From a virus, in IMG/VR virus record IMGVR_UViG_3300044712_000815, positions 1 to 64,000 of that record: a stretch of 64,000 bases of DNA; one strand, given 5' to 3'. Made by a program: the position numbers and the translations under genes. The notes under the pieces were generated by a model that did no database searches, had not been told where the DNA came from, and saw only the letters and a list, made by a program, of their open reading frames with translations. The stretch's first letter is position 1, and the number at the start of each line of letters is the position of its first letter. Positions 1 to 64,000 of the stretch are shown here, one piece after another.

Positions 1-141
1 GATCCTGATTGTCCTGATCCTGATTGTCCTGATCCTGATTGTCCTGATCCTGATTGTCCTGATCCTGATTGTCCTGATCCTGATTGTCCTGATCCTGATT
101 GTCCTGATCCTGATTGTCCTGATCCTGATTGTCCTGATCCT
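1..141 (-). repeat. 15-bp tandem repeat (GATCCTGATTGTCCT)x~9 encoding a Gly/Ser/Gln linker
   Basis: Directly visible; in frame in the minus-strand CDS. Confidence 0.95.
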
Positions 142-769
142 GCGAATTTGGTTGGTTCATTTGTGTACCACAGTTTGAACATTTATTGACTTCGTTTCGC
201 ATTTGAAAAACTTTATCTTTATTTTGTTCTTGCCATTTTTTCTTTTTATTTATATACCATTCGTATAATTCTTCAAAAATATAATTTCCCTTATATTCTA
301 TTGGTATAAATAGTGCAGTATTATTATTTAATGTATCTTTTGGTATTGTGATGAATTTTGGATAATCTTCCTTTTCAATACCAAGTCCTTGTTTTATCAT
401 AATATCATCATAAATAATTTGATTTATGATCATATCCTGTACAATATTAGCTGATGTTTCATTGTATCCATAACTTCTTCTAATATGATTAAAAAGAAGA
501 TGTAATATTTCATGAATTACAATAAAATTTACTTCTGTTTGTTTTAGACTATCAAAAAATTTCCTATCCCAAAAGAAATTCATTCCACTTGGTGTAACAT
601 TTACACCTGCTGTATTCAAATATGGATTATATTTAGATTCAGAAAATCTCATAAATAATGCAAATTCACCATAATATGGTAAATAACCTGTAGATATCAT
701 AGCAATTATCGCTTCTGATATTTTTTTGTGTAATTTTTCAGGTAAAATATATTTATAAAAATCTATCAT
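1..769 (-). CDS. DUF2201-type putative metallopeptidase (vWA-like partner family), 3' end outside window, with (GQSGS)n linker
   Basis: Not in ORF track. ATG at 769 overlaps the rhomboid TGA (ATGA). Reads MIDFYKYILPEKLHKKISEAII...VNFIVIHEILHLLFNH (HExxH), similar to the N-terminus of 29723..31117. Confidence 0.75.
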   Translation of the reverse strand, partial: MIDFYKYILPEKLHKKISEAIIAMISTGYLPYYGEFALFMRFSESKYNPYLNTAGVNVTPSGMNFFWDRKFFDSLKQTEVNFIVIHEILHLLFNHIRRSYGYNETSANIVQDMIINQIIYDDIMIKQGLGIEKEDYPKFITIPKDTLNNNTALFIPIEYKGNYIFEELYEWYINKKKKWQEQNKDKVFQMRNEVNKCSNCGTQMNQPNSQDQDNQDQDNQDQDNQDQDNQDQDNQDQDNQDQDNQDQDNQDQDNQD

Positions 770-1341
770 TGTTCTAAATATAAAATTTTATTGTATTTTT
801 TCCAATATGATGTTAAAAAATAACCAGTAATTAATCCACCTAAATGTACAATATGCCCAACACCAAATCCAAATTTTGGATTTATTAGAAATAAAATACT
901 AAATATAGTTGAAAAAATGGCAAATCCATATACGAATGTTTTAAGCTTCATTGGAATAATAAAAAAGAATAAAACTTTAGAATTTGGTTCTATAAAAATA
1001 TATGCCGCCATTAGACCGCAAATCGCACCTGATGAACCTACCGCAGCACCAATACCACCAAACATCCAAAAAATGGCTGAAATTATTCCGCTTGCAAAAT
1101 ATAATTGAAAAAACATTTTTGAACCAAGTCTTTTTTCTAATTCAATACCAAAAGAAAATAAAACTATCATATTAAAGAATATGTGCATAAAATTTCCATG
1201 TAAAAACATAGATGTTAATGGTTGCCATATTGCAAAATTTGAATCGGTGATAGGGTAAATTGCGAAATATTTAAATAATTCTGGTGCAAAAAACATTATT
1301 ATAATATATATAATGACATTAGCTAAAATTAATTTTTTCAT
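766..1341 (-). CDS. Rhomboid family intramembrane serine protease
   Basis: WQPLTSMFLH..HIFFNM, GSSGA nucleophile motif, HLGG; multiple TM helices. Confidence 0.9.
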   Translation of the reverse strand: MKKLILANVIIYIIIMFFAPELFKYFAIYPITDSNFAIWQPLTSMFLHGNFMHIFFNMIVLFSFGIELEKRLGSKMFFQLYFASGIISAIFWMFGGIGAAVGSSGAICGLMAAYIFIEPNSKVLFFFIIPMKLKTFVYGFAIFSTIFSILFLINPKFGFGVGHIVHLGGLITGYFLTSYWKKYNKILYLEQ

Positions 1342-1353
1342 TTAGATGAATAT

Positions 1354-1593
1354 TTATGAATATTTGTGCATTTTGTTTAATTCGATGTGTTTTTTGATAT
1401 ATTTCCAATTTGATCGCATATTGTCTTTATCTTTATCTTCGATTTCATCAATAACATAATCAAGAAATATATCAATTTTCATTAGACTTTTTATATAAAG
1501 GAATATGCCATATAAATACCATCGCTTCCTCCACATTTTAATATACCATTTTGATGCTTCATATGAATCACTCATAATTGTTGTTATGATCAA
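1354..1593 (-). CDS. Hypothetical protein
   Basis: ORF tightly packed in the minus-strand operon. Confidence 0.5.
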   Translation of the reverse strand: MIITTIMSDSYEASKWYIKMWRKRWYLYGIFLYIKSLMKIDIFLDYVIDEIEDKDKDNMRSNWKYIKKHIELNKMHKYS

Positions 1594-2194
1594 TTTCTTG
1601 TATCTTCTTTATCACTTTTCGTTTTACAATTTTTCTACCTTTTTTTATTTGTGATTTAATGGTAGATAAGTTAATGTTTAGTTCTTCAGAAATTTCTTTA
1701 TATGCCATACCATCTATTTCCCTCATAATTAATACCTTTTTATATTTTGCATCTTTTTCTGACAAATTATAAATAGCTTCTTTGATGACTGTCGATTTTT
1801 TCACAAATATGTTATATTCATCTGTTGATTTTGTACTGTCATCATATGGTATTATATTAGAAAGATTAAAATTTTCTGCCATATTTTTATCTAAAGAATC
1901 AATAGGAAGTCTTTCGTTATCCTTATAAGACTTTTTTACAATGTTTTCTGCGATTTTATATACCCAAGTGTTAATTTGAGCACCACCTTCATCAGGTCTC
2001 TTATATGTAGATATATTCAATAGTGCTTGAATAAATGCTTCTTCAACGTGATCTTCGGCAAGTTCCGAATTTTTTGTAAATTTGGCAATATGCCACATCA
2101 ATTTAGGCTTGTTAATGATATAAAATTTCTGAAAATTGTAGCCTGTTCGTTCTTCAAATTGTTTTTCTAAATTGTTAATTTCATTTTTAATCAT
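1568..2194 (-). CDS. ECF-type sigma-70 family RNA polymerase sigma factor
   Basis: Region 2 (AEDHVEEAF...INTWVYKIAEN) and region 4 HTH (GMAYKEISEELNINLSTIKSQI). Confidence 0.85.
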   Translation of the reverse strand: MIKNEINNLEKQFEERTGYNFQKFYIINKPKLMWHIAKFTKNSELAEDHVEEAFIQALLNISTYKRPDEGGAQINTWVYKIAENIVKKSYKDNERLPIDSLDKNMAENFNLSNIIPYDDSTKSTDEYNIFVKKSTVIKEAIYNLSEKDAKYKKVLIMREIDGMAYKEISEELNINLSTIKSQIKKGRKIVKRKVIKKIQEIDHNNNYE

Positions 2195-2578
2195 ATTGTA
2201 GATAATTGTAATTTTTTAAGACATTATATAGTAAATAATTATTCGTTTGTTTATAAAATATTAACATTTTTATTTCTTCATATGTAATTTTTTTAAAGGT
2301 TATTTATAATGATTCAAAACTAAATTTAATATTTTAAATCAAAAAAAAAATGTAAAAGTATTTTTCATCTTTTTTTTAATTTTTTTATTAGGTCAAATTT
2401 GGTGGGTTATTTATAATGATTCAAAAATGAAAAAGAAAAAATTGTACATATATTTTGCATCTTTTTTATCTTTTTTTCCAAATTTCAAATTAATATATAA
2501 TTAAAAATAAAAATATATTTAAAAAAGAAATATTTCACAAAAAATATTTAATATATACTTAAAAAATAATTAAAAATT

Positions 2579-5500
2579 ATGCCAATAAAAGACAAAGATT
2601 TCGGAAAATACAAAAGACCAGGTATTTTCATCGAAGAAATTGATAGTAGTATTATACAACTTCCAATTCAAGAAGTTCTAATAAATTTAGTACCAGGTTT
2701 TTCTAAAAAAGGTCCATTCAATACCCCAATTTATGTTACAAATCCTACTGATTTTGAAGCTATATTTGGTGAAGATGATAGAAGACTTGAAAATAAAGGC
2801 TCATTTTTTCATAAAACTTGTAAACAAATGTTAAAAAGTGGTCCTGTTTGGGCATTAAATTTATTGGCTACCAATCCAAATAGAGACAAAGTAGACTGGC
2901 AATCAATATCAGTAGCATCACAATATGTTAATGGTACAGTTAAAAGATCAGCTTATGAATCATTTTTTAACAGACAAGCATTTTGGGAAAGAGACACTGA
3001 TGCGTTCTTAAATGTCGTAAAAGCAAATAATTATGGTGTGGAAGATACTGAAAGATTATTTCACATCACTAACATGGGTGATAAAGATATCACAGTGTTT
3101 ATGTTTAAATCAAGCATCACTGGTTTTGATGTTACTGCCGAAGAATGGTATGGTGATAGAACAAAAGTTCCAGCTTATCTTGATTATCGTGAATGGATAT
3201 CTGATTATCTTGTAACTGTAATCGTAGTGGCTGGTGATTGGAGTGATTATAGAACATTATCAAATGATACTACATTCAGTAAATATTTTAATAGAAATGG
3301 TTTAATAAAAACATCGGTAAATGGTTTTATGAATGAAAGAACTGTTAATGTACTTGCTAAATATGATTGTTCTTTGATTCCATATTTCAAAGATATAAAC
3401 AATAAAGATATGTATATCAAAAACGTTATCAATAACAATACAGATAAAACTGGTTTGTTCTGTACATATAATGAAGATTCATTATTAGAAGCTGATTATA
3501 AATTGGGAAATTTAGATATTATTGGTGATGTAATTGTTGGTGAAGATAAAACAGATATAAACTTTATGTCATATAATGTTACACTTAAAGAAGAATTGGC
3601 ATATGCTCAAAAATATTTAGATTCTGCTAACAACGTAATAACAAATAGTGTAGATAGTTACACACAAGATTATTTGGCAGATGGTGTAAATGATAGATCA
3701 GGTGTTTTTACAACAGGACATATTAATCAAATATATTTCAATTCGGGTGCAACATTAACTGGTGCAACAACAAGCACAATTGAAGTTGCAGATAATGGTG
3801 CTGATGCATATTATGTTATTGGTGCTGATGTTATTAGTGGATTCACTACAACTACAGTGTCAATAGATAGTGTTACAACAACAGAAGCATCGAGATATGA
3901 TGTTCTTTATTTAACAAACGATAATGTTGTTAATGTTCTTTATGGTTCAGCCGCAACAACCACAACAGGTGCAATTAAACCGGATTTCAATTTCAGCTTA
4001 GACAATACTATTATTTTAGGTTATCTTTTCCATGAAAAATCAGGTGGAACATATACAATAGAATATTTACCAGTATCATTAAATACAATTTTGGCTGATG
4101 CTTATATACCAATTGGTGTAACAACAGGTTATGAAACGATTGTTACAGATGGATCTGATTCAACAGGAACATATTTAAATATTGAATTCGGTGGAACATC
4201 AGGACAAACTGGTGTATATAATGATTATGATTATATCAGATCAATATTCGCATTTAATGAAATGTATGATCATATTTCAGATGAAAGTGTTTTAATAAAA
4301 TATACTGGTGTGTCGTTTGATACTGGTGATAAGGTTTCAGTAATTTCTGTTATTCCAGTTGATGCAACATCAACAACAAACGCAAGTATCAAAATATATT
4401 GTGAAACACCAGAAGATTGTCATAATGGTAATGAATTCTTATTATATTATATTGATGATGAATTCTTGTTACACCCAACTGTAATTAATACTAACACACT
4501 TACAACAAGATATGATGTTTTAGGCACAACTACAAAAATTGGAATTGTTGCAAAATATTCACAATTATATCAAGATTATTATAATGGTGTTATAAACAAC
4601 TTAGATTATTTCTATGTTGATAATACTGGTTCAACTACAAAAGTTTTCTTAAAAATGTTTGTTGATCAAAGTGATATTCTCACTGTTAATTTCTTAACAT
4701 CTACTAATCCAGACACAGCTTATGAAGTTGATAAAGATGATTGGGCAGATTCAACTAAATATAATGAACAATTGATTATACATTCAAATAGAAGCAATTG
4801 GGAACAATCTGTTGAAATCGAAGAAGTAATTACTGATGGTGGTGATCTTACAACATGTCAAACTATTAAAGTTGATAAAAATAGATATTCCGAAGTAACT
4901 AAAGGTAGTTTCTTATCAGCATATTATGATGAAGATTATTATGCTGCACCAAATGGTCAAGGTTATTTAGATGGTGCAGTACCAAGAAAATTGACACGTA
5001 TTATAAAAGTGCAAAATGATCCATATAATGTTGATCTTAAAATTCTTTATACTGATGCACCAATAAAAATTGTTGATAATAATACAGCAACTGGTACAAC
5101 CAATCTCGATTATCAAACATTTACATATCCATCTATTGATACTTATGTTGATGAATATAAAGCTTTAAAAATTAGTCCGTTTGTCGTACATACTGATTCT
5201 ATTCCTAATGGTACGGATGCAAGACAAAATGAAATATTAGATATCATTGCTTATAGTACGAATCTTGCAAAAGCTTTGGCTGACAAAAATAAAATATCGT
5301 GGAGATATCTAGTTGATTCATTTGGTTTAGGTCTTGTTCCAACCGATGGGTTTGGTTCAAAACAACAATTGGTTGATCTTTGTGGTATGAAACTTAATTG
5401 TATGGGCTTTATTTCAATGCCAAGTGCTAAAATATTTAGAGAATCTACTAATCCTTCATTTGTCAATGATGATGGTACACTTAATCTTGAATATGTTAAA

Positions 5501-6220
5501 GCAGGTGCTGATGATAGTAAGAATCCAGATTTTTATTACCAATTTGCACAACAACATGGTGAAATTGATGGTAGAAGTTGTGTGGGATATTTCTTCCCAT
5601 ATATCAGAATATACGATAACGGTATTCCTAAATGGGTTCCACCAGCAGCTTATGCAGCAACAACATATATGCAAAAATTTGTATCTAATGTTGCAGGTTT
5701 GGTGCCTTGGACAATTTGTGCAGGTATTACAAATGGTAGAGTTCAAAATATCACTAAAACTGAAATGGACTTCACCAATACCGACCAAGAATATTTGTAC
5801 CAAATGAATGCAAATCCAATCTTATATAAAATAAATAACGGATATTGTATTAATTCAGAATCTTCAGCTCAGGTATATCCATATTCATCTCTAAGCTTCT
5901 TACACACAAGAGAAGTTTTGATTGAACTTGAAAACAGAATCTATGATATGCTTCTTAAATATCAATGGCAATTCAATACACCTGAAATTAGAGCAGAAAT
6001 AAAATATCGTGCTGATAAAATCTGTAAAGATATATTAGATAATGATGGATTCTATGATTTCTGGAATGTATGTGACGAAACCAACAATACAGATTATGTT
6101 ATCGACCTTCAAATGGGTGTTCTTGATACTTACGTTGAAATCGTTAAAGGTATGGGTATTATTGTTAACAATATCACAATTATGAAGAAAGGTGATATCC
6201 AATCAATGGGATTCAAATAA
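2579..6220 (+). CDS. Contractile tail sheath protein (T4 gp18-like) with large central insertion
   Basis: N-terminal RPGIFIEEID..PGFSKKGPFNTP; C-terminal VCDETNNT..VID; followed by tail tube gene. Confidence 0.9.
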   Translation: MPIKDKDFGKYKRPGIFIEEIDSSIIQLPIQEVLINLVPGFSKKGPFNTPIYVTNPTDFEAIFGEDDRRLENKGSFFHKTCKQMLKSGPVWALNLLATNPNRDKVDWQSISVASQYVNGTVKRSAYESFFNRQAFWERDTDAFLNVVKANNYGVEDTERLFHITNMGDKDITVFMFKSSITGFDVTAEEWYGDRTKVPAYLDYREWISDYLVTVIVVAGDWSDYRTLSNDTTFSKYFNRNGLIKTSVNGFMNERTVNVLAKYDCSLIPYFKDINNKDMYIKNVINNNTDKTGLFCTYNEDSLLEADYKLGNLDIIGDVIVGEDKTDINFMSYNVTLKEELAYAQKYLDSANNVITNSVDSYTQDYLADGVNDRSGVFTTGHINQIYFNSGATLTGATTSTIEVADNGADAYYVIGADVISGFTTTTVSIDSVTTTEASRYDVLYLTNDNVVNVLYGSAATTTTGAIKPDFNFSLDNTIILGYLFHEKSGGTYTIEYLPVSLNTILADAYIPIGVTTGYETIVTDGSDSTGTYLNIEFGGTSGQTGVYNDYDYIRSIFAFNEMYDHISDESVLIKYTGVSFDTGDKVSVISVIPVDATSTTNASIKIYCETPEDCHNGNEFLLYYIDDEFLLHPTVINTNTLTTRYDVLGTTTKIGIVAKYSQLYQDYYNGVINNLDYFYVDNTGSTTKVFLKMFVDQSDILTVNFLTSTNPDTAYEVDKDDWADSTKYNEQLIIHSNRSNWEQSVEIEEVITDGGDLTTCQTIKVDKNRYSEVTKGSFLSAYYDEDYYAAPNGQGYLDGAVPRKLTRIIKVQNDPYNVDLKILYTDAPIKIVDNNTATGTTNLDYQTFTYPSIDTYVDEYKALKISPFVVHTDSIPNGTDARQNEILDIIAYSTNLAKALADKNKISWRYLVDSFGLGLVPTDGFGSKQQLVDLCGMKLNCMGFISMPSAKIFRESTNPSFVNDDGTLNLEYVKAGADDSKNPDFYYQFAQQHGEIDGRSCVGYFFPYIRIYDNGIPKWVPPAAYAATTYMQKFVSNVAGLVPWTICAGITNGRVQNITKTEMDFTNTDQEYLYQMNANPILYKINNGYCINSESSAQVYPYSSLSFLHTREVLIELENRIYDMLLKYQWQFNTPEIRAEIKYRADKICKDILDNDGFYDFWNVCDETNNTDYVIDLQMGVLDTYVEIVKGMGIIVNNITIMKKGDIQSMGFK

Positions 6221-6235
6221 TAAATAAGATAAATT

Positions 6236-6268
6236 AAAAAATGGGGAAATTTTTTCCCCATTTTTTTT
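6236..6268 (+). terminator. Intrinsic terminator after sheath gene
   Basis: ATGGGGAAA/TTTCCCCAT stem plus T run. Confidence 0.75.
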
Positions 6269-6886
6269 ATATATACATTATGAAATATTTAAAACGTTTT
6301 GAAGATATAGATGATCAGAACTTTCATCACCACAGATTTCAATATCATTCATATGATAATCCATCTTTGTTTTTTGACCATTCAATTTTTCAAACAATTG
6401 AAAATATTGTTCACAAATTGTCTGTGTATTTCTTCATTAACAATTCTCGGAGAATGAACTTTTACTTTATTTCTTGGATCAACCACTACCTTTTCTTTAC
6501 TTAATACTACCCCAAAGCCGGTGTTCCCTCTTAATTTATTTATCCGTAGGTCATTTCGATCCTTGGTCACTCGCATAGTAATTTTTGGCATATTTCTAAT
6601 TTTTAAGCAATTTCACAATAATCATCATATAAAGCAAATAAATTGTATAATAAATCGGCATAAGCTTTTAATGAGAATGTAAATATTCAGGGATTCTTTG
6701 GTCATCTCAGTACATACGAATTTGGTCTCTATAAAAAGTTTTAACTTTAAATCGTTCTCCAAATGTTTCAGTTATTAGGGAAATATAAACTGAAAAATCA
6801 AGTTCACCGTTTTCTGATATTAATCGTATCGGGTCAAATATTGATATGTATTCTAACTTACCGCTTAATTCCATTCTTATATATTT

Positions 6887-7219
6887 TTAATCGTTAAATG
6901 TTATATTATGATCATTAAATGTTTTTATGTGTTTAAGTTCTTTTTCTTTATCTCGAATATCTTTTTTAAGTTTCGCTTTAAGATTTGAATAACTTATAGG
7001 TGAATAATCTTCCAAATTTATAATTTTTGATAATTTAGATATAATTTCATTTCCAGATTTTTTGAAAGTATATTCTAATTTTTTTAAGAGTAATTTAATA
7101 TCATCATCAGATAAATCTTTTTTATCCTTAATTTTATCTACTAATTCATTTCCAGATTTTTTGAATGTATATTCTAATTTTTTATACAATAATTCATATT
7201 CTTCTTCTTTTAGTTTCAT
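6887..7219 (-). CDS. Hypothetical protein with internal duplication (KKLEYTFKKSGNE x2)
   Basis: ORF track; repeat visible. Confidence 0.6.
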   Translation of the reverse strand: MKLKEEEYELLYKKLEYTFKKSGNELVDKIKDKKDLSDDDIKLLLKKLEYTFKKSGNEIISKLSKIINLEDYSPISYSNLKAKLKKDIRDKEKELKHIKTFNDHNITFND

Positions 7220-7252
7220 AATTTAATTTTTTTCAAATATAATATTTATATA

Positions 7253-8815
7253 TTAAAATACAAAATTTATTTGTTCATTTTTCCAAATATATTTTAGATT
7301 TCCGGAATCATATATTCTATATATTTTTCGTTCCAACATAATTTCACGTTCAGTTTTATTTGAATCAAATCCTAGTTTAATTAATTTATCTTTTCTGAAA
7401 TTAAACCTGTGATGTCTAACACCATCAATTATATAATAGTAATTTGGTTCTGTTTTATCTACAAATTCAAACCCTAAAGTTTCATAAAGTTTACCTTGAC
7501 TAATTGATCTATCTGCATATGTTGTAATTACGGTTGGATTGTAATTTTTTATAAAATATTTGAATAATTTTGATGCACCACCAACAACATTAATATTTAT
7601 CTTATTACAAAAACGTAATAATTCATATTCCCCTTCGATTGTGGATTTTTTACCCATAGCTATTCTACGATTACCAAATGTCATTAAACTAACCAATTCA
7701 TTATCATAAAATAAACCAATTTTTACTTTTGATCCAACAAATCCTTGAATATGATTTTCATCTAAAAATAATCTAACTAAATTATTATCATCAAGTTCTC
7801 TTATTTCGCATTTTCTAGCAAATATTCTTTCACATTTCCCCAATTTATTGTTTATAATTGATTTAACAATATTTTGTTTATATAACCAATCATCATCATA
7901 AATGTGAATTAATTGAATTCCTAATTGTTCACAATATTCAGTTTTATTTAAATGATAATTTTTTTCTTTATTTAATTCATTGTGCCAATATAACCCATTA
8001 AATTCAAATGCTATTTTTAATTCGGGTAGATATACATCTAATTCTAATGGCTTGATAAAATTTCTATCATTGTGTATATGTTTAATATCTTTAAATAGTT
8101 CCAAAAAATCATTTTCAGATAAAGATGTGAATTTTGTGTTGCAAATTGTACATAAGCTTAATTTTGCTTGTTTTCTATTTTGAAATAATTCTATTGATAT
8201 ATTAAAATTGTGATCTTTACCACAATCACATTTAAATGTCATTTTTTTATTTTCGTAATCTAAATTTATTAGATTTTCATATTTTAAAAAATTTTTATCT
8301 ATTATAGTTTTATAATATTTATTACGAACATTTATATCTTGTGCTGGATAATATACCCCAATGTTTTTAAAATTTGTATCTTTCATTTTTTTTTGAACAT
8401 CTTTGGATTGTGCAGGATGTTTAACCCCAAAATTTTTAATGTTTGTTTTATATGTTCGTTCTTTTATTATATCCGATTTTTGTAAATTATCAACACCATA
8501 TTTATCTAATAATGTATTTTTTGTTTTTTCAATTACTTTTATGTCATTGTGTGTACATTTTTGACTACAATGTTTAGAATAACCTTTATTGAAATTTATA
8601 ATTTTCAATGGGTTTCCACAATCACATAATTGTATTTCTGTTATGTTGTGATAATAATGATATATTTTTTCTTTAAATTTTAAGTTATTCAAATTATTAA
8701 TATTACAAAAATCTAATATCTTAATATATATAGATTTATAATATTTTTTGATATACTCTTCTTTAAATATCTTACCAGATTTATCATTTAATTCTAATAA
8801 TTTTTCGATGTCCAT
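7253..8815 (-). CDS. Putative homing endonuclease (PD-(D/E)xK / Hef-like) with KYGV-type repeats and C-terminal accessory domain
   Basis: ELDVYLPELKIAFEFNGLYWH nuclease motif; inserted antisense between sheath and tube genes. Confidence 0.7.
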   Translation of the reverse strand: MDIEKLLELNDKSGKIFKEEYIKKYYKSIYIKILDFCNINNLNNLKFKEKIYHYYHNITEIQLCDCGNPLKIINFNKGYSKHCSQKCTHNDIKVIEKTKNTLLDKYGVDNLQKSDIIKERTYKTNIKNFGVKHPAQSKDVQKKMKDTNFKNIGVYYPAQDINVRNKYYKTIIDKNFLKYENLINLDYENKKMTFKCDCGKDHNFNISIELFQNRKQAKLSLCTICNTKFTSLSENDFLELFKDIKHIHNDRNFIKPLELDVYLPELKIAFEFNGLYWHNELNKEKNYHLNKTEYCEQLGIQLIHIYDDDWLYKQNIVKSIINNKLGKCERIFARKCEIRELDDNNLVRLFLDENHIQGFVGSKVKIGLFYDNELVSLMTFGNRRIAMGKKSTIEGEYELLRFCNKININVVGGASKLFKYFIKNYNPTVITTYADRSISQGKLYETLGFEFVDKTEPNYYYIIDGVRHHRFNFRKDKLIKLGFDSNKTEREIMLERKIYRIYDSGNLKYIWKNEQINFVF

Positions 8816-8981
8816 AGTGAAGTTACAATTGTTTTTTCTTCTTATTATATATAAATATTTATTATTGGTTTTTTATTTTTTATATAAAAACCTTAATAAA
8901 TGCACGTTAATTGATTTTTTAATTTTTTTGTGAGGGGACAAAGCATTTTTTAATATATACTGAAAAATAATCTGATAACAT

Positions 8982-9545
8982 ATGCCATTAGCACACTTTA
9001 CCGCAGTTGATTCACATCGTGAAAAATGGGAACCAATTCATAAAAATTTGTACGAAGTTACCATTATTTTACCAACGGTACTTCAATCTATCCATCCTAA
9101 TGCAACACACCTTTTGATGGAAAATACTAAGACAGCAAAGTTTCCAACTTATCCTGACTTACAATCACAAAAACAAAATTTCAAATACTCAACTAGAGTA
9201 TTCGTTATGATGCCTGCCCAAACTCACGTTGATGATTTGGCTATTACTTTTAACCTTAACCAAAATGAAGATTATCAAATCTTCTGTTTTAAAATGTTGA
9301 AAGATTGGTACGATTTAGCTTGGAATAATGAAACTGGTACACTTCACTATAAAAAGAATTTAGTTGGTGATATCATTATTCATCAACATGACAAAGAAGG
9401 TAAAGTTATTAGACGTGTAACTTACCATAATGCAATGATGAAACAATTTAGTGGTGTAGAAGAATTAAACTGGGAAGATTCAACAGCTATCCAAGATTTC
9501 ACTGCAAATTTTGTAGCGGACTACTGGGAAGATTTTTATTATTAA
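8982..9545 (+). CDS. Tail tube protein (T4 gp19-like)
   Basis: Size, position after sheath, late promoter, C-terminal FTANFVADYWE. Confidence 0.8.
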   Translation: MPLAHFTAVDSHREKWEPIHKNLYEVTIILPTVLQSIHPNATHLLMENTKTAKFPTYPDLQSQKQNFKYSTRVFVMMPAQTHVDDLAITFNLNQNEDYQIFCFKMLKDWYDLAWNNETGTLHYKKNLVGDIIIHQHDKEGKVIRRVTYHNAMMKQFSGVEELNWEDSTAIQDFTANFVADYWEDFYY

Positions 9546-9551
9546 AACTAG

Positions 9552-10280
9552 TTGATTATCAACTATTTAAATGGGCAAATTGCCCATTTTTTAAAAAATA
9601 AAACGATTATTGGGAAGACTATTATGTTAAAAATATGTAGAATATGTGGAAAATTAAAAGAATTAACTGATTTTCACAAAAAGAAAGATACACCCGATGG
9701 TGTTAGAAACGAATGTAAAGAATGTGTAAAAGATATTCAAAAGAAATATAAAAATGTTGAAGGATTTAAAGAAAAACAAAAAGAATATGATAAGATGACA
9801 TATGAAAAAAATAAAGATAAAATTTTAAAAAGAAAAAAAGAATATCATATTGAAAATAAACAAGAAATTTTAAAAAAGAAAGCAGAATATAGATCAATTC
9901 CTGAAAATAAAGAACGAAATAGACAATATATTAAACAATATAAAGTTGAAAATAAAGATAAATATTACAAATATCGTAGAGATAATCCACATTATATTGC
10001 TTGGCGTTCTGTTCTTTATTCTACATTAAAAAGACTTAATACATCCAAGCAGGGTCATACTATAGATATGTTAGGGTATTCTGCGATAGATTTGAAGGAA
10101 CATCTTGAAAAGCAATTTCTTGAAGGGATGACCTGGGATAATCACGGGGTCTGGCATATAGATCATAAGAAACCTGTTACTTCATTTGATTCTAATGCAG
10201 ATATGAGAGTTGTTTGTGCGTTGGATAATTTACAGCCGTTATGGGCAGAAGATAATTTACGTAAGAAAAACAATTATTAA
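9552..10280 (+). CDS. HNH homing endonuclease with N-terminal zinc ribbon (start probably MLKICRIC)
   Basis: CxxC motifs; WHIDHKKP...NLQPLWAEDN. Confidence 0.85.
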   Translation: MIINYLNGQIAHFLKNKTIIGKTIMLKICRICGKLKELTDFHKKKDTPDGVRNECKECVKDIQKKYKNVEGFKEKQKEYDKMTYEKNKDKILKRKKEYHIENKQEILKKKAEYRSIPENKERNRQYIKQYKVENKDKYYKYRRDNPHYIAWRSVLYSTLKRLNTSKQGHTIDMLGYSAIDLKEHLEKQFLEGMTWDNHGVWHIDHKKPVTSFDSNADMRVVCALDNLQPLWAEDNLRKKNNY

Positions 10281-10337
10281 TTTTGTATATTTAAGAAAAG
10301 TTTTGTATTTTTGTATCGAATTTAAAACAACAACAAT

Positions 10338-10664
10338 ATGAAAAAACAAAAGATTAGGCATTTATCTATTCATTATATACACGATGAATACAATATTAAT
10401 GATACATTGAATAAATTAGTTGATTGGATTAAAAATAATTCTAGTTTACTTGATAATATGATAATAATACATCATAGACAAAAGATGTACACCGAGTTAA
10501 ATTTAGTATTAAGTCAAACTTTAGGTGTATCTTCAGTTAGATATTTTGAGGCTACGTCACTTTTATCAGTAGTAGCTTTATTTCAGTCTATTAAGAAATT
10601 TATTGATCTTAATTATGAATTATGCATTTGTAAAATGTTCAAAATTAAGTATACTAAAATTTAA
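10338..10664 (+). CDS. Hypothetical protein
   Basis: ORF behind TAnnTTTG promoter. Confidence 0.5.
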   Translation: MKKQKIRHLSIHYIHDEYNINDTLNKLVDWIKNNSSLLDNMIIIHHRQKMYTELNLVLSQTLGVSSVRYFEATSLLSVVALFQSIKKFIDLNYELCICKMFKIKYTKI

Positions 10665-11123
10665 ATTAGATATATTAGTAATATAAAAAGCTGAGTTTAT
10701 CAATTCCAATAAAGCGGGTAATGGTGAAATTTTTCCACCAAGAATGATTCATGCTGCATCAGGATTAAACTATAATAAAATGCGTGGGTATGCTAATCTT
10801 CAAATTGTCGAACTTAAATTTGAATTGGTTAAAGGTTTTAACATTGAAGCTAAGATTATGAAACCAAAGCAAACGGCGTACACATATTAAAAATGCATCT
10901 AACAAAAATAAATTAAAAGCCTGATTATTTTATAATTAGGCTTTTTAATTTTACAATTATTTTACATTAGGTGTTTAAATTTTGGTATTATCATTTATAA
11001 TTTTACATTTGCATCGGATTAGAAATATATGTTATTCAACATAAAATTTAACGATTTAATAACATTATATGTTAAACAACATATATTTTTTTTTATATAT
11101 AAGTAAAAATAAAAATATAAATT

Positions 11124-11312
11124 ATGAAGAAAAGGTTATTTTATGGTAGTTTATTTATTTTTGTATTATTCATAACATTAATAAGTATGAAGAATATAAG
11201 TATAGGTAAGACTATTAAGCGAAATGAAAGTCCAACAGAAATTAAGTTGGACACGACAAACACTATAATGATAGAAGAAGTTATAGTATTTGGTAAGAAA
11301 GAGGTTAAATAA
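11124..11312 (+). CDS. Small membrane/secreted protein
   Basis: N-terminal hydrophobic segment. Confidence 0.45.
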   Translation: MKKRLFYGSLFIFVLFITLISMKNISIGKTIKRNESPTEIKLDTTNTIMIEEVIVFGKKEVK

Positions 11313-11357
11313 TAAATTTTAATCTCTTTTTTTATTTAATATGTGTGTATTACACAA

Positions 11358-11627
11358 TTACGATAAATTTCCCTTGACTGAATGTTTTGATATTAATAAT
11401 ATTTTTTCAGATTTTGTTAATTGTTTTATACGATATTCTTCTTTACTTGCTTGACTTTTATTTTCTAATTTTTTTGAATACAACAATATTACAGGCAATC
11501 TACATTTTGTATATTTTGCACCTTTACCTTTATTGTGGGTAATGATTCGTTTATTCACGTTTGTTGAAATACCAGTATAATAGGTGTTATCTGAACATTT
11601 AACAATATAAACAAACCATTTTTTCAC
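11358..11627 (-). CDS. GIY-YIG nuclease (UPF0213-like)
   Basis: FVYIVKC..YYTGIS..R..HN.GKGAKYT..E..IK. Confidence 0.9.
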   Translation of the reverse strand: MKKWFVYIVKCSDNTYYTGISTNVNKRIITHNKGKGAKYTKCRLPVILLYSKKLENKSQASKEEYRIKQLTKSEKILLISKHSVKGNLS

Positions 11628-11717
11628 ATATTATATATTGTTTTTTATTGAACATTTTTTTGTTATTATGAAATATGTTATTATATTTGTGTATTATTAA
11701 AAAATTAATTAAAATTT

Positions 11718-12185
11718 ATGGAAGAATTAGGAAAAGGTAAACGGTTATATTTTTTTGTTATTTACCAATTGAATGGTAGGCAATCTTGTATTCAGTGTGG
11801 TCACGCAATGGGGGAATTTGTGTTAAAGTATCACAAAGATGAAGTGATATTTGGTGAATTTATTGATTTTTTAAGAAATCATAAGACTTGGGTGGTTTTG
11901 GATGGTGGCACGACTAATAATAATCCAAATAATTTGGGTACAATAAATATATTAAAAAATCAATTTGAAGAACATGATGTACCATTTGCTGAATTTTATG
12001 AAGAAGATTTAACTGATGCATTAACTGCATTTTGTTTTATTGTTGATGAATGTGTTTATAGTTTACCAAGAAACATTTCTGAAGAAGATTATCCAAGTTG
12101 GAGAGAAGAAATGGTTAAAAATGTTGGTGAAAAGAATATGTTTATCTATGATATGATTAAGGATAAACCATTAGCGAAGAATTAA
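11718..12185 (+). CDS. Peptidyl-tRNA hydrolase 2-like protein
   Basis: QCGHA, K.WVVL and FYEEDL..LTA pattern of phage Pth2-like proteins. Confidence 0.55.
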   Translation: MEELGKGKRLYFFVIYQLNGRQSCIQCGHAMGEFVLKYHKDEVIFGEFIDFLRNHKTWVVLDGGTTNNNPNNLGTINILKNQFEEHDVPFAEFYEEDLTDALTAFCFIVDECVYSLPRNISEEDYPSWREEMVKNVGEKNMFIYDMIKDKPLAKN

Positions 12186-12291
12186 ATGAAAAATAATAAT
12201 CCATGGAAATCTGGAATTTTTTATTTATTTCTTTATATTGGAATATTTGGAATAATTTCATTATTTTTTTGGTTTTTAACGAAATAAAAAT

Positions 12292-12531
12292 ATGAAAAAG
12301 TCAGAAAATGATCTTAATCAAGTGTTAAGATATACGAAATGTATAGATTTGTGGTTATCAGATAGGGGGGAATATGAGATGTTGACAGCATATGATAACT
12401 ATGTGAAATCAATGATTAGTGAAAATAATTTGGATCAGATAAAAACATTATCTGATTGGTTATCGGACATTAATATAGATTTGTTCAATGAATATGATCA
12501 ATATGTTGAAAAATTAATAAAGGGTTATTAG
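12292..12531 (+). CDS. Hypothetical protein
   Basis: ORF track. Confidence 0.5.
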   Translation: MKKSENDLNQVLRYTKCIDLWLSDRGEYEMLTAYDNYVKSMISENNLDQIKTLSDWLSDINIDLFNEYDQYVEKLIKGY

Positions 12532-12559
12532 TTATACAGATATTTAAAAAAATAATAAT

Positions 12560-12841
12560 ATGCATATAAATATGAACAAAAAAATGGAATATCGTGGATA
12601 TACCTTTAATATTGGAATATTACAAAAAGCAACAACTATTACGGGTAATAATCAGTATGATATAACTATCAATGACTTTGGACAATCTAATTTTTATGAA
12701 AAAACTACAAATGTTGTTGAAGAAAATATATTTACAGCAATCGAAGCTTTGGAAACTATTGCAAAATCGTGGGCAAATAAAAGATTAGATAGTTGTAAAA
12801 GTGATATTCAATTGAGATTAGAAGCAAATGGTTTTGAATAA
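12560..12841 (+). CDS. Hypothetical protein
   Basis: ORF track. Confidence 0.5.
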   Translation: MHINMNKKMEYRGYTFNIGILQKATTITGNNQYDITINDFGQSNFYEKTTNVVEENIFTAIEALETIAKSWANKRLDSCKSDIQLRLEANGFE

Positions 12842-12945
12842 GAAATAAAACTACAATTTAACATATTTTTTAATTATTTTTTATATTAATTATTTTTTTT
12901 CTTGGGGGACAGAAAATATTTAATATATAAAAATAAAATAAAAAT

Positions 12946-13896
12946 ATGAGTGATAAATTCAACAATAAAAAAGAAAAGGAATCTCTTAATTATTTGGAAC
13001 AAAATTTCATAAGTAATGAAGATAATGATTTAGAAAATATTAAAAAAGTAGATGATTTGTCTTATTTAGATACACCATCAAATGAATATATTTATATACC
13101 TTTAGATATTTTACCTTGTGGTATATTTTATAAACCGGGTACAAAAATTGCAATAAGAGCAGCAAAAGTTCAAGAAGTTCAAGCATATTCTGTTGTAGAT
13201 GATAACAATTATTTGGATATAACAGAAAAAATGAATCAGATTTTAACATCATGTTTAAAATACACATATGCTAATGGTATGTCAGGTTCATATAAAGATG
13301 TGCGAGATGGTGATCGTTTATTTTTGATATTTATGATAAGGGAATTAACATTTCCTGGTGGAAAAAATTTATCAAAAGATGCTACGTGTGATAGTTGTGG
13401 ACATGAATTTAAAGTAGAATTAAGAGCTACATCTTCTAACACAACACAAAAGACTTTTGTTAATTATGAAATGCCTGAAAAATTAAAAAAATTTTTTAAT
13501 CCACAAGAAAGAGTGTTTATATTTAAAATTAATGGTGTAGATTATAAGTTAGCACCACCCACTGTTGGTATTCAGGAGATATTTTTTGGTGACATCAAAA
13601 ATAAAATTCAAGTTGAAAAAAATCCTAATGTAGCGTTTTTGAAAATAGCATCGTGTATGTTATATGATAGAAGTAAAATTACACCTGAAGGTATTAAAGA
13701 AAAAGAAGATGAATTTAAACGTTTGGATATGGCAACATTTCAAATTTTAAATCAAGCAGTAAATATGATGTTATTTGGTATTAAAGAAATGCAATCAATT
13801 TGTCCATCGTGTGGTCAGGAGGTCCACACTAATATGACATTTCCTGGAGGGGCTTCGAGTATATTTGTTACCAGAGTTGAAGAATATTTTGATTAA
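12946..13896 (+). CDS. Baseplate hub assembly chaperone (T4 gp26-like)
   Basis: LPCGIFY, GDRLFLIFMIR, two CxxC motifs; late promoter. Confidence 0.65.
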   Translation: MSDKFNNKKEKESLNYLEQNFISNEDNDLENIKKVDDLSYLDTPSNEYIYIPLDILPCGIFYKPGTKIAIRAAKVQEVQAYSVVDDNNYLDITEKMNQILTSCLKYTYANGMSGSYKDVRDGDRLFLIFMIRELTFPGGKNLSKDATCDSCGHEFKVELRATSSNTTQKTFVNYEMPEKLKKFFNPQERVFIFKINGVDYKLAPPTVGIQEIFFGDIKNKIQVEKNPNVAFLKIASCMLYDRSKITPEGIKEKEDEFKRLDMATFQILNQAVNMMLFGIKEMQSICPSCGQEVHTNMTFPGGASSIFVTRVEEYFD

Positions 13897-14179
13897 TTTT
13901 GAAGATCAGCAAAAACAAATATTTTCATTATTTCAGATGCCACTGAATAATATTTTGGATAATATATTTGGTTTTATGGATGTTGATCATATGCCACCAA
14001 GTGAAATGAAGAAATTGGCTTGGTGGGAATATGAAGAATATGTTAAACGTTTAAATGATAGAATAGATCGTGATAATAAGCAACAAAAAGAACAACAAAG
14101 TCAACAAAATATGCCAGATTTATCAAATAAGATACCAAATATGAATTCTGTTATGAATAATTTAGGTAAATATAAATAA
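13865..14179 (+). CDS. Baseplate assembly protein (T4 gp51-like; start probably internal)
   Basis: Follows the gp26-like gene; PSEMKKLAWWEYEEYV motif. Confidence 0.5.
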   Translation: MLPELKNILINFEDQQKQIFSLFQMPLNNILDNIFGFMDVDHMPPSEMKKLAWWEYEEYVKRLNDRIDRDNKQQKEQQSQQNMPDLSNKIPNMNSVMNNLGKYK

Positions 14180-14270
14180 TATATAAAATCAAAAAAAGTC
14201 TAATAATATGTTAAACTTTTTTTGATTTTTTATTTAATATATACAAAGATTTAAAAATTAATTAACAACT

Positions 14271-14459
14271 ATGAAAATTAAAACTTATAAAGAGTTTAGG
14301 GAATCTTTTACCATAACTTTGGATCAATTACCTGCCATCGGTGATATTGTTGATAAGGTTGATTGGAAAGAAGGTGAAAAAGTTGCATTTATAGATTTTA
14401 AAGGTATAAGAAACATACCAATTTATATTTCAGATAAAGAAGAACAAGATAATATTTAA
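14271..14459 (+). CDS. Small protein with capsid-targeting-like N-terminus
   Basis: MKIKTYKEFRES; late promoter. Confidence 0.5.
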   Translation: MKIKTYKEFRESFTITLDQLPAIGDIVDKVDWKEGEKVAFIDFKGIRNIPIYISDKEEQDNI

Positions 14460-14463
14460 AAAT

Positions 14464-15345
14464 ATGAATAAAGAAATATCATTTTTTGATCTAGATAATA
14501 CCTTATGGTATATTAAAAGTGATGTGTGGGTTATTGATAAAGATAAACCATCTGAACCTATCTTAAAAATTTCACCAATTGAATTTATTTTAATTAAAAG
14601 TGGCATTTATATTAAAGATGATATTTTGATTGAATATAATAATGAAAGTTATTTTATATCGCAGGATATGATGGAACGAATAATGCGGAAGAAAAAGAAT
14701 ATAAGATTGAAAGATTTGGGTATATCATATGCTGAATATTTTGATGATGATATATTAAATAAAAAAGATGTTCAATATTTACTTAATAACATAAAACATT
14801 TAATTGGTAAAAATGCTGAAATCGGCATTTTAACTGCAAGATCAGATAGAAAAAAACATGCGCCATTAATTAATAAATTAAGAAAAAAATTAGAAGAATT
14901 TGGATTAGAAATAGATAAAATTTATTTTGTTTCAGAAGCTATTCGTGTTATTGGATATTTTGATAAAATACTTTATGATAAAAATAAAATTCTTTTAGAA
15001 CATTTAATTGGGTTAACAATAGAAGATAATCATTTTGTTCCTGTTAAAAAAGATGCATATACAAAAATAAATTTTTATGATGATGTTAAGTCTAATTTTA
15101 TGAATATAAATAAAATGCAAGACTATTTTGATTTTTTAATTAGAAATAGTGATGATGATTGTGTTGAATATATAAAAAATAGATTAGAAAATAACACATT
15201 ACAAATATTCAATAATTTGGTAACAAATAATGAAGTAAATCCATTTGAAACTACTGTTATTAAATTAAATACACCAATTAAGTATCCTATAAAAGTTTCT
15301 GATAATAAACTTACTGTGAAATTTGAAAATTTTAATAAAATATAA
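14464..15345 (+). CDS. HAD-superfamily phosphatase-like protein
   Basis: FFDLDNTL, LTAR, FYDD motifs. Confidence 0.65.
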   Translation: MNKEISFFDLDNTLWYIKSDVWVIDKDKPSEPILKISPIEFILIKSGIYIKDDILIEYNNESYFISQDMMERIMRKKKNIRLKDLGISYAEYFDDDILNKKDVQYLLNNIKHLIGKNAEIGILTARSDRKKHAPLINKLRKKLEEFGLEIDKIYFVSEAIRVIGYFDKILYDKNKILLEHLIGLTIEDNHFVPVKKDAYTKINFYDDVKSNFMNINKMQDYFDFLIRNSDDDCVEYIKNRLENNTLQIFNNLVTNNEVNPFETTVIKLNTPIKYPIKVSDNKLTVKFENFNKI

Positions 15346-15353
15346 ATAAGTTA

Positions 15354-15587
15354 TTAAATTAATTTATTTTCCAATTTATAAAAATCATATTCTTCTTCTT
15401 CTGATAGTTTATCAACTATACTATTTAAATATTGTTTATCAAGATATTCAAATTCTGGTAGAATATCTGTTGTTTCATCTTCGTTTTTCCTAAAGAATAT
15501 ATCACCTTTTATAAGTCCATCTATATTGTTCAAATTATAAAGAACAATTTGATTTTCATCTTTTTGAATTGAAAAAAAATTTTGCAT
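15354..15587 (-). CDS. Hypothetical protein
   Basis: ORF track. Confidence 0.45.
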   Translation of the reverse strand: MQNFFSIQKDENQIVLYNLNNIDGLIKGDIFFRKNEDETTDILPEFEYLDKQYLNSIVDKLSEEEEYDFYKLENKLI

Positions 15588-15604
15588 TATTTGTTTTTTA
15601 TTTT

Positions 15605-16672
15605 TTATTTTAATACTTTATTAATAATGTCAGCTAACGATACATTAACTTTAACTTTAACAGTAGATTCTGCTATTGATCCTTTACCATCAATTACTTT
15701 GCATTTATACATACTTGGAAAACTTGGTGTTATTGTTGCTTCTGCTTCATTTGAAACAACACTACCATTAGAATCTGTCCATTCATATTTAAAACTCCAA
15801 TCACCACCACTAGCAGTAGCACTCAATTTTACACTTTGTCCTTTGTCAACTTCGGTTGGATCAGCTTTAGCTTCAACTGCTATTTTTTGTTCATCTGATT
15901 TCTTTTTTGTTGAACTAAATAAAGCCATTACAGGACCAAGTAAACCTAATACAGCATTCAAAGCACCAACTATTTTAGAAACTGCACCAAATATTGTATT
16001 TAATAGTGATATAATCATCTGACCAATTTTATCTAATACTAGACCAACAGCATCAACAATTGGATTGATGAATGGTAAGAATTGTGCTATTTTTGCTTGT
16101 AATTCAGAAATGGTCGCCATCATAGTTTGGACTGCTGTTAATGCTGCTGGTATTCCAGAACCAAATGGTAAAATAATCGCTGATGATACCATAGCAATTA
16201 AAGATGTAGCAATAGTTACGATTGCTTTAGGTATAGCTACTATAAATTCACCAAGTTTAGCACCAAATTGTTTTAATGAATCCAAAAAATCATTTATCAT
16301 TTTTTGAATTTTTTGACATAATGGATGATTATCAATATCTATCGGTGGTTGATAATCTTCATCACCTGGTTGAGCAACACAAGCCGGATCAGCTTTATCA
16401 TTATCAAATAATTTACCATCTTTATAATATACCTTTCCATATATAAATAATTGTGCATCATCTTCAGTCATTGGTGGATTAAACTTTTGAGAACTTAGAA
16501 TTAAGAATTTTTTTGAAATTTGTCTTTTAGTTAATATTAACCCTTTACTTTCAAGCATATTAATAATAGCATCAGCAGGATTCGGAATTCCAATTGCTTG
16601 CAAATTTTTTATTTCTTCTTCTAATTTTGTTTTAGTTTCTATCAATGAATCAATATTTGGGCTATCTGCCAT
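15605..16672 (-). CDS. Probable virion protein: amphipathic helical region plus C-terminal PKD/Ig-like domain
   Basis: C-terminal VKLSATASGG..YEWTD..YKCKVID; late promoter upstream. Confidence 0.55.
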   Translation of the reverse strand: MADSPNIDSLIETKTKLEEEIKNLQAIGIPNPADAIINMLESKGLILTKRQISKKFLILSSQKFNPPMTEDDAQLFIYGKVYYKDGKLFDNDKADPACVAQPGDEDYQPPIDIDNHPLCQKIQKMINDFLDSLKQFGAKLGEFIVAIPKAIVTIATSLIAMVSSAIILPFGSGIPAALTAVQTMMATISELQAKIAQFLPFINPIVDAVGLVLDKIGQMIISLLNTIFGAVSKIVGALNAVLGLLGPVMALFSSTKKKSDEQKIAVEAKADPTEVDKGQSVKLSATASGGDWSFKYEWTDSNGSVVSNEAEATITPSFPSMYKCKVIDGKGSIAESTVKVKVNVSLADIINKVLK

Positions 16673-16760
16673 ATAATAACTATTTTTTATTTATATATAA
16701 AATATTGTGTAGTTAAAATGATTTTAAAGTTTTAATATATAAGAAAAAATAAGTATTAAT

Positions 16761-17804
16761 ATGAAAAATTTATATACTAAAAATGAATTTTTAACACTTC
16801 GAAATGATGATATTTTAAATGAAGGTTTAGTGACAGGATTATTTAAGGGTTTATTTAATAGTGTAGCAAAACTAGCAAATAAAATTAAAGGCACTAAAGA
16901 AATAGATAAAATTTTTAATCAGTATAAAGGTTTTATTGACCAAGCGTTTGCAAAATTAGGTAATGTTGGTACAGCCGAACAAGCTGCAACAGCAGCAACC
17001 ACACCAACAACCAAACAAAATAAACAACAACCAATTAGTGGTACAACCCAACAAAATGCTAGTTTTGGATATAATTCATTTGATATTTTAAATGAAGTTG
17101 AAACAGCACCAACTACACCATCAGCAAAAGCAACTGTAAAAAATCAAGAAAAACAAAATACAACTGAACAAAAAAATTTAGTGAATTTGACACCACAAAA
17201 AATAGCAGAACTTACTAAAATTACACAAAATAGAATAGAAGAATTAAGAAAACAATTTGAAGTTGCAATAGATGCGGTAATAACAAAATTGACTAAAAAT
17301 CCAAATTATTCATCAGATAAATTAAATCAATATGCTATGGTTCAAAAAAATGCATTTATGACATATGTGTATGATCAATGGTATGGTTTTTATCAAAAGG
17401 TGGGTGATCAGAAAAGGCTTACAGAATTAGTAAAGGTAAAAAAAGAAAATGAAGCAAAATATAAACAATCAATAGCTGAACTAAATACCAAATTAGGTGA
17501 AAAACAAAAAAAAGTTGATGTGGTTACAGCTGGAAATTACATCTATCACAATACAAAGGGTAAGGATATTACAGTAACAGTTATTGGTAAAGAATTGGGT
17601 AAGGATGAAAATGGTAATAATGATGCAACCGATCCAAAACATAATGGAATGTGGAAAGTTAAATCAGGTGATGCGTCTTTTTGGATATCACCAGAATCAT
17701 TTAAGGCTAAGGCAACAGAAACAACAACAGTTGCACCAGCAACAACAGAAACAACAACAGTTGCACCAGCAACAACAACAGAAACAACAACAGTTGCACT
17801 ATAA
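16761..17804 (+). CDS. Probable internal head protein with TETTTVAPA repeats
   Basis: ILNE|G cleavage-like sites; late promoter. Confidence 0.5.
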   Translation: MKNLYTKNEFLTLRNDDILNEGLVTGLFKGLFNSVAKLANKIKGTKEIDKIFNQYKGFIDQAFAKLGNVGTAEQAATAATTPTTKQNKQQPISGTTQQNASFGYNSFDILNEVETAPTTPSAKATVKNQEKQNTTEQKNLVNLTPQKIAELTKITQNRIEELRKQFEVAIDAVITKLTKNPNYSSDKLNQYAMVQKNAFMTYVYDQWYGFYQKVGDQKRLTELVKVKKENEAKYKQSIAELNTKLGEKQKKVDVVTAGNYIYHNTKGKDITVTVIGKELGKDENGNNDATDPKHNGMWKVKSGDASFWISPESFKAKATETTTVAPATTETTTVAPATTTETTTVAL

Positions 17805-17806
17805 AA

Positions 17807-18610
17807 ATGATGAATAATATAATAATAACATATAGTGAATATAAACTTGATGAAGGATTTTTATCATCAATATCTAATTTTTTGAAAACACAATATCAGA
17901 AAATATTTCCTGATGCAACACAATCTTTGAATAATTTGTTTAATGATTTTACTAAAAAAGTAGATACAGAAAAAAATGTTTCTAATTTATATCAAAGATT
18001 TATTAAAGCAAATCAAACAACAGTAGTAAATGAGATTAATAACGCAGAAAGTATTGATGCTGTTAATAAAATCATAACAGAAGAAATTAAATATTTTTAT
18101 TTTTCATTAAAACCAATTGTAAATAAATTGCAAAATGATGAATTTACAGTTGAAAAAATATTTGAAAGATCAAGAGATAAAAGATTGATGACATTAATGA
18201 ACTATCCAGAAGATCAATTTTCAAATGCTGTTTCACAATATGCAACAACAATTGCAATACCAGCAATAAAAACAGATTCAAAAATAGATCAACAAGTAAC
18301 AACAGAAAGACATATCTATAAAATTTTAGAAGCAACAGAAGAAGAAAATTTAATAGTATATAAAAAAAGTGCAATAAAATGGATTAATATATCGTTGTTT
18401 GATTTGATAAAACCCAAAATGCAACTATTAAATCAATTGGGTGCAACTACGAGTAATGCGGTTGATCTATTATCAAAACAAATCAAATGTACATCAAATG
18501 GTAATGCTAAAAAAATGATTCTTAATAAGATATTAAATATGAATAAAATAGAATTACAAAATTTGGCAACAACATTAGGAATAACCCCAAATGAATTAGG
18601 TAAATTATGA
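17807..18610 (+). CDS. Probable internal head protein
   Basis: TYSEYKLDE|G N-terminus. Confidence 0.45.
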   Translation: MMNNIIITYSEYKLDEGFLSSISNFLKTQYQKIFPDATQSLNNLFNDFTKKVDTEKNVSNLYQRFIKANQTTVVNEINNAESIDAVNKIITEEIKYFYFSLKPIVNKLQNDEFTVEKIFERSRDKRLMTLMNYPEDQFSNAVSQYATTIAIPAIKTDSKIDQQVTTERHIYKILEATEEENLIVYKKSAIKWINISLFDLIKPKMQLLNQLGATTSNAVDLLSKQIKCTSNGNAKKMILNKILNMNKIELQNLATTLGITPNELGKL

Positions 18611-18855
18611 AATATTTGAGATTGTTTGAAAATGATTACACTAAAGATGATTATGTCTTAATGTCAGGAAAACAATTAGTTGGACAAGAAGATCAATTTG
18701 TTAAAGTTGTTAAAAAAGATGGAAATATTTTTCAAGTGAAATTTGATGATGATACAATAACATCAGTTCATAAAAATAGTATAATTAGATTATTAAACAA
18801 AGATGAAATTCAAGATTATAATATTAAAATTGCTATGAAAAAATATAATATTTAA
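18607..18855 (+). CDS. Small SH3/Tudor-like protein, CTS-like N-terminus, KKYNI C-terminus
   Basis: MKYLRLFEN...FQVKFDD...KKYNI. Confidence 0.5.
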   Translation: MKYLRLFENDYTKDDYVLMSGKQLVGQEDQFVKVVKKDGNIFQVKFDDDTITSVHKNSIIRLLNKDEIQDYNIKIAMKKYNI

Positions 18856-18894
18856 ATAATTATAGTATATTTGTAAAAATGTAAAATAAAAAAC

Positions 18895-19338
18895 ATGAAA
18901 GATAAAAATAATATAGAGGGGGATAAGCGTATGATAGAAAAATTTGCTTTGATTATAGTGAAACAAATGGGTACTGTTGGATCAGTTATTATTCATACTA
19001 TATTATTTACTATTGCAATATTATTGTATATATTTAATTGCTTTGATCGAGATACAATATTACTCGTTCTTACTACGATTGTTTCATTAGAAGCAATATA
19101 TTTATCGGTTTTTATTCAAATGGGATTGAATTCATTAAAAGAAAATGTTGAAGATATCCAAGAAAATGTTGAAGATATCCAAGAAAATGTTGAAGATATC
19201 CAAGAAGATGTTGAAGAATTGAATGAAGATGAAGATGAAGAAGATGATGAAGATGAAGACCTCAAAAAAATCAAAGAAACATTGGATATATTAGTTAAAG
19301 AAATAAAAGATTTAAAAAAGAAAAATAAAAATATTTAA
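18895..19338 (+). CDS. DUF1003-like membrane protein with ENVEDIQ repeats
   Basis: Two TM helices, LTTIVSLEAIYLS motif, acidic coiled tail. Confidence 0.65.
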   Translation: MKDKNNIEGDKRMIEKFALIIVKQMGTVGSVIIHTILFTIAILLYIFNCFDRDTILLVLTTIVSLEAIYLSVFIQMGLNSLKENVEDIQENVEDIQENVEDIQEDVEELNEDEDEEDDEDEDLKKIKETLDILVKEIKDLKKKNKNI

Positions 19339-19802
19339 TGAATAAGTTAAAAAAATTTGAAAGTTTTAATGAAAAAAATTTCAATGATAACATTATCATG
19401 AATTCTAAAATTCATCCAAATATTAAGGAAGAATTATTGCTTAGATTTAATAAATATGATAATACATATCAATATGAGTCAGATTTTTTATTTGGGTTTA
19501 TAAATTCACTAATAGTAAAAGGATATTGTAAAAATGTAACAAAAATAGAAATTAATGATGATGATTTTGAAATACCAGAAGAATTATATTATAAATGGGT
19601 CGTTAAATATTTTTCTCAATACTTATCAGAATTAACATTCAATATTGTAACAGAATCTGAATATCCATTATATACACCCGATGGAATGTTTGATGGAAGA
19701 AGTTTAATTGATATATATGATATAGATGATGATTTAATTATAACAACAGATTTTAATATTATCAATAACATTGAAGGTAAATTATATTTTGATGAAAAAT
19801 AA
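19338..19802 (+). CDS. Hypothetical protein, CTS-like N-terminus
   Basis: MNKLKKFESFNE. Confidence 0.5.
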   Translation: MNKLKKFESFNEKNFNDNIIMNSKIHPNIKEELLLRFNKYDNTYQYESDFLFGFINSLIVKGYCKNVTKIEINDDDFEIPEELYYKWVVKYFSQYLSELTFNIVTESEYPLYTPDGMFDGRSLIDIYDIDDDLIITTDFNIINNIEGKLYFDEK

Positions 19803-19925
19803 AAATAATTGGGTATATCATTCACAAGAAATAAAAAATTAAACTTTTTTATTTAATTATCATATATTATAAAAATGGAAAAAAATGATATTTTTTCATT
19901 AATATATAAAAAAGTTGAAAAAATA

Positions 19926-19957
19926 TTTGGTGGTTACAAAAAAACATTTTATATTTG
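19926..19957 (+). promoter_or_regulatory. Bacteroidota primary-sigma promoter for the tRNA array
   Basis: TTTG (19926-29) - 20 nt - TATATTTG (19950-57). Confidence 0.75.
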
Positions 19958-19993
19958 CAACAGAATTTAAAAACAAGTAAACAAATTTAAGAA

Positions 19994-20104
19994 ATGAAAA
20001 ACATTAGTGTAAATATCGCAACAGTGGCAGCAACAGCAACTACCCCAACAACAGGAGGCAGACCAGTCAGCTTATGTCCATCGGAGATATTATACCTAAT
20101 GTAA
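19994..20104 (+). CDS. Attenuator leader peptide MKNISVNIATVAATATTPTTGGRPVSLCPSEILYLM
   Basis: 36-codon ORF between promoter and terminator; codons 9-25 are only Ala/Thr/Val/Pro/Gly/Arg. Confidence 0.75.
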   Translation: MKNISVNIATVAATATTPTTGGRPVSLCPSEILYLM

Positions 20105-20121
20105 AATATAGGAAAAATAAA

Positions 20122-20160
20122 AAAAAACCCGATGGATGCAAAGCAACCATCGGGTTTTTT
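20122..20160 (+). terminator. Attenuator terminator hairpin (5' arm can alternatively pair with 20075-20084)
   Basis: AAAAAACCCGATGG-ATGCAAAGCAA-CCATCGGGTTTTTT. Confidence 0.85.
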
Positions 20161-20182
20161 GTTTATGTTCTTTGAAAGATAA

Positions 20183-20258
20183 CGGGAAGCGATCCAATTA
20201 GGCGTGGTTACCTCACTTGGAATGAGGATTATTGCAGGTTCGACCCCTGTCTTCCCGA
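20183..20258 (+). tRNA. tRNA-Pro(TGG)
   Basis: CGGGAAG/CTTCCCG acceptor; CCTCA-CTTGGAA-TGAGG; TTCGA T-loop. Confidence 0.8.
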
Positions 20259-20289
20259 CAGAAATTGATAATTGATAAATTATCAGATT

Positions 20290-20313
20290 GTTCATTGACA
20301 TATTGAATTTATA
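20290..20313 (+). promoter_or_regulatory. boxA-like antitermination site GTTCATTGACATATTGAATTTATA (repeated at ~21454)
   Basis: Identical 24-mer precedes two tRNA sub-clusters; related GTTCWTTG at 20167, 31974 and 43411. Confidence 0.55.
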
Positions 20314-20396
20314 TAGTAGTGGAGGAATTGGTTACCTCGCCTGATTTGGGATCAGGAGATCGAAAGTGTATGTGGGTTCGAGTCCCACCTATTATA
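20313..20396 (+). tRNA. tRNA-Pro(TGG), extended variable region
   Basis: CCTGA-TTTGGGA-TCAGG; GTGGG-TTCGAGT-CCCAC. Confidence 0.75.
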
Positions 20397-20455
20397 CAAA
20401 ATATAAAAAAGTTCGTTTTTATTTTTTAATATATAACTAAAATAGAAACGAACTT

Positions 20456-21331
20456 ATGAATAAAAATAAAAATTGTTGGAGAAAAATTGATACATATGCC
20501 AAAAAATTAAAGGCGATTATATTATTAGGTGGTAAATGTGAACATTGTGGTGAAACTAATTTTTTTAAATTAGAATTTCATCATTTAGAATCAGAAGAAA
20601 AAGAATATAATATATCACGAATTAGAAATTATAGATGGTCAATTATTGAATCAGAAATAAAAAAATGTAAATTATTATGTCGAAATTGTCATAATGAAGA
20701 ACACAATGGATATAAAGATAAAAGAAGATTTATTAATAAAAATACATTTTTAGATTTTAAAAAAACAATTAAATGTGAAAAATGTGAATATGATAAATAT
20801 ATTGGATCATTAGATTTTCATCATATTAATCCAAAAATTAAAGATTTAACATTAAGTCAACTTAGTTTAAAATATAACAACATTCAAGAATTGACTGAAA
20901 ATATTAAAATGGAATTAGATAAATGTGTGGTATTGTGTAAAAATTGTCATTCATTAGAACATTCAGATATTGAATTTTTCGAAAAATATAAAGATATAAT
21001 TATTGAAAAATCTAAAAATCTAAAAGAAGTTCAATCAAAAATTGATAGATATGAAGTAAAAAAATTGTATGATGGTGGAATGAAACAAATTGATATTGCT
21101 AAAAAATTAAATGCATCTAAAAGTACGATTAGTGATATAATTAAAATGTCAAAAGATATAATAAGTAAAGAAAAAAGAATAAATAAAGATGATGTTAAAA
21201 AATTGTATGAATGTGGAATGAAACAAATTGATATTGCTAAAAAATTAAATACCAATAGTAGTACAATTTGTGAAATTATAAAAAAATTAAAATTAAATGG
21301 TCTTGTAGTAGCGGAGTCTTCTAAACTCTAG
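20456..21331 (+). CDS. HNH homing endonuclease (two HNH modules + two HTH repeats) inside tRNA array
   Basis: CEHCG..LEFHH..LCRNCH and CEKC..LDFHH..LCKNCH; MKQIDIAKKLN x2; 3' end overlaps the next tRNA-like gene. Confidence 0.85.
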   Translation: MNKNKNCWRKIDTYAKKLKAIILLGGKCEHCGETNFFKLEFHHLESEEKEYNISRIRNYRWSIIESEIKKCKLLCRNCHNEEHNGYKDKRRFINKNTFLDFKKTIKCEKCEYDKYIGSLDFHHINPKIKDLTLSQLSLKYNNIQELTENIKMELDKCVVLCKNCHSLEHSDIEFFEKYKDIIIEKSKNLKEVQSKIDRYEVKKLYDGGMKQIDIAKKLNASKSTISDIIKMSKDIISKEKRINKDDVKKLYECGMKQIDIAKKLNTNSSTICEIIKKLKLNGLVVAESSKL

Positions 21332-21378
21332 TCGTATAATGGACACTGTAAATGTGGGTTCGAGTCCCACCTGGATCA
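21299..21378 (+). tRNA. D-armless tRNA-Arg(TCT)-like RNA
   Basis: GGTCTTG/CTGGATC acceptor, 7-nt connector, GGAGT-CTTCTAA-ACTCT, 24-nt variable region, GTGGG-TTCGAGT-CCCAC. Confidence 0.7.
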
Positions 21379-21476
21379 CAAAAATGAATGTTCACTTGTT
21401 CACGAAAAATAACCGTTCACGAAACGTGAACAAATGAATAAAATGAATAAAGAGTTCATTGACATATTGAATTTAT

Positions 21477-21549
21477 AGGGGATGGGACTGCTTGGTGTGG
21501 TCGCTGTACATACGGTACAGAGAGATGGCTTCGAAAACCATATCTTCTA
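21477..21549 (+). tRNA. Degenerate tRNA-like gene (TAC anticodon, A33, G3:U70 acceptor)
   Basis: AGGGGAT/ATCTTCT; GACT/GGTC D-stem; CTGTA-CATACGG-TACAG; imperfect T-stem. Confidence 0.5.
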
Positions 21550-21554
21550 CTATT

Positions 21555-21626
21555 GGGGGTTTAGTATAATGGCTATTACATCTGGTTTGCAACCACAAGA
21601 TACGAGTTCGATTCTCGTAACCTCCA
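21555..21626 (+). tRNA. tRNA-Ala(TGC)
   Basis: GGGGGTT/AACCTCC with G3:U70; one anticodon-stem mismatch. Confidence 0.8.
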
Positions 21627-21630
21627 CAAT

Positions 21631-21704
21631 GGGGCTGTAGTTCAGTTGGCTAGAACATCTGATTTGCATTCAGAAGATCGAGGGTTCGAGACCCTTCAGC
21701 TCCA
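21631..21704 (+). tRNA. tRNA-Ala(TGC)
   Basis: Canonical cloverleaf, G3:U70. Confidence 0.9.
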
Positions 21705-21709
21705 CAAAT

Positions 21710-21782
<73 letters not shown>

Positions 21783-21789
21783 CGGATAA

Positions 21790-21850
21790 AGAATATTAAC
21801 AGCAAATTAAAAACAATCAAATTTACATTTTGACTAAAAGAAATATTCTG
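21790..21850 (+). ncRNA. CAGCAA-scaffold RNA copy A, displaying a Val(TAC) anticodon stem-loop
   Basis: AGAATATT..CAGCAA..TCAAA-TTTACAT-TTTGA..AATATTCTG. Confidence 0.6.
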
Positions 21851-21868
21851 TTCTAAATTAAAATCTAA

Positions 21869-21938
21869 AGATTACATACAGCAAATTAAAAAAAGAAACA
21901 AACTTGTAAATTGTAAAATCTGAAAAAAATGTATTCTG
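21869..21938 (+). ncRNA. CAGCAA-scaffold RNA copy B, displaying a Thr(TGT) anticodon stem-loop
   Basis: AGATTACAT..CAGCAA..ACAAA-CTTGTAA-ATTGT..ATGTATTCTG. Confidence 0.6.
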
Positions 21939-21947
21939 TGGTTTTAT

Positions 21948-22019
21948 GCAGGTATAGCACAACGGTTAGTGTAAGAGATTTCCAATCTTTTGATGTGGGT
22001 TCGATTCCCACTACCTGCT
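21948..22019 (+). tRNA. tRNA-Gly(TCC)
   Basis: Canonical cloverleaf. Confidence 0.9.
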
Positions 22020-22084
22020 CAAACATAAGGCGTTGGTTTACGTGGTTAGTCTTTATCCATGTGCTTATGAAGAAAAAGACAAAT

Positions 22085-22170
22085 GCGAGTGTTGATCTAG
22101 TGGTCGATGACACCTGACTTCCAATCAGGTAAGCGAAAGCGCACCGTGGGTTCGAATCCCATCACTCGCT
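22085..22170 (+). tRNA. tRNA-Gly(TCC), long variable arm
   Basis: CCTGA-CTTCCAA-TCAGG; variable arm GC-GAAA-GC. Confidence 0.8.
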
Positions 22171-22214
22171 CGTGGGTTTAGACTTTTTAGACTTCGTATG
22201 GAAAAAAGTTAATT

Positions 22215-22287
22215 GCAAGATGAAGCTTAATTGGATGAAGTGCCTGATTACCAATCAGGAGAAGGGGTTCGACTCCCACATCTTGCT
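22215..22287 (+). tRNA. tRNA-Gly(ACC), weak T-stem
   Basis: GCAAGAT/ATCTTGC; CCTGA-TTACCAA-TCAGG. Confidence 0.65.
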
Positions 22288-22288
22288 C

Positions 22289-22362
22289 GTAAGTGTATAT
22301 CAATTGGTAGATAGTCACGTTGCCAACGTGAAGGTTTGCGGGTTCGAGTCCCGTTACTTACT
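22289..22362 (+). tRNA. tRNA-Gly(GCC)
   Basis: TCACG-TTGCCAA-CGTGA. Confidence 0.85.
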
Positions 22363-22368
22363 CAATAA

Positions 22369-22443
22369 GGGTGATTAGCTCAGTTGGTTCAGAGCGTTTG
22401 GTTTACACCCAAAGGGTCGGGGGTTCGACTCCCTCATCACCCA
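22369..22443 (+). tRNA. tRNA-Val(TAC)
   Basis: Canonical cloverleaf. Confidence 0.9.
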
Positions 22444-22449
22444 CCTTAT

Positions 22450-22535
22450 GTTCCCATAGTGTAATTGGATAAACATCTCACTCTTACAAAGTGAAGACGA
22501 GAAGTATAATACAGGTTCGAGTCCTGTTGGGAACA
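22450..22535 (+). tRNA. tRNA-Val(TAC), extended variable region
   Basis: TCACT-CTTACAA-AGTGA; 16-nt variable region. Confidence 0.8.
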
Positions 22536-22541
22536 CAATTT

Positions 22542-22629
22542 GCCGATGTCGCATAGTGGACTATTGCGCTTGCCTTGTAAGCAAGATACTGAAAGGTTTT
22601 AATCGGGGGTTCGAATCCCTCCATCGGCT
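22542..22629 (+). tRNA. tRNA-Thr(TGT), long variable arm
   Basis: CTTGC-CTTGTAA-GCAAG; ACT-GAAA-GGT arm. Confidence 0.8.
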
Positions 22630-22657
22630 CAACAATATATTATATATAAAGGAAAAA

Positions 22658-23275
22658 ATGAATATCGAAGAACAAAAGAATTTATGGAATAATCCAAATA
22701 ATTGGTCTAATGATGGTAATGAATGGTCAACATATTTTGGGACAACTGAAAATTTATGGAATATATTATATCCTAAATTTAAAAATTATATAATGGGTGA
22801 TGTATTGGAAATTGCACCAGGATTTGGCAGAATGACAGAATATTTATTAAGAAACACGAATGATTTAAGTATAATAGATTTGAATGATATATGTATCGAA
22901 AAATGTAAACAAAGATTTGATACTAGTATTAAGAATTATGTTGTTAATGATGGTAAAACATTGAATTTTAGTGATAATTATTTCGATTTTATTTTTTCAT
23001 ATGATTCGTTTGTGCATATGACAGAAGATGTTATAGAAAGTTACATATCGGAAATACACAGAACATTAAAAAATAATGGTTATGCTTTTATTCATCATTC
23101 ATTTTTTATGGGTGGTAGTGTTGATAAAGCAACGGAAAATATTGGGGGTAGATCAAATATGACACCAAGTCTTTTCAAAAATATAGTTGAAAAATATAAT
23201 ATGACAATTATATCACAAGAAGATTTTAGGGTTTCTGAACAAATAAATGATGCGATTTCAATTTTTAGAAAATAA
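22658..23275 (+). CDS. Class I SAM-dependent methyltransferase
   Basis: VLEIAPGFGR, FDFIFSYDSFVH, LKNNG; start moved to MNIEEQ because the track start lies inside a tRNA. Confidence 0.85.
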   Translation: MNIEEQKNLWNNPNNWSNDGNEWSTYFGTTENLWNILYPKFKNYIMGDVLEIAPGFGRMTEYLLRNTNDLSIIDLNDICIEKCKQRFDTSIKNYVVNDGKTLNFSDNYFDFIFSYDSFVHMTEDVIESYISEIHRTLKNNGYAFIHHSFFMGGSVDKATENIGGRSNMTPSLFKNIVEKYNMTIISQEDFRVSEQINDAISIFRK

Positions 23276-23279
23276 TTTT

Positions 23280-23352
23280 GCCGCAATAACTTTAATGGTA
23301 GAGTGCCACACTTGTAATGTGGAAGTTGGGGGTTCGAGTCCCTCTTGCGGCT
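23280..23352 (+). tRNA. tRNA-Thr(TGT)
   Basis: Canonical cloverleaf. Confidence 0.9.
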
Positions 23353-23356
23353 CTAA

Positions 23357-23429
23357 CGGGGTGTAATTCAGTTGGTAGAATGCGTGGTTTGGGTCCACGA
23401 TGCCGTCAGTTCGAGTCTGGCCACCCCGA
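23357..23429 (+). tRNA. tRNA-Pro(TGG)
   Basis: Canonical cloverleaf. Confidence 0.9.
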
Positions 23430-23448
23430 CAATTTTGGTTTTTAGATG

Positions 23449-24498
23449 TTAATTCAAATTATATTTTGCAAGTGTGACATCCCAAAGATCACTATTGATA
23501 AATTTTATAAGGTTTTTATTAATATTGTTTTCGATAGTTTTGTCACATTTCATACCGATACCATAATATTGTCGATCAAAAGTACTATTAGATAGGTGTA
23601 TTTTTTTAAGATTATTTTTCTTTATATAATATTTAAGAATTGGTGTATCATATACAAAAGTTTCCAAATTTTTACATTCTAAATCATTTAATGCTTCTTC
23701 GATACTATCATATCCAATGAATTTGATATTTTTTGAATTTAAATAATCCACTGCTGTGGTATTTAGAAATGATCCAACTTTTGTTTTATTTAATTGATTG
23801 ATATCTTCTAAGCCATTATCTAACCTATTTACAGTAATAGCAGATGAAATATTACCAATAAAAACTGAAGTGATTCCTAAAGAAATAAGCATCCATAAAA
23901 TTACTATAAGTTTACCTAGTTTAGTTTTTGCTGATTTATCACCAAATCCAACTGTGCTCATAACGACAGTGGCGAAGTAGAACGCATCATAAATACCAAT
24001 AGATACACTTTTATCAAAATCTGGATTATATTTATGTTCAACTAACCATATTAATATTCCAACTATAAAAATAATAAGTAATAAGGATAACACATATTTT
24101 AAAAAAGTAAGTGAAAAAATATTTGAAACTATTGACCAAAATGCAGATTTGGATAAATTTGAAGCTATACTAAGATCTGTTATATAAAAAGGTTGGGAAA
24201 AATTAATTTTATCCATTCGGGTATCACTAATTGTGATTGATCCAAGAATAATATCAAATTTATTTTTGCTAAGTTCATCAACCATTCCATTTATTGAACC
24301 ATCATAAATTTCATATACGTATTCGATATTTGATTCTTTGGCAATTCTTTCCCAAATATCAACGATAAGACCAGTATAGCTACCATTAACATCCATCATT
24401 ACGAATGGTGGCGAATCATACAATCCAACTTTAAGTGGTTCAGATTTTGTAGTTATTCCAATTAGAATAAGTGTGATAATTAGAATTAATTTTTTCAT
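23449..24498 (-). CDS. GluR0-like ligand-gated K+ channel (split solute-binding domain around a 2TM pore)
   Basis: Signal peptide, PPFVM..TGL..D, ITISDTR..FSQPFY, TM-STVGFGD-TM, then S2 lobe; start MKKLILII behind a TATATTTG promoter. Confidence 0.85.
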   Translation of the reverse strand: MKKLILIITLILIGITTKSEPLKVGLYDSPPFVMMDVNGSYTGLIVDIWERIAKESNIEYVYEIYDGSINGMVDELSKNKFDIILGSITISDTRMDKINFSQPFYITDLSIASNLSKSAFWSIVSNIFSLTFLKYVLSLLLIIFIVGILIWLVEHKYNPDFDKSVSIGIYDAFYFATVVMSTVGFGDKSAKTKLGKLIVILWMLISLGITSVFIGNISSAITVNRLDNGLEDINQLNKTKVGSFLNTTAVDYLNSKNIKFIGYDSIEEALNDLECKNLETFVYDTPILKYYIKKNNLKKIHLSNSTFDRQYYGIGMKCDKTIENNINKNLIKFINSDLWDVTLAKYNLN

Positions 24499-24571
24499 AT
24501 GTTTTTTTTTGTACAAATATAACAATTTTTTTGAAATAATTGGATAATATATAAAAAAAATTATTACATTT

Positions 24572-24645
24572 GCCGTCATAGCTTTAATTGGTAGAGTACC
24601 TGATTCGTAATCAGGATGTTGTGGGTTCGAGTCCCACTGACGGCT
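24572..24645 (+). tRNA. tRNA-Thr(CGT)
   Basis: Canonical cloverleaf. Confidence 0.9.
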
Positions 24646-24714
24646 CAATCAGATAGAATATTAGATTTGGTTATTTTTTGAAGTTCGAATATTTATATAT
24701 ACAAATAAAACTGT

Positions 24715-25587
24715 ATGTGTAAATGTAAAATATGTGGTAAAGAATGCAAAAATGTTAATGGAATAGCAAAACATCTAAACATACATAATATAGAATTATT
24801 AAAATATTATGTTAAATATGAAGATTTTGAAATACCAAAATGTATAATATGTGGAAAAGATGCAAAATTAAATAAAGGATTAAAATTTAGAAGAACTTGT
24901 AGTGATATATCTTGTGGTAACAAAACACATAAAATAATACATTCAACTGAAACAAAAATATTACTATCAGAAAAACGTAAAAAATATTTAAAATTAAATC
25001 CAGATAAACATCCTTGGAAACAAAAAGATAAACAATTATCTGTTCCATGTGAATTATTTAAAACAAAATTAAAAAATAATAATATCAATTATATTGAAGA
25101 ATATTCACCATTAGAAGATAGATTTTTTAGTATAGATATTGCGTTTCCTGATAAAAAAATAGGAATTGAAATTAATGGAAATCAACATTATGAAACAAAT
25201 GGAAAATTGAAAAAATATTATCAAGAAAGAAAAAATATAATAGAAAAAGGTGGTTGGAAATTGTATGATATTTATTATACTAAAGTTTATGATGATGATT
25301 TTTGTAATATCGTAATAAATAATTTAAAAAATAATAATTTAGGCTTAATAAATTATGAATTTATTAAATATACAAAAAATACAAATAAATGTGTAGATTG
25401 TAGTTGTGATATAAGTAATGGTGCTAAACGATGTAAAAAATGTAATATTTTAAATAGAATTAAAAATCGACCTAACATAGAACAATTAAAATTAGATATA
25501 ATAGAATTGGGATATTGTGGAACAGGAAGAAAATATAATGTTAGTGATAATGCGATAAGAAAATGGATAAATAGTCCCGTAGCTTAA
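24715..25587 (+). CDS. Putative homing endonuclease (zinc fingers, NUMOD3-like, PD-(D/E)xK/DUF559-like, HTH)
   Basis: IDIAFPDKKIGIEINGNQH; HSTETK..LS; 3' end overlaps tRNA-Arg. Confidence 0.75.
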   Translation: MCKCKICGKECKNVNGIAKHLNIHNIELLKYYVKYEDFEIPKCIICGKDAKLNKGLKFRRTCSDISCGNKTHKIIHSTETKILLSEKRKKYLKLNPDKHPWKQKDKQLSVPCELFKTKLKNNNINYIEEYSPLEDRFFSIDIAFPDKKIGIEINGNQHYETNGKLKKYYQERKNIIEKGGWKLYDIYYTKVYDDDFCNIVINNLKNNNLGLINYEFIKYTKNTNKCVDCSCDISNGAKRCKKCNILNRIKNRPNIEQLKLDIIELGYCGTGRKYNVSDNAIRKWINSPVA

Positions 25588-25645
25588 ACGGAAAAGCCAC
25601 AGATTTCTAATCTGTTGAGTATGAGTTCGAATCTCATCGGGATTA
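25573..25645 (+). tRNA. tRNA-Arg(TCT)
   Basis: Canonical cloverleaf ACAGA-TTTCTAA-TCTGT. Confidence 0.9.
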
Positions 25646-25648
25646 CTT

Positions 25649-25720
25649 GCGAGTGTAGCTCAGGGGTAGAGCATAACCTTGCCAAGGTTAGGGTCGTGGG
25701 TTCAATTCCCTTCACTCGCT
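25649..25720 (+). tRNA. tRNA-Gly(GCC)
   Basis: Canonical cloverleaf. Confidence 0.85.
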
Positions 25721-25965
25721 CAATGTGTAATTCATTAATTTGAATGTTGGAAAAAAGTAGTGGTACTGGATTCTTTTTTGGGTAAGGTAAAAGATGAAGT
25801 AATTATCATTAATAACTTACAAACACAATCGCAAGTGTTTTCGGTTAATATCCGACACATTTAAATCACATATGATCTAACTATAAAGAAACATAACTTA
25901 TGGACATTGTTAGGTTAATGGTTGCAGTAGATAAGAATAATTATGTTTCTTATGTGGTTTTATTT

Positions 25966-26044
25966 GCACCTGTAGTGGCGGGGTTTCCTAAACCTTATGT
26001 GCATAACGGAATGAAAAATGTGGGTTCGAATCCCACCTGGTGTA
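25966..26044 (+). tRNA. D-armless tRNA-Arg(CCT)-like RNA
   Basis: GCACCTG/CTGGTGT, 7-nt connector, GGGGT-TTCCTAA-ACCTT, 23-nt variable region, GTGGG-TTCGAAT-CCCAC. Confidence 0.7.
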
Positions 26045-26091
26045 CTAAAAATTCAATATGTTTTAAATAAAAAAGGTTTCAATATAAACCT

Positions 26092-26445
26092 TTAATTATA
26101 AGCTGAAAAATCGTAATTTATTTCAATAAATTTATCAATATCCATTTGGGGATCGAAACTATCACACAATTCTTGTATTGCATTAATATGATTATTAATC
26201 TTTTTAAGTATTTTAATTTTATCTTTTGTAAAGGATACAATTTGTCCGATATATTCTTCAATGTCTTCTGAAGTTTCAATTTCTTCTGATATTTCGAATA
26301 AAGAATCTTCTGGATTATCATAAAATTGCATAACTACCAATTCATCTATATCTGTACTGCCGTAAATTTCAACTTGAATAAAACAAGATTCTGATCCCAC
26401 AAAAACTTCAAACAGTAGATCATCATAAGTAAAAACACATTTCAT
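26092..26445 (-). CDS. Hypothetical acidic protein
   Basis: ORF track. Confidence 0.5.
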   Translation of the reverse strand: MKCVFTYDDLLFEVFVGSESCFIQVEIYGSTDIDELVVMQFYDNPEDSLFEISEEIETSEDIEEYIGQIVSFTKDKIKILKKINNHINAIQELCDSFDPQMDIDKFIEINYDFSAYN

Positions 26446-26585
26446 TTCTTTTAAAAATCTTGTTACCCAAAAAATTAGAATGTACCAACAAGTCCATATT
26501 TAATTCTTTCTTTTTTAATTGAGAATTATATATACTATAATTAAAATTTAAAAAAAAGTTTAATATTATATTTAATATATACTTA

Positions 26586-27041
26586 GTGAAAAATTATAAA
26601 ATGTTTGTTGAAAGTAATCGAGTTATAAAGGTATATCGTGGTGTTGGATCAATTATAAATGCAACATATGGTGGTATATCTGATGATGGTTTGGGTGTTT
26701 TTTGGACTGATAATTTAATTATGGCAAAATGGTTTGCTGGAATGGTTGAATATGATCCGGATAAGGGAAAATATGTTTCAATTAGAAATAGTGATGGTAA
26801 AATAATTGAATCAACTATACAATTTAATCATCCATATGTAATAGATTATTTTGATGAAGATGAAGATGAAGATTCTTTTCAAATATATATGAAAGAAATT
26901 GATGATATTGGTGGTGTTGAAAATTATAAAAATAAATTATTGAATGAAGGATATGATGGTATTGAATTAATTGGTAATACTACTAATTATTATAATAATG
27001 GAACATATAACATATACATTGAATTAAAAAATAATAATTAA
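26586..27041 (+). CDS. ADP-ribosyltransferase-like (ART-PolyVal type) protein, CTS-like N-terminus
   Basis: VYRG, GVFWTDN..AKWFA, GYDGI motifs. Confidence 0.55.
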   Translation: MKNYKMFVESNRVIKVYRGVGSIINATYGGISDDGLGVFWTDNLIMAKWFAGMVEYDPDKGKYVSIRNSDGKIIESTIQFNHPYVIDYFDEDEDEDSFQIYMKEIDDIGGVENYKNKLLNEGYDGIELIGNTTNYYNNGTYNIYIELKNNN

Positions 27042-27043
27042 AT

Positions 27044-27439
27044 ATGAAAAAAACGTTTAAATCATTTTTAAATGAAGAATCTGAAATAGATATGTATTAT
27101 CAATCTGATGATAAAATATGGAATGAATTTTTACAGCAATTGAAAATTTTAGCATTTCGATCAAATTATCAATTAGAAACGGAATTGGGATTTAATCCAA
27201 AAATAGTTATTGTATCAAAAACTATTGGTAGGGGATTTTGGTTTATTATATATCAATCTAGACAACATTTTTTAGAAGATATACCTTGGTTTTCTTCTAA
27301 TTTTTCAATAACAAATGTAAAGAGTTTTTTTGAATCTGAAATTAAACACATTAGTGGTATTAAGGGTAAAGATTTTACGATTGAAGAATTACTTCCGAAA
27401 TTTATTTTAACTAAGATGGATACAGAAAGAACATATTAA
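27044..27439 (+). CDS. Hypothetical protein, CTS-like N-terminus
   Basis: MKKTFKSFLNEE. Confidence 0.5.
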   Translation: MKKTFKSFLNEESEIDMYYQSDDKIWNEFLQQLKILAFRSNYQLETELGFNPKIVIVSKTIGRGFWFIIYQSRQHFLEDIPWFSSNFSITNVKSFFESEIKHISGIKGKDFTIEELLPKFILTKMDTERTY

Positions 27440-27441
27440 AA

Positions 27442-28152
27442 ATGATAAAAACATTTGAAAATTATAACGAATATTTGATGATTGAAAAATTGGAACTTCG
27501 ACCACTTTTTGATCAATTAAAAACATCTGTAAATAAAAAAATTGTAGCAACATTAATAGTTGGCAGTTTATTAGCAATTTTAAATCCTGTACAAGCTATA
27601 AATTATATTGAAAATAATTCAGAATTAAGTTCTAAAGATAAAAAAGAATTAGTAAAAGTTATTCCAAAATATAAAGACCCAACAGAAATGTTATTAAGTG
27701 CTGATGGATGGGATTTTATAAGAAAACATGAAAGATTCAGAGATCACGGATATAATTTGGGGGATGGTATGATTACTATTGGATTTGGTCATGCTGAACC
27801 ATATAAAACATCTAAATATAAATTAAATCAAAAAATTTCATTTGATGAAGCATATAGATTACATATACAAGATGTTAATATAGCAGCAGATGGGATAAAA
27901 CGAATGTTTGATGAATGGAAATCGAAAGGTATACATATTAAGATAACCCAAAATCAATATGATGTTTTGGTGGATATGGCATACCAAATGGGTGTTAGTT
28001 CATTAAGACAGACACCATTTATACAAGCTATAAAGCATTACGATTTACAAAAAGCAGCAAAATTATTGCGATCAACAGGGATTAACCCAAAATTTAAAAA
28101 AGGACACAATAAAAGAAGACAAATAGAATGGGAAAGATTTGTTTCTAATTAA
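27442..28152 (+). CDS. GH24 lysozyme-like protein
   Basis: FIRKHE..Y..GDG..TIGFGH, TQNQYDVLVD..YQMG, RRQIE. Confidence 0.85.
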   Translation: MIKTFENYNEYLMIEKLELRPLFDQLKTSVNKKIVATLIVGSLLAILNPVQAINYIENNSELSSKDKKELVKVIPKYKDPTEMLLSADGWDFIRKHERFRDHGYNLGDGMITIGFGHAEPYKTSKYKLNQKISFDEAYRLHIQDVNIAADGIKRMFDEWKSKGIHIKITQNQYDVLVDMAYQMGVSSLRQTPFIQAIKHYDLQKAAKLLRSTGINPKFKKGHNKRRQIEWERFVSN

Positions 28153-28201
28153 AAATGATATTAAAAAAAATATATATAAGAAAAAATAAAATAGTAAAAA
28201 T

Positions 28202-29722
28202 ATGAAAAAATTAAAAACATATGAAAATTTTTCAGAAGAATACAGATTGAACGAAAGTTTATTATCTATGGCATTGAATAAGATAGTAGAATTTTTTAAG
28301 AAAAAATTTTTAAATCACGCATGGTTATATTATAATCTTTTTTTGAAAAAAATAGGTAAAATGCCTAAATGGTTTGATATTTATGATCCATCACATGAAG
28401 ATGGTGTAGGTGTTCCATCAAAAGAAGAAGTCAAGTTAGCAATTAGTGAATCATATACAATTAATGGGTTTACTATTGAAAATATAAATGAAGATGTTGT
28501 GCAATTAAAATCTGATACTGAAGAAAATATTGATGCAGCAACTTTGAAACAAACAATATTGGATGTATATAATAAAAATAAAAGAAGGGTTGAAAAAGGT
28601 AAAGAAAGAAAAATGAATGATGCATTATTTATTTGGGGTGCTCCAGGTATAGGGAAAACATCAATAATTAAACAAGTTGTAAAAGAATTAGATATAAAAT
28701 TGGCAACTTGGCATCTAGCATCAACTGACCCAACTGATGTTAGGGGTATACCAACAATTCAAAATATGGAAGGAAGTAGTGACCCAAAAGATGAAAGAAC
28801 TGTAACTAAATTACCTGCTGCATTTCCAACATCAAATTGTGACAATGGAAAGGGTGGTATTTTGTTTTTTGATGAATTAAACCAAGCAAAACAAATGATT
28901 TTAGCAGCAGCACTTCCAATTATATTGGAAGGTGAAATTGGTGAATATGTTTTACCATCAATGTGGATAGTTATTGCTGCAGGAAATAGAGAAGAAGACT
29001 TAGCAGGTGGAGGTACAAGATTTGAAGCACCATTATCAAATAGGTTTAAGCATTTAAATTATGCACCTGAATTATTAACCGACTTTATTCCTTATGCTAT
29101 AACTAACGATGAAATGAATCCAGATGTTATTAGCTTTTTAACATTTAAACAAGAATATTTTCATAAATTAAATACCGATTCGGATAAAGTTACTAAAGCT
29201 TGGCCTAGTCCACGTAGTTGGGAATTAGCATCAAGCGATGAATATTTTAAAAGAGGTGATGATTGGGATAGTCGTCCATTATCTAGAGATACAATGATGC
29301 AAATTTATGCACCAAGAGTTGGTAGAGAAGCGGCAACAGCATTTTTAGCATATTTAGATTTAAAAGAATTTTTCAATGAAAATGATGTTAAAGATGTATT
29401 TACTAAAGGTGGCAAAGCTAGACCATTACCTAAAGATTTAGCACAATGTTTTGCTGCATCTGGGTCTATTGCAGGTTACAAAAAAGGTGAAAAATTAACA
29501 GAAAAAGAATTACAGAACTTTTTAGATTATACCGAAGTTCAAATGAATTCAGGAAATAAAGGATTGGAAACTGCAACACCATTGCTTGCTTGGATGAAAA
29601 CTATGCATCCAGATATTGCAGCCGATAATAAACTTAAAGAGATGTATATGGAATTTATAAAAAAATGGCATATTAAAATGGAAGATCTTGAAGATGTTGA
29701 TCCATTAAATAAAATTAAATAA
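28202..29722 (+). CDS. MoxR-like AAA+ ATPase
   Basis: WGAPGIGKT, ILFFDELN, AAGNR, LSNRF, SPRSW. Confidence 0.9.
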   Translation: MKKLKTYENFSEEYRLNESLLSMALNKIVEFFKKKFLNHAWLYYNLFLKKIGKMPKWFDIYDPSHEDGVGVPSKEEVKLAISESYTINGFTIENINEDVVQLKSDTEENIDAATLKQTILDVYNKNKRRVEKGKERKMNDALFIWGAPGIGKTSIIKQVVKELDIKLATWHLASTDPTDVRGIPTIQNMEGSSDPKDERTVTKLPAAFPTSNCDNGKGGILFFDELNQAKQMILAAALPIILEGEIGEYVLPSMWIVIAAGNREEDLAGGGTRFEAPLSNRFKHLNYAPELLTDFIPYAITNDEMNPDVISFLTFKQEYFHKLNTDSDKVTKAWPSPRSWELASSDEYFKRGDDWDSRPLSRDTMMQIYAPRVGREAATAFLAYLDLKEFFNENDVKDVFTKGGKARPLPKDLAQCFAASGSIAGYKKGEKLTEKELQNFLDYTEVQMNSGNKGLETATPLLAWMKTMHPDIAADNKLKEMYMEFIKKWHIKMEDLEDVDPLNKIK

Positions 29723-31117
29723 ATGATAAAAAAATATAATAATTTTATAAACGAATCTGCAAAAGATATAAGTGCTGAAAAAAAAATGAAAAGGGCATTT
29801 ATGCAGATCCAATTAAATTTTGGATTTTTTGCAGAATTGATGTTTAATTTAGCTATAGTAGAATCTAGTCCAAAGATGGGGGTTAAAACTATGGCAACCG
29901 ATGGTGTTAATATTGCATATAATCCCGAATTTGTTAATAAACTAACTGATAATGGAACAATATTTATAATAATACACGAAATTATGCATAATGCAAATTT
30001 ACACTTTGCTAGACAAGCTTTCAGGGAACATAAATTGTGGAATAAAGCATGTGATTATGCTATAAATCTTTTAATTGCGGATTTAGCTAAAGAATCTGGT
30101 AAATTCGAAAAACCAACTGAAAACGGTGAATTTATAGGATTGTTGGATGAAAGATTTCGTAATATGAATGCTGAACAAATATATGATTTACTTGAAAAAG
30201 AAAAATTAGAAAATAAAGATAAAGGTAAAGGTCAACCTAGTAAAGGTCAAGGTAAAGGTCAACCAGGTGATGGTAATGAAGGTGATGAAGATGAAGGTGA
30301 TGAAGATGAAGGTGATGGTAGTGTAGGTGATTTTGGTGAAGATATTAGAGAACCAGGATCATTAACAGGAAAAGGTGAAACTATATATGAAGGTAGTGAT
30401 ATTATAAAAGAAGCAACCACCAAAAAAGAATTAGCAGATATTTGGGATAGAATTAAAATTGAAGCTTCAACAAAAAATATGGGATCGGGTTCAGCATCTT
30501 TTGATAGATGGGTTAGAAATATAAATAAACCAAAAATAAATTGGAGAAATGAATTAAAAAAATTTATTACAAATGTATTTAATGAATTAGATTTTGGTTT
30601 TTATAATAAAAGGTTTATTGGTGGTGGTCAATATTTGCCAGCTGCTAAAGATATAGACACATCATCATATCAAAATGTTGTTATAGCAATTGACACATCG
30701 GGTTCTATATCAGATGATACTTTAGCTAAATTTGCAACAGAAATGATGTCGCTTTTTAAAAAGTATTTAATTTTAAAGGTTATTGTTATTTGGTGTGATG
30801 CTAATATTCCAAAAAATGGCGTACAACAATTTGATATGGCAGATAAAACATTTGATTTAAAGAAACTTAAACCTGTTGGTGGTGGTGGAACAAGTTTCAA
30901 GCCACCATTTGAATGGATCAAGAAAAATCTACTTGCAAAACGTATAGAACCAGCATTTGTAATATATTTTACTGATGCTGCTGGGGAAGCACCTGGAATT
31001 AATGAATTTGATATTAGAAAATATTCAAATAGGGTTCTTTGGGTAATTACTGATACAGAAAGCGCACCACATATCAAATTTGGTAAAAAAATATATATTG
31101 ATAAAATAGTTAAATAA
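29723..31117 (+). CDS. DUF2201 metallopeptidase + vWA domain protein
   Basis: TMATDG, HEIMH, WN.ACDYAIN, acidic linker, IDTSGS MIDAS, GGGGTSF, YFTD. Confidence 0.9.
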   Translation: MIKKYNNFINESAKDISAEKKMKRAFMQIQLNFGFFAELMFNLAIVESSPKMGVKTMATDGVNIAYNPEFVNKLTDNGTIFIIIHEIMHNANLHFARQAFREHKLWNKACDYAINLLIADLAKESGKFEKPTENGEFIGLLDERFRNMNAEQIYDLLEKEKLENKDKGKGQPSKGQGKGQPGDGNEGDEDEGDEDEGDGSVGDFGEDIREPGSLTGKGETIYEGSDIIKEATTKKELADIWDRIKIEASTKNMGSGSASFDRWVRNINKPKINWRNELKKFITNVFNELDFGFYNKRFIGGGQYLPAAKDIDTSSYQNVVIAIDTSGSISDDTLAKFATEMMSLFKKYLILKVIVIWCDANIPKNGVQQFDMADKTFDLKKLKPVGGGGTSFKPPFEWIKKNLLAKRIEPAFVIYFTDAAGEAPGINEFDIRKYSNRVLWVITDTESAPHIKFGKKIYIDKIVK

Positions 31118-31824
31118 TGATATATTTGCAGACTTTTGAAAATTATAATTATTATAATGATGATATGATTATGGAAAAATTTAATCTAAAATATCATTTA
31201 GATAAATTAAAAAAGTCAACAAATAAAAATAAACTAGCAACATTAATTGTTGCTAGTTTGTTGTCAATATATACCGCTAATCAAGCATTAAATTTTATTC
31301 AGCGATCTAATATTAATGAACCAGAAAAGATAATATTAATTGATACAATTAATAAAGTTGAAGATAAGTATAAAGACCCATTAATATTAAATATAAGTCA
31401 AAATGGTATACAACATTTGAAAAAATTTGAAGATATAAAATTAGAAAAATATTATTTGGATGGTGTGGCTTTGGTAGGTTATGGACATAAAATATTACCA
31501 AATGAAAAATATACAACAATTACCCCCGAAATAGCAGAAAAATTATTAATCGTAGATGCTACTTATGCATCTGATGGTGTCAAACGATTATTCAAATTGT
31601 GGAAAAGTATGGGAATTGATATTAAAGTTACTCAAAATCAATTTGATGTAATGGTTTCATTAGCATATAGTATGGGGGTTGGTGCTTTTAGAGGATCAGA
31701 TTTTGTACAAGCATTAAAACAAAAAGATTTTGTAAAGGCATCACAATTATTGAAATATACTGGAATAAGTCATCCTGGTCATATAAAAAGAAGATCAGTA
31801 GAATGTAATATTTTTAAATTATAA
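31117..31824 (+). CDS. GH24 lysozyme-like protein (paralog of 27442..28152)
   Basis: ISQNGIQHLKKFE, VGYGH, TQNQFDVMVS, RRSVE. Confidence 0.8.
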   Translation: MIYLQTFENYNYYNDDMIMEKFNLKYHLDKLKKSTNKNKLATLIVASLLSIYTANQALNFIQRSNINEPEKIILIDTINKVEDKYKDPLILNISQNGIQHLKKFEDIKLEKYYLDGVALVGYGHKILPNEKYTTITPEIAEKLLIVDATYASDGVKRLFKLWKSMGIDIKVTQNQFDVMVSLAYSMGVGAFRGSDFVQALKQKDFVKASQLLKYTGISHPGHIKRRSVECNIFKL

Positions 31825-31997
31825 AAAATTATTAAACTTTTTTTTTAATTTATACTACAAATATTATTCTTTAAAAAATGGAAAAAAATGACATTTTTTA
31901 AAGAATATATAAAAATTGAAAAATATTAAATTTTTTTACAGTAATTGGTAATTAAAATTTAATATTTGTCAAACGTTCATTGAAGAAAAAATTATAA

Positions 31998-32046
31998 AGA
32001 ATACATTCAGCAACATAAAAGTTCGAGAAACAAAAATCGTATTCTG
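31998..32046 (+). ncRNA. CAGCAA-scaffold RNA copy C
   Basis: AGAATAC-ATT-CAGCAA...GTATTCTG. Confidence 0.6.
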
Positions 32047-32070
32047 TTAATTTAAAATATTTACTCATAA

Positions 32071-32274
32071 AGAATACATACTGCAAATCATAAACTAAAT
32101 ATGATAAACAGTGACTATGATGATGGTAGTGTTTTGAAACTTTTTTAGTTTTTCACTAAGTTACATCATCAATTAAAACCTATCCCAAGGGGATATGGAG
32201 AAGGTCTTAACTAAACAAAAAAATTAAAAAGAAAGTTTACCGTTCGGTTTTTGAGAAAAACCGATTGTATTCTG
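32071..32274 (+). ncRNA. CAGCAA-scaffold RNA copy D with ~180-nt multi-hairpin insert
   Basis: AGAATACA-TA-CTGCAA...TGTATTCTG; internal GATGATG/CATCATC, TATCCC/GGGATA and TCGGTTTT/AAAACCGA stems. Confidence 0.55.
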
Positions 32275-32293
32275 TTGAGGATTTTGATTTTTA

Positions 32294-32363
32294 GCTTAGA
32301 TTAGGATGTTGGCTTGGAAGCAGCCATTCATTTAAAGAGTACGTAACAGTTCACTAGTCAAGC
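32294..32363 (+). ncRNA. Stand-alone mimic of 23S rRNA helices 43-44 (uL11-binding / GTPase-associated centre)
   Basis: AGGATGTTGGCTTGGAAGCAGCCATTCATTTAAAGAGTACGTAACAGTTCACTAG matches the recalled 23S 1051-1108 consensus; closed by GCTT-A-GATTAG/CTAGTC-AAGC. Confidence 0.85.
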
Positions 32364-32404
32364 AACAATTATTAGTTTTGATTATTCATACTAATAGTTA
32401 AGTT

Positions 32405-32450
32405 AAATCCCAACTATTTATGTAAAAATTATAGTTGGGATTTTTTTTTT
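32405..32450 (+). terminator. Intrinsic terminator between ncRNA cluster and DUF2828 gene
   Basis: AAATCCCAACTAT/ATAGTTGGGATTT plus T run. Confidence 0.8.
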
Positions 32451-32460
32451 ATTAATTCCT

Positions 32461-32494
32461 AGATTACTAACAGCAAAAATAAAAATGTAATCTG
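32461..32494 (+). ncRNA. CAGCAA-scaffold copy E (minimal) in 5' UTR of DUF2828 gene
   Basis: AGATTAC-TAA-CAGCAA-N10-GTAATCTG. Confidence 0.6.
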
Positions 32495-32515
32495 GACAAA
32501 AAATTAGGAGGTATT

Positions 32516-33910
32516 ATGAACTCAAATGCAAAATTAGTTAATGTAACTAGACAAAAAGACAGTTATACCAAAAATGGTATGGTAACAAATTCAACTTCGT
32601 TGAATTCAAATGTGGATATGTTTTTCTTAGCGGGTGCTTCGAGAAATATCTCAGAAAAAGATATTGAATTTCTTTTTCAAAAATCAATAGTGGAAAACCC
32701 TTTAGTGGCACTAAAACTTATGTTTTGGGCAAGAGACCCAAGAGGTGGTGCGGGTGAAAGAAGATTTTTCAGGATTTGTTCTAAATTCTTGAATAAGAAC
32801 TATTTATCATATCTTGAAAAAAATATCAATTTAATACCTGAATATGGTCGTTGGGATGATATATTTGAACTTGATAGTGATGTTATATTACCATTAATCA
32901 AAGATGGTTTAGATAAAGAAAATGGTTTGCTTGCAAAATGGTTACCACGTCAAGGAGAATTTGCGAATAAAGTTCGTAAATTTATGAAACTTAGTCCAAA
33001 GGATTATCGTAAACTTATTGTTGGTTTGTCAAATACAATCGAACAAAAAATGTGTGCAAAAGAATGGGATGCGATCACATATAAATCAGTGCCATCATGC
33101 GCACTGAATAAATATAGAAAGGCATTCTATAAAAATGATGCAAATCGTTTTACAGAATATATTTCATTGGTTAATGAAGGTAAAGAAGAAATTAAAGCAG
33201 GTGTTTTATTTCCACATCAATTATATCAAGCATATAAAAAAGGTGAAGATAAAAATGCTGTAGAAGCACAATGGAAAAATTTACCAGATTTTATGGTTGA
33301 TTCAGAAGAAAGAATTATACCAGTATGTGATGTGTCAGGTTCTATGACTAGTAATAATGGTCTTCCAATGTCAGTATCAGTGTCATTGGGTTTATATATT
33401 TCAGAAAGAAATAGAAGTATATTTAAAGATGCATTTATAACATTTTCAGCATCACCAAAAATGCAATATTTAAAAGGTTCTTTTTATGAAAGAATAAGAC
33501 AATTGGAAACTGCTGAATGGGGTATGAATACTAATTTGGAAGCTGTATATAGTTTAATATTAACTAAAGCTATTCAAAATAGATTAACCGAAGATGATAT
33601 GCCAACAAAAATTCTTATAATTTCGGATATGGAATTTGATAGTTGCGCTCAAAATAATTCAGATTCTGCATTTTCGATGATAAATAGAATGTATTCTGAT
33701 GCTGGCTATAAAATGCCACAGATCGTTTTTTGGAATGTAAATGGTAGATTGGGTAATGTTCCAACAAATGCACAAACAAAAAATGTTGGTTTGGTTTCAG
33801 GATTCAGTCCAGCAATATTGAAATCAATATTACAAGGTAGTATTGATACACCAGAAAGCTTAATGTTGCGAACAATAAATAGTGAAAGGTACGAACCTAT
33901 TACAATATAA
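32516..33910 (+). CDS. DUF2828 family protein (TROVE/Ro60-like helical domain + vWA)
   Basis: TKNG, ARDPRGGAGER, PEYGRWDD, AKWLPR, DVSGSM, ISDMEFD, VFWNV, VSGFSP. Confidence 0.85.
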   Translation: MNSNAKLVNVTRQKDSYTKNGMVTNSTSLNSNVDMFFLAGASRNISEKDIEFLFQKSIVENPLVALKLMFWARDPRGGAGERRFFRICSKFLNKNYLSYLEKNINLIPEYGRWDDIFELDSDVILPLIKDGLDKENGLLAKWLPRQGEFANKVRKFMKLSPKDYRKLIVGLSNTIEQKMCAKEWDAITYKSVPSCALNKYRKAFYKNDANRFTEYISLVNEGKEEIKAGVLFPHQLYQAYKKGEDKNAVEAQWKNLPDFMVDSEERIIPVCDVSGSMTSNNGLPMSVSVSLGLYISERNRSIFKDAFITFSASPKMQYLKGSFYERIRQLETAEWGMNTNLEAVYSLILTKAIQNRLTEDDMPTKILIISDMEFDSCAQNNSDSAFSMINRMYSDAGYKMPQIVFWNVNGRLGNVPTNAQTKNVGLVSGFSPAILKSILQGSIDTPESLMLRTINSERYEPITI

Positions 33911-33915
33911 AAATG

Positions 33916-33944
33916 AAAAAGAGGATGTTAATCCTCTTTTTTTT
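33916..33944 (+). terminator. Intrinsic terminator
   Basis: AAAAAGAGGAT/ATCCTCTTTTT. Confidence 0.75.
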
Positions 33945-34060
33945 AATATATCGTAAAATAATAAAAATGAAAAATTATATGGCGGTTTAGATTTAGAAGA
34001 ATAAATTTTGTAATTATTAAAAATATATGTATCTTTGCATTCTAATTTAAATCAACAAAT

Positions 34061-35080
34061 ATGGCAGTTAAAATTTTTTCAACTTCAAAATCAAAATATT
34101 TGGGTCAACATATTGCTAAGTCATACGGGGTTGACATAAGTAGTAGTGAGTTTAAAATCTTTTCGGATGGTGAATTTTGTCCACGTTTAGATGAAAGTGT
34201 TAGGGGTGATAAGGTGTTTATAGTAGCATCCCTATATTCATCTTATCATGAAGCTGAAGAAGTGATAAGAATGATACCAGAAGAAAAACAAAAAGAAGCG
34301 AAAGCGATATTAAAAACACTTATTTCTTCATCATCTACTGTATTTGAATTACTACAAATGATTGATGCCGCAAAAAGGGCATCAGCGAAAGATATAGTTG
34401 CTGTTATTCCATATTTTGGTTGGGCTAGACAAGATCGTAAAGACAAACCACGTGTACCAATTACTGCTAAGTTGTTAGCAAATATGATAACTGATGCTGG
34501 TGCAACCCGGCTAATTACTATGGACCTTCATGCTGATCAAATACAAGGTTTTTTTGATATTCCTGTTGATGCATTAAAAAGTTCTTATGTATTTGTTCCA
34601 TATATTCAATCATTGAATCTTAAAAACTTGGTTATTGGATCACCTGATGAAGGTGGTGGAAAAAGGGCAAAAAAATATGCTGAACGACTTGATACAAGAT
34701 TCATTTTGATGAATAAAGAAAGAAAAGAAGCAAATATTATCAAAGAAATGGAACTTATCGGTGATGTGAATGGATGCGATGTTGTTTTTATTGATGATAT
34801 TATTGATACTGCGGGGACGATAACCACTGCTGCTGATATATTGATGGATAAAAAAGGTGCAAAAAGTGTTAGGGCTTGTATTGCACATCCTGTCTTATCT
34901 GGTCCTGCTTATGAACGTATTGAAAAATCAAAAATTACCGAAATTATAGTTACTGATACTATCCCACTAAATTCTTATATCAAATCGGATAAAATACGAG
35001 TATTATCTATTGCTGATTTATTTTCACGTGCAATTATGCGAATGAATACAAATGAATCAATATCTAATCTATATGAATAA
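34061..35080 (+). CDS. prs: Ribose-phosphate pyrophosphokinase
   Basis: FSDGE, PYFGWARQDRK, DLHADQIQGFF, DDIIDTAGT. Confidence 0.95.
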   Translation: MAVKIFSTSKSKYLGQHIAKSYGVDISSSEFKIFSDGEFCPRLDESVRGDKVFIVASLYSSYHEAEEVIRMIPEEKQKEAKAILKTLISSSSTVFELLQMIDAAKRASAKDIVAVIPYFGWARQDRKDKPRVPITAKLLANMITDAGATRLITMDLHADQIQGFFDIPVDALKSSYVFVPYIQSLNLKNLVIGSPDEGGGKRAKKYAERLDTRFILMNKERKEANIIKEMELIGDVNGCDVVFIDDIIDTAGTITTAADILMDKKGAKSVRACIAHPVLSGPAYERIEKSKITEIIVTDTIPLNSYIKSDKIRVLSIADLFSRAIMRMNTNESISNLYE

Positions 35081-35441
35081 ATATAGTTATTCGAAAATAA
35101 TTAATGTGTTTTTTTTATTATTTGTTGGTATTTTTTATTCTTGTAATCAAAATGATAAGATAATTACGAGCGAAAAAATCATTACTGATGTGTACATAAC
35201 AGATGTATTTAAAGCAAAATATTCTAAAATTCAAGGATATATCTATTATAATAATATCAAACTAGAAATAGACAATGGTAATTCAGGATATTATTACAAA
35301 AATTATAGTATAAAAGCTGGTCAAAAAATTAAACGCTCGGTTATAGTATATCAAAGATATTATTTTACAACTGACCCATATAAGAATGATATTATATTGT
35401 CAACATCGGATATTGATTTTTCAGATTTTGTTATACAGTAA
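35052..35441 (+). CDS. Putative lipoprotein
   Basis: Hydrophobic stretch ending FYSC. Confidence 0.5.
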   Translation: MNQYLIYMNKYSYSKIINVFFLLFVGIFYSCNQNDKIITSEKIITDVYITDVFKAKYSKIQGYIYYNNIKLEIDNGNSGYYYKNYSIKAGQKIKRSVIVYQRYYFTTDPYKNDIILSTSDIDFSDFVIQ

Positions 35442-35463
35442 AATAGTAAATAATTAACTACTT

Positions 35464-35497
35464 AAAAAGGCATATTGGAAACAATATGCCTTTTTTT
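35464..35497 (+). terminator. Intrinsic terminator
   Basis: AAAAAGGCATATTG/CAATATGCCTTTTT. Confidence 0.8.
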
Positions 35498-35546
35498 ATT
35501 AAACAAATTAAAAAAAACCAACTAAAAAAGTAAAATAAGATAAAAC

Positions 35547-35900
35547 ATGAAAACAAAAACATTTATTAGTAAACAAGAAATAAATACTACCGCTTTGGTA
35601 GAAGTCAAAATAACATTTAATGATATTGTAGATATTATATCAAGTTGTGATTATATTGAAAAATCTGAAATTAGAAATATTATTGGTAATGATTATGATG
35701 ATTTAGATTTTGATGAAGTTTATTCAATAGTTAATAATTTTAATTTTTCTAAACATGAATTGGAAGAAATGAAAAATATTATTTATGGTGAAGTTGATAA
35801 ATCATTATACGATGATTTAAAAAATAAAGTTATGAAAGTTGCTTTAGAAAAATATGATCTTGATGAATTGCAAAGGAGATTGGATATAAAATATTATTAA
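35547..35900 (+). CDS. Hypothetical protein
   Basis: ORF track. Confidence 0.5.
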   Translation: MKTKTFISKQEINTTALVEVKITFNDIVDIISSCDYIEKSEIRNIIGNDYDDLDFDEVYSIVNNFNFSKHELEEMKNIIYGEVDKSLYDDLKNKVMKVALEKYDLDELQRRLDIKYY

Positions 35901-35912
35901 AAATAAAAACGT

Positions 35913-36128
35913 ATGAAATTAGTTGACAAAATTAAAATGCTATTTGGGTACACTTATGTAGTGAATTTAAATACGTGGGAAATACACAATTTGAAAAATA
36001 CACACGAAAATTGTAATATCGAATTAATGACCCATAAAAAAATTATAACAAAAAACCAATTACACATATATTTAGAAGATGGTTATAATGGTTGTAGATG
36101 GTGTTTAAAAGAATATAATAAAGAATAA
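35913..36128 (+). CDS. Small Cys/His metal-binding protein
   Basis: H..C..GYNGCRWC. Confidence 0.5.
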   Translation: MKLVDKIKMLFGYTYVVNLNTWEIHNLKNTHENCNIELMTHKKIITKNQLHIYLEDGYNGCRWCLKEYNKE

Positions 36129-36151
36129 AGAATAAAAAATAAATAAATATT

Positions 36152-36610
36152 ATGGATGAATGTCAAAGAGAAATAGCAACAGTATTAAATAGATACTGTA
36201 AAGAAAATGATAGTAATACACCAGATTTTATATTAGCTACATATTTGATGGATTGTTTAAACGCATTTAATAGTGCTGTAAGTTCAAGAGAAAAATGGTA
36301 CAATATCGAATCAAAACCAGGGAAAGGTACAAAAATAAATAATAAATTGGAAGATGAAATTGTAGAAGAAAATGGTGGTGCATTTATTAATTCAAATTTA
36401 GTTGAAACTACAAAATTGGTTACAGTATTTGAAATACATGATAAAAAGGAAGTTAATATATTTGAAGAAGATGAAATTGTTGATGAAGCCAAAGTGGATA
36501 TTGTAGAAAAAAAACAAATTAATGTTTTCGATGTAGATGAAGAAATTTCAGAAGAAACTAAAAACATTGAAACAAAAAACGAAGATGTTAATGATTTTTG
36601 GAATTCATAA
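36152..36610 (+). CDS. Hypothetical protein with acidic tail
   Basis: ENDSNTPDFILA motif seen in phage hypotheticals. Confidence 0.55.
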   Translation: MDECQREIATVLNRYCKENDSNTPDFILATYLMDCLNAFNSAVSSREKWYNIESKPGKGTKINNKLEDEIVEENGGAFINSNLVETTKLVTVFEIHDKKEVNIFEEDEIVDEAKVDIVEKKQINVFDVDEEISEETKNIETKNEDVNDFWNS

Positions 36611-36661
36611 AATAAATTAAATAGGAACAATAGATTTTTATATATACATAAAAAAGTATAT

Positions 36662-37996
36662 ATGAAAAATAAAGTTATATGTGAAGTTTGTGGAAAAGAA
36701 GAAATGGTTTTTCCGTGTAGATCAAAAAACTATAAAACTTGTTCAAAAAAGTGTCTTGGTGAATACAATAAAGGAAAACTAAATTCTGTTTGTTGTGTAT
36801 GTGAAAAAGAATTTCACATTAAACCATATAGGACAAATAGAATAACAAATAAATTTGGAATAACGTGTTCTAAAAAATGTTCAAATAAATTAAAAGAAAA
36901 AATGTATATGGGAAGAGAAAATCCAAATACTAAGTATAAAAACTTAGATGATGACTTCTTTAAAGAAGTAAAAACTGAAGATAAAGCATATTTATTGGGA
37001 TGGATCGCTAGTGATGGCTCAATTAATCATAATAGTATACAAATCGCTATTAACAAAAAAGATTTATTATGTTTAGAAATATTGAGGGATATAATATGCA
37101 TAGATTTACCAATTAGTAATAAATCTACTGATTTAAAAATGTTAACTATATCATCAACAACCATTTCAAATGATGTGTGTAAATTATTAAATATTTTACC
37201 CGAAAAAAAATCAGATATCGTTTGTTTTCCAGATTTAGAAAATGATGATTTAAAATGGGCTTTTTTAAGGGGTTTTTTTGATGGTGATGGATCAATTCAT
37301 AATATAACAGAAACACATTATACACCGAGTTGTACTATAACATCCACATCTATAAATATGCGTAATTCTATTATGGAATTTTGTAAAATTCCTTGTAATG
37401 AATATGGTATAAATTTAAGTTGGTGTGGAAACAACGCATTGGATTTTTTAAATAAAATATATAAAAATTCTAAATTTAGGTTGGCTAGAAAATATGAATT
37501 ATATTTAGATATTTCAACATGGGTTCCATCTGTTTCGTATAGTAGATATTATAAGAATGAACATTGTAAATGGGCAAAAACAAGAAAAGATGCTGTTTCA
37601 CCATCTAAAGAAAGGGCATCGGATTCAGGATATGATTTAGTTCTTTTGGAAAAAATAAAAACTGTTGGAAAAGTTGAATTTTATGATACTGGAATAAAAG
37701 TTAAACCAAATTTTGGTTATTATTTTCAAATTGTGCCAAGAAGTTCAATTAGTAAAACTGGATATATGCTTGCAAATTCAGTAGGAATAATAGATAGAAC
37801 ATATTTAGGTAATATTATTGTTGCACTAATCAAAATTGATGAAACTGCACCAGATTTAGTTTTACCATTACGAATGGTACAAATGATTCCAACACCTATT
37901 GTACATTTTGAACTTGAAGAAGTAGAAAGTTTTGATGTAAACGAAACTGAACGTGGTGAAGGTGGATTTGGATCAACCAATAAAAAAGAAAAATAA
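36662..37996 (+). CDS. dut: Zinc-finger/LAGLIDADG endonuclease fused to trimeric dUTPase
   Basis: YLLGWIASDG and FLRGFFDGDG motifs; dUTPase motifs SGYDL, PRSS, GIIDRTYLG, Q, RGEGGFGST. Confidence 0.85.
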   Translation: MKNKVICEVCGKEEMVFPCRSKNYKTCSKKCLGEYNKGKLNSVCCVCEKEFHIKPYRTNRITNKFGITCSKKCSNKLKEKMYMGRENPNTKYKNLDDDFFKEVKTEDKAYLLGWIASDGSINHNSIQIAINKKDLLCLEILRDIICIDLPISNKSTDLKMLTISSTTISNDVCKLLNILPEKKSDIVCFPDLENDDLKWAFLRGFFDGDGSIHNITETHYTPSCTITSTSINMRNSIMEFCKIPCNEYGINLSWCGNNALDFLNKIYKNSKFRLARKYELYLDISTWVPSVSYSRYYKNEHCKWAKTRKDAVSPSKERASDSGYDLVLLEKIKTVGKVEFYDTGIKVKPNFGYYFQIVPRSSISKTGYMLANSVGIIDRTYLGNIIVALIKIDETAPDLVLPLRMVQMIPTPIVHFELEEVESFDVNETERGEGGFGSTNKKEK

Positions 37997-38016
37997 ATTT
38001 AAAAAGAAAAACCTGA

Positions 38017-38352
38017 TTAATAATCAGGTTTTTCTTTGTTAAAATATGTATTGTCTTTTAGTGCATCAAATCCCTTTTCTAATTTTTCACACAAATTTTT
38101 AAAATTTACAACTTCTTTAAGTTCTAATCTAAACCATTCATTTTTTATTTTTCTATATTTATAATGATTCTGAAGTGATCGTTCTAATTTTTGATTATAT
38201 TCAGATTCATATTTACAAACTTCACGAATTTTATCTTTATTTCCCGTTTGTAATCCACTAATCCGCTTTGAAATATTTGGATTTCTAGTGAAACCTATTT
38301 TATAAACGGTTTCATCATTGTCTGTGCTTTCTAATAAATAAATATATCCCAT
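38017..38352 (-). CDS. T5orf172/MUG113-type GIY-YIG protein
   Basis: GYIYL, YKIGFT, RISGLQTGN, EWFRL. Confidence 0.85.
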   Translation of the reverse strand: MGYIYLLESTDNDETVYKIGFTRNPNISKRISGLQTGNKDKIREVCKYESEYNQKLERSLQNHYKYRKIKNEWFRLELKEVVNFKNLCEKLEKGFDALKDNTYFNKEKPDY

Positions 38353-38415
38353 AACATATATATTTATTTATTTGGGTCAAAAATATGATTTATATTAATT
38401 ATATATATATATATT

Positions 38416-38901
38416 ATGATGAAAATGGCAACTACTATATTGGAATTTTTAATGGAAAATAAAAAATTTAATTCTTTTTTTATTCAATATGATTATGATA
38501 AATTCGTTTATCATATTACATCTAAATCAGTAGAAAAGAAAATATTGAAAAATGGTTTTATGACAGGATTTGAATTAGGTATTTCAGAAAAAAGAAAAGC
38601 GATATTTTGTTCTGATTTAGATGTTAATTATGGTTTATATGCAAGAAATAAAGAAGGTGAAACATATGAAGGTGATGAAATTGGTAAAATTAAAATAAAT
38701 TTAAATGGTTTAAAACTTTTAAATATGACATATATAAATAATGATGGTGAATATGAAAATTATAATAAATATAAAAACTTAAATGTTAAAGGTGAACTAG
38801 ATCAAATACCATTTAACATTGATGGCACAATATCATTTTTAGATGATGGCAGAATATATGAAGTAGCATTAAAAAAAGAAATAGCTAATAGAATTATTTA
38901 A
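38416..38901 (+). CDS. ART-fold-like hypothetical protein
   Basis: VYHIT....ILKNGF...AIFCS. Confidence 0.4.
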   Translation: MMKMATTILEFLMENKKFNSFFIQYDYDKFVYHITSKSVEKKILKNGFMTGFELGISEKRKAIFCSDLDVNYGLYARNKEGETYEGDEIGKIKINLNGLKLLNMTYINNDGEYENYNKYKNLNVKGELDQIPFNIDGTISFLDDGRIYEVALKKEIANRII

Positions 38902-38983
38902 AATCTTTCAAAAAGGTTCTATTCGTCCAATAATTTCTATTACCATATATGTATCTGATTAGTTGTTCATCATTTTTATTTTA

Positions 38984-40120
38984 TCATTTCAAATCGTTAA
39001 ATCTTTTAATATGGTGAATTTGCTTTTCAGGATATTTTGGGTCAATAGTAATTTCACCACCAAGTCTCATTTTTGCATTATATGCATCTGTTTTGCTAGG
39101 GTTTTCAATTATTATTTTGCCTGGTTCTTGTTCTATTTTACCATCTTCATATGTTTCTAATTCAGTTGCATCTAAATTAATATCAATAAAACTATCCATA
39201 GGATCACCAACAGATTCATTTGTATTACAAAATTCAGTTTCAAAATCGGATAAATTCATCGAATCAATTACTTGTTCTACATATCCATTATTATTATCTA
39301 TTTTATATGTTGTATATATAACAACATCATTTGAACTTATTTTTACATATAAGCCATATTTTATTTTATCACCATATTTATTGTATATGATATTTGATAT
39401 ATGTTTAGGATTACAAACATGTTCTAACCAATCTATTGTTATACCAGGTTCACCTATAATTTTCAAATTTGAATCATAATATAATAATCCTTCATTTATT
39501 TTGAATTCTTCTTTAACGAAAGATTCGAATTTTTTTATTTTTTTCATGATATAATTATTTTTTTCTTGTATTTTTGGTTGTACCACAATATTTTGTTGTT
39601 GTGATGCAGGTTGGGTACTATGAACTTTAACAGTGTCGGGTTGTGCTGGTGCTTGTGCTTGAACTTGGGCTACTTGTTTTTGCTGTTGTTCTTGTTGATC
39701 TTCTTTTTTTGCTATAATTTCATCATTATTATATTCAATAACCTTTGGATCAATTTCAACATCAATAAATTGACCACCACGTATTTCTCCCGCTAAAATT
39801 TTGCCTTTAAAAAAATGACCATTATATATAATACCCGATTTAAATGTTCCATTTCGCCATGTTCCATTATAAAATACACCATTTTGCCATGTTCCATATT
39901 TCCATTCACCATCACGCCAAACACCAAAATACCAATCACCATTATACCAAATACCACCATTCCAAACTAATGTATCTTGGAATATTTCAAGTCTAGCATT
40001 TTTTATTTCTGCATTAACCATCCAATTGAATTTATTCTTAACTAGAATTTCATCAATTTTCCATTGGTCTGTATATGTTTCACCGTTGTATTTTAATTCA
40101 GTATATCTTAATTCATGCAT
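38984..40120 (-). CDS. Protein with WxxG pentapeptide repeats, Gln-rich linker and internal CTS-like motif
   Basis: WNGGIWYNGDWYFGVWRDGEWKYGTWQNG; internal MKKIKKFESFVKEE. Confidence 0.6.
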   Translation of the reverse strand: MHELRYTELKYNGETYTDQWKIDEILVKNKFNWMVNAEIKNARLEIFQDTLVWNGGIWYNGDWYFGVWRDGEWKYGTWQNGVFYNGTWRNGTFKSGIIYNGHFFKGKILAGEIRGGQFIDVEIDPKVIEYNNDEIIAKKEDQQEQQQKQVAQVQAQAPAQPDTVKVHSTQPASQQQNIVVQPKIQEKNNYIMKKIKKFESFVKEEFKINEGLLYYDSNLKIIGEPGITIDWLEHVCNPKHISNIIYNKYGDKIKYGLYVKISSNDVVIYTTYKIDNNNGYVEQVIDSMNLSDFETEFCNTNESVGDPMDSFIDINLDATELETYEDGKIEQEPGKIIIENPSKTDAYNAKMRLGGEITIDPKYPEKQIHHIKRFNDLK

Positions 40121-40231
40121 ATTAAAAATTAATACTTTTTTATTATATATAAAAAATTGAAATTAAAAAATTAAACTTTTTTTGATGGAACCACAATGAT
40201 ATAATATATACAAGAAAATAATAAAAGTAAT

Positions 40232-41041
40232 ATGTCAGATAATGCTTATGTAGATAAAATAACAGGTGAACAAGTTAGAATTATAAGTGAAAATGATACA
40301 TTTTATGTATTAGATAATACAGTCAGTATTAAAAAAGATGTTTTTTCCAAAAAGTATGAAAAAGATAGTGGTGCGGTTGATGTAAATAGTTTTTTCAATA
40401 CTAAACCAACAAATGACCCATTATTAAATGTTGCTCAGCAACTTTTAAATATGGATACTAGTAAAATTTCAGATAATCCAAATATTGGTGGCACACAAGT
40501 AAAATATGTTGAAAAACCCATGGTTATTGCTGACAGTTCTATGTCTCAAGCTGTTGTAAAACAGCCACAAATGGAAGCACCCATTCAATTAACAAAAGAA
40601 CAACGAGAAGCAATGTTGGAACAATTTAGAAATACTATGGAAGGTGCTAAAGTGCCGATTGTTCAACAAAAATATAATAATTATGATGATGAAGATGAAA
40701 GGTTATTAAATGGTGATAATCCACAACCAAATAATATTCAAATACCAAAAGAACCTGTCAATCCATTGGAAAGTATGTTTAAGATGTTTAAGAATAATTA
40801 TACAGTAAAATTAAATTTGAATTTTGACGAAAAAATACCAAATCCTAATTTTATTGGAATGGTACAAGATAACGTTGAAGCTGATGCTATTGATTATTAT
40901 GCAAATTTGATATCAAAAAAAATATTATCTGATCCAAATATACTTAAAGATGAAATTTATAAACAACTTAAAGCTATTATTAATAAAGAATTGGGTATCG
41001 AAGAAGAAATTACAGAAATTAAAGAAGAAAAAAAAGAATAA
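40232..41041 (+). CDS. Hypothetical protein
   Basis: ORF track. Confidence 0.6.
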   Translation: MSDNAYVDKITGEQVRIISENDTFYVLDNTVSIKKDVFSKKYEKDSGAVDVNSFFNTKPTNDPLLNVAQQLLNMDTSKISDNPNIGGTQVKYVEKPMVIADSSMSQAVVKQPQMEAPIQLTKEQREAMLEQFRNTMEGAKVPIVQQKYNNYDDEDERLLNGDNPQPNNIQIPKEPVNPLESMFKMFKNNYTVKLNLNFDEKIPNPNFIGMVQDNVEADAIDYYANLISKKILSDPNILKDEIYKQLKAIINKELGIEEEITEIKEEKKE

Positions 41042-41043
41042 CT

Positions 41044-41436
41044 ATGGAAGATATAGAAAAAATAAATACTATTCGTAGAAAATATAACGAATATAATATG
41101 AAATTATATAAAATGTCAGGTGATTTAGCTGATTATTATATTGACAGGGCAATAGAATCTGATGATTATTCGGATATTTCTGGATTTTTGATTGATTTAT
41201 TTTCAGGAACAAAAATTTTTGATATTAGATATTTAATTACTAAATATAAAGAATTTGGATTAAATGATAAAATTGAAGATGTTGATTTTGATATTAAAGA
41301 ATGGTTTAGTATTAAAAATGAACTAGATGAATTAACAAAAAAATCAATAGGTGATTTTAATCATACTGTGAATATGAATGAAGATGAATATATTCAATAT
41401 ATGATTGATAAAAAGAAAAAAGAATTAGATCAATGA
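41044..41436 (+). CDS. Hypothetical protein
   Basis: ORF track; operonic. Confidence 0.55.
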   Translation: MEDIEKINTIRRKYNEYNMKLYKMSGDLADYYIDRAIESDDYSDISGFLIDLFSGTKIFDIRYLITKYKEFGLNDKIEDVDFDIKEWFSIKNELDELTKKSIGDFNHTVNMNEDEYIQYMIDKKKKELDQ

Positions 41437-41804
41437 TTTCTGAACAATACATTAATGAAGCCAAACGTATACGTAGAATATATTTGCAAAACATTAGGGA
41501 AATTGTTAAACAAGAACCAAAGGTGATCGAAAGAAGAAATGTTGCACGTAAAATTCAAGAAGAAATGGAAATTACTGTACATTCAGATGTCAATGATTTA
41601 AGAAAGTCATTAGAATTAAATAGTAGATTATTAGTGTTAGAAAAAGAAATCAACGCAATACAAGATATTATTAGACCATTCTACGATAATATTGAAAAAT
41701 TGAAAAATGATACGGATAGATTATATTTATCAATAAAAGAAAAATATCCAGATTTAGATATAGATACTATCCAAGAAGAAATAATATCAAATTTAGATGA
41801 ATGA
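41433..41804 (+). CDS. Hypothetical coiled-coil protein
   Basis: ORF track; operonic. Confidence 0.55.
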   Translation: MISEQYINEAKRIRRIYLQNIREIVKQEPKVIERRNVARKIQEEMEITVHSDVNDLRKSLELNSRLLVLEKEINAIQDIIRPFYDNIEKLKNDTDRLYLSIKEKYPDLDIDTIQEEIISNLDE

Positions 41805-42267
41805 AAAAAATGAAAAAAAAGAATTGATACAGTCGATATATAATAGAATTGATAATGATATTAAAAATAACAGATTGTTAATTGCGGAATTGGTTCAGAA
41901 AAAATATGGATCAACTGTTGATGTTGATGATTTTTTTAATTTACACAAAAAATCTTTATCTAGTTTTGCTGAAAAAATTGATCCTAACGAAATTGAAACA
42001 TTTTGTGAAGATGATTGCACAATAGTTAAAATTATACCACAAATTATAATAGATAATCCAATAAGAGATGTTAAAGATTATATTCCAGAAAAAATTTATT
42101 TTGGTGATGATTCAGAAAAAATTGGATACAAATCATTCCAATATTTTTGTAGTATTTTTAACAATAAACTCATTTTGGTAAATCTTGATGATGATGAAAT
42201 TATAATAACGGGTGATGATATAAGTATTAAAATGGAAGAAATAATTAAAAAAGTAACAGAATTATAA
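41797..42267 (+). CDS. Hypothetical protein
   Basis: ORF track; operonic. Confidence 0.55.
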   Translation: MNEKNEKKELIQSIYNRIDNDIKNNRLLIAELVQKKYGSTVDVDDFFNLHKKSLSSFAEKIDPNEIETFCEDDCTIVKIIPQIIIDNPIRDVKDYIPEKIYFGDDSEKIGYKSFQYFCSIFNNKLILVNLDDDEIIITGDDISIKMEEIIKKVTEL

Positions 42268-42484
42268 AATAAGCAAAAAATAAAAGAGAACTATGTTCTC
42301 TTTTATTTTTTCTTTTTGTCTTGTTTTTTGGCGTTATTTTTAGGATTTTTATTATCCTGTTTTTTATTGTCCTTGCCTTGTGCTTTTGATTTTGATTTTT
42401 TCATAATATTTATTTTTTTCATATATATTATTAAAAAATAATAAAAAAGTTCAGGGCATTTAATTATTAAATTGTCTTATTATT

Positions 42485-42943
42485 ATGAAAAAAATCATTT
42501 TATTTATTTTATTGATATTCACACTATGTAATTGTGTTACTATAAAAAATTATTATTGGCAATATAGTGAATATGATCTTATTAGACGTAATAGTTTATA
42601 TTTTATTCAATTAACTGTTAATAATAAAACTGCATTATTTCTTATAGATAGTGGATCAAGTAAATCATTTTTAGATATAACACAATATGATAAGTATGAA
42701 TTTATGTACATTGATAAACCCATCGAAAGATATATTGGAATTGGTGGATTTCAGAATATTTATACTGTTTTTGGTTATGAAATTAAAGAAATGTTTGTCC
42801 CGATGTTAGGAATCAATTTAGAAGAATTGAATCCATATTTTAAATCCGATAATATAAAAATAACAGGAATTATAGGTTCTGAATATTTATTGACTAGAAA
42901 TGCGGTAATTGATTATGAAAATAATAAACTTTATCTAAAATAG
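42485..42943 (+). CDS. Retropepsin-like aspartic protease with signal/lipoprotein peptide
   Basis: FLIDSGSS and GIIG motifs. Confidence 0.8.
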   Translation: MKKIILFILLIFTLCNCVTIKNYYWQYSEYDLIRRNSLYFIQLTVNNKTALFLIDSGSSKSFLDITQYDKYEFMYIDKPIERYIGIGGFQNIYTVFGYEIKEMFVPMLGINLEELNPYFKSDNIKITGIIGSEYLLTRNAVIDYENNKLYLK

Positions 42944-42967
42944 TAAATATAAAAAAGAAAAAACAAT

Positions 42968-43207
42968 ATGAAATTACCACTAGAGTCAGAAAATCCAACT
43001 GGATTACATGGAAGATATATCGTTGAAAAAGTAAATGGCGAACCAATTGATGAAAATGCTGAATATTTTATTCTTAGGTTAGATAAATATGGTAGCGACC
43101 CAAAACATATTGCAGCATGTAGAAAAGCAATATTAACTTATGCTGATGAAATTAAAGATCACTTACCTAAATTATCAAAAGATTTAATTGAAAGATATGG
43201 CAACTAA
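42968..43207 (+). CDS. Hypothetical protein
   Basis: YFILRLD..DP...A...YAD phage motif. Confidence 0.55.
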   Translation: MKLPLESENPTGLHGRYIVEKVNGEPIDENAEYFILRLDKYGSDPKHIAACRKAILTYADEIKDHLPKLSKDLIERYGN

Positions 43208-43417
43208 TTTACACAATATCACAGAAGAAATTCTACAAAAAAATGGCATAAGATCAATTTCTATTATTAGTGAAGCATCATGGAAACCTATGATGCGAAT
43301 TAAATATTTAAATGGTAGTGAAAATAAAATATATGATAAGGAAATTGATAAATTTTTAAAAGAATTAAAATAGAAAAAACTTAATAAAAGAATATTACTA
43401 TATAGATTACGTTCTTT

Positions 43418-43779
43418 GGGGATGACTGGTTTAGACAGTTTTGTGAAATATGGTTATCAGCAGGTATCGCATCATCTAATAAGCGATTAATAAATTATGG
43501 GTAAAAACAATAAATGGCAAAGCACATACGCATATCGCTACTTCAAGATCAACTTATGCAGTTACTAGAACTGCAGTTGAAGCCGAAGTTTCTGTAGCCT
43601 AATCAGAAAATCTAGAAATCTTTTAGTAAACTATTTTGGGATCGCCAAAAATGTTTAGTGGATTTAATATTTACCATCAAAAAAATTATTTATTTTGTTT
43701 CAATTAGAAAATTGAAAATAAACCTGTAGAAGATGCTAAAAGACATTATTGGACCCGAGTTCGAATCTCGGCATCTCCA
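43418..43779 (+). ncRNA. ssrA: tmRNA with 28-codon tag (43516..43602)
   Basis: GGGGATG/CATCTCC-A acceptor with G3:U70, GAC..CCGAG-TTCGAAT-CTCGG T-arm, TAAAT before resume codon GGC. Confidence 0.9.
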
Positions 43780-43836
43780 CTAACTTAGCCATAAAAGCAT
43801 AAAAAGCATAATTAATTATATTATGCTTTTTTAGTT

Positions 43837-44049
43837 TTAAATCAATTCAATAGACACATTATCTATTGGATATTTTAATCTGATAGTAGATTCAGTATGT
43901 TTTTCAAACCCTAAATTTCCAACAACAATAGCATATTTTCCTTGAATATAAAATCCTTTTGCATAATAATCTAATCCGAATGGTGTTGGAAAATCTGATT
44001 TTTTTATTTTGACGTGAATTCCCGTGATTTCGTTTAATTTTTGCATCAT
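43837..44049 (-). CDS. Hypothetical protein
   Basis: ORF track. Confidence 0.45.
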   Translation of the reverse strand: MMQKLNEITGIHVKIKKSDFPTPFGLDYYAKGFYIQGKYAIVVGNLGFEKHTESTIRLKYPIDNVSIELI

Positions 44050-44312
44050 TTTAATGGTTTTATTCTTTTTTCTTTTTTGTGTGGTTTAATTATTTCTACA
44101 AATTCAAAATCTGTATTGTTTTTCAGTGCATTTTCATCGTTTTTGTGCCATTCTTGAACTGTTTTCATTCCATATGAAAGTATTTTTGTATATTCATATA
44201 ACTTATATCCAAATAACATTTTAATCTTTTCAGATATTATCGAATAAAAAAAATAAAATCCTAAAAAATAAAATCCGGCTAAAACTATTAAAAATATTCC
44301 TACTAGTGTCAT
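44046..44312 (-). CDS. Small membrane-anchored protein
   Basis: N-terminal TM segment. Confidence 0.5.
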   Translation of the reverse strand: MTLVGIFLIVLAGFYFLGFYFFYSIISEKIKMLFGYKLYEYTKILSYGMKTVQEWHKNDENALKNNTDFEFVEIIKPHKKEKRIKPLK

Positions 44313-44582
44313 AATGTTTTAATTTTAAGTGTATATGTTTTTAATGAAAAATTACCTGATAATTTTTTATCAGTATCAATAATATTTTTGTTATATAATC
44401 TTCTAGCGACATTTTGAGATATATCAACAGAATCACAATAAAAATATGCAGTGAAAGAACAACTTCCTCGGTGTGGATAATGAATTTGAACTGTTATTTT
44501 GTCAATATTATCTATTATTATTTGTTCATTTTTTGTCATTTTACAAATATAAATAATTTTTTTAATATATAAAAATAAAAAA

Positions 44583-45110
44583 ATGTTTAAACTTAAAACA
44601 TTTAACAAATTTAATGAAGGTGTTGGGGATAAATATGCTAAACGTGCATTTAATCTACCTGACATAGAAGAAGATTTTGAAAAAGAATATAAAAATACAT
44701 TATATGATGAACAACCATTTGGATATTCTAAAAGTTTTTCAAAAGTCCAACAAGGTGTTGCAATTTATAAAAATCCAAAAACATTAAAAAAATTTGATGA
44801 AGAAGTTAGAGCAATTTTAGATAAAGATGGTAATATTTATGTCGCAATTAAAGATGGTATGTTTGATCATGGGATGATAGCATATGGTGTCGGTTTTGCA
44901 AAAGATAGAATTGGTATTTATAAAGATTTAGATAATTATGTGTTATTGTGTAGAATATATAATAAAAATTCGTTTGGATTAAGTGATAGTAGCGATAGTT
45001 ATGCTAATATAAGTGATGATAATAGAAAAAAAATAAATGAAATATTATATAAAGCCAAAATTAAAAATCCACAATATAATTTTTATGATAAATTTTATCA
45101 AGAATTTTGA
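44583..45110 (+). CDS. Hypothetical protein, CTS-like N-terminus
   Basis: MFKLKTFNKFNE|G. Confidence 0.55.
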   Translation: MFKLKTFNKFNEGVGDKYAKRAFNLPDIEEDFEKEYKNTLYDEQPFGYSKSFSKVQQGVAIYKNPKTLKKFDEEVRAILDKDGNIYVAIKDGMFDHGMIAYGVGFAKDRIGIYKDLDNYVLLCRIYNKNSFGLSDSSDSYANISDDNRKKINEILYKAKIKNPQYNFYDKFYQEF

Positions 45111-45146
45111 TTTTGATTTTTTTATATATAAAAGAAAAAATAAATT

Positions 45147-45416
45147 ATGGCATTAGAACTTCAAAGAATAGACCCATATAATGAAACCGGAACAACAATA
45201 TATTATGGTTATGCTACCGCAGGTACACAAGATACTGATCCATTGTGGTCGATTAAAAGAAAAAGTATTGTAGCTAATGTTGCAAAATTTGAATACCCAT
45301 ATATATCAGGTACAACGTTAGCAAATACATATCCAGCAATTGATGTAAGCAATGTAACATATTTACAGTTGTCTGGATTAAATTGGAATGAAAGAACAGG
45401 TTATACCTATAAATAA
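45147..45416 (+). CDS. Small probable virion protein
   Basis: YYGYA..G.....WSIKR motif; late promoter. Confidence 0.5.
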   Translation: MALELQRIDPYNETGTTIYYGYATAGTQDTDPLWSIKRKSIVANVAKFEYPYISGTTLANTYPAIDVSNVTYLQLSGLNWNERTGYTYK

Positions 45417-45609
45417 AAAAAGAACTTAATATGAGACATTTGAAATTATTTGATATAAATTTGATATTAGTATTTGGTAGTGATTATGAATATAAGAAAG
45501 CTATTGATTTTTTTGAAAATGATAGTCAATTTTCACCTGACAAATATGATGATGAATTTGGAAGTATATCATTTTCATGCACTAATCAAGAAGACGCTGA
45601 TGCAACTGG

Positions 45610-45978
45610 ATGAAGATGATGAAGAAAATGAAGAATAATTTGAAACATTTGAAACATTTTGAAAACTTTAAAGATAATTTAGTTGGTTTTAGAATACCTA
45701 ATTATGCACTATCTTATATAATAAATAATGATCCATCATCATTAAGTGATGAAGAAAAAGAAGAAATAGATGTTTTTTGTCAAAATGTTGCAGATGAATA
45801 TGGTAATGCCAATTTTTTATCAGGTGATGAAGAAGATGATAATTTGGGATTTTGCCAAACGAATGATATAAATATCTTGGGTGATAATTGTGTAAGATTA
45901 TATATCAAACCAAATACACCAGAAGAAATTAAAAAAATGAAATTAAATAAAAAAGTAAAAAAATATAATATAATATAA
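45610..45978 (+). CDS. Hypothetical protein (probable TTG start at KHLKHFEN), KKYNII end
   Basis: IPNYALSYIINNDPSSL..E. Confidence 0.5.
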   Translation: MKMMKKMKNNLKHLKHFENFKDNLVGFRIPNYALSYIINNDPSSLSDEEKEEIDVFCQNVADEYGNANFLSGDEEDDNLGFCQTNDINILGDNCVRLYIKPNTPEEIKKMKLNKKVKKYNII

Positions 45979-45995
45979 AAAATAAATAACAAAAT

Positions 45996-46280
45996 ATGAA
46001 ACATATTGATAAATTTAATGAAAGATTGGAAGATGATAATCTAAATGAAATTGATAAAATTGATGAATATCCTTGTATAGTAGAGGTGGCAAATAACAAA
46101 GAAGATTTTTTTGATTTTGAGAAAAAAAAAGTTCGAGTATGTATAGGAAAACTTGGTAAAAAATTTGTTTGTATTAAATTAGAAAACAGGTTCTCAGAAG
46201 ATGCAAAAATACACATTAACTCAATTAAAACAAGGTATAGAATCTGGTGGTATAAGTGGTTTGGTTTTATATTTTTTTAA
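45996..46280 (+). CDS. Hypothetical protein, CTS-like N-terminus
   Basis: MKHIDKFNE. Confidence 0.45.
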   Translation: MKHIDKFNERLEDDNLNEIDKIDEYPCIVEVANNKEDFFDFEKKKVRVCIGKLGKKFVCIKLENRFSEDAKIHINSIKTRYRIWWYKWFGFIFF

Positions 46281-46295
46281 CTATGCCAGAAAAAC

Positions 46296-46341
46296 AAACA
46301 TATAAAAAACATATAAAAAACATATAAAAAACATATAAAAA
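46296..46341 (+). repeat. 11-bp tandem repeat (AAACATATAAA)x4
   Basis: Directly visible, intergenic. Confidence 0.85.
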
Positions 46342-46354
46342 ATAAATAAAGAAT

Positions 46355-47119
46355 ATGAAAAAATTTAGTAATATAAATGAAAGTGTAGAAACAAAATATG
46401 AATTGAAGGATTCATTAAGGAATGAAATTTATTCATTAATTGAAAATTCTATTTCTATTAAAATTTCAAATGAAGATTCATTAGACAAAGATATAAGTAT
46501 CAATGGCAAAGAAGAATTAGTTGAAAAAATTAAAAGTTTGATTGATGATGTTCGGATCAAAGAAAGAACAATGACATTGGAACACGTTAAAACTAACGTA
46601 TACAGAAATTTTGATATGAAATGGTTAAATGAACAAATTGATGGTTTACAAAAAATTAAAATTGGTTCGGATTTCGTATTAAAAGAAAATATTAATGATG
46701 CACAAGCTAATGATCAATTTAAAGCTGATGCACTTAATTATTTTGCTAAAAGATTAAATGAAATTGGAAACATTAATGGTTATGATTTTGATCATGATCC
46801 ATCTGATGGAATATTTAAATTTGTAAATGACAGAAAAGGAATTGTAGTAAAAGCTACACCATTCTATAATGATAAAAATGGAATACCTATCGAAGTTTGT
46901 GATATTAAAAAAGAAGATACCCATTATTTTATTCAACAAAGAGCGTTTAATACCGAAGAAGTATTATTTGAAGAATATTTTAAAATAATGTCCAATTTCT
47001 TAATTCATGATGATGAATGGATGAAAAAAGTTGATAATGCAAATGAAATGGATGATGATGGATATCACGTAAGTGAAACCCCACCTAAAGATACAGATTA
47101 CCGTAACATAACAATATAA
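46355..47119 (+). CDS. Hypothetical protein
   Basis: MKKFSNINES N-terminus. Confidence 0.55.
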   Translation: MKKFSNINESVETKYELKDSLRNEIYSLIENSISIKISNEDSLDKDISINGKEELVEKIKSLIDDVRIKERTMTLEHVKTNVYRNFDMKWLNEQIDGLQKIKIGSDFVLKENINDAQANDQFKADALNYFAKRLNEIGNINGYDFDHDPSDGIFKFVNDRKGIVVKATPFYNDKNGIPIEVCDIKKEDTHYFIQQRAFNTEEVLFEEYFKIMSNFLIHDDEWMKKVDNANEMDDDGYHVSETPPKDTDYRNITI

Positions 47120-47121
47120 AT

Positions 47122-47148
47122 AAAAAAGAGGCAAATGCCTCTTTTTTT
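47122..47148. terminator. Bidirectional terminator
   Basis: AAAAAAGAGGCA/TGCCTCTTTTTT between convergent genes. Confidence 0.8.
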
Positions 47149-47575
47149 ATTGGATGGTAATTGTTGTGCCTTCTTTTTTTTCTTCCTTAAATTTTGGTGC
47201 AGTAAGTACTAAAATACCATCAGTCATTGTTGCTGATATTTCATTTTTTACTACATCTTTAGGAATAGTGAAACTTCTTTCAAAACTAGATTTGCGAAAT
47301 TCTTTTCTGTAATAACCATCAAACTTATCTTCTTTTTTATCTTCAACCACAGAAGATATTTTTAAAACATCATCATTCAATTCAATTTTAATATCTTCTT
47401 TTTTTAATCCTGGTGCAGATAGTTCAATGGAATATTCATTTTCTTTTTCGTACACATTAATCAAACCACAATTACCACGACCTTCAAATAATGTTGTAAC
47501 ATAATTTACATCATCATCACCAAAAAACCTTTTTGCAAAGTCCATAAATGGACTGACTATTAAATTTTTATTCAT
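47147..47575 (-). CDS. Hsp20/alpha-crystallin small heat-shock protein
   Basis: APGLKKEDIKIEL, SSFERSFTIP, A..DGILVL..PK. Confidence 0.9.
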   Translation of the reverse strand: MNKNLIVSPFMDFAKRFFGDDDVNYVTTLFEGRGNCGLINVYEKENEYSIELSAPGLKKEDIKIELNDDVLKISSVVEDKKEDKFDGYYRKEFRKSSFERSFTIPKDVVKNEISATMTDGILVLTAPKFKEEKKEGTTITIQ

Positions 47576-47661
47576 AATTTATATATTTATTTTTTATTTA
47601 GGATTATTCCTAATACTAGTTAAAATGTCAAGACTTGTGCCATTTTTAAAAATATGTATTT

Positions 47662-48231
47662 TTGTCACGTTTATTTTATTTTATAGACAAAATGTCATTA
47701 TATAAAAATGAAACTTTTTTTAATTATATTATTATAAGTAATATGGAAAATATTATATTCACAATTCAAGATAAAGTTTATCTAAATCTATTTAGGTTAC
47801 AAGATGATTTAAACTATTGGAAAGCACACAACAAAAAGATTGTTTTTACAAACGGTTGTTTTGATATTTTACATCGTGGTCATATTGAATATTTAATTAA
47901 CGCCAAAGAACTTGGTGACATATTAATTATTGGTTTAAATTCTGATAATTCAGTTAAAAAACTTAAAGGTGATAATAGACCGATCAATGATCAAATGTCA
48001 AGGGCGTTGATTTTAGCATCATTGATGTTTGTTGATGCTGTTGTAATTTTTGATGAAGAAACCCCGTTAAATCTCATTAAAATGGTTAATCCTGACATAT
48101 TAGTTAAGGGTAGTGATTATATTTCAGAAGATATTGTTGGATATGATTTTGTTAAAGAAAATGATGGTGAAATATTAACAATAGATTTGGTTCAAGGGTT
48201 TTCAACAACTGATATAATTAAAAAATTATAA
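47662..48231 (+). CDS. D-glycero-beta-D-manno-heptose-1-phosphate adenylyltransferase (RfaE domain II / HldC-like); start probably MENIIF
   Basis: VFTNGCFDILHRGH, GLNSD.SV..LKG..RPIN, VKGSDY, STT. Confidence 0.85.
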   Translation: MSRLFYFIDKMSLYKNETFFNYIIISNMENIIFTIQDKVYLNLFRLQDDLNYWKAHNKKIVFTNGCFDILHRGHIEYLINAKELGDILIIGLNSDNSVKKLKGDNRPINDQMSRALILASLMFVDAVVIFDEETPLNLIKMVNPDILVKGSDYISEDIVGYDFVKENDGEILTIDLVQGFSTTDIIKKL

Positions 48232-48233
48232 AT

Positions 48234-48464
48234 TTAAATTATTTTTTTAACTTTTAACATTTTCACTATTTCTGTTGCTGCTTTAGTTACAGATGTCGGA
48301 TCTTTTTCCATGCTATCATCATCTGAATATGGTACATTTCGTAAATCTACTTCATCATAAATAATTGCTTCTATTTGATTGATAAGTTCTTCAAATTTAT
48401 ACAAATAAAAATCTTCTTCTTCTAAAATTTCTGTAAATTTTTTTATGTGGGTTAAATCTTTCAT
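48234..48464 (-). CDS. Hypothetical protein, CTS-like N-terminus
   Basis: MKDLTHIKKFTE. Confidence 0.45.
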   Translation of the reverse strand: MKDLTHIKKFTEILEEEDFYLYKFEELINQIEAIIYDEVDLRNVPYSDDDSMEKDPTSVTKAATEIVKMLKVKKII

Positions 48465-48624
48465 ATACGTTTTTATTTTATATATTTATATATTTATATA
48501 TTAATTATTTTTTACAAAATTTTTTTATTTCAGTTATTGCATATTTTTCTATTGGTAAATCATCCAATGAATAATACCATGGGTGATCTGATATTAAAAC
48601 TATATTCAAATGTTTTAATATATT

Positions 48625-49164
48625 TCATATATTATACTTTTTCATTTTTCTATCAATATCCCATTTTATATAAGATGGTGTTTCTTTTATTTTTCCATCA
48701 GTTAAAAATATTAATTCGTTTATTAAATTATCCCAATTAGATAGATGCATTACTACGTTATTCCAATTTCCACTTTTTTCATATTTTTCTGTCATATCCA
48801 TAAAGGCTTCTTTAGTATCAATATTGATATCGGTATCATTAACTATTTCATTGGTTTCCCTATTAACGAATAATTTTATATATGACCCATTTGGTAATCC
48901 AGGTAATTCTTTTCTTAATGGCTGATGAATTTTGGTTGAATCGTTTGAATTTTCTAAATAATAAGTTATTAAATTGGTTATATCATTTGATACATCAGAT
49001 AATTCTATTTCTTTTCCTTTAAGATAACATCGAATTCTAATAAATCCAATTTTTTTAAAATAATAATATGATCTAAATTCATAACCATGTTTAATAAATT
49101 CTGTTCGTGGGCAAGACCAAGTTATTTTTTTTATTAAATTTTCAAAATATTTGATATATTTCAT
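48625..49164 (-). CDS. Hypothetical protein, CTS-like N-terminus, KKYNI end
   Basis: MKYIKYFEN...KMKKYNI. Confidence 0.55.
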   Translation of the reverse strand: MKYIKYFENLIKKITWSCPRTEFIKHGYEFRSYYYFKKIGFIRIRCYLKGKEIELSDVSNDITNLITYYLENSNDSTKIHQPLRKELPGLPNGSYIKLFVNRETNEIVNDTDINIDTKEAFMDMTEKYEKSGNWNNVVMHLSNWDNLINELIFLTDGKIKETPSYIKWDIDRKMKKYNI

Positions 49165-49460
49165 TGATAAATTTTGATTTTTTTTGTGCCATTTTCAAAT
49201 TGTTTGTTCCAAACGGTTCTAGTTTTGTCATCTTTAAAGTCATCAAAAGCGATCCAAACCTTTTTCTTAACATATCCACCAATATTATCAATAATATAAC
49301 CTTTTGCTTTTATTATATTTTTTTTATCTTCAGATGTAATTATTTTAAAATCCGTTATTAAAGTTTTTGGATTATCCTTTAAGTCTTTTATAATTATTTT
49401 ATAATCAACTGTAATATATTTACCCGTTTCTTCTAATATAAACTGCTCGTAATTTTTCAT
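49161..49460 (-). CDS. Hypothetical protein, CTS-like N-terminus
   Basis: MKNYEQFILEE. Confidence 0.5.
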   Translation of the reverse strand: MKNYEQFILEETGKYITVDYKIIIKDLKDNPKTLITDFKIITSEDKKNIIKAKGYIIDNIGGYVKKKVWIAFDDFKDDKTRTVWNKQFENGTKKIKIYQ

Positions 49461-50212
49461 AAATTTATTTCTTTTTCAATTCCAATAGCATGAAATGGTA
49501 TTGTGTCATATGTATAATAAGAATTGTTCATTTTGGTATCTTTATAAAGTTTAAAAAAAGGTAAAGATGATAATTCTATTTTTAATATAACCCAATTATC
49601 TAAATTTGGTATATGTTGTTCACCAATATTTCTATATTTTTTCTTTAAAAAAATTCTTTTTTCGGGTATAAAATTACATAATTCATTTATATCAGATGAC
49701 AAATATAATCTATCTAAATCGTTTGATACCATATGTTGGGATTTAGGAATTAATCCTTTTAATTTAATTTTTTTAATATAAAAATCTTTTAATGTTAAAT
49801 GATATAATATCAATGGTGTATTTTCAGGTATGTCAAATATTTTATTAAAATACAAAATAATATTGTTGTTACCGCCTTTTAAAGATAAACTATCAATTTT
49901 AAATCCATTATCATCAACTGCTAATGATATAAAATATCCTAATGTGTTATTTAAGTTTGTAATTTTTTTAGTTAAATCAAATATGTTTTTTTTAGATAAT
50001 TCAGATTTATCAAAGTATAATGAAATATATTCATCATTTTTTATATCAATAAAAATATATTCATCATTTAAATATGATAACATTAAATTATTTAATTTTT
50101 CTTTAAATATATCATAAGTTGCAGAATATATTAATCCTTCTTTCATAGATAGATATGTAAGATGATGAAATAAATCAAAATCATCATTAAAATATTTTAA
50201 ATGATTTAACAT
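49457..50212 (-). CDS. Protein with C-terminal ART/KptA-fold-like domain
   Basis: LYHLT....IKLKGLIP...RLYLS...ILKI...IP. Confidence 0.45.
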   Translation of the reverse strand: MLNHLKYFNDDFDLFHHLTYLSMKEGLIYSATYDIFKEKLNNLMLSYLNDEYIFIDIKNDEYISLYFDKSELSKKNIFDLTKKITNLNNTLGYFISLAVDDNGFKIDSLSLKGGNNNIILYFNKIFDIPENTPLILYHLTLKDFYIKKIKLKGLIPKSQHMVSNDLDRLYLSSDINELCNFIPEKRIFLKKKYRNIGEQHIPNLDNWVILKIELSSLPFFKLYKDTKMNNSYYTYDTIPFHAIGIEKEINL

Positions 50213-50229
50213 AATGTATATATAAAATA

Positions 50230-51204
50230 TTAAATTTTGATATTATCATATAATATTTGTTGATATCCAAAGGGTAAATATTTACTATCTAATCTAGTTA
50301 ATTGCCTGGATGTTTTTATATTTTCAATTACTTTACAGGTAAAATCAAATTCATTATTTTTTTTATAAATAGAAAGTATATCAGTAAGATTATCAATAAA
50401 ATCATCGGAATCAAAATTAATTTCATTTGGATATTTTTGCTTATACATAGAATAAACTGTTTCTGACCCTTTAATACCTATTCCTTTTTTTTCTGCTGTG
50501 AATTTTGCAACACTTAAAATATTATCACCAATATCACCAGCAACAATCTTTTTAAAATAAGATTCTTCTTTATTTACAGATACGATTTTAGCCCGGCTTG
50601 ATATTTTGTCAAAATAATTAAGAAAATCTATGTCATAATTTAAATCAAAAATATCACCTTCAGTAGTATCTTCAATATGTTTTAGAAAAATTTGATAATT
50701 TTCTGGCATAAAAATTTTTTCATCTTGAAATTTGTGGTTATAAATCATATTTATATAGTTATCTGTTGTACTATAACCTAATAATTGATGAAGGTCACTA
50801 TCATTTGATATTATTATATTAGACATTCCTTCTTTATTTGATTCTGTCACAATGTGTGCTATAATATCATCACCTTCAAATGGGTCTATTTGATATAATA
50901 AACAATTATATCTTCTTTTAATATTTTCTTTGAACTTATCGAATGTATCAAATACAAATTCCCAATCTATATCTTCATTTTTTATTCGTTTGCCTTTATA
51001 TTCAGTATATATGTCTTTTCTCCAACTTCTTTTACTATCGGATATAAAATATATTTTATTGAAAGGATAAGCATTAGTTATATTATTAAAATCATTTAAT
51101 AGTAATGTTTCTAAATCACCATAAAGTGTTTTTAATCTGTGTAATATAAATACTGCACGATATAAAAAATAATTTCCATCTAATATATTATTAAAATTAA
51201 TCAT
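50230..51204 (-). CDS. rnh: T4 RNase H-like 5'-3' exonuclease (flap nuclease)
   Basis: LDGN, SWRK..Y..YKG.R, EGDD, SNDSDLHQL, GDIGDNI. Confidence 0.85.
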   Translation of the reverse strand: MINFNNILDGNYFLYRAVFILHRLKTLYGDLETLLLNDFNNITNAYPFNKIYFISDSKRSWRKDIYTEYKGKRIKNEDIDWEFVFDTFDKFKENIKRRYNCLLYQIDPFEGDDIIAHIVTESNKEGMSNIIISNDSDLHQLLGYSTTDNYINMIYNHKFQDEKIFMPENYQIFLKHIEDTTEGDIFDLNYDIDFLNYFDKISSRAKIVSVNKEESYFKKIVAGDIGDNILSVAKFTAEKKGIGIKGSETVYSMYKQKYPNEINFDSDDFIDNLTDILSIYKKNNEFDFTCKVIENIKTSRQLTRLDSKYLPFGYQQILYDNIKI

Positions 51205-51269
51205 ATTTAATTTTGTTTTTTATTATATATGTTATTTTTTCAATTATGTTTAATAATATATAAGTCTAT

Positions 51270-51941
51270 ATGAAAATTAAGTTTACTGAATTTATTACCG
51301 AAGATGTTGCATATCATGGATCACCTTATGATTTTGATTATTTTACATCTAATATGATAGGGCAAGGTGAAGGTGCTTCTGGTTGGGGTTATGGTTTATA
51401 TTTTTCAGAAGATATTGATGATGCAAAGGATTATGCAAGAAAATTAGAACGTGAAAAAGGTGAAGCTAGATTATATAAAGTGAGAATACCAAATAAAGAT
51501 AAATATCTAAATACTTCTTTGGGTGTATCAGATCAAAGTCAATATGTTAAAGACAGTTTAATGAAAATGTCAAATAAAAAGAAAATAAAAATATTAGCCC
51601 AACATAATGACTTTGATTTTGTACAATTCAAAAATGATATTGATAATGAAATATCTGAATATTCATTTGATATAGATAGTGTTGAATATAAAGAACATTT
51701 GCAAGAAACATTAGATTATGAATTTATGAACATTGGTAATGATTTATATAGCATTTTAAAAGAATTAAATCCAAATTGGAATAGTGATGATGAGTATTAT
51801 GCATCAAATTTCTTATATGAACTTGGAATTAAAGGTAATATACATAAAGAATTTGGATATTGGAATTATGTAGTATTTAATGATGATGATATCCAAATAC
51901 TCAAAAAAACCAAACCCAAATTCAATAACATTTTTAATTAA
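51270..51941 (+). CDS. ART-PolyVal-like protein, CTS-like N-terminus
   Basis: AYHGSPYDFDYF...GYGLYFS...AKDYA...YVVFND. Confidence 0.6.
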   Translation: MKIKFTEFITEDVAYHGSPYDFDYFTSNMIGQGEGASGWGYGLYFSEDIDDAKDYARKLEREKGEARLYKVRIPNKDKYLNTSLGVSDQSQYVKDSLMKMSNKKKIKILAQHNDFDFVQFKNDIDNEISEYSFDIDSVEYKEHLQETLDYEFMNIGNDLYSILKELNPNWNSDDEYYASNFLYELGIKGNIHKEFGYWNYVVFNDDDIQILKKTKPKFNNIFN

Positions 51942-52218
51942 CGATGTAAGTCATATGTCCAGCATTTGGTTGTCCATCAATATTGGTATAAGTGTAATAA
52001 ATTTCAATAGATTCCAATTCATTTGGCATTCTTTCAACTTTTCCCGTTGTTTCGTTAATTTTCATATTTTCTTTATATACAAATTTGACTGCGGGTTCTT
52101 CACCTAGTAAATTTTTTAATCCCTTTTTAATGTCACCAGTACCTGCATGGGTTAGATTTATATTATTATAAATATAATCATTAATTGCTTTTTCTTTAAA
52201 ATTTTTAATATCATCCAT
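51934..52218 (-). CDS. Hypothetical protein
   Basis: ORF track. Confidence 0.5.
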   Translation of the reverse strand: MDDIKNFKEKAINDYIYNNINLTHAGTGDIKKGLKNLLGEEPAVKFVYKENMKINETTGKVERMPNELESIEIYYTYTNIDGQPNAGHMTYIVN

Positions 52219-52658
52219 AATTTTTAATTATTTTTTAATGTATTTTACACATTTATTGTATATATTTAAATGTCAAAGTTCGTTAATTCATGTGGATATG
52301 GAACATATCTGAAATCACGAATTGAACTATGATATATATTCTTTTGTTCACCTTTAATTGGATGAATATATTTACCACTTTCATTTGCTGTATAACAATA
52401 TGTACTATCTACCATCACGATTGCAACTACCACCACCAAAATAAAATAATTTACCACCAATACATTCATGTAAATTATCAATTGCACTTATTACAAATAT
52501 ATTTCCCGTACATCCAACTATCACATCACCAACATTAGGGGTCCATTTTTGTTGTATTTTTTTGTTAAATATACATTCAAGTAAGTATTTTTTATTCAAC
52601 CCCTTAAATGTATCTGGTAAGTAAAATTTTAAATCTTCTATTTTAAATTTTTTCATAT

Positions 52659-53621
52659 TTATTTATTTATAGCTTCTTTTATATCTGTTATATAAGATAT
52701 TAGGTGTATAATTGGATCAATAGTTTCTGTGTATCTTTCATTATATGATCTTTGTAAATTTACAAGTGTAGCACCAGTTCTTATTAGTTTATCATTATCA
52801 AAAGACATAATTCGATTAAATAATGGTCTTCCTAAAGCTTTCATTAATTCTAATGGATTATCTTGGAAATTGCTAACAACAAAATTGTAATTTTCTTCGA
52901 TATTATTTCTACCATTTAACATGAAGTCAAATATATCAGTATAATTAGAAGAATTCATATTTTGAAGTTGCATTGTATTTTTTGTAATGAATACTTCTTG
53001 AAGTTTTTGTGTAGCACTTCTAAGATCAGGAAAACTTAACATTATTAGTTTTTTGATTTCATCATCAGATATTGTCATTTTAACATTATTTGCAATTGCT
53101 TTCAAATATTTAAAATACCAAGTTTGTAAATATTCAATTTCTTCTTTATTTTTTGGATTGAAATCTACTTTAGTGAATCTTGATATGATTTTATCATCAA
53201 TTTTTTCGATAAAATTTGTTGTTAATATAAATCTGACATGTTGGAAAGTATCAGAAAAACCTTTTAACGCTTTTTGATATTCACCAGAAACCCCATCGAA
53301 TTCATCAAGAAAAATTGTTTTTAGTGTATCTTTTGGCATAAATGGATTAAGACTTTTACAATGATTTTGTAATTGATCCCTTAAAATATTTACACTAGTG
53401 TCTTGTGAAGCATTAAATTCAATATTATCTGTATCTTTACATAATATTTTTGCTAATGTAGTTTTACCCGTTCCTGGTGTATCGCTATAAAAAATCATAT
53501 TTGTTTTTATACCATCTTTTACCAATTCACGGATTCGTGGTAGTAGAATAATCGGAATTTCACCTTTAGTGCTTTCTAAATTTGTTGGTTGGTACTTATA
53601 CCAGAACATTTTATCTTTCAT
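52659..53621 (-). CDS. Sliding-clamp loader large subunit (T4 gp44-like)
   Basis: W..KYQP, PGTGKTT, NAS, LDEFD, FILTTN, SRF, FPDLR. Confidence 0.9.
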   Translation of the reverse strand: MKDKMFWYKYQPTNLESTKGEIPIILLPRIRELVKDGIKTNMIFYSDTPGTGKTTLAKILCKDTDNIEFNASQDTSVNILRDQLQNHCKSLNPFMPKDTLKTIFLDEFDGVSGEYQKALKGFSDTFQHVRFILTTNFIEKIDDKIISRFTKVDFNPKNKEEIEYLQTWYFKYLKAIANNVKMTISDDEIKKLIMLSFPDLRSATQKLQEVFITKNTMQLQNMNSSNYTDIFDFMLNGRNNIEENYNFVVSNFQDNPLELMKALGRPLFNRIMSFDNDKLIRTGATLVNLQRSYNERYTETIDPIIHLISYITDIKEAINK

Positions 53622-53753
53622 ATTATCTTTAAATTAATTTCCTAATATATTATGAAAATTAATAAAGGTTTAAAAAATGAAAGGCATCACCCAAATGGAT
53701 GATGCCTTTTTTAACAATTAACAACTATGAATGGGACAAAATCCCAAAAATGT

Positions 53754-54068
53754 TTATAGTTTATTTTTATTACGAAGTTTATTAATTCTTCTAAGTTTTA
53801 ATTTTCGTAATGTTCTAATATCTGTAATTTCTATTATTTCAAAATTTTTGTATTTTTTTAATTCATATTTTGTGGGATTTAATTGGGTAGTTAATAATAA
53901 TATAACTCGTTCACAATTTTTCTTATATTTCCATTGTTGGGCATTTTTGATATTTTTTGTTTTTGTAAAAAAATATCCAGAAAAATTTGATGTAAACTTT
54001 TTGATATATTCATCAACACTAGTTGATTCATTTATTGCCTTTATAATAAATAATCTTTCACTTTTCAT
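53754..54068 (-). CDS. Hypothetical basic protein
   Basis: ORF behind TATGTTTG promoter. Confidence 0.45.
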   Translation of the reverse strand: MKSERLFIIKAINESTSVDEYIKKFTSNFSGYFFTKTKNIKNAQQWKYKKNCERVILLLTTQLNPTKYELKKYKNFEIIEITDIRTLRKLKLRRINKLRNKNKL

Positions 54069-54130
54069 TTAACAAACATATAATTTTTCTAGAAGAAATA
54101 AAATTAATATATAAGAAAAAAATATTTTTA

Positions 54131-54970
54131 ATGCATATAGATGAAAAATACAATTATGATGACAATTTTGTTAGGATGACAACTATTGCATTGTGTAAAA
54201 CACTTGGTACTAAAATAAGATGGATAAATCGTTATTCGAATGGTAAAAAAATTAGAGTGTTGATACCATTTTATACTAGTTTTGCTGGTCAGGAAAGAGT
54301 TATGTTGGATGCTTTTGTAGATGATACCGCAAGTACAAGGGTGGAATTAAATACTGATCAAAAACAACGTGGAATTGTGACATTCAAAGGTGGTTCACAG
54401 CGAGATGATGAAGTTGCTAACCCAAACGAATATTTATCAAAAGAAACAAAAATAAACGATGAATTAAAATCTATTATTAGTAGAACAAGAGCTGTTCCAA
54501 TATCTCTTAATTATGATATTCAAATTAGATTAGATAATGAATGGGAAGTTGATACGTGTTATTCTAAAATATTAGATGTTTTTCATAATTATAGATTTTT
54601 TTATATTAATTATTTTGGATTAAAAATAGATGCATTTTTTAAATTTCCTACAGATACCGGAATTGAAATACCACGTGAAATAAATATATCAAGCGATAAT
54701 ATAATAACTATGAAATTTCAATTAGAAGTTATTACATATTATCCAGTATTTACAGTTTTAAGTGATGATTATGAAATATGTGATAATGATGATCAAATAG
54801 ATTGGAACTTTTTAGGTATTAATAAACCTGATGGTAGTGGTGTTCCAAGCTCAATGGGTGAATTGAAACGTGCATATTGGTATAATAATTTAGTTGATAA
54901 TAAATCTAAAGAAGTTTTAATTAAAGAAAAAGAAGAACAACGAAATAATGAAATAAATAATATGGAATGA
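54131..54970 (+). CDS. Tail sheath stabiliser / tail terminator (T4 gp15-like)
   Basis: IPFY, AVPISLNYD..I, late promoter. Confidence 0.55.
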   Translation: MHIDEKYNYDDNFVRMTTIALCKTLGTKIRWINRYSNGKKIRVLIPFYTSFAGQERVMLDAFVDDTASTRVELNTDQKQRGIVTFKGGSQRDDEVANPNEYLSKETKINDELKSIISRTRAVPISLNYDIQIRLDNEWEVDTCYSKILDVFHNYRFFYINYFGLKIDAFFKFPTDTGIEIPREINISSDNIITMKFQLEVITYYPVFTVLSDDYEICDNDDQIDWNFLGINKPDGSGVPSSMGELKRAYWYNNLVDNKSKEVLIKEKEEQRNNEINNME

Positions 54971-55506
54971 AATATTTAAAAGAATTTAAAATATACAATA
55001 ATATTAACAATTTTGATGATGTATATCCCGAACCAATAGATTATTATCAAATTCCATTTTCATTATATGATAATGGAATTTGTATTGAAGGTGAAGATGA
55101 TTATGTGTTGTGTTTTGATAATCATTTTGTTTATGATTATATAAGTGATGTTGATATAGAAAAACATTTAAAAAAAGATTTAAATGATATTGATATATCA
55201 ACTGATTGGACCAATATCAAAAATCATAGTAAAAAATTTGAATTTGAAACCGCATATACAAATAAAGAAAAACATGAATTACGAATTGCTAAATTAATAC
55301 AAGAAATTAAATTGGGTAAAAAAATTAGACCAATTTCAATGTTTTTTGATGAACGGGCATATCAACACGATATTAAAAATTATATTGAAGATGGAAATCA
55401 TAGAATACGTGCTTTGCAATATTCAAAATATGATTATTTTCCTGCATATTTATATGGTAATTTTTCAAAGTTTTTGATTGATTATTTAAATAAAAAGAAG
55501 ATTTAA
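54967..55506 (+). CDS. ParB/Srx-like domain protein
   Basis: IEDGNHRIRAL. Confidence 0.6.
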   Translation: MKYLKEFKIYNNINNFDDVYPEPIDYYQIPFSLYDNGICIEGEDDYVLCFDNHFVYDYISDVDIEKHLKKDLNDIDISTDWTNIKNHSKKFEFETAYTNKEKHELRIAKLIQEIKLGKKIRPISMFFDERAYQHDIKNYIEDGNHRIRALQYSKYDYFPAYLYGNFSKFLIDYLNKKKI

Positions 55507-55860
55507 TCTTCTTTTTTTATTGTACGCATTTTGTTGAATGGTTTACCATTAATTGTAATATCACCTTTATCATTCGTATTAATAGATTTAACTTTTATTT
55601 TCTTATTTTTAAATTTTCCAGAAAATATTTCATCTCCTAATTTTATTTTCATTTTCACTTTACCATCTAATGATATTGATAATGATGAATATTCTTCAAA
55701 TGTTTTTATAGTTTTCATATTATTATATATTAAATTTTTTATAAAAAATAAATCTATCAAAAAATGATATTTTTTCTTTAATATATAACTTAGAAAAGAA
55801 TTAAAAAATTAAAAAGTATGCAAGATATAGCATAGAAAAATAAAAAATAATAAAATTAAT

Positions 55861-57147
55861 ATGAAAAATTTGAAGTACGATTTATTCAATTTTAAAAAAG
55901 ATTTACCAATTGAAGATTCTGAATTAAGTGTAATTACCGAAAGATATATCAGTAATTATGATAAATTTTCTGAAAAAGAATTGGTTGCTTCTTTAAAAGA
56001 AACATTATCACCATTTGCATGGGATAATAAAGTTACAAAGCTTGTTGAATCATTTGAAGATGAAATTAAAAGTGACCCTTTGAATTATAACTTAAAAGAT
56101 TTATACAAAAAAATTGAAAGAAAAAATTATGGTCAAATGTATCGTCCAGCATTAAGTTCTATTCTTAATATAATTAATCAGTCGGACACAGATACAAAGA
56201 TGTCATCAATTGTAAATGAATTGGTGATTCATGATTGGATTCCGGAAGTAAAAATGTTTTTGAATGGTTATATGAATAATCCTATTCAAAGACAAAATTT
56301 AGTAAATTCAGGTAAAGCATCAAAAGTTTTTACTTTAGTTGAAAAGGTAGAAGATGGTAATATGGTATTTATGAAAGATCGTTGGTTTTTAATCAATCAA
56401 GATGAAGTTAAACAAACATTGGTGGAAAATCACATTAAAGACATTGAAAAAATTAGAGAATTTAGAATTTTAGAAAAAGTAATGACAATTGGTGACATCA
56501 AAGAAGATTCTATTTCATTTAGATTAGATGAAAATTTGGTTTTGAGTATTTCAACTAAAAACGATAAAGATGTTTTTTTAAATGAAGAAAAATTAGATAA
56601 AGAAACAACATTAGAAAATTTATTTCAATCAAAAATAATTCCATGGCTTAAAAAGGATTATTATGTATTATCAACAACTGCAGCTAACAATATTGATAAA
56701 TTTGTAGATTTAGATATTGCACTTAAAATCGAAAACACATTGTTCCCACATTTAGAATGTTATGTTATTAATTATAATGATAAAATGTATGTATATAATA
56801 ATGATGCAAGAACAGGTTCTGCTTTCTATGAATATAATTCTGCAAACGATTTGATTAATGATATTCAAAAAGAATTAGATTATGATCTTACTAAATTTTT
56901 AGATAATAAATTATCAAAAGAAGTAAAACATTTAAGAGCATTGGAAGATAAAGAAATGGAAATCAAAGAAGCAATTAAAGAAATTGATGAAAGTTTAGCA
57001 TTATTGAAAGAAAACGAAACCTTAGTGAATGAAGATGAAAATTTGAAAAAAGCATTTGAAAATTTGTTGATTTCTAAACATGAACTTTATAAAAATTTGG
57101 GTATAATCAAAGCAGACAAAGTTAAAGCAAAAAGAATGATCATATAA
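55861..57147 (+). CDS. Hypothetical late protein with coiled-coil C-terminus
   Basis: Long ORF; late promoter. Confidence 0.6.
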   Translation: MKNLKYDLFNFKKDLPIEDSELSVITERYISNYDKFSEKELVASLKETLSPFAWDNKVTKLVESFEDEIKSDPLNYNLKDLYKKIERKNYGQMYRPALSSILNIINQSDTDTKMSSIVNELVIHDWIPEVKMFLNGYMNNPIQRQNLVNSGKASKVFTLVEKVEDGNMVFMKDRWFLINQDEVKQTLVENHIKDIEKIREFRILEKVMTIGDIKEDSISFRLDENLVLSISTKNDKDVFLNEEKLDKETTLENLFQSKIIPWLKKDYYVLSTTAANNIDKFVDLDIALKIENTLFPHLECYVINYNDKMYVYNNDARTGSAFYEYNSANDLINDIQKELDYDLTKFLDNKLSKEVKHLRALEDKEMEIKEAIKEIDESLALLKENETLVNEDENLKKAFENLLISKHELYKNLGIIKADKVKAKRMII

Positions 57148-57339
57148 AATTATTTGATTTAAATATTATGAAAAGGTTTCAGCAATGAAACCTTTTATTT
57201 TTTAACATAAATAATATTATGTTAAATTTTATAAACTTTTACAATTTAATATAATATATATTATGTTAATAGGCATAAAGGTATTTTACTTATATTTAAA
57301 GGCATTCAGTAATTATTTTATACAAAAAAAATATAATAT

Positions 57340-57714
57340 ATGGCAAAATACATAGATGATGATTATTTTTATTACGAAATTAAATTGAGTTTGGGTAAAG
57401 GAAAATTAACACGAAATTCAGAAAAAATGATTATCAAAATAGGTGAAGAAATGATAAAAAAATTCGAACGAAAATATAAAACACCAGATGATAAATTTGA
57501 TTGTATGCAACAAGGTATTTTAATGATGTTACAAAATTGGCAAGGTTTTAATGAAAAAAAATATTCTTCTGCTTTTCCATATTTTTCGGAAATTTGTAAG
57601 CGAGGCATTGCAGCTGGTTTGAATACACTTTATCAAAAAAAGAATAATCAAGATTCACCAAAAATGATAAGTTTGAGTCATTCAAATGATGGCAAAGGAT
57701 TACATAACTTATAA
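57340..57714 (+). CDS. Late-transcription sigma factor (T4 gp55-like)
   Basis: YID...FY.E, DC.Q.G...M..W..FN.....AFPYFSEI. Confidence 0.7.
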   Translation: MAKYIDDDYFYYEIKLSLGKGKLTRNSEKMIIKIGEEMIKKFERKYKTPDDKFDCMQQGILMMLQNWQGFNEKKYSSAFPYFSEICKRGIAAGLNTLYQKKNNQDSPKMISLSHSNDGKGLHNL

Positions 57715-57755
57715 TTCAGCTTAGATTTTTTTATATATACGATAAAAAATAAATT

Positions 57756-58022
57756 ATGGCATTAAAAGATTGGGTTAGAAATGATGGATATTTTGATAAA
57801 ACCCCAGGATTGTCATATACACCATTATATACTAATGATGAAACATTCATTATGTTAGTTCGTGATATACAATTTCAAGATGTCAAAGGTGGTGGATTTA
57901 CATCATTTCCAACATTGTATGATATAGCATCAGCTAATAGGGGTCGAACATATATTCCTATTACAGATAATACTAAACTTATTCAAGATCCACCAAATCC
58001 AAATGCGTTAAGAAAACATTAA
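57756..58022 (+). CDS. Hypothetical late protein
   Basis: ORF track; late promoter. Confidence 0.5.
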   Translation: MALKDWVRNDGYFDKTPGLSYTPLYTNDETFIMLVRDIQFQDVKGGGFTSFPTLYDIASANRGRTYIPITDNTKLIQDPPNPNALRKH

Positions 58023-58037
58023 AAAAAATTATTTATT

Positions 58038-58568
58038 ATGTCATTAAATCCAGGCAAATTAGGAAATGTTCGAAATAGTAAAGGTAAGAATAAATATAAC
58101 CAAGGACATTTTATTCCACAAAATGTTGAAAAATATATAGGTCAAACACCAATACAATATCGTAGTTCTTGGGAATTTGCATTTTGTAAATTTTGTGATT
58201 TAAATGAAAAAATTGTAAAATGGAGTACAGAGAGTGTAATTATAACTTATCAAATGGTAAATAAAATTGGTCAAACAGAAACACACCGCTATATTCCTGA
58301 TTTTTGGGTGGAAATGATATCACCAAATGATCCCGAAAAATATGATCGAATGGTAATCGAAATTAAACCAAAAAGTGAAACGGTGCCACCAAATCCACCA
58401 AAGAAAGAAACAATGAAAATGCTTGAAAATTATGAATATTCATTGGTAACATATAAAAAAAATCTTCATAAATGGGCATATGCTAAAGAATGGTGTGAAA
58501 AACGAAATATGAAATTTGTTATAATAACTGAAGATCATCTTAGAATGAGTGGGTTAATACCGAAATAA
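58038..58568 (+). CDS. Head completion nuclease (T4 gp4-like, TnsA-fold)
   Basis: KYIG...YRSSWE..FC..CD....WSTE, HRYIPDF, IEIKP, KW..A..WC...F.IITE. Confidence 0.9.
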   Translation: MSLNPGKLGNVRNSKGKNKYNQGHFIPQNVEKYIGQTPIQYRSSWEFAFCKFCDLNEKIVKWSTESVIITYQMVNKIGQTETHRYIPDFWVEMISPNDPEKYDRMVIEIKPKSETVPPNPPKKETMKMLENYEYSLVTYKKNLHKWAYAKEWCEKRNMKFVIITEDHLRMSGLIPK

Positions 58569-58577
58569 TGAAATATT

Positions 58578-59342
58578 ATGGAATTTATAGATGAAGTATA
58601 TGCATTATATGGGCAATATAACAATAACATTAAATTGATTAAAGATGAATCGACATTGATGTTATTTACAAATATTTTAAAAAATCCAAGCAATCAAGTT
58701 AGACCAACAAATATTAAATTATTACAAATTGGTAAATTTTATATTATCAGATACAATTATAATGGTAATAAGTTATGGTGTCCAATTTTAACTGTTACAC
58801 CATTAAAAAACAATAATGAAGAAGGTTTTTTAGAAAGACAACTAAAAATAATAAATAATAAAAATATACTTTATGTTGTAAATTTTGATTATTTACCAAT
58901 TAAATATAAAGCGATATTTATTGATGCAATATTAAAAAACAATTCAGATAGATGCAGTAAAAATAAAGATAAAATCGCTAATGGTGGAACAGTTAAAGAT
59001 GAATTCAATTTTAAAGTTGATTGGGTTTATACATTCCTTAAAAGTAATGGAAATTATAATTATGCTATTACGGCATTTGATATAACCAAAATTGATAAAA
59101 TATTTGAAATATCTTCAACTATATTAAACAGGTTTATGTTCTTAGATACATATTATATTAATAATAAATTGATGTATGAAACGTTAAATAACATCACTAA
59201 TGATCAACTTCGAAATGAATTTTCAAATAAAATTAAGATATATGAAGAAATTTTAAAATTATATGAAACTGATCTTGAAAAATTTTACAAATCATTAAGA
59301 AACTTTGAAAAAAGTTTAAAATTGATTGATAATATTAGTTAA
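58578..59342 (+). CDS. Hypothetical protein (possible gp2-like DNA end protector)
   Basis: Adjacent to gp4; GKFY..Y, VNFDYLP...A. Confidence 0.35.
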   Translation: MEFIDEVYALYGQYNNNIKLIKDESTLMLFTNILKNPSNQVRPTNIKLLQIGKFYIIRYNYNGNKLWCPILTVTPLKNNNEEGFLERQLKIINNKNILYVVNFDYLPIKYKAIFIDAILKNNSDRCSKNKDKIANGGTVKDEFNFKVDWVYTFLKSNGNYNYAITAFDITKIDKIFEISSTILNRFMFLDTYYINNKLMYETLNNITNDQLRNEFSNKIKIYEEILKLYETDLEKFYKSLRNFEKSLKLIDNIS

Positions 59343-61614
59343 ACATTATTTTAAAGACCGAATTCTTCACTTTTAACAAATACAATCCATGCTTTATGTT
59401 CAAATTATTTAAATTTAATGAACCATTCACTTTACCATTAAAAACTTTCTGACCTTCAATATTATATATAACAACATTATCTTTATCAGTAATATTATCA
59501 AAATGAATATAATCATTAGTTGGATTTGGATATATTTTAATAGATATTTCATTTTTTACTACATTAACACCAACATTATTAAATACATCTACTTCATTTA
59601 ATGCACTCCATTCATCATTGTGTTTAATTCTAGCTTTTATGTGTGTTGTTCCAACAAGTTCAATAATTTCATTATTGATTGCTTTTTTTGCCAATGGATT
59701 TATTTGACCACCAATCATTCTAGGATCAGAATTATCAGTAGTATAATAAATATCACCGATCATACCAACCAAATAAATTTGATTATATACATTATTATTG
59801 ACTTTTTTATTGTTTAATAATATTTTAGGTGGATCAATTGTTGGATATAATCCTGCATCAATTAACTGTTGTAATACAATATCTGTTCTATATGGAAAAT
59901 AATTATTATACAGATCATTAATTTGATTTTTCCAATCATCTTTAGTAAATGTTGTACCTCTAGTATCACCCCAACGAGCAGATTCACCAATGATAGCTAT
60001 TTCAATTTCATTAATTCTTTTTTGAAATCTATCCATTGCAACATCGGGTGTAAATACACCATCATTAAAAAATGTTTTATAAATTCTATCAGCAATTCGC
60101 ATTCTATATTCACTATTTGAAGATAGTTTATAATGTAACCATTGTGGATGAAAATCAGTAACTGTGGGAGGTTCACCACCAATATTCATATCTATTTCTA
60201 CCCTGTTTTTATTCACATCATCCAATGTTGATTCACCATCGTGATTAAAGAATACAAATCCCTTAGCTTTATCAATTCGATTGTCTACCGCATAAAAATT
60301 ATTTGGTTGGTTATCCCTCGATGTAGTAGAAGGTGCATCATAATTGCCAGTATAAAAAATAATCAACATATAATCAATTAAATTGTCAACATCGACTAAT
60401 ACTTCACTGTCATTTGTTTTTCCATTTTCATCTTTACCTTCAATAGCAAAATAATTTGCATTATTTTTAAATCCTTCATTACACATATTATAAATATGTT
60501 GCCACGAATCAAAACTACCATATTTTGCACTAACTGAAAATTTGACAGCTAATATTTCTTCATTAGCTTTTATTACATCATAATCACTTTCATCACCACC
60601 AAAATAACTTTTAGTATAATGATCATCAACTCTTTCTTGGGTTTGATATAATCCCCAATACATACCATTTAAGTATAGGTGATAATATCGGCTTCGGGTA
60701 TAGGGTCTACCCATATCACGTTGTGTATCACGAGAAAATACATCACGATTATATGTACTTAATGGATCACCTTGATTCCACGAATGATTTTGATCACAAC
60801 GAAGGTCAATCTTATCAAATTTATTAACACCTTCATCATCAAATAAAGAATATTTTAATTTTCCTACACCATATTTACTTTTGAATTCTAAATGAAACCC
60901 ATGTTTAGGGTATCCAATACACCAAGGATTAACACCGTGTCTACTCCAACCACCACGTATACTTAATCCACAATTTACATTAAACCCAGTTTCACCATTT
61001 GGATTTAATAATTCAACTGAACAAAATCGTTCCCATTTTTCACTATCGTATTGAATAATATCACCATCATTAAAACCATTTTCAGCATTTACATAAATGC
61101 CTGTTTTTGGATCAAAAAGATTTTTTAAATCTGTAACTATTGATATAGATGGAATAGCTTTAAGTGCATTAATCAAATCCGAATTATTAATTTTAGGATT
61201 CAATCCAAGATAAATTAATTGATCATTCACCATGGAAGTTGTTGGAAATCCACCTTCTGGTTTTGTTTGATTAATAACTTCATTTAAAAAAACATAAGTT
61301 TGTGTTAATGGAAACAAAACTGAATCTTTCTTTAATGATGCCCTTACAATGTAACAAGGTGTTTTTGGCCGATCAATATTACTTTTTGGATCAATGGTTA
61401 ATGAAACTGTTTTTCCACCATTTTTAACTGATAGTGATGTTTGTGGATTACTACCATCAATTGTATAAACTATCGTATAAGAATCATCAGGCACATTCAT
61501 TTTCAATTCAAATGAATTGATATAAAATCCACCATTATGATCAAATATAACTTGTGGTGTAGCAAATACACTTATATTAAGTGTCAGAAATAAAATTATC
61601 AAAAGTTTATTCAT
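59335..61614 (-). CDS. CotH-kinase family secreted protein with FN3-associated domains and T9SS C-terminal sorting domain
   Basis: Signal peptide, YTIDGSNP, IRGGWSR, LYLNGMYWGLY, NNFY, IKIYPNPT...K C-terminus. Confidence 0.85.
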   Translation of the reverse strand: MNKLLIILFLTLNISVFATPQVIFDHNGGFYINSFELKMNVPDDSYTIVYTIDGSNPQTSLSVKNGGKTVSLTIDPKSNIDRPKTPCYIVRASLKKDSVLFPLTQTYVFLNEVINQTKPEGGFPTTSMVNDQLIYLGLNPKINNSDLINALKAIPSISIVTDLKNLFDPKTGIYVNAENGFNDGDIIQYDSEKWERFCSVELLNPNGETGFNVNCGLSIRGGWSRHGVNPWCIGYPKHGFHLEFKSKYGVGKLKYSLFDDEGVNKFDKIDLRCDQNHSWNQGDPLSTYNRDVFSRDTQRDMGRPYTRSRYYHLYLNGMYWGLYQTQERVDDHYTKSYFGGDESDYDVIKANEEILAVKFSVSAKYGSFDSWQHIYNMCNEGFKNNANYFAIEGKDENGKTNDSEVLVDVDNLIDYMLIIFYTGNYDAPSTTSRDNQPNNFYAVDNRIDKAKGFVFFNHDGESTLDDVNKNRVEIDMNIGGEPPTVTDFHPQWLHYKLSSNSEYRMRIADRIYKTFFNDGVFTPDVAMDRFQKRINEIEIAIIGESARWGDTRGTTFTKDDWKNQINDLYNNYFPYRTDIVLQQLIDAGLYPTIDPPKILLNNKKVNNNVYNQIYLVGMIGDIYYTTDNSDPRMIGGQINPLAKKAINNEIIELVGTTHIKARIKHNDEWSALNEVDVFNNVGVNVVKNEISIKIYPNPTNDYIHFDNITDKDNVVIYNIEGQKVFNGKVNGSLNLNNLNIKHGLYLLKVKNSVFKIMFN

Positions 61615-61621
61615 TGCTATT

Positions 61622-62002
61622 TTAATTGTTTTTATTTAAACATAACGTATTTATATCAACAATATTAGAAAATCCTAAAAAATCTGGATTATCATTTACC
61701 CTAACCATTGGAAACATATCCATATCAGAAATATAACATTCAGTTCTGTTTTGGGGAAGATCATTTTTATATTTGTATAATTTTTTCCCAACAAAAATAT
61801 CATCTTTTGTTATTTCATAGAGTTCGATAATATCTTTGATTTTTTTAATAGTTGAAAATATTTTTCCAAAGTATTCAAATCTTTCATTTTCATCCATATG
61901 TTCCCAATTGTCCCATTCATCACCAAAATAACCTTCTGATTCAGAAATATTCCATCTCATTTCAGGAAGTGAAGTTATCAATGTTTTTAATTTGTCTATC
62001 AT
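61622..62002 (-). CDS. Hypothetical protein
   Basis: ORF track. Confidence 0.5.
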   Translation of the reverse strand: MIDKLKTLITSLPEMRWNISESEGYFGDEWDNWEHMDENERFEYFGKIFSTIKKIKDIIELYEITKDDIFVGKKLYKYKNDLPQNRTECYISDMDMFPMVRVNDNPDFLGFSNIVDINTLCLNKNN

Positions 62003-62005
62003 AAT

Positions 62006-62365
62006 CTAATTGTAGTTGTAGTAATTTTCTTTATTTAATTTTAGTATTTTTATTAGAAATTGAATAGTTTTTTCATAGAGTTCATCTTTATTCTCAGATT
62101 TTTTAAAAAAATCATTGAATTCTAATACTAACCTATCATATTGCTGAAATGTTAAATCAGTATTTCCAAATAATTTATAAAGTAAAATTTGATATGTGAT
62201 CAATGCAAAATATCTCCCATCATAATTTTTTTGAAAATCAATTGCAATATCATCAATACTCGGATAAATTGGTGAAAAATATTTAGACCATAGTGTTATT
62301 GTGGTTTTTTCACCTTCAACAATACTATTGTATTTTTCGAAATTAGGAACTACTAAGTGACCCAT
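62006..62365 (-). CDS. Hypothetical protein
   Basis: ORF behind TATATTTG promoter. Confidence 0.5.
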   Translation of the reverse strand: MGHLVVPNFEKYNSIVEGEKTTITLWSKYFSPIYPSIDDIAIDFQKNYDGRYFALITYQILLYKLFGNTDLTFQQYDRLVLEFNDFFKKSENKDELYEKTIQFLIKILKLNKENYYNYN

Positions 62366-62484
62366 AAATTGTTGTTTTAAATTATGCTACAAATATACGA
62401 ATTTTTATTGAAATAACAATGAAATAATAAATAAAATAAAGGAAACCAAATCTTTTAATATATATGAAAAAATAATATTTAAAA

Positions 62485-64000
62485 ATGGCAACATATAATC
62501 GCTATAATCAACCAAATTCAATGTATGAATTTGGAAAAGGTAATACTGGAAAAAGTTTTGGTAACAAATTATTAAGAAGGTTAAGTAATTTTGGTATGGA
62601 TGATCAGGAAATGGTAGTTAAAAATAGTCAAGCTGTTGGTGCATTTCAAGATACTAGTAACTTACTATATGAACCAGGCACAAATATGTATGATTTATTT
62701 ACTAAAAAAGTAATATCTAAAATATTAGAAAAAAAATCAATTGCATATTTAGATCGAAGATATCTAGATAAAAGAAAAATTTTACATCAATATGCAATTA
62801 AAGAAGAAATTAAAGATTATATAACAAGGATATCAGAAGAAGCTATTAACTATGATGATGATAATTATTTTTGTAGTGTTACAGATTTACCTGAAATGTA
62901 TGATCAATCAATTAGGATAAAATATCAAGAAAATTTTAAGAAAATTTATAATTCTTTCGGTTTTAATGATGGTCTTACTGCATGGAATTATATGAAAACA
63001 TTTTTGATAGATGGGTTTTTGGCATATGAACTTGTTTATGATGATGATCAAAAAAATATTATTGATCTTAATTTATTGGATCCATTAACATTAATTGTTG
63101 CTGCTGAACCGGGAACTGGAACTGTAGTTTGGATTCAAAATCCAGATTTACCACAATTAAGAAGGGTTTTATTAGATGCAAATATTGTTTACATATCATA
63201 TTCGAATAATTTGGACTATGATGAAACAAGTTATGTTGAAGGTCTTATTAAACCATATAACCAACTTAAATTATTAGAATTTACAAAGTTGATGTATAAT
63301 TTAAATCAAGCATCAATTTATAAAAAATTTATTATACCTGTTGATGGATTAACACGACAACAAGGTGAACAACAAATCACACAATTGATGAGTGAATATC
63401 ATGAAGACATTGAATGGGATGATAGAACAGGGATACCATATATTAATGGTTCAACAAAAATCCCACATTCAAAAGATATTTGGTTGCCAAAATCAGATAA
63501 TGGTGGATCACCAGAAGTTGAAATTATTCAGCCACAACAAGCTGAGTTAAATGAAGATGTAACATTACAATGGTTTTATAAAGGATTAAAACGTGCATCA
63601 AAAATGCCTTTTTCTAGATTGGATGAAGATCAAGGTGGTGGAAATTTTTATGATGATACTGCATCAATTACTATGGATGAAATCAGATTCAAAACTTTTG
63701 TTAATCGTTTAAGAACATTATTTAAAGAAGTTTTAGTTAAACCGTTGAAAATTCAAATGGTTTTAGATTTTCCTGAATTAGAAAAAGATAAATTATTTGA
63801 TAGTTATATTAAAATTAAATTTAATTCAAATGATTTATTCGAAGAATGGAAATATTTAAATAATTTATCAAAAAGAGCTGAAATAGCATCAACATTATCT
63901 TCTAATTTAGTGGATGCTGATGGAAAACCATACTTGAGTATTGAATTTTTAATCAGAAAAATAATGAAATTTACTGATGAAGATATTGAATTAAATAACA
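62485..64000 (+). CDS. Portal protein (T4 gp20-like), runs off window end
   Basis: MATYNRYN...FLIDGFLAYE, IKPYNQLKLLE, DIWLPK...PEVE, MPFSRL, DEIRF; late promoter. Confidence 0.85.
   Translation, partial: MATYNRYNQPNSMYEFGKGNTGKSFGNKLLRRLSNFGMDDQEMVVKNSQAVGAFQDTSNLLYEPGTNMYDLFTKKVISKILEKKSIAYLDRRYLDKRKILHQYAIKEEIKDYITRISEEAINYDDDNYFCSVTDLPEMYDQSIRIKYQENFKKIYNSFGFNDGLTAWNYMKTFLIDGFLAYELVYDDDQKNIIDLNLLDPLTLIVAAEPGTGTVVWIQNPDLPQLRRVLLDANIVYISYSNNLDYDETSYVEGLIKPYNQLKLLEFTKLMYNLNQASIYKKFIIPVDGLTRQQGEQQITQLMSEYHEDIEWDDRTGIPYINGSTKIPHSKDIWLPKSDNGGSPEVEIIQPQQAELNEDVTLQWFYKGLKRASKMPFSRLDEDQGGGNFYDDTASITMDEIRFKTFVNRLRTLFKEVLVKPLKIQMVLDFPELEKDKLFDSYIKIKFNSNDLFEEWKYLNNLSKRAEIASTLSSNLVDADGKPYLSIEFLIRKIMKFTDEDIELNN

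Follow-up and report, generated by a model that had tools for sequence, protein, structure and literature searches.

A predicted codon-matched leader-peptide attenuator upstream of a tRNA operon in a very large phage

A tRNA operon of a very large phage is preceded by what appears to be a ribosome-mediated leader-peptide transcription attenuator that would gate expression of the operon, a reading to which we give a probability of roughly 85% on the basis of sequence and comparison. A short open reading frame (ORF), the match of its codons to the tRNAs encoded downstream, an intrinsic terminator, an antiterminator specific to its own locus, and the geometry of these elements were all identified by sequence analysis and by comparison with related loci (Table 1). 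The tRNAs would probably be made only when ribosomes decode the control codons of the leader slowly.

The window analysed in this study is 64,000 nucleotides long and starts at position 1 of a virus contig of 159 kb (26% G+C). The completeness of this contig was estimated to be 22%, which implies a phage genome of ~700 kb. At the DNA level, the only relatives detected by blastn among GenBank phages were the 636-735-kb "uncultured phage" sequences LR756501, LR756503 and LR756504 and Lak-type megaphages, and the sole matching region was the HNH gene. No relatives of the neighbouring ORF at 19338-19802 were found in viral or metagenome contigs.

Table 1. Features of the predicted attenuator locus in the window, and the leaders of the five tRNA arrays of LR756501
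Feature	Position	Strand	Description
Conserved megaphage upstream block	19873..19909	+	AAATGGAAAAAAATGAYNTTTTTT, a few bases, then AATATATAA; imperfect inverted repeat inside
Bacteroidota-type promoter	19926..19957	+	-33 TTTG 19926-29, spacer 20 nt, -7 TATATTTG 19950-57; read from sequence
Leader ORF	19994..20104	+	36 codons, ATG to TAA
Control codons 9-25	20018..20068	+	Encode ATVAATATTPTTGGRPV, all Ala/Thr/Val/Pro/Gly/Arg
Antiterminator strand (segment 2)	20070..20084	+	Core TGTCCATCGG 20075-84, extendable to 20070
Intrinsic terminator	20128..20160	+	5' arm 20128-39, loop, 3' arm 20143-54, T6 20155-60
boxA-like box	20167..20178	+	GTTCTTTGAAAG, between terminator and first tRNA
First tRNA, Pro(TGG)	20183..20258	+	Rfam RF00005, 38.5 bits; atypical D arm
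Second boxA-like box	20290..20306	+	GTTCATTGACATATTGA, repeated at 21454
Remaining tRNA array	20313..26044	+	Pro, Ala, Thr, Gly, Val, Arg; HNH-type ORF and other genes interspersed
LR756501 Ile/Cys/Asp/Asn/Tyr array			Leader central residues YNDYCIND
LR756501 Met/Gln/Ile/Glu array			Leader central residues IINMIQEQMQQIQ
LR756501 Arg/Thr/Val/Ala/Gly/Pro array			Leader central residues TPAPAVAFRRGTGTGTGTCVPAG
LR756501 Trp/His/Phe/Lys/Ser array			Leader central residues SKHSKHFSSSSKWF
LR756501 Leu array			Leader Leu-rich, all six Leu codons

The promoter, leader ORF, terminator and first tRNA that a first-pass annotation had listed from the letters of the DNA were all present where it had placed them. 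The leader ORF starts ~36 nt 3' of the promoter and follows an A-rich leader without a Shine-Dalgarno sequence. The 17 consecutive codons restricted to six amino-acid families, to which the same annotation had drawn attention, were found as described, and the downstream array encodes tRNAs for exactly these six families. Ala, Thr, Val, Pro, Gly and Arg account for 25.4% of the residues in ORFs of at least 150 aa on the 159-kb contig, so that a 17-residue run has a chance of ~8e-11 per start if residues are independent. In the six frames of the contig this run ranks third-longest, behind two 19-residue runs that stem from a single Thr-rich repeat at 145.3 kb, read on either strand. Because Thr-rich low-complexity runs occur in phage proteins (at 17700-17800 and at 145.3 kb), the codon run alone is not decisive. 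Anticodons of the array read 16 of the 17 control codons under standard wobble rules; the odd codon is GTC, which is cognate only if U34 of tRNA-Val(TAC) reads C. The leader-array match was 0.51 in frame versus 0.15 in the other two frames. Low-complexity tails or linkers composed of Thr, Ala, Val and Pro are a recurrent feature of the phage's proteins (window 17690-17804; contig 145245-145380 and 86695-86767).

The terminator consists of an outer stem, CCCGATGG (20128-35) with CCATCGGG (20147-54), and an inner 3-bp stem, with a ΔG of -17.3 to -17.9 kcal/mol. It is preceded by an A-run, which gives it a bidirectional appearance, and a simple terminator pattern scan returned no match at 20128-20160, where the loop is longer than 8 nt. 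Near the 3' end of the leader ORF, TGTCCATCGG (20075-84) is complementary to CCGATGGATG (20129-38) through 8 Watson-Crick and 2 G-U pairs, exactly as had been proposed, and the energy of the antiterminator duplex was -16.1 kcal/mol, compared with -8.5 ± 2 in 200 dinucleotide shuffles of the leader (z -3.7, p<=0.005). Folding yielded both of the conformers that the earlier proposal required: the minimum free energy structure of nascent RNA spanning 19965-20146, which ends before the 3' arm, contains the antiterminator helix lengthened by GCUU/AAGC, and once the leader is complete the terminator is favoured (-17.9 versus -11.6 kcal/mol for the antiterminator). Since the terminator is the more stable at equilibrium, any switch must be kinetic; known attenuators also switch kinetically. 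The antiterminator strand ends 17 nt before the stop codon (16 nt if the duplex takes in 20085), a spacing that fits the edge of a ribosome footprint, and a terminating ribosome may mask the strand.

Pairing of segment 2 with a segment 1, of the kind that forms an anti-antiterminator or pause hairpin, was not found in the window (p 0.89), and there was no excess of such pairing across loci (mean z +0.37, with p<=0.05 at 4% of loci). The trp/thr-type architecture originally suggested for this locus thus holds for the ORF, the control codons, the terminator and the antiterminator, and segment-1 pairing is not detectable. The layout is consequently a three-segment variant of trp-type attenuation, and an untranslated leader should default to read-through, unlike in trp.

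The promoter at 19926-19957 is identical in the ortholog L304, described below. Of 39 loci, 17 have the motif TTTG-N18-21-TAnnTTTG no more than 130 nt 5' of the ATG of their leader, compared with 2.1% of random windows from the same loci. The conserved upstream block has a second copy in the window at 31866-31905, and in 9 viral and 37 metagenome contigs it is found 5' of capsid-like genes and of further tRNA leaders, a distribution suggesting that it is probably a phage-specific promoter or operator. The window has both this block and the host-type -33/-7 promoter; some megaphage leaders have the block alone, without a host-type promoter. One consideration against the attenuator is that the block may serve a non-host polymerase, which might respond differently to the terminator. 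In related megaphage contigs (L011, L013, L014, L017-L019, L275-L311) the genes that follow the block are capsid-like genes, tRNA leaders and other RNA loci.

ARAGORN and Rfam together identified tRNAs for Pro, Ala, Thr, Gly, Val and Arg only in the array, which extends to ~26 kb. The first tRNA was detected by Rfam and missed by ARAGORN, and the composition of the array also rests on a tRNA-Thr(TGT) at 23280 and two Arg-like RNAs. Only ~20 nt lie between the U-tract of the terminator and the first tRNA, which leaves no room for a separate promoter, so that the array relies on read-through. The Pro, Gly, Val and Thr tRNAs at 20313, 22085, 22450 and 22542 are 85-89 nt long with long variable arms, and each has a twin of normal length that shares its anticodon. 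The array behind the attenuator of L304 opens with the long-arm tRNA-Pro, and the tRNA at 20183 with its box therefore looks like an extra inserted unit.

The boxA-like elements between the terminator and the array have the consensus GTTCTTTGACATATTGG in homologous phage loci. The box at 20290 agrees with this 17-mer at 15 of its 17 positions; the one at 20167 has diverged further. Ribosomal RNA (rrn) operons carry a spacer boxA in the 16S-23S spacer. The exact 17-mer occurs in many Bacteroidota genomes, and its position was checked at three bacterial loci: in each, it is found within the 16S-23S spacer, 3' of the spacer tRNAs, with ~150-200 nt left before the 23S gene. Its presence in Bacteroidota rrn spacers (loci L155-L234) points to a Bacteroidota host and to Nus-type antitermination, and polymerases that escape the attenuator may be made resistant to termination by the boxA-like site while they transcribe the long structured array. 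Boxes of the form GTTCWTTG(ACATATTGG) stand 5' of stable-RNA genes of the phage at 20167, 20290, 21454, 31975 and 43411, including a phage-encoded tmRNA (window 43418-43782; Rfam 80 bits; tag of 28 residues), which has the box GTTCTTTG directly at its 5' end.

The close ortholog L304, with ~84% identity, has kept the promoter, the ATG and the reading frame. Within the first 28 codons, differences from the window are either synonymous (AAC>AAT, CCA>CCC, TTA>CTA, TGT>TGC) or to residues of the six families, and the four amino-acid differences in or adjoining the control block are all of the latter kind (A>T, T>V, V>A, S>R). The antiterminator core CCATCGG/CCGATGG is unchanged in L304, and the distal three pairs are altered on both strands (T·G, G·U, U-A to A-U, U-A, G-C). 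The terminator of L304 retains the outer stem, with divergence in the inner part. No exact-pattern match to the window's own terminator and control block was found in viral contigs.

Three more members of the six-family leader class were recovered by a metagenome scan with the conserved upstream block. The leaders of L281 and L306 have an unrelated peptide order (VAVVAVARPVGVRPAGRGT, TANTTTTGRPAASRPVVAGRR) with the same composition as in the window, and their terminators, which differ from that of the window, are accompanied by their own matching antiterminators (p 0.017, 0.023). Furthermore, LR756501 encodes a homologous Arg/Thr/Val/Ala/Gly/Pro array, 5' of which (L006) are found the conserved block (AAAATGGAAAAAAATGA..TTTTTT..AATATATAA), a 42-codon ORF and then a terminator. 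The middle of this ORF reads TPAPAVAFRRGTGTGTGTCVPAG, again unrelated to the window in peptide order and alike in composition. In L006, GGGTGTGGGT near the 3' end of the ORF is complementary to ACCCACACCC, which overlaps the 5' arm of the terminator; this pairing rests on reading by eye, since the automatic picker mis-assigned the terminator. The ORF, the codon bias and the antiterminator, whose conservation in homologues had been set out as a test in the first-pass annotation, are thus kept in L304 and in the distant L281, L306 and L006 of LR756501.

The 735-kb LR756501 has five tRNA arrays, each with its own matched leader. The sets served by these arrays (CDINY, EIMQ, AGPRTV, FHKSW and L) jointly include all 20 amino acids. 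When every leader was scored on every array of LR756501, the leader's own array ranked top for four of the five. The exception was the Leu leader, which with 33% Leu scored 0.33 on its own single-residue set versus 0.43 on CDINY. An ORF resembling bL12 (L7/L12) is located between the attenuator and the Ile/Cys/Asp/Asn/Tyr array of LR756501 (L005 5240-5610) and would share the control of that leader. At L010 1086-1239 and L007 2744-2834, LR756501 also encodes two tRNAs with a CUA anticodon, which suggests that TAG is reassigned in this phage, and a further tRNA with a 4-base anticodon call.

For a wider survey, viral contigs were scanned for the terminator tail GGGTTTTTTGTTT followed after 1-12 nt by GTTCTT. 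At least 66 loci had a tRNA no more than 400 nt downstream of this pattern, and a leader ORF was present in 64 of the 66 pattern-selected loci listed. Addition of manually found loci and removal of similar leaders gave 43 non-redundant loci. Across these, the own array supplied a tRNA for a fraction of 0.466 of the leader residues, compared with 0.312 ± 0.014 for permuted arrays (z 11.4, 0/20,000), and the match at the codon/anticodon level was 0.382 versus 0.240 (z 11.4); such permutations lessen the effect of shared ancestry among loci and do not fully remove it. The co-variation of leader content with array content that had been predicted was therefore seen both among the 43 loci and among the five arrays within LR756501, and with the conservation of ORF, codon bias and pairing it speaks strongly for the earlier interpretation. 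Over loci, the leader-array match was 0.38 in frame and 0.21 out of frame. Counting codons back from the antiterminator strand, matched residues made up 67-87% at offsets -14 to -4 and ~10-25% at most other positions. The match is weak in some leaders (e.g. L057 and L105), partly owing to incomplete locus sequence.

Complementarity of the antiterminator was significant against shuffles (p<=0.05) in 62% of 39 loci, and in the same 39 loci the antiterminator paired better with its own terminator (-10.3 kcal/mol) than with those of other loci (-7.4 kcal/mol; z -10.6, 0/5,000). The geometry was also shared: the end of the antiterminator strand precedes the stop codon by a median of 13 nt across loci, and in most loci the stop codon lies 23-37 nt 5' of the terminator. 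The terminator-plus-box pattern gave 17 matches in 185,579 bacterial and archaeal genomes, and only one of these has downstream tRNAs, on a 3.5-kb contig of a Bacteroidetes metagenome-assembled genome that resembles phage locus L106. An origin of the architecture in host chromosomes was rejected on this ground, and the cassette, judged with this pattern, looks phage-specific.

Taken together, these elements, whose geometry agrees with that of classical attenuators, suggest the following sequence of events. Transcription would start at the promoter or promoters within 19873-19957, and the 36-codon leader would be translated. If the 16-17 control codons are decoded fast, the ribosome would reach the stop codon at 20102, where it would cover or sterically block segment 2 (20070-84); the terminator at 20128-54 could then form, and transcription would end at the U-tract. 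If charged cognate tRNAs are short, decoding would be slow and the ribosome would stall upstream of segment 2, leaving this segment free to capture the emerging 5' arm of the terminator, so that RNA polymerase reads through. The polymerase would next pass the boxA-like site, where it would probably load Nus-type antitermination factors, and transcribe the array. In such a three-segment design, termination would require a ribosome to have moved past the control codons. As the product tRNA is also what the ribosome senses, the circuit would amount to feedback on the supply of exactly those tRNAs. In this scheme we infer that the leader is translated, that ribosomes stall on it and that the switch operates, and likewise what boxA does and which physiological trigger acts.

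Candidate triggers are feedback between tRNA supply and demand, host shut-off, and defence by anticodon nucleases, the last of which the first-pass annotation had already put forward. It is possible, if rather doubtful, that the attenuator is real and serves mainly in counter-defence, supplying replacement tRNAs after host tRNAs have been cleaved by anticodon nucleases or degraded. The same anatomy fits such a role, and independently gated sets covering all 20 amino acids would permit a response specific to each family; the sequence does not separate this role, however, from supply-demand feedback or from a response to amino-acid starvation, and simple tRNA-supply feedback accounts for the data equally well as an anticodon-nuclease trigger. 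Tentatively, large phages of Bacteroidota may carry several codon-gated tRNA operons that together cover the 20 amino acids, with decoding measured family by family and limiting sets topped up, also after cleavage by tRNases.

It is very improbable that the ORF and hairpin are instead an independent small gene or the end of an upstream + strand block, with self-started tRNAs and a codon match that is only a by-product. The A- and T-run flanks do make the hairpin look bidirectional, low-complexity runs of T, A, V and P occur in phage proteins, and the GTTCWTTG box precedes several RNA genes. However, leaders change their composition in step with the array (Leu; Lys/His/Trp/Phe/Ser; Met/Gln/Glu/Ile; and others), and the frame specificity and locus-specific antiterminators would be left unexplained. 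The box, moreover, resembles the rrn spacer boxA rather than a promoter and abuts the mature 5' end of the tmRNA at 43411; GTTCWTTG was considered as a separate promoter and rejected because of its match to the spacer boxA. A linker-like low-complexity remnant was likewise considered and rejected. Even less credence is given to the idea that the region is a structured non-coding RNA, or an ORF arisen by chance within a locally GC-rich stretch. Its overall folding is strong (z -5.3), and sRNA and leader models of Rfam give weak matches below threshold, but the terminator contributes most of that folding signal, the gathering score is not reached for any Rfam family, and ORF, frame and composition are conserved where nucleotides are not. 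This conservation of frame and composition beyond the nucleotide sequence led to rejection of a chance GC-rich ORF.

The leader-peptide attenuator favoured here follows the logic of trp/ilv-type attenuation. Leader attenuators control amino-acid operons in enterobacteria, such as trpL, hisL, thrL, leuL and pheL and the multivalent ilvGMEDA and ilvBN. Like the trp, his, thr and ilv leaders, the phage element has a short ORF predicted to be translated, a run of regulatory codons and an intrinsic terminator; its antiterminator overlaps the 5' arm of the terminator and lies next to the leader stop codon, as in amino-acid operon leaders, and charged-tRNA supply would likewise be sensed via ribosome speed. 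Sensing of several amino acids by one leader is shared with ilv and thr. Unlike amino-acid operon leaders, the phage element would regulate not enzymes but tRNAs, the sensed molecule itself, would sense six families at once, is borne by a phage and has a boxA-like site after the terminator; unlike trp, it has no detectable segment-1/pause hairpin pairing. Matches to Rfam Thr_leader (RF00506) and His_leader (RF00514) scored 23-25 bits, below their gathering cut-offs of 55 and 49.

Other known systems share single features with the locus. The pheM leader attenuator controls pheST, which encodes phenylalanyl-tRNA synthetase, and likewise subjects a translation gene to leader-peptide attenuation that is tuned to the cognate codon; pheM differs from the phage element in its chromosomal location, in its synthetase target and in responding to a single amino acid. 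T-box riboswitches also govern translation-supply genes by transcription antitermination responding to tRNA status, but they bind uncharged tRNA directly and need no translation. No T-box match was obtained in a gathering or a permissive Rfam scan of the locus, and the ORF with its frame-specific codon match points to sensing by the ribosome, not by a T-box. The post-terminator box resembles in sequence the 16S-23S spacer box of Bacteroidota rrn operons and differs from rrn boxA in its place, since it follows the predicted regulated terminator and stands at the start of a phage tRNA operon.

The new aspects would be that the target is the sensed tRNAs, that the carrier is a phage, that six families are sensed, and that the layout is built of three segments. 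Full-text searches of a literature collection from which subscription journals are largely absent brought up no account of tRNA genes or phage tRNA arrays controlled by leader-peptide attenuation, which agrees with the statement of the first-pass annotation that it knew of no attenuator described for a phage tRNA operon. If the proposed mechanism is true, this would be the first class of attenuator in which the sensed tRNA itself is the regulated product, extending classical attenuation from enzyme operons to stable-RNA genes and providing a natural three-segment attenuator design without a trp-type segment 1. The purpose and control of tRNA arrays in large phages are debated, with codon usage, host shut-off and defence evasion under discussion, and a codon-matched attenuator before each array would imply that tRNAs are made on demand, according to decoding speed, per codon family. 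In annotation, the content of an array can be predicted from its leader peptide, which may help with fragmentary phage contigs.

Additional variation was observed among the leaders. Locus L299 (metagenome contig Ga0172381_10235316) has two tandem leader cassettes with near-identical N-termini (MKMIVININKFD...), each with its own terminator and both upstream of a Glu/Met array. Many leader N-termini read M-K/R-T/N, followed by several variable residues and then H/N/Y and I/M (codons 5-8). This shared N-terminus corresponds to an ACATAT-like DNA motif, which was also found after a boxA-like box (GACATATTGG).

What the first reader, a model, noticed from the sequence alone, without database searches (positions are those of the whole stretch)
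21790..21938. Isolated anticodon stem-loops displayed on the scaffold inside the tRNA array
Seen: copy A carries TCAAA-TT TAC AT-TTTGA (5-bp stem, 7-nt loop, U33, A37, Val UAC; the real phage tRNA-Val loop is TT TAC AC). Copy B carries ACAAA-CT TGT AA-ATTGT, the same loop as both tRNA-Thr(TGT) genes. Both anticodons belong to the array and to the leader control set. There is no acceptor, D or T arm, so these cannot decode. Inference: sacrificial decoys or inhibitors of anticodon nucleases (PrrC/RloC/PARIS-type), co-induced with the replacement tRNAs.
Basis: partly seen in the sequence, partly recalled or inferred. Interest (0 to 1): 0.85.

Follow-up and report, generated by a model that had tools for sequence, protein, structure and literature searches.

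The report
Anticodon-loop mimics on phage Ro60-partner RNAs
Two ~65-nt RNAs wedged between tRNA genes of a very large AT-rich phage belong to a widespread, apparently undescribed small-RNA family that travels with a phage Ro60-like ring protein, and their variable middle part is shaped like a tRNA anticodon hairpin, so they probably act as tRNA look-alike baits.

Summary
The spacer 21784-21947 carries two copies (21788-21852, 21867-21940) of one scaffold. Copy A displays a 5-bp/7-nt hairpin with loop UUUACAU. Copy B displays CUUGUAA on only 4 bp plus an A.A mismatch, not 5 bp.

The scaffold is AAG, a covarying stem, unpaired CAGCAAwUyAAAA, a variable module, the stem's 3' arm, then CUGU. It defines a large viral RNA family: 70 distinct model matches in the viral contigs fetched, 63 of them with the full scaffold. 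The window holds five members. Three lie just upstream of a DUF2828/DUF7788 gene (32516-33910) whose predicted fold is Ro60.

All 11 fetched loci with this gene also carry the RNA, usually adjacent to it. The RNA has the build of Dictyostelium Class I RNAs but scores below Rfam threshold.

Among 53 small members, anticodon-loop geometry (at least 4 bp, 7-nt loop, U33, R37) occurs 14 times against 2.0 in shuffles. An Aeromonas phage member carries the exact 15-nt core of tRNA-Lys(UUU).

So the "displayed anticodon hairpin" reading is supported. The decoy function is plausible but untested. The hairpins are thermodynamically weak, and copy A's stem matches no tRNA found.

This scan noted the family before on other DNA in at least 57 genomes, including anticodon mimics in one phage. 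I found no paper describing it.

The parts
21788..21852 (+). Copy A of the CAGCAA-handle RNA: AAAG start, outer stem 21790-21797 with 21842-21849, handle 21800-21813, anticodon-like hairpin 21817-21833 (loop UUUACAU, Val UAC), CUGUU end
   Evidence: Model R1 54.8 bits. Sequence. RF01414 full-length match at 17.8 bits.
21867..21940 (+). Copy B: outer stem 21869-21877 with 21929-21937 (one T.T), handle 21879-21892, hairpin 21898-21914 (4 bp plus A.A, loop CUUGUAA, Thr UGU), CUGUG end
   Evidence: R1 52.9 bits. The orthologue L003:6409-6479 has the same hairpin and a perfect 9-bp outer stem.
21710..21783 (+). Upstream tRNA-Thr(GGU), ending 5 nt before copy A
   Evidence: ARAGORN and Rfam
21948..22020 (+). 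Downstream tRNA-Gly(UCC), starting 8 nt after copy B. Its 5' processing would release copy B.
   Evidence: The processing step is inferred.
31996..32048 (+). Copy C: stem 31998-32004 with 32039-32045, handle CAGCAA at 32008-32013, short module that is not anticodon-like
   Evidence: R1 45.3 bits. RF01414 23.8 bits.
32069..32276 (+). Large member D: stem 32071-32077 with 32267-32273, handle variant CUGCAA at 32081-32086, insert of about 180 nt
   Evidence: Sequence. Its 5' end gives a partial R1 match at 21.5 bits. The pairing of the two arms was read directly from the sequence.
32459..32496 (+). Minimal member E: stem 32461-32467 with 32487-32493, handle at 32472-32477, no module, 20 nt upstream of the Ro60-like gene
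   Evidence: R1 23.9 bits. RF01414 21.2 bits.
32516..33910 (+). DUF2828/DUF7788 gene, a Ro60 (TROVE plus vWA) fold: the presumed protein partner
   Evidence: Pfam. AlphaFold2 pLDDT 90. The top 13 Foldseek hits are all Ro60/TROVE structures.

Best explanation
Copies A and B are two of five members, in this phage, of a widespread small-RNA family. The family's build is AAG, a covarying terminal stem, single-stranded CAGCAAwUyAAAA, a variable module, an A-rich linker, the 3' stem arm and CUGU, about 60 nt in all.

Steps that are inferred:
- They are transcribed with the tRNA array and cut out by the tRNA-processing enzymes, because they sit 5-8 nt from flanking tRNAs.
- The stem plus CAGCAA handle is the binding site for the phage's Ro60-like ring protein (gene 32516-33910), as the Y-RNA stem is for Ro60.

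Steps that are shown at family level:
- The variable module is the cargo. In A, B and about a quarter of small members it is a 4-5-bp, 7-nt-loop hairpin with U33 and A37, that is, an anticodon stem-loop mimic.
- In other members the cargo is a circularly permuted tRNA-like module.

Most likely mechanism (inferred, about 35-40%): the ribonucleoprotein presents the mimic as a bait or competitive substrate for a host factor that reads anticodon loops. The leading candidates are tRNA-cleaving defence nucleases, so the mimics would protect or supplement the phage's tRNA supply.
For: Family and outer stem:
- 43 of 116 pattern hits in viral contigs have the reverse complement of the first 7 or more stem bases within 75 nt; my own estimate of the chance count is about 0.3.
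- On 24 sequences the stem is 99.4% paired, with 27 double-change cells against 7.1 in shuffles, and pairing collapses when the partner is slid.
- Model R1 finds 70 distinct matches, 63 with the full scaffold, and five in the window.

Protein link:
- All 11 fetched loci that encode a DUF2828 homologue have R1 hits, mostly within 30-300 nt and on the same strand.
- The same holds in named phages Aeromonas LAh_6, Listeria cka15, Campylobacter CP8, a 735-kb megaphage and Bas63.
- The protein model (pLDDT 90) matches Ro60 structures over its full length, including Thermus phage phiLo Ro60.
- It is 37% identical to Bas63 gp130. A preprint reports gp130 as Ro60-like and as a counter to the Ppl defence.

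Anticodon mimicry:
- Enrichment against shuffles, with a mirror-pattern control.
- Loop positions 32 and 38, which were not used for selection, are C in 12/19 and A in 17/19, like real tRNA loops of the same loci.
- The LAh_6 module shares the 15-mer TTGACTTTTAATCAA with E. coli tRNA-Lys. In MG1655 that 15-mer occurs six times: five inside the annotated tRNA-Lys genes at 780-782 kb and once at 2,521,280, which I take from memory to be lysV.
- The commonest module anticodons (Thr UGU, Asn GUU, with Lys UUU also present) are the reported targets of the PARIS nuclease AriB (PMC12409363).

tRNA-array setting: 31 of 58 members lie within 100 nt of a same-strand tRNA.

Mimicry theme: a 60-nt copy of a 23S rRNA segment sits in the same RNA island.
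Against: - The hairpins are weak: copy A -1.6 kcal/mol, copy B predicted open, and the spacer folds no better than shuffles.
- Copy B has an A.A at the loop-closing position.
In this window only loop and geometry mimic a tRNA, not the stem.
- A at position 32 occurs in 5 of 19 module loops but in 1 of 146 real tRNA loops.
- Match of the module anticodon to local tRNAs is not significant (6/19 vs 2.9).
- Family members are related by descent, so shuffle tests overstate independence.
- A and B lie 10.6 kb from the Ro60-like gene.
- Binding of this RNA family to the protein has never been shown.
- R1 found nothing next to the gene in four of ten named phages tested.
Confidence: 0.6

Rival explanations
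1. The RNAs are Ro60-like partner RNAs, but the 7-nt U-turn loop is a generic presentation loop. It would serve docking on the ring protein, tethering an effector such as PNPase, or a fast kissing contact with another RNA. On this view the resemblance to anticodon loops is a by-product of U-turn geometry in A/U-rich sequence, not mimicry of particular tRNAs.
For: - Copy A's stem matches no tRNA found.
- A32 is common in the modules but rare in tRNAs.
- Module anticodons do not track local tRNA sets.
- Many members carry loops of 4-6 or 8-11 nt, or no module at all.
- Y RNAs are known to tether PNPase, including in phage phiLo (PMC12135203).
Against: - C32 and A38 are enriched although they were not used for selection.
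- The mirror pattern is not enriched.
- The LAh_6 module is a 15/17-nt copy of the tRNA-Lys anticodon arm, which geometry alone does not explain.
- Other members carry whole permuted tRNA-like modules, so tRNA mimicry is a family habit.
Confidence: 0.22
2. The modules recruit, rather than block, an anticodon-loop enzyme. Candidates are a tRNA repair ligase or kinase, or a modification enzyme that reads U36/A36-A37. Alternatively they act as a damage sensor: cleavage of the displayed loop opens the RNA gate on the Ro60-like ring and switches on repair or decay.
For: - RNA repair genes (RtcB-type ligase, RNA ligases, CCA-adding enzyme) lie next to the gene in Listeria, Aeromonas and Pectobacterium phages.
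- Bacterial Ro60 sits in an RNA-repair operon with tRNA-like YrlA (established knowledge: Chen et al. 2014, cited; Sim and Wolin 2018).
- 17 of 19 module loops have U or A at position 36, and 18 of 19 have A at 37.
Against: - The A/U bias at position 36 is what A/U-rich sequence gives anyway.
- No repair gene was identified in the part of this window I annotated.
- There are no functional data.
Confidence: 0.12
3. The repeats are non-functional or DNA-level features. They could be decayed tRNA remnants, a duplicated spacer, promoter or terminator elements, or processing signals of the tRNA operon.
For: - Weak sigma-70-like matches overlap copy A (TTGACT-18-TAAATT).
- Fold energies are low.
- The location is inside a tRNA array interrupted by a homing endonuclease gene.
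Against: - Promoter-like sites are no more frequent than in shuffles (53 vs 44.9).
- The handle and the covarying stem are conserved across dozens of unrelated viral contigs of differing G+C.
- Some members are followed by their own terminators.
- The link to one protein family is not expected of spacer debris.
Confidence: 0.04

Closest known systems
Ro60 (Rsr) with Y RNAs, especially bacterial and phage YrlA (Chen et al. 2014, RNA 20:1715; Sim and Wolin 2018; phage phiLo Ro60 with Yrl1/Yrl2, PMC12135203)
   Same: A small RNA whose 5' and 3' ends form a stem. It is encoded next to a Ro60-fold ring protein, carries a variable effector module, mimics tRNA, and occurs in phages near tRNA and RNA-repair genes.
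   Different: - No Rfam Y_RNA or YrlA match.
- The handle is an unpaired CAGCAA next to a plain covarying stem, not the bulged Ro-binding helix or the CGAA motif.
- The RNAs are about 60 nt, not 100-200.
- The module here mimics the anticodon arm, the one part of a tRNA that, from my memory of Chen et al. 2014, YrlA lacks.
- The protein is the DUF2828 branch, 10-17% identical to solved Ro60s.
Dictyostelium Class I RNAs (Rfam RF01414; Kjellin et al. 2021, PMC7919456)
   Same: AAG start, short covarying terminal stem, conserved unpaired motif containing ACAGCAA directly after the 5' stem arm, variable remainder, CUGU end, about 60 nt, genes in clusters. All four small window copies give full-length RF01414 matches.
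   Different: - Scores of 17.8-23.8 bits are below the gathering score of 41.5.
- The CCUU part of the 11-nt motif is absent.
- There is no DUSE promoter, and the genes are embedded in bacterial-type tRNA operons of phages.
- Class I RNAs are reported as unique to Dictyostelia and bind an RRM protein. Whether the likeness is common descent or convergence is open.
Phage counter-measures to tRNA-cleaving defences: nuclease-resistant phage tRNAs against PARIS/AriB (PMC11464382, PMC12409363), and T4 tRNA repair against PrrC (established knowledge)
   Same: Encoded in the phage tRNA cluster. The same anticodons are involved (Lys UUU, Thr UGU, Asn GUU). The presumed purpose is to keep translation going under attack on anticodon loops.
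   Different: Those are complete decoding tRNAs or repair enzymes. Here there is only the anticodon arm on a non-tRNA scaffold, so it cannot decode. Any decoy action is inferred, not shown.
Anticodon-arm mimics in mRNA that bind tRNA-recognising proteins, such as the E. coli thrS operator (established knowledge, recalled from memory)
   Same: An isolated hairpin with an anticodon-like loop serves as a protein-binding mimic of a tRNA.
   Different: Those are cis-acting translational operators for one synthetase. Here the hairpins are trans-acting small RNAs with many different anticodons. Ser-type anticodons are frequent, and seryl-tRNA synthetase does not read the anticodon.

Membership tests
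CAGCAA-handle viral small RNAs (defined here by model R1; not in Rfam) | AAG at the 5' end and CUG(U) at the 3' end flanking a covarying terminal stem of 6-9 bp | tested here: met
   Copies A and B. Family covariation. R1 scores 54.8 and 52.9 bits.
CAGCAA-handle viral small RNAs (defined here by model R1; not in Rfam) | Unpaired CAGCAAwUyAAAA starting 2-3 nt after the 5' stem arm | tested here: met
   21800-21813 and 21879-21892 are identical 14-mers.
CAGCAA-handle viral small RNAs (defined here by model R1; not in Rfam) | A DUF2828/Ro60-fold gene in the same genome, often adjacent | tested here: met
   The gene lies at 32516-33910, with three further copies 20-520 nt upstream. A and B are 10.6 kb away. 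11 of 11 loci with the gene have the RNA.
Dictyostelium Class I RNA (RF01414) | Score at or above the Rfam gathering threshold (41.5 bits) | tested here: not met
   17.8 and 20.5 bits for A and B; 23.8 and 21.2 for C and E.
Dictyostelium Class I RNA (RF01414) | AAG start, 6-bp covarying stem, conserved motif with CAGCAA next to the 5' arm, CUGU end, about 60 nt | tested here: met
   Compared with the description in PMC7919456 and with the Rfam consensus alignment.
Dictyostelium Class I RNA (RF01414) | DUSE promoter about 60 nt upstream, in a dictyostelid genome | tested here: not met
   The copies lie 5-14 nt from tRNA genes or from each other in a phage record that also has a tmRNA.
Y RNA / YrlA | Match to the Rfam Y_RNA or YrlA models (conserved Ro-binding helix) | tested here: not met
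   No such match at gathering or at E <= 10.
Y RNA / YrlA | tRNA-like domain with T arm, D arm and acceptor-like stem | tested here: not met
   Absent from A and B. Present in other family members, for example L029:10105-10234.
Y RNA / YrlA | Physical binding to the Ro60 orthologue | not testable with these tools
   Only genomic linkage is shown.
tRNA | Cloverleaf with acceptor, D and T arms | tested here: not met
   ARAGORN and Rfam tRNA give no call in 21784-21947.
Anticodon stem-loop geometry | 5-bp stem, 7-nt loop, Y32, U33, purine 37 | tested here: met
   Copy A meets all of these. Copy B has 4 bp plus A.A and otherwise meets them. Enriched in the family.
Anticodon stem-loop geometry | Hairpin predicted stable on its own | tested here: not met
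   -1.6 and 0 kcal/mol.
Anticodon stem-loop geometry | The whole 17-nt arm is identical to that of a real tRNA | tested here: inconclusive
A relative in Aeromonas phage LAh_6 matches tRNA-Lys at 15 of 17 positions.

The most novel reading that the evidence does not exclude
Phage (and, by earlier unchecked notes of this scan, giant-virus) Ro60-like proteins use one universal RNA handle to display interchangeable mimics of translation RNAs. The mimics seen are anticodon arms of specific tRNAs, permuted tRNA bodies, and possibly the neighbouring 23S rRNA fragment. Together they would form a modular bait or sensor platform against host toxins that cut tRNA or rRNA. The unexplained Class I RNAs of social amoebae would then be eukaryotic members of the same RNA family.
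Probability: 0.3. Interest if true: 0.9.

Novelty: new variant of a known kind. Interest (0 to 1): 0.72.

Why it matters
Ro60/Y-RNA particles are known from animals and bacteria, but what their RNA modules do is largely unsolved.

This work points to a much larger viral branch. Homologues of the protein occur in 710 named phage records. The RNA partner has a simple, searchable handle, and its cargo can be read directly from sequence as an anticodon arm.

That makes a long-standing question testable: which proteins do Y-like RNAs tether or block? Laboratory phages such as Bas63, Listeria A511/P100-type phages and Aeromonas LAh_6 could be tested against defined tRNA nucleases such as PrrC, RloC and PARIS.

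It would add an RNA-decoy layer to the phage-host contest over tRNAs. It also offers a first lead on the function and origin of Dictyostelium Class I RNAs.

Tried and rejected
- Megablast of the tRNA region against named phages gave only a 49-nt tRNA-like hit.
- An exact search for the 3' half of the neighbouring tRNA-Thr in viral contigs found nothing.
- Four of ten first pattern hits (L005, L007, L011, L012) were chance matches in coding sequence. About 70 of 116 hits of the looser pattern lacked the 3' stem arm.
- Rfam at gathering threshold finds nothing in the spacer.
- phmmer of the DUF2828 protein against PDB sequences gave nothing useful. Only the fold comparison worked.
- Sequencing runs: one DNA run (possibly the source sample) holds the stretch, and relatives occur in wetland, rhizosphere and wastewater runs. 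The contigs laid on 21700-22030 were almost all generic tRNA matches. One DNA contig is identical over 21791-21963. No RNA evidence was obtained.
- Exact search for copy A's 17-nt hairpin in prokaryote genomes: 120 matches, none in a tRNA gene, so neither the host nor a model tRNA was identified.
- I could not search Aeromonas genomes for the Lys arm, because handles from other collections have no relatives. E. coli served as proxy.
- I did not run a pair-count test of the inner hairpin, because picking hairpins by their pairing would make it circular.
- No model R1 hits were found beside the gene in Vibrio phi-pp2, Bacillus PBC2, Pectobacterium CBB or Mycobacterium phage Lewan. R1 is built from A/T-rich members and may miss others.

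Full report
**What is there**

The window is the first 64 kb of a 159-kb viral record with 25% G+C. CheckV rates it 22% complete. It has a tmRNA and a tRNA array at 20313-25721, interrupted by an HNH endonuclease, a methyltransferase and a ligand-gated channel gene.

The 164-nt spacer between tRNA-Thr(GGU) (21710-21783) and tRNA-Gly(UCC) (21948-22020) holds two copies of one scaffold. The pattern CAGCAAATTAAAAA-N15-45-TATTCTGT occurs twice in the window and never in 100 shuffles.

- Copy A (21788-21852): 8-bp outer stem, unpaired 14-nt handle, and the hairpin TCAAA/TTTACAT/TTTGA.
- Copy B (21867-21940): 9-position outer stem with one T.T, the same handle, and ACAA(A)/CTTGTAA/(A)TTGT.

The loop comparisons with the phage's own tRNA-Val and tRNA-Thr(UGU) are correct. 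Neither hairpin is thermodynamically convincing: -1.6 and 0 kcal/mol, and the whole spacer has z = 0.29.

**The scaffold is a large RNA family**

A pattern search in viral contigs found the same handle just downstream of tRNA genes in unrelated contigs. The outer stem changes by compensatory substitutions, for example AGAATAC/GTATTCT, AGAATGG/CCATTCT, AGAATCC/GGATTCT and AGATTAC/GTAATCT.

Of 116 hits to the 5' half alone, 43 had the reverse complement of the first 7 or more stem bases within 75 nt. I estimate that chance would give about 0.3. On 24 non-redundant members the 7-bp stem is 99.4% paired, with 27 double-change cells against 7.1 in shuffles, and pairing drops to 35-51% when the partner is slid.

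A covariance model (R1) finds 70 distinct matches in the loci fetched, 63 of which show the full scaffold. In this genome it finds A and B plus copy C (31996-32048), the 5' end of the large member D and a 38-nt minimal member E (32459-32496). One further weak match at 27122-27191 was not followed up. Read directly from the sequence, D spans 32069-32276 and has the same stem arms around an insert of about 180 nt.

Half of the family members (31 of 58) lie within 100 nt of a same-strand tRNA gene, typically 2-12 nt away. Others have their own terminator. This fixes the strand and suggests release by tRNA processing, which is inferred.

**Protein partner**

Copies C, D and E fill the non-coding stretch just upstream of gene 32516-33910, which carries Pfam domains DUF2828 and DUF7788. 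Its AlphaFold2 model (pLDDT 90, pTM 0.90) matches Ro60/TROVE structures over its full length. The top 13 Foldseek hits include Xenopus, human and Deinococcus Ro60 and Thermus phage phiLo Ro60.

In the loci that had been fetched by the RNA pattern alone, all 11 that encode a homologue of this protein have R1 hits. Most are directly adjacent and on the same strand.

Homologues occur in 710 named phage records. R1 finds the RNA beside the gene in six of ten named phages tested:
- Aeromonas LAh_6, with an array of eight copies just upstream of the gene plus one more about 4 kb away;
- Listeria cka15;
- Campylobacter CP8;
- a 735-kb uncultured megaphage, the closest relative of the window's protein at 54% identity;
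- Bas63;
- Staphylococcus S-CoN_Ph13, weakly.

Bas63 gp130 is 37% identical to the window's protein. A preprint reports it as Ro60-like and as a counter to the Ppl defence, and its authors guessed that some of the 'tRNA genes' downstream are Y RNAs. In several of these phages the gene sits beside tRNA arrays and RNA ligase, RtcB or CCA-adding enzyme genes.

**Relation to known RNA families**

No Y_RNA or YrlA match was obtained. The best Rfam family for all four small window copies is RF01414, the Dictyostelium Class I RNA. All four matches are full-length, at 17.8-23.8 bits against a gathering score of 41.5.

The published definition of Class I RNAs fits the viral family point by point: AAG start, 6-bp covarying stem, conserved unpaired motif with CAGCAA next to the 5' arm, variable remainder, CUGU end, about 60 nt, clustered genes. 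That paper reports them as unique to Dictyostelia (PMC7919456).

The viral RNAs fail the score threshold and lack the DUSE promoter, so I do not file them as Class I RNAs. The likeness of build is nonetheless striking. Papers on phage Ro60 describe other RNAs: phiLo Yrl1/Yrl2 with a CGAA motif. Full-text searches for the handle, or for anticodon decoys on such RNAs, found nothing.

**Is the module an anticodon-arm mimic?**

For 53 distinct small members I took the sequence between the handle and the 3' stem arm and compared it with 2000 shuffles.

| Feature | Observed | Shuffles |
|---|---|---|
| Stem of at least 4 bp with a 7-nt loop | 30 | 10.7 +/- 2.7 |
| Same, plus U at loop position 2 and purine at position 6 | 14 | 2.0 +/- 1.4 |
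| Full Y32-U33...R37-A38 pattern | 9 | 0.38 |
| Mirror-image pattern (control) | 4 | 2.0 (not significant) |

No shuffle reached the observed value in the first three rows. Loop sizes 3, 5 and 8 are not enriched.

Positions 32 and 38, which were not used for selection, are C in 12/19 and A in 17/19. This resembles the 146 real tRNA loops of the same loci, but A32 occurs in 5/19 modules against 1/146 tRNAs.

The displayed triplets vary. Counting the two Thr modules with a mismatched stem, they are Thr UGU 6, Ser GGA 3, Asn GUU 3, Ser UGA 2, and one each of Ser GCU, Cys GCA, Tyr GUA, Lys UUU, Pro UGG and Val UAC. The same loop also occurs on different, compensating stems.

The orthologous position in a related contig (L003) keeps copy B's Thr hairpin but has a Ser GGA hairpin where this window has Val UAC.

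The strongest single case is Aeromonas phage LAh_6. One of its array units carries TTTGA/CTTTTAA/TCAAA, which shares 15 consecutive bases with the anticodon arm of E. coli tRNA-Lys(UUU). In MG1655 that 15-mer occurs six times: five inside the annotated tRNA-Lys genes at 780-782 kb, and once at 2,521,280, which I take from memory to be lysV.

Lys UUU, Thr UGU and Asn GUU are the reported targets of the PARIS nuclease AriB (PMC12409363). The modules here do not carry AriB's U36-A41 site, so I do not name a specific nuclease.

**Limits**

- Copy A's exact 17-mer occurs at least 120 times in prokaryote genomes and never in a tRNA gene. In this window only loop and geometry mimic a tRNA.
- The module anticodon is found among tRNAs of the same locus in 6 of 19 cases against 2.9 expected.
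- No expression data could be obtained.
- Family members share ancestry, so the shuffle statistics overstate independence.
- Binding to the Ro60-like protein rests on genomic linkage alone.

**Verdict**

Anticodon-arm mimicry as a selected property of the module: about 70%. Bait or decoy for an anticodon-reading host factor, most likely a tRNA nuclease: about 35-40%. The rivals are generic U-turn presentation, recruitment of repair or modification enzymes, or a cleavage sensor.

Earlier notes of this scan describe the same protein-RNA pairing in at least 57 other genomes and anticodon mimics in one other phage. I reached the family, the Class I likeness and the DUF2828 link before reading those notes. 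The Bas63 lead came from them, and I checked it in the preprint.

Noticed in passing
window 32303-32362: A 60-nt block 87% identical to a segment of E. coli 23S rRNA (seven places per genome, all annotated 23S). It sits alone in the intergenic RNA island between member D and a terminator, just upstream of the Ro60-like gene.
   Followed up: partly
window 20313-20397, 22085-22171, 22450-22536, 22542-22630: Four tRNAs of 85-89 nt with a long variable arm (type II build) carry anticodons for Pro UGG, Gly UCC, Val UAC and Thr UGU. From memory, only Leu, Ser and Tyr tRNAs have this build in bacteria. Each has a normal-length twin with the same anticodon in the array.
   Followed up: no
window 20313-25721: The array holds only tRNAs for Ala, Thr, Gly, Val, Pro and Arg in a genome of 25% G+C. 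Rfam also calls a tRNA at 23280-23352 (loop CTTGTAA, Thr UGU) that ARAGORN missed.
   Followed up: no
window 23449-24648 (-): A gene inside the tRNA array matches glutamate-receptor-type ligand-gated ion channel domains (SBP_bac_3, Lig_chan, Ion_trans_2).
   Followed up: no
window 21798-21802 with 21848-21852 (copy A): The conserved ACAG of the handle is complementary to the conserved 3' CUGU. RNAfold prefers this 5-bp alternative to the covarying outer stem when copy A is folded alone. It may be a conformational switch or a coincidence of two protein-contact motifs.
   Followed up: no
window 20293-20310, 20960-20977, 21457-21474: The repeated motif CATTGACATATTGAATTT (two exact copies and one 89% copy) precedes tRNA groups. 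It is probably the array's promoter.
   Followed up: no
window 28202-31117: A MoxR-like AAA ATPase and a DUF2201 metallopeptidase/vWA-like protein lie immediately upstream of the lysozyme gene and the RNA island. No homologue of either was found in the other fetched loci.
   Followed up: partly
L029:10105-10234, L110:6629-6715, L098:10140-10279: Family members whose module contains T-arm-like sequence. In L029 a circularly permuted tRNA-like body (T arm, acceptor, D arm) is joined to the handle through its anticodon stem, as in YrlA.
   Followed up: partly
L140:4982-5954 (Aeromonas phage LAh_6): Eight handle RNAs in a row just upstream of the DUF2828 gene. One is the Lys UUU arm mimic and another has loop CUCAUAA (Met CAU) on a 3-bp stem. 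An RNA ligase 2 gene lies 4 kb downstream.
   Followed up: partly

Follow-up and report, generated by a model that had tools for sequence, protein, structure and literature searches.

A free-standing imitation of the GTPase-associated centre (GAC) of 23S rRNA is encoded at positions 32294–32363 of a 64,000-nucleotide stretch of phage DNA (the window), and it belongs to a class of phage RNAs that is real, apparently undescribed and without an Rfam family. The window comes from an IMG/VR virus record of 159,264 bases, which is estimated to be 22% complete and represents a giant, AT-rich phage. Across the RNA family, both the secondary structure and the buried tertiary contacts are under selection. 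The element, called the GAC mimic here, could be a stable, trans-acting imitation of the GAC that binds the host ribosomal protein uL11. Judged from sequence comparisons, this function is plausible, but it stops short of being probable.

The sequence-only reading that preceded this analysis had claimed an isolated copy of 23S H43–H44 at this place, and the claim was borne out. Positions 31900–32600 were scanned with all 4227 models of Rfam 15, and the sole significant match was LSU_rRNA_bacteria at 32300–32361 on the plus strand (Infernal; 51.3 bits with a gathering score of 50; E-value 2.4e-14). The match spans positions 1092–1152 of the 2925 positions of the model, which corresponds to H43–H44 and five closing pairs only, and all predicted pairs are standard. 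At this locus, nothing relevant was seen up to an E-value of 10 among the Rfam 15 families other than LSU rRNA. The secondary structure and the loop sequences of H43–H44 in RF02541 are present in the mimic, whereas the full-length six-domain 23S rRNA of ~2.9 kb is absent. No other rRNA was found in the 64-kb window or anywhere in the 159,264-base record, and the mimic is a single copy in the window. Its G+C content is 0.39–0.41, against 0.22–0.32 (about 0.25) for the window. Among the rRNAs compared, the closest match is 23S rRNA of Staphylococcus (90%). The window contains 16 tRNA genes and one tmRNA gene. The mimic lies outside any tRNA array, and the nearest tRNA gene ends at 25721, about 6.5 kb away. 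The features of the locus are listed in Table 1.

Table 1. Features of the GAC mimic and its surroundings in window coordinates; names beginning with L denote loci used for comparison.
Feature	Position	Strand	Remarks
Two small-RNA scaffolds upstream	~31998–32046 and 32071–32274	+	Alignment A1; ends conserved, middles variable
Whole GAC-mimic RNA domain	32294–32363	+	Approximately E. coli 23S 1045–1113; closing helix, H43, junction and H44
Closing helix P1, 5' strand (equivalent of the top of H42)	32294–32304	+	Pairs with 32354–32363; A32298 bulged; read directly and folded
H43 hairpin (1057–1081)	32306–32331	+	9-nt "1067 loop" at 32314–32322; LSU alignment
Junction (1082–1090), UUAAAGAGU	32332–32340	+	Contains the U1082:A1086 pair; LSU alignment
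H44 (1091–1103)	32341–32353	+	A-C, GUAACA loop, G-U, then UCA
Closing helix P1, 3' strand	32354–32363	+	Read directly and folded
Extra hairpin between mimic and terminator	32367–32400	+	RNAfold; missing from the closest relative, L350
Terminator-like hairpin, 13 bp, with ten U	32405–32453	+	Hairpin at 32405–32443; ends the ncRNA operon
Third scaffold copy, in the 5' leader of the Ro60-like gene	32461–32494	+	Also in L125 and L350
Ro60-like gene (TROVE and vWA; DUF2828 and DUF7788; phrog_850 "RNA-binding protein")	32516–33910	+	Pfam, PHROGs

The mimic has the same secondary structure, loops and junction as the bacterial 23S GAC (E. coli 1051–1108, the 58 nt that bind uL11 and thiostrepton). Unlike the 23S GAC, it is free-standing, phage-encoded and closed by a helix of its own non-rRNA sequence. 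This closing helix, already proposed from the letters alone, is recovered by RNAfold together with two further hairpins downstream (z = -5.2 for 32280–32450). The outer pairs of the helix have a different sequence and yet are still complementary in L350 and in a bacterial contig, L321. In H43, the position of A1067 (32316) is G, and an extra U (32328) follows position 1078. H44 shows A-C/G-U where rRNA has G-C/G-C. The compensatory double change claimed for this helix is a true one at the pair 1091:1100, which is A:U in the mimic and G:C in rRNA; G1071 is retained beside it. The mimic also carries C1072 with C1092:G1099. A terminator had been claimed after the domain, and the hairpin with its U tract is kept in L350 and in three other relatives (L124–L126), with or without the mimic. 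A consensus terminator scan misses this hairpin because its loop is long.

L350 also answers the suspicion of a chimera with host rDNA. It is an independent assembly with 80–84% nucleotide identity, and the same element is found there at the same junctions. The GAC mimic is therefore not an assembly chimera.

Isolated GAC-like elements are common in phages. A 20-nt degenerate pattern of H43 is found in at least 119 IMG/VR viral contigs. When these contigs were compared with complete 23S rRNA by blastn, just 24–55 nt of rRNA-like sequence were aligned, so every copy found by this pattern is isolated. A family-specific H44 pattern, which is unlike real rRNA, is found in at least 120 viral contigs, 85 of which are new. 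In a set of 185,579 prokaryote species, each represented by one genome, the same H44 pattern is seen in 69 contigs, mostly of metagenome-assembled genomes. These contigs are assigned to Bacillota, Bacteroidota, Pseudomonadota, Chloroflexota, Nitrospirota, Actinomycetota, Patescibacteria and others. Jumbo and T4-like phages are among the cultured carriers, which include Yersinia phage fHe-Yen9-04, Cronobacter phage GAP32, Pectobacterium phage CBB, Serratia phage BF, several Erwinia phages, Xanthomonas phages XacN1 and XbC2, Aeromonas phage 4_4572, and Pseudomonas phages pf16, Milchi, Astolliot and UNO-G1W1. Most records of cultured phages have no annotation at the locus, and those of Milchi and Kaldavass place a "hypothetical protein" over it.

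The genomic surroundings of the family are characterized by tRNA genes rather than by a protein partner. A tRNA gene is present within 1 kb in 124 of the 204 viral loci, on the same strand every time. No conserved protein neighbour was found, the best cluster of open reading frames being present in 8 of 121 loci. None of 51 carrier records, including the source record, contains a phage uL11 gene. A scan of about 20 family loci with Rfam 15 gave tRNAs and weak LSU matches only, and Rfam 15 includes no family of uL11-binding leaders. Full-text searches of the literature gave no description of a phage GAC-like RNA family; a phage-encoded uL11 protein has been reported, with no RNA mimic (PMC13157829).

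The family has a common architecture. In almost all copies, a second conserved block, UUU-GGCGUAAYAGCACAC, is located 57–381 nt downstream of H43. This block is H44, and the strand after it can pair with the bases that immediately precede H43. The order is thus 5' closing strand, H43, junction (U/C/A)UAA(A/G/U)GAGU, insert, UUU-G, H44 and 3' closing strand. The insert interrupts H44 between U1090 and G1091; it is closed by a helix, variable in sequence and 44–370 nt long. The insert, the UUU-G linker and A1101 are seen in 84 of the 85 unique copies. In some members, a second insertion is found after position 1078. The inserts share no motif: they fall into 63 clusters, and the commonest 7-mer is present in 8. 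A hairpin with the sarcin-ricin-loop motif is seen in one of the 85 inserts (L041). The copies of the Yersinia and Aeromonas phages were considered as short elements of ~85 nt, but this was ruled out, as their H44 lies 184–234 nt downstream.

Covariation was analyzed in the 85 unique copies. The H43 and H44 samples were gathered by sequence patterns, and therefore invariance at the positions fixed by the patterns is uninformative. The pair 1058:1080 is U:A in 32 copies, G:C in 20 and A:U in 15, and the pair 1082:1086 is U:A in 29, C:G in 29 and A:U in 8. The first six pairs of the closing helix are paired in 82–96% of copies, with all four Watson-Crick types. The pair 1091:1100 is G:C in 83 of the 85. 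In the base triple 1072/(1092:1099), position 1072 is C in the 79 copies with a C:G pair and U in the six with a U:A pair; there is no exception (Fisher p = 2e-9). This triple is said to have been described for the rRNA domain by Conn, Gutell and Draper in 1998, and the covariation, common to 23S rRNA and the phage family, indicates that the phage RNAs adopt the compact tertiary fold of the GAC.

A MAFFT alignment of 28 diverse members was compared with shuffles and with slid pairing partners as controls. Paired cells account for 89.1%, against 64.4% in shuffles and 33–50% with slid partners. Changes on both sides, i.e., compensatory changes, are seen in 19 of the 24 pairs. The covariation score is 0.635 against 0.174, and none of 500 shuffles reached it. 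The triple 1072/(1092:1099) is consistent in all 28 members, and the helix closing the insert covaries as well. The earlier proposal that the fold is under selection and was not captured by chance thus holds: isolated copies are present in more than 200 viral contigs, and both the helices and the tertiary triple covary.

The conservation is not uniform over the surface of the domain. In the sample that was not selected on H43, position 1067 is A in 22 copies, G in three and U in one. Positions 1096 and 1097 also vary, and these three exposed positions are the least conserved. To our knowledge, A1067 is near-universally A in bacterial rRNA.

Among the 85 unique copies, the GAC mimic of the window is the only one without an insert. 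It shares the core with the insert-bearing RNAs but lacks the UUU-G linker and A1101, having U at 1101 like rRNA, and it is situated in a Ro60 operon. A covariance model (R1) was built from the 28 insert-bearing members, with the window copy left out. On the 64-kb window with filters off, R1 found the mimic with 55.1 bits (E-value 4e-16) and nothing else. A search with R1 across several sources overlooked the window copy under default filters, and turning the filters off recovers it. R1 scores the real 23S GAC at 60.5 bits. The model scores true rRNA equally well, and therefore the match demonstrates a shared core and not descent; R1 cannot separate the family from rRNA.

Insert-free copies are also found outside this sample. 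L034 is a phage of 321 kb with an insert-free copy. L371 is a phage of 35 kb; its copy, which takes in part of H42 and has one compensated pair, is otherwise nearly identical to 23S of the Bacillota type. In the copy of L350, the H43 loop is short of 1 nt, owing to either decay or a sequencing error. The bacterial contig L321 contains a 51-nt core identical to that of the window copy, and its closing helix covaries with that of the window. The L321 copy has its own promoter, TTGACA-17-TAATAT, and an intrinsic terminator. It sits between tsaD and a mobile island that carries an ABC exporter, a Rep protein, a serine recombinase, a tRNA-Glu gene and a patatin gene. The identical core with its own promoter, its own terminator and a compensated helix indicates that the bare domain is an independent gene. 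The window copy, L350, L321, L034 and L371 have in common a derived feature that real 23S rRNA lacks, an additional pyrimidine following position 1078 (alignment A4).

The base combination of the window copy is found in no real rRNA of the metagenome scan. All 60 metagenomic rRNA-type sequences with A:U at 1091:1100 have A1071, the change that goes with it in the second tertiary triple, whereas the window copy and L321 keep G1071. Recent copying from an rRNA that already had the A:U pair is unsupported by these 60 sequences. With G1071 beside the A:U pair, the second tertiary triple may be weakened in the window copy.

The gene downstream, which starts 152 nt after the mimic, had been called a DUF2828 gene. 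This Pfam label stands, and the homology to Ro60, which the earlier reading did not state, was revealed by fold search. The AlphaFold2 model of the product has a pLDDT of 84 and a pTM of 0.82. Foldseek ranks 13 TROVE/Ro60 proteins at the top of its PDB matches, among them Ro60 of Thermus phage phiLo (9l5y), Deinococcus Rsr (2nvo) and vertebrate Ro60 bound to misfolded RNA. A sequence search against the PDB sequences gave no match. By its predicted fold, the product is a Ro60 homologue.

The operon around the mimic is conserved in its order: two scaffolds, a slot and the terminator, with the third scaffold in the leader of some relatives. The two upstream scaffolds show weak look-alike matches to Rfam only. 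In L124 and L126, the terminator runs directly into the ribosome-binding site of the Ro60-like gene, which indicates that the gene is probably expressed by read-through from the ncRNA promoter. The slot is hypervariable. It contains the GAC mimic in the source phage and L350, and unrelated hairpins in L124–L126, which are the three closest relatives by the Ro60-like protein (75–79% amino acid identity). The mimic is therefore dispensable in this lineage, and its placement suggests that it is an exchangeable cargo of the Ro60 operon.

What the RNA could do is suggested by its distribution and by the pattern of conservation. Since the phages that carry the RNA have hosts in many phyla and supply no partner themselves, the partner is probably a universal host component that reads the GAC fold. 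The proximity to tRNA genes on the same strand suggests that the family would be expressed like a stable RNA. A1067 contacts thiostrepton and translation factors. The retention of the buried fold with relaxation at A1067 points away from contact with factors or thiopeptides and towards recognition of the fold itself. uL11 binds the folded 58-nt domain alone, and it is among the exchangeable ribosomal proteins. The loss of uL11 abolishes RelA activation and alters RF1-dependent termination. Among the functions proposed, titration of uL11 would be the one most in line with these observations.

The following mechanism can be proposed. The RNA would fold into the three-dimensional structure of the 23S GAC, i.e., H43–H44 with the closing helix, and would act off the ribosome as an imitation of the GAC site, with host uL11 as its likeliest partner. 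At levels like those of tRNA, it would capture free and exchangeable uL11. This capture might alter RelA activation, RF1-dependent termination and the stimulation of factor GTPases during infection. In the source phage, the gene sits in the variable slot of an ncRNA operon, and transcription of this operon would continue into the Ro60-like gene. Several points speak against this mechanism. uL11 in assembled ribosomes may be inaccessible, and the titration may then be too weak to matter. The near-universal insert of the other members is not explained by a simple uL11 sponge. The absence of the mimic from L124–L126, the deletion in the copy of L350 and the tertiary triple that may be weakened in the window copy also count against it.

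The same fold could also be a decoy for an attacker of the GAC. It would soak up a toxin (an RNA ADP-ribosyltransferase, a nuclease or a methyltransferase) or a thiopeptide and spare the ribosomes that the phage needs. On present comparisons such a decoy is unlikely, although it has several points in its favour. Tre23 ADP-ribosylates 23S H44 at 1095–1098 within the fragment 1043–1123 (PMC8661411). The family RNA sits among phage tRNA genes, and the bacterial copy L321 is found at the edge of an island with an ABC-type exporter and a patatin gene. Phage tRNAs replace or outcompete the targets of anti-phage nucleases. Tre23, however, is an interbacterial weapon, and we know of no anti-phage system aimed at the GAC. 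Carriers in many phyla would require an equally universal attacker, and a decoy against a catalytic enzyme needs very tight binding or high abundance. Moreover, the likely contacts of a toxin or drug, 1067, 1096 and 1097, are just those that the family conserves least. Two open reading frames near the mimic, 26586–27041 and 27044–27439, were considered as ADP-ribosyltransferase candidates, and neither has Pfam support.

A link to Ro60 specific to this lineage would make the mimic a bait that brings uL11 or other GAC-binding factors to the Ro60 ring, or else a substrate or regulator of Ro60. The Ro60 fold of the downstream product speaks for this, as does the operon, in which the mimic is accompanied by three Y-RNA-like scaffolds and the gene is read through from the ncRNA promoter. 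The distribution makes the link rather doubtful. Only 8 of 50 carrier records encode a Ro60-like protein, and among the 18 with a completeness of 90% or more only 2 do so, which rules out the gene as an obligate partner of the RNA family. Conversely, no GAC-like element is present within 3 kb in any of 17 loci with a homologue of the gene. The mimic is outside the scaffold stems, and no Ro60 gene is seen within the 8.5-kb contig of the bacterial copy L321.

Capture of translational GTPases is a more remote alternative. Here, the free GAC would directly bind EF-G, IF2, RF3, factors of the BipA/LepA type or the stringent factor. Munishkin and Wool (1997) reportedly observed binding of EF-G to the isolated thiostrepton domain in vitro. 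With the sarcin-ricin-loop motif in its insert, the RNA of L041 would mimic the factor site in both its halves; this hairpin is rare, however, being seen in one of the 85 copies. The affinities of the factors for naked GAC RNA are low. A1067, a main contact of the factors, is not conserved and is G in the window copy. These facts make direct capture improbable.

The serial arrangement of mimic, terminator and gene on one strand invites the idea of a cis-acting leader that senses uL11 and controls the Ro60-like gene by attenuation. A 7-nt alternative pairing, 32391–32397 with 32416–32422, can be drawn, and the insert-free copies of L034 and L371 are located ~25–30 nt ahead of an open reading frame. 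Yet relatives without the mimic have the same gene leader and the same terminator, which is part of the ncRNA operon. The middle hairpin that the alternative pairing requires is missing in L350. Most family members are among tRNA genes and not in leaders, and the regulated gene would not be a ribosomal protein gene. Such a switch would be very improbable. An inert captured rRNA fragment or an assembly artefact is hardly credible: near relatives lack the mimic and L350 has the deletion in a key loop, but the junctions recur in an independent assembly, an unrelated bacterial contig shares the 51-nt core without a single difference and has a compensated closing helix, no real rRNA of the metagenome scan has the same base combination, and the covariation is strong across the family.

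The uL11-binding reading has parallels in known systems. The mRNA leaders of ribosomal protein operons (L1, L10(L12)4, S8, S15 and L20) follow the same principle, an RNA off the ribosome that copies the rRNA site of a ribosomal protein. These leaders are cis-acting, reside in cellular ribosomal protein operons and usually copy part of the site. The mimic, in contrast, is a complete domain in a phage with no ribosomal protein gene adjoining, and its family is mostly found among tRNA genes. Y RNAs, including the YrlA RNAs of bacteria and phages with their tRNA-like module (Chen et al. 2014, PMC4201824), resemble the mimic in being small structured RNAs beside a Ro60 homologue, with paired ends and with imitation of a translation RNA. 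The mimic differs from them in imitating rRNA, not tRNA; its closing helix is without the motif of the three neighbouring scaffolds, the locus has no match to Y_RNA or YrlA of Rfam, and the GAC-like family is mostly found without Ro60. 6S RNA, tmRNA, viral tRNA-like structures and nuclease-bypassing phage tRNAs are likewise cases in which a stable RNA mimics a conserved nucleic-acid surface. In the mimic, unlike in these other decoys, the object copied is a protein-binding domain of rRNA. It would work like the operator sites of ribosomal proteins and like RNA decoys, yet it belongs to neither of them.

A wider picture can be proposed with more reserve than uL11 binding itself. Phages of many phyla might share a stable, free-standing GAC replica that draws uL11, or another factor reading the GAC, off host ribosomes and resets stringent control, termination or defence signalling. 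In the source phage, the bare replica would have been inserted into a Ro60/Y-RNA operon, where it would be one of several interchangeable baits imitating translation RNAs. The window copy, a bare domain of 70 nt whose Ro60 setting is unusual, is the simplest form of the family. Taken together, the members are a natural experiment on the GAC fold, showing which nucleotides are variable and which two sites tolerate large insertions. If the reading is true, the mimic would represent a new kind of phage gene, a replica of a protein-binding domain of rRNA used in trans, and an rRNA mimic would join the known mimics of the tRNA type. It would also give a function to a conserved, unannotated RNA of well-studied jumbo phages (the GAP32/CBB/fHe-Yen9-04 group, XacN1 and pf16), and it would open an experimental route to how phages tune uL11-dependent translation or the stringent response, or evade ribosome-directed toxins.

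In all 60 rRNA-type sequences with A1091:U1100 (metagenome matches L295-L370; positions as in E. coli 23S rRNA), the nucleotide at 1071 is A. This is covariation of the second base triple of the GTPase-associated centre (GAC) in real rRNAs. The stand-alone copies with A1091:U1100, of phages and of bacteria, instead retain G1071.

Besides the insert inside H44, the family of phage GAC-like RNAs tolerates insertion at a second site, the 3' strand of H43 after position 1078. Eight members (L047, L060, L073, L089, L095, L108, L110, and L118) contain an extra hairpin here. The insert-free copies, including that of the window, have one extra U at the same site. Among the 85 unique family members, the GAC-like RNA of L041 is the only one whose insert contains a hairpin with the sarcin-ricin-loop motif, in which AGUA precedes a GNRA loop and GAA follows it; this hairpin lies about 223 nt into the insert.

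The insert-free copy of the 35-kb viral contig L371 (L371:1752-1822) is 70 nt long and nearly identical to nucleotides 1045–1112 of Bacillota-type 23S rRNA, with one pair compensated. This copy has the appearance of a recent capture, again of the GAC domain. A membrane-protein ORF starts about 25 nt downstream. On the bacterial contig L321, the insert-free mimic is flanked by genes for a small methyltransferase and an exporter; the former matches "protein-lysine N-methyltransferase" weakly, at 46.6 bits against a cut-off of 200. The record of Paenibacillus phage Pd_22F (L003, MZ092003.1), a "complete phage genome", contains a full 23S and a 5S rRNA gene, both unannotated, at 82190–85116. This record probably represents host DNA or the assembly of a prophage flank.

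Other genes of the window include tRNA genes, 15 according to ARAGORN and 16 according to Rfam, and a phage tmRNA gene (80 bits). The LAGLIDADG-like segment of the dUTPase gene could represent either an intein or a homing endonuclease fused to the dUTPase. Paralogous phage-lysozyme genes flank the MoxR-type ATPase and DUF2201 pair on both sides (window 27442–31824).

Features of the window and of contig L321
Feature	Location	Strand	Remark
tRNA genes and phage tmRNA gene	window 20313-25721 and 43418-43782		
Phage lysozyme, first of two paralogues	window 27442-28152		
MoxR-type AAA ATPase	window 28202-29722		
DUF2201 metallopeptidase/vWA protein	window 29723-31117		
Phage lysozyme, second paralogue	window 31117-31824		
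ncRNA operon scaffold RNAs	window 31998-32274 and 32461-32494		ends conserved, middles variable (compared with relatives L124-L126, L350)
Ribose-phosphate pyrophosphokinase	window 34061-35080		
dUTPase	window 36662-37996		LAGLIDADG endonuclease-like segment within N-terminal half
Small class-I methyltransferase	L321:1179-1706	-	flanks insert-free mimic
ABC exporter, bacteriocin-export type	L321:2269-4671	+	flanks insert-free mimic

The "DUF2828" gene (window 32516–33910) encodes a phage Ro60 homologue with TROVE and vWA domains. Its 13 top fold matches are all Ro60/TROVE structures, among them Ro60 of Thermus phage phiLo. In the window and its relatives (L124-L126 and L350), the ncRNA operon upstream is ordered as scaffold RNAs, a hypervariable slot, and then a conserved terminator, and the content of the slot varies among these close relatives. 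The Ro60-like gene is probably expressed by read-through from this operon.
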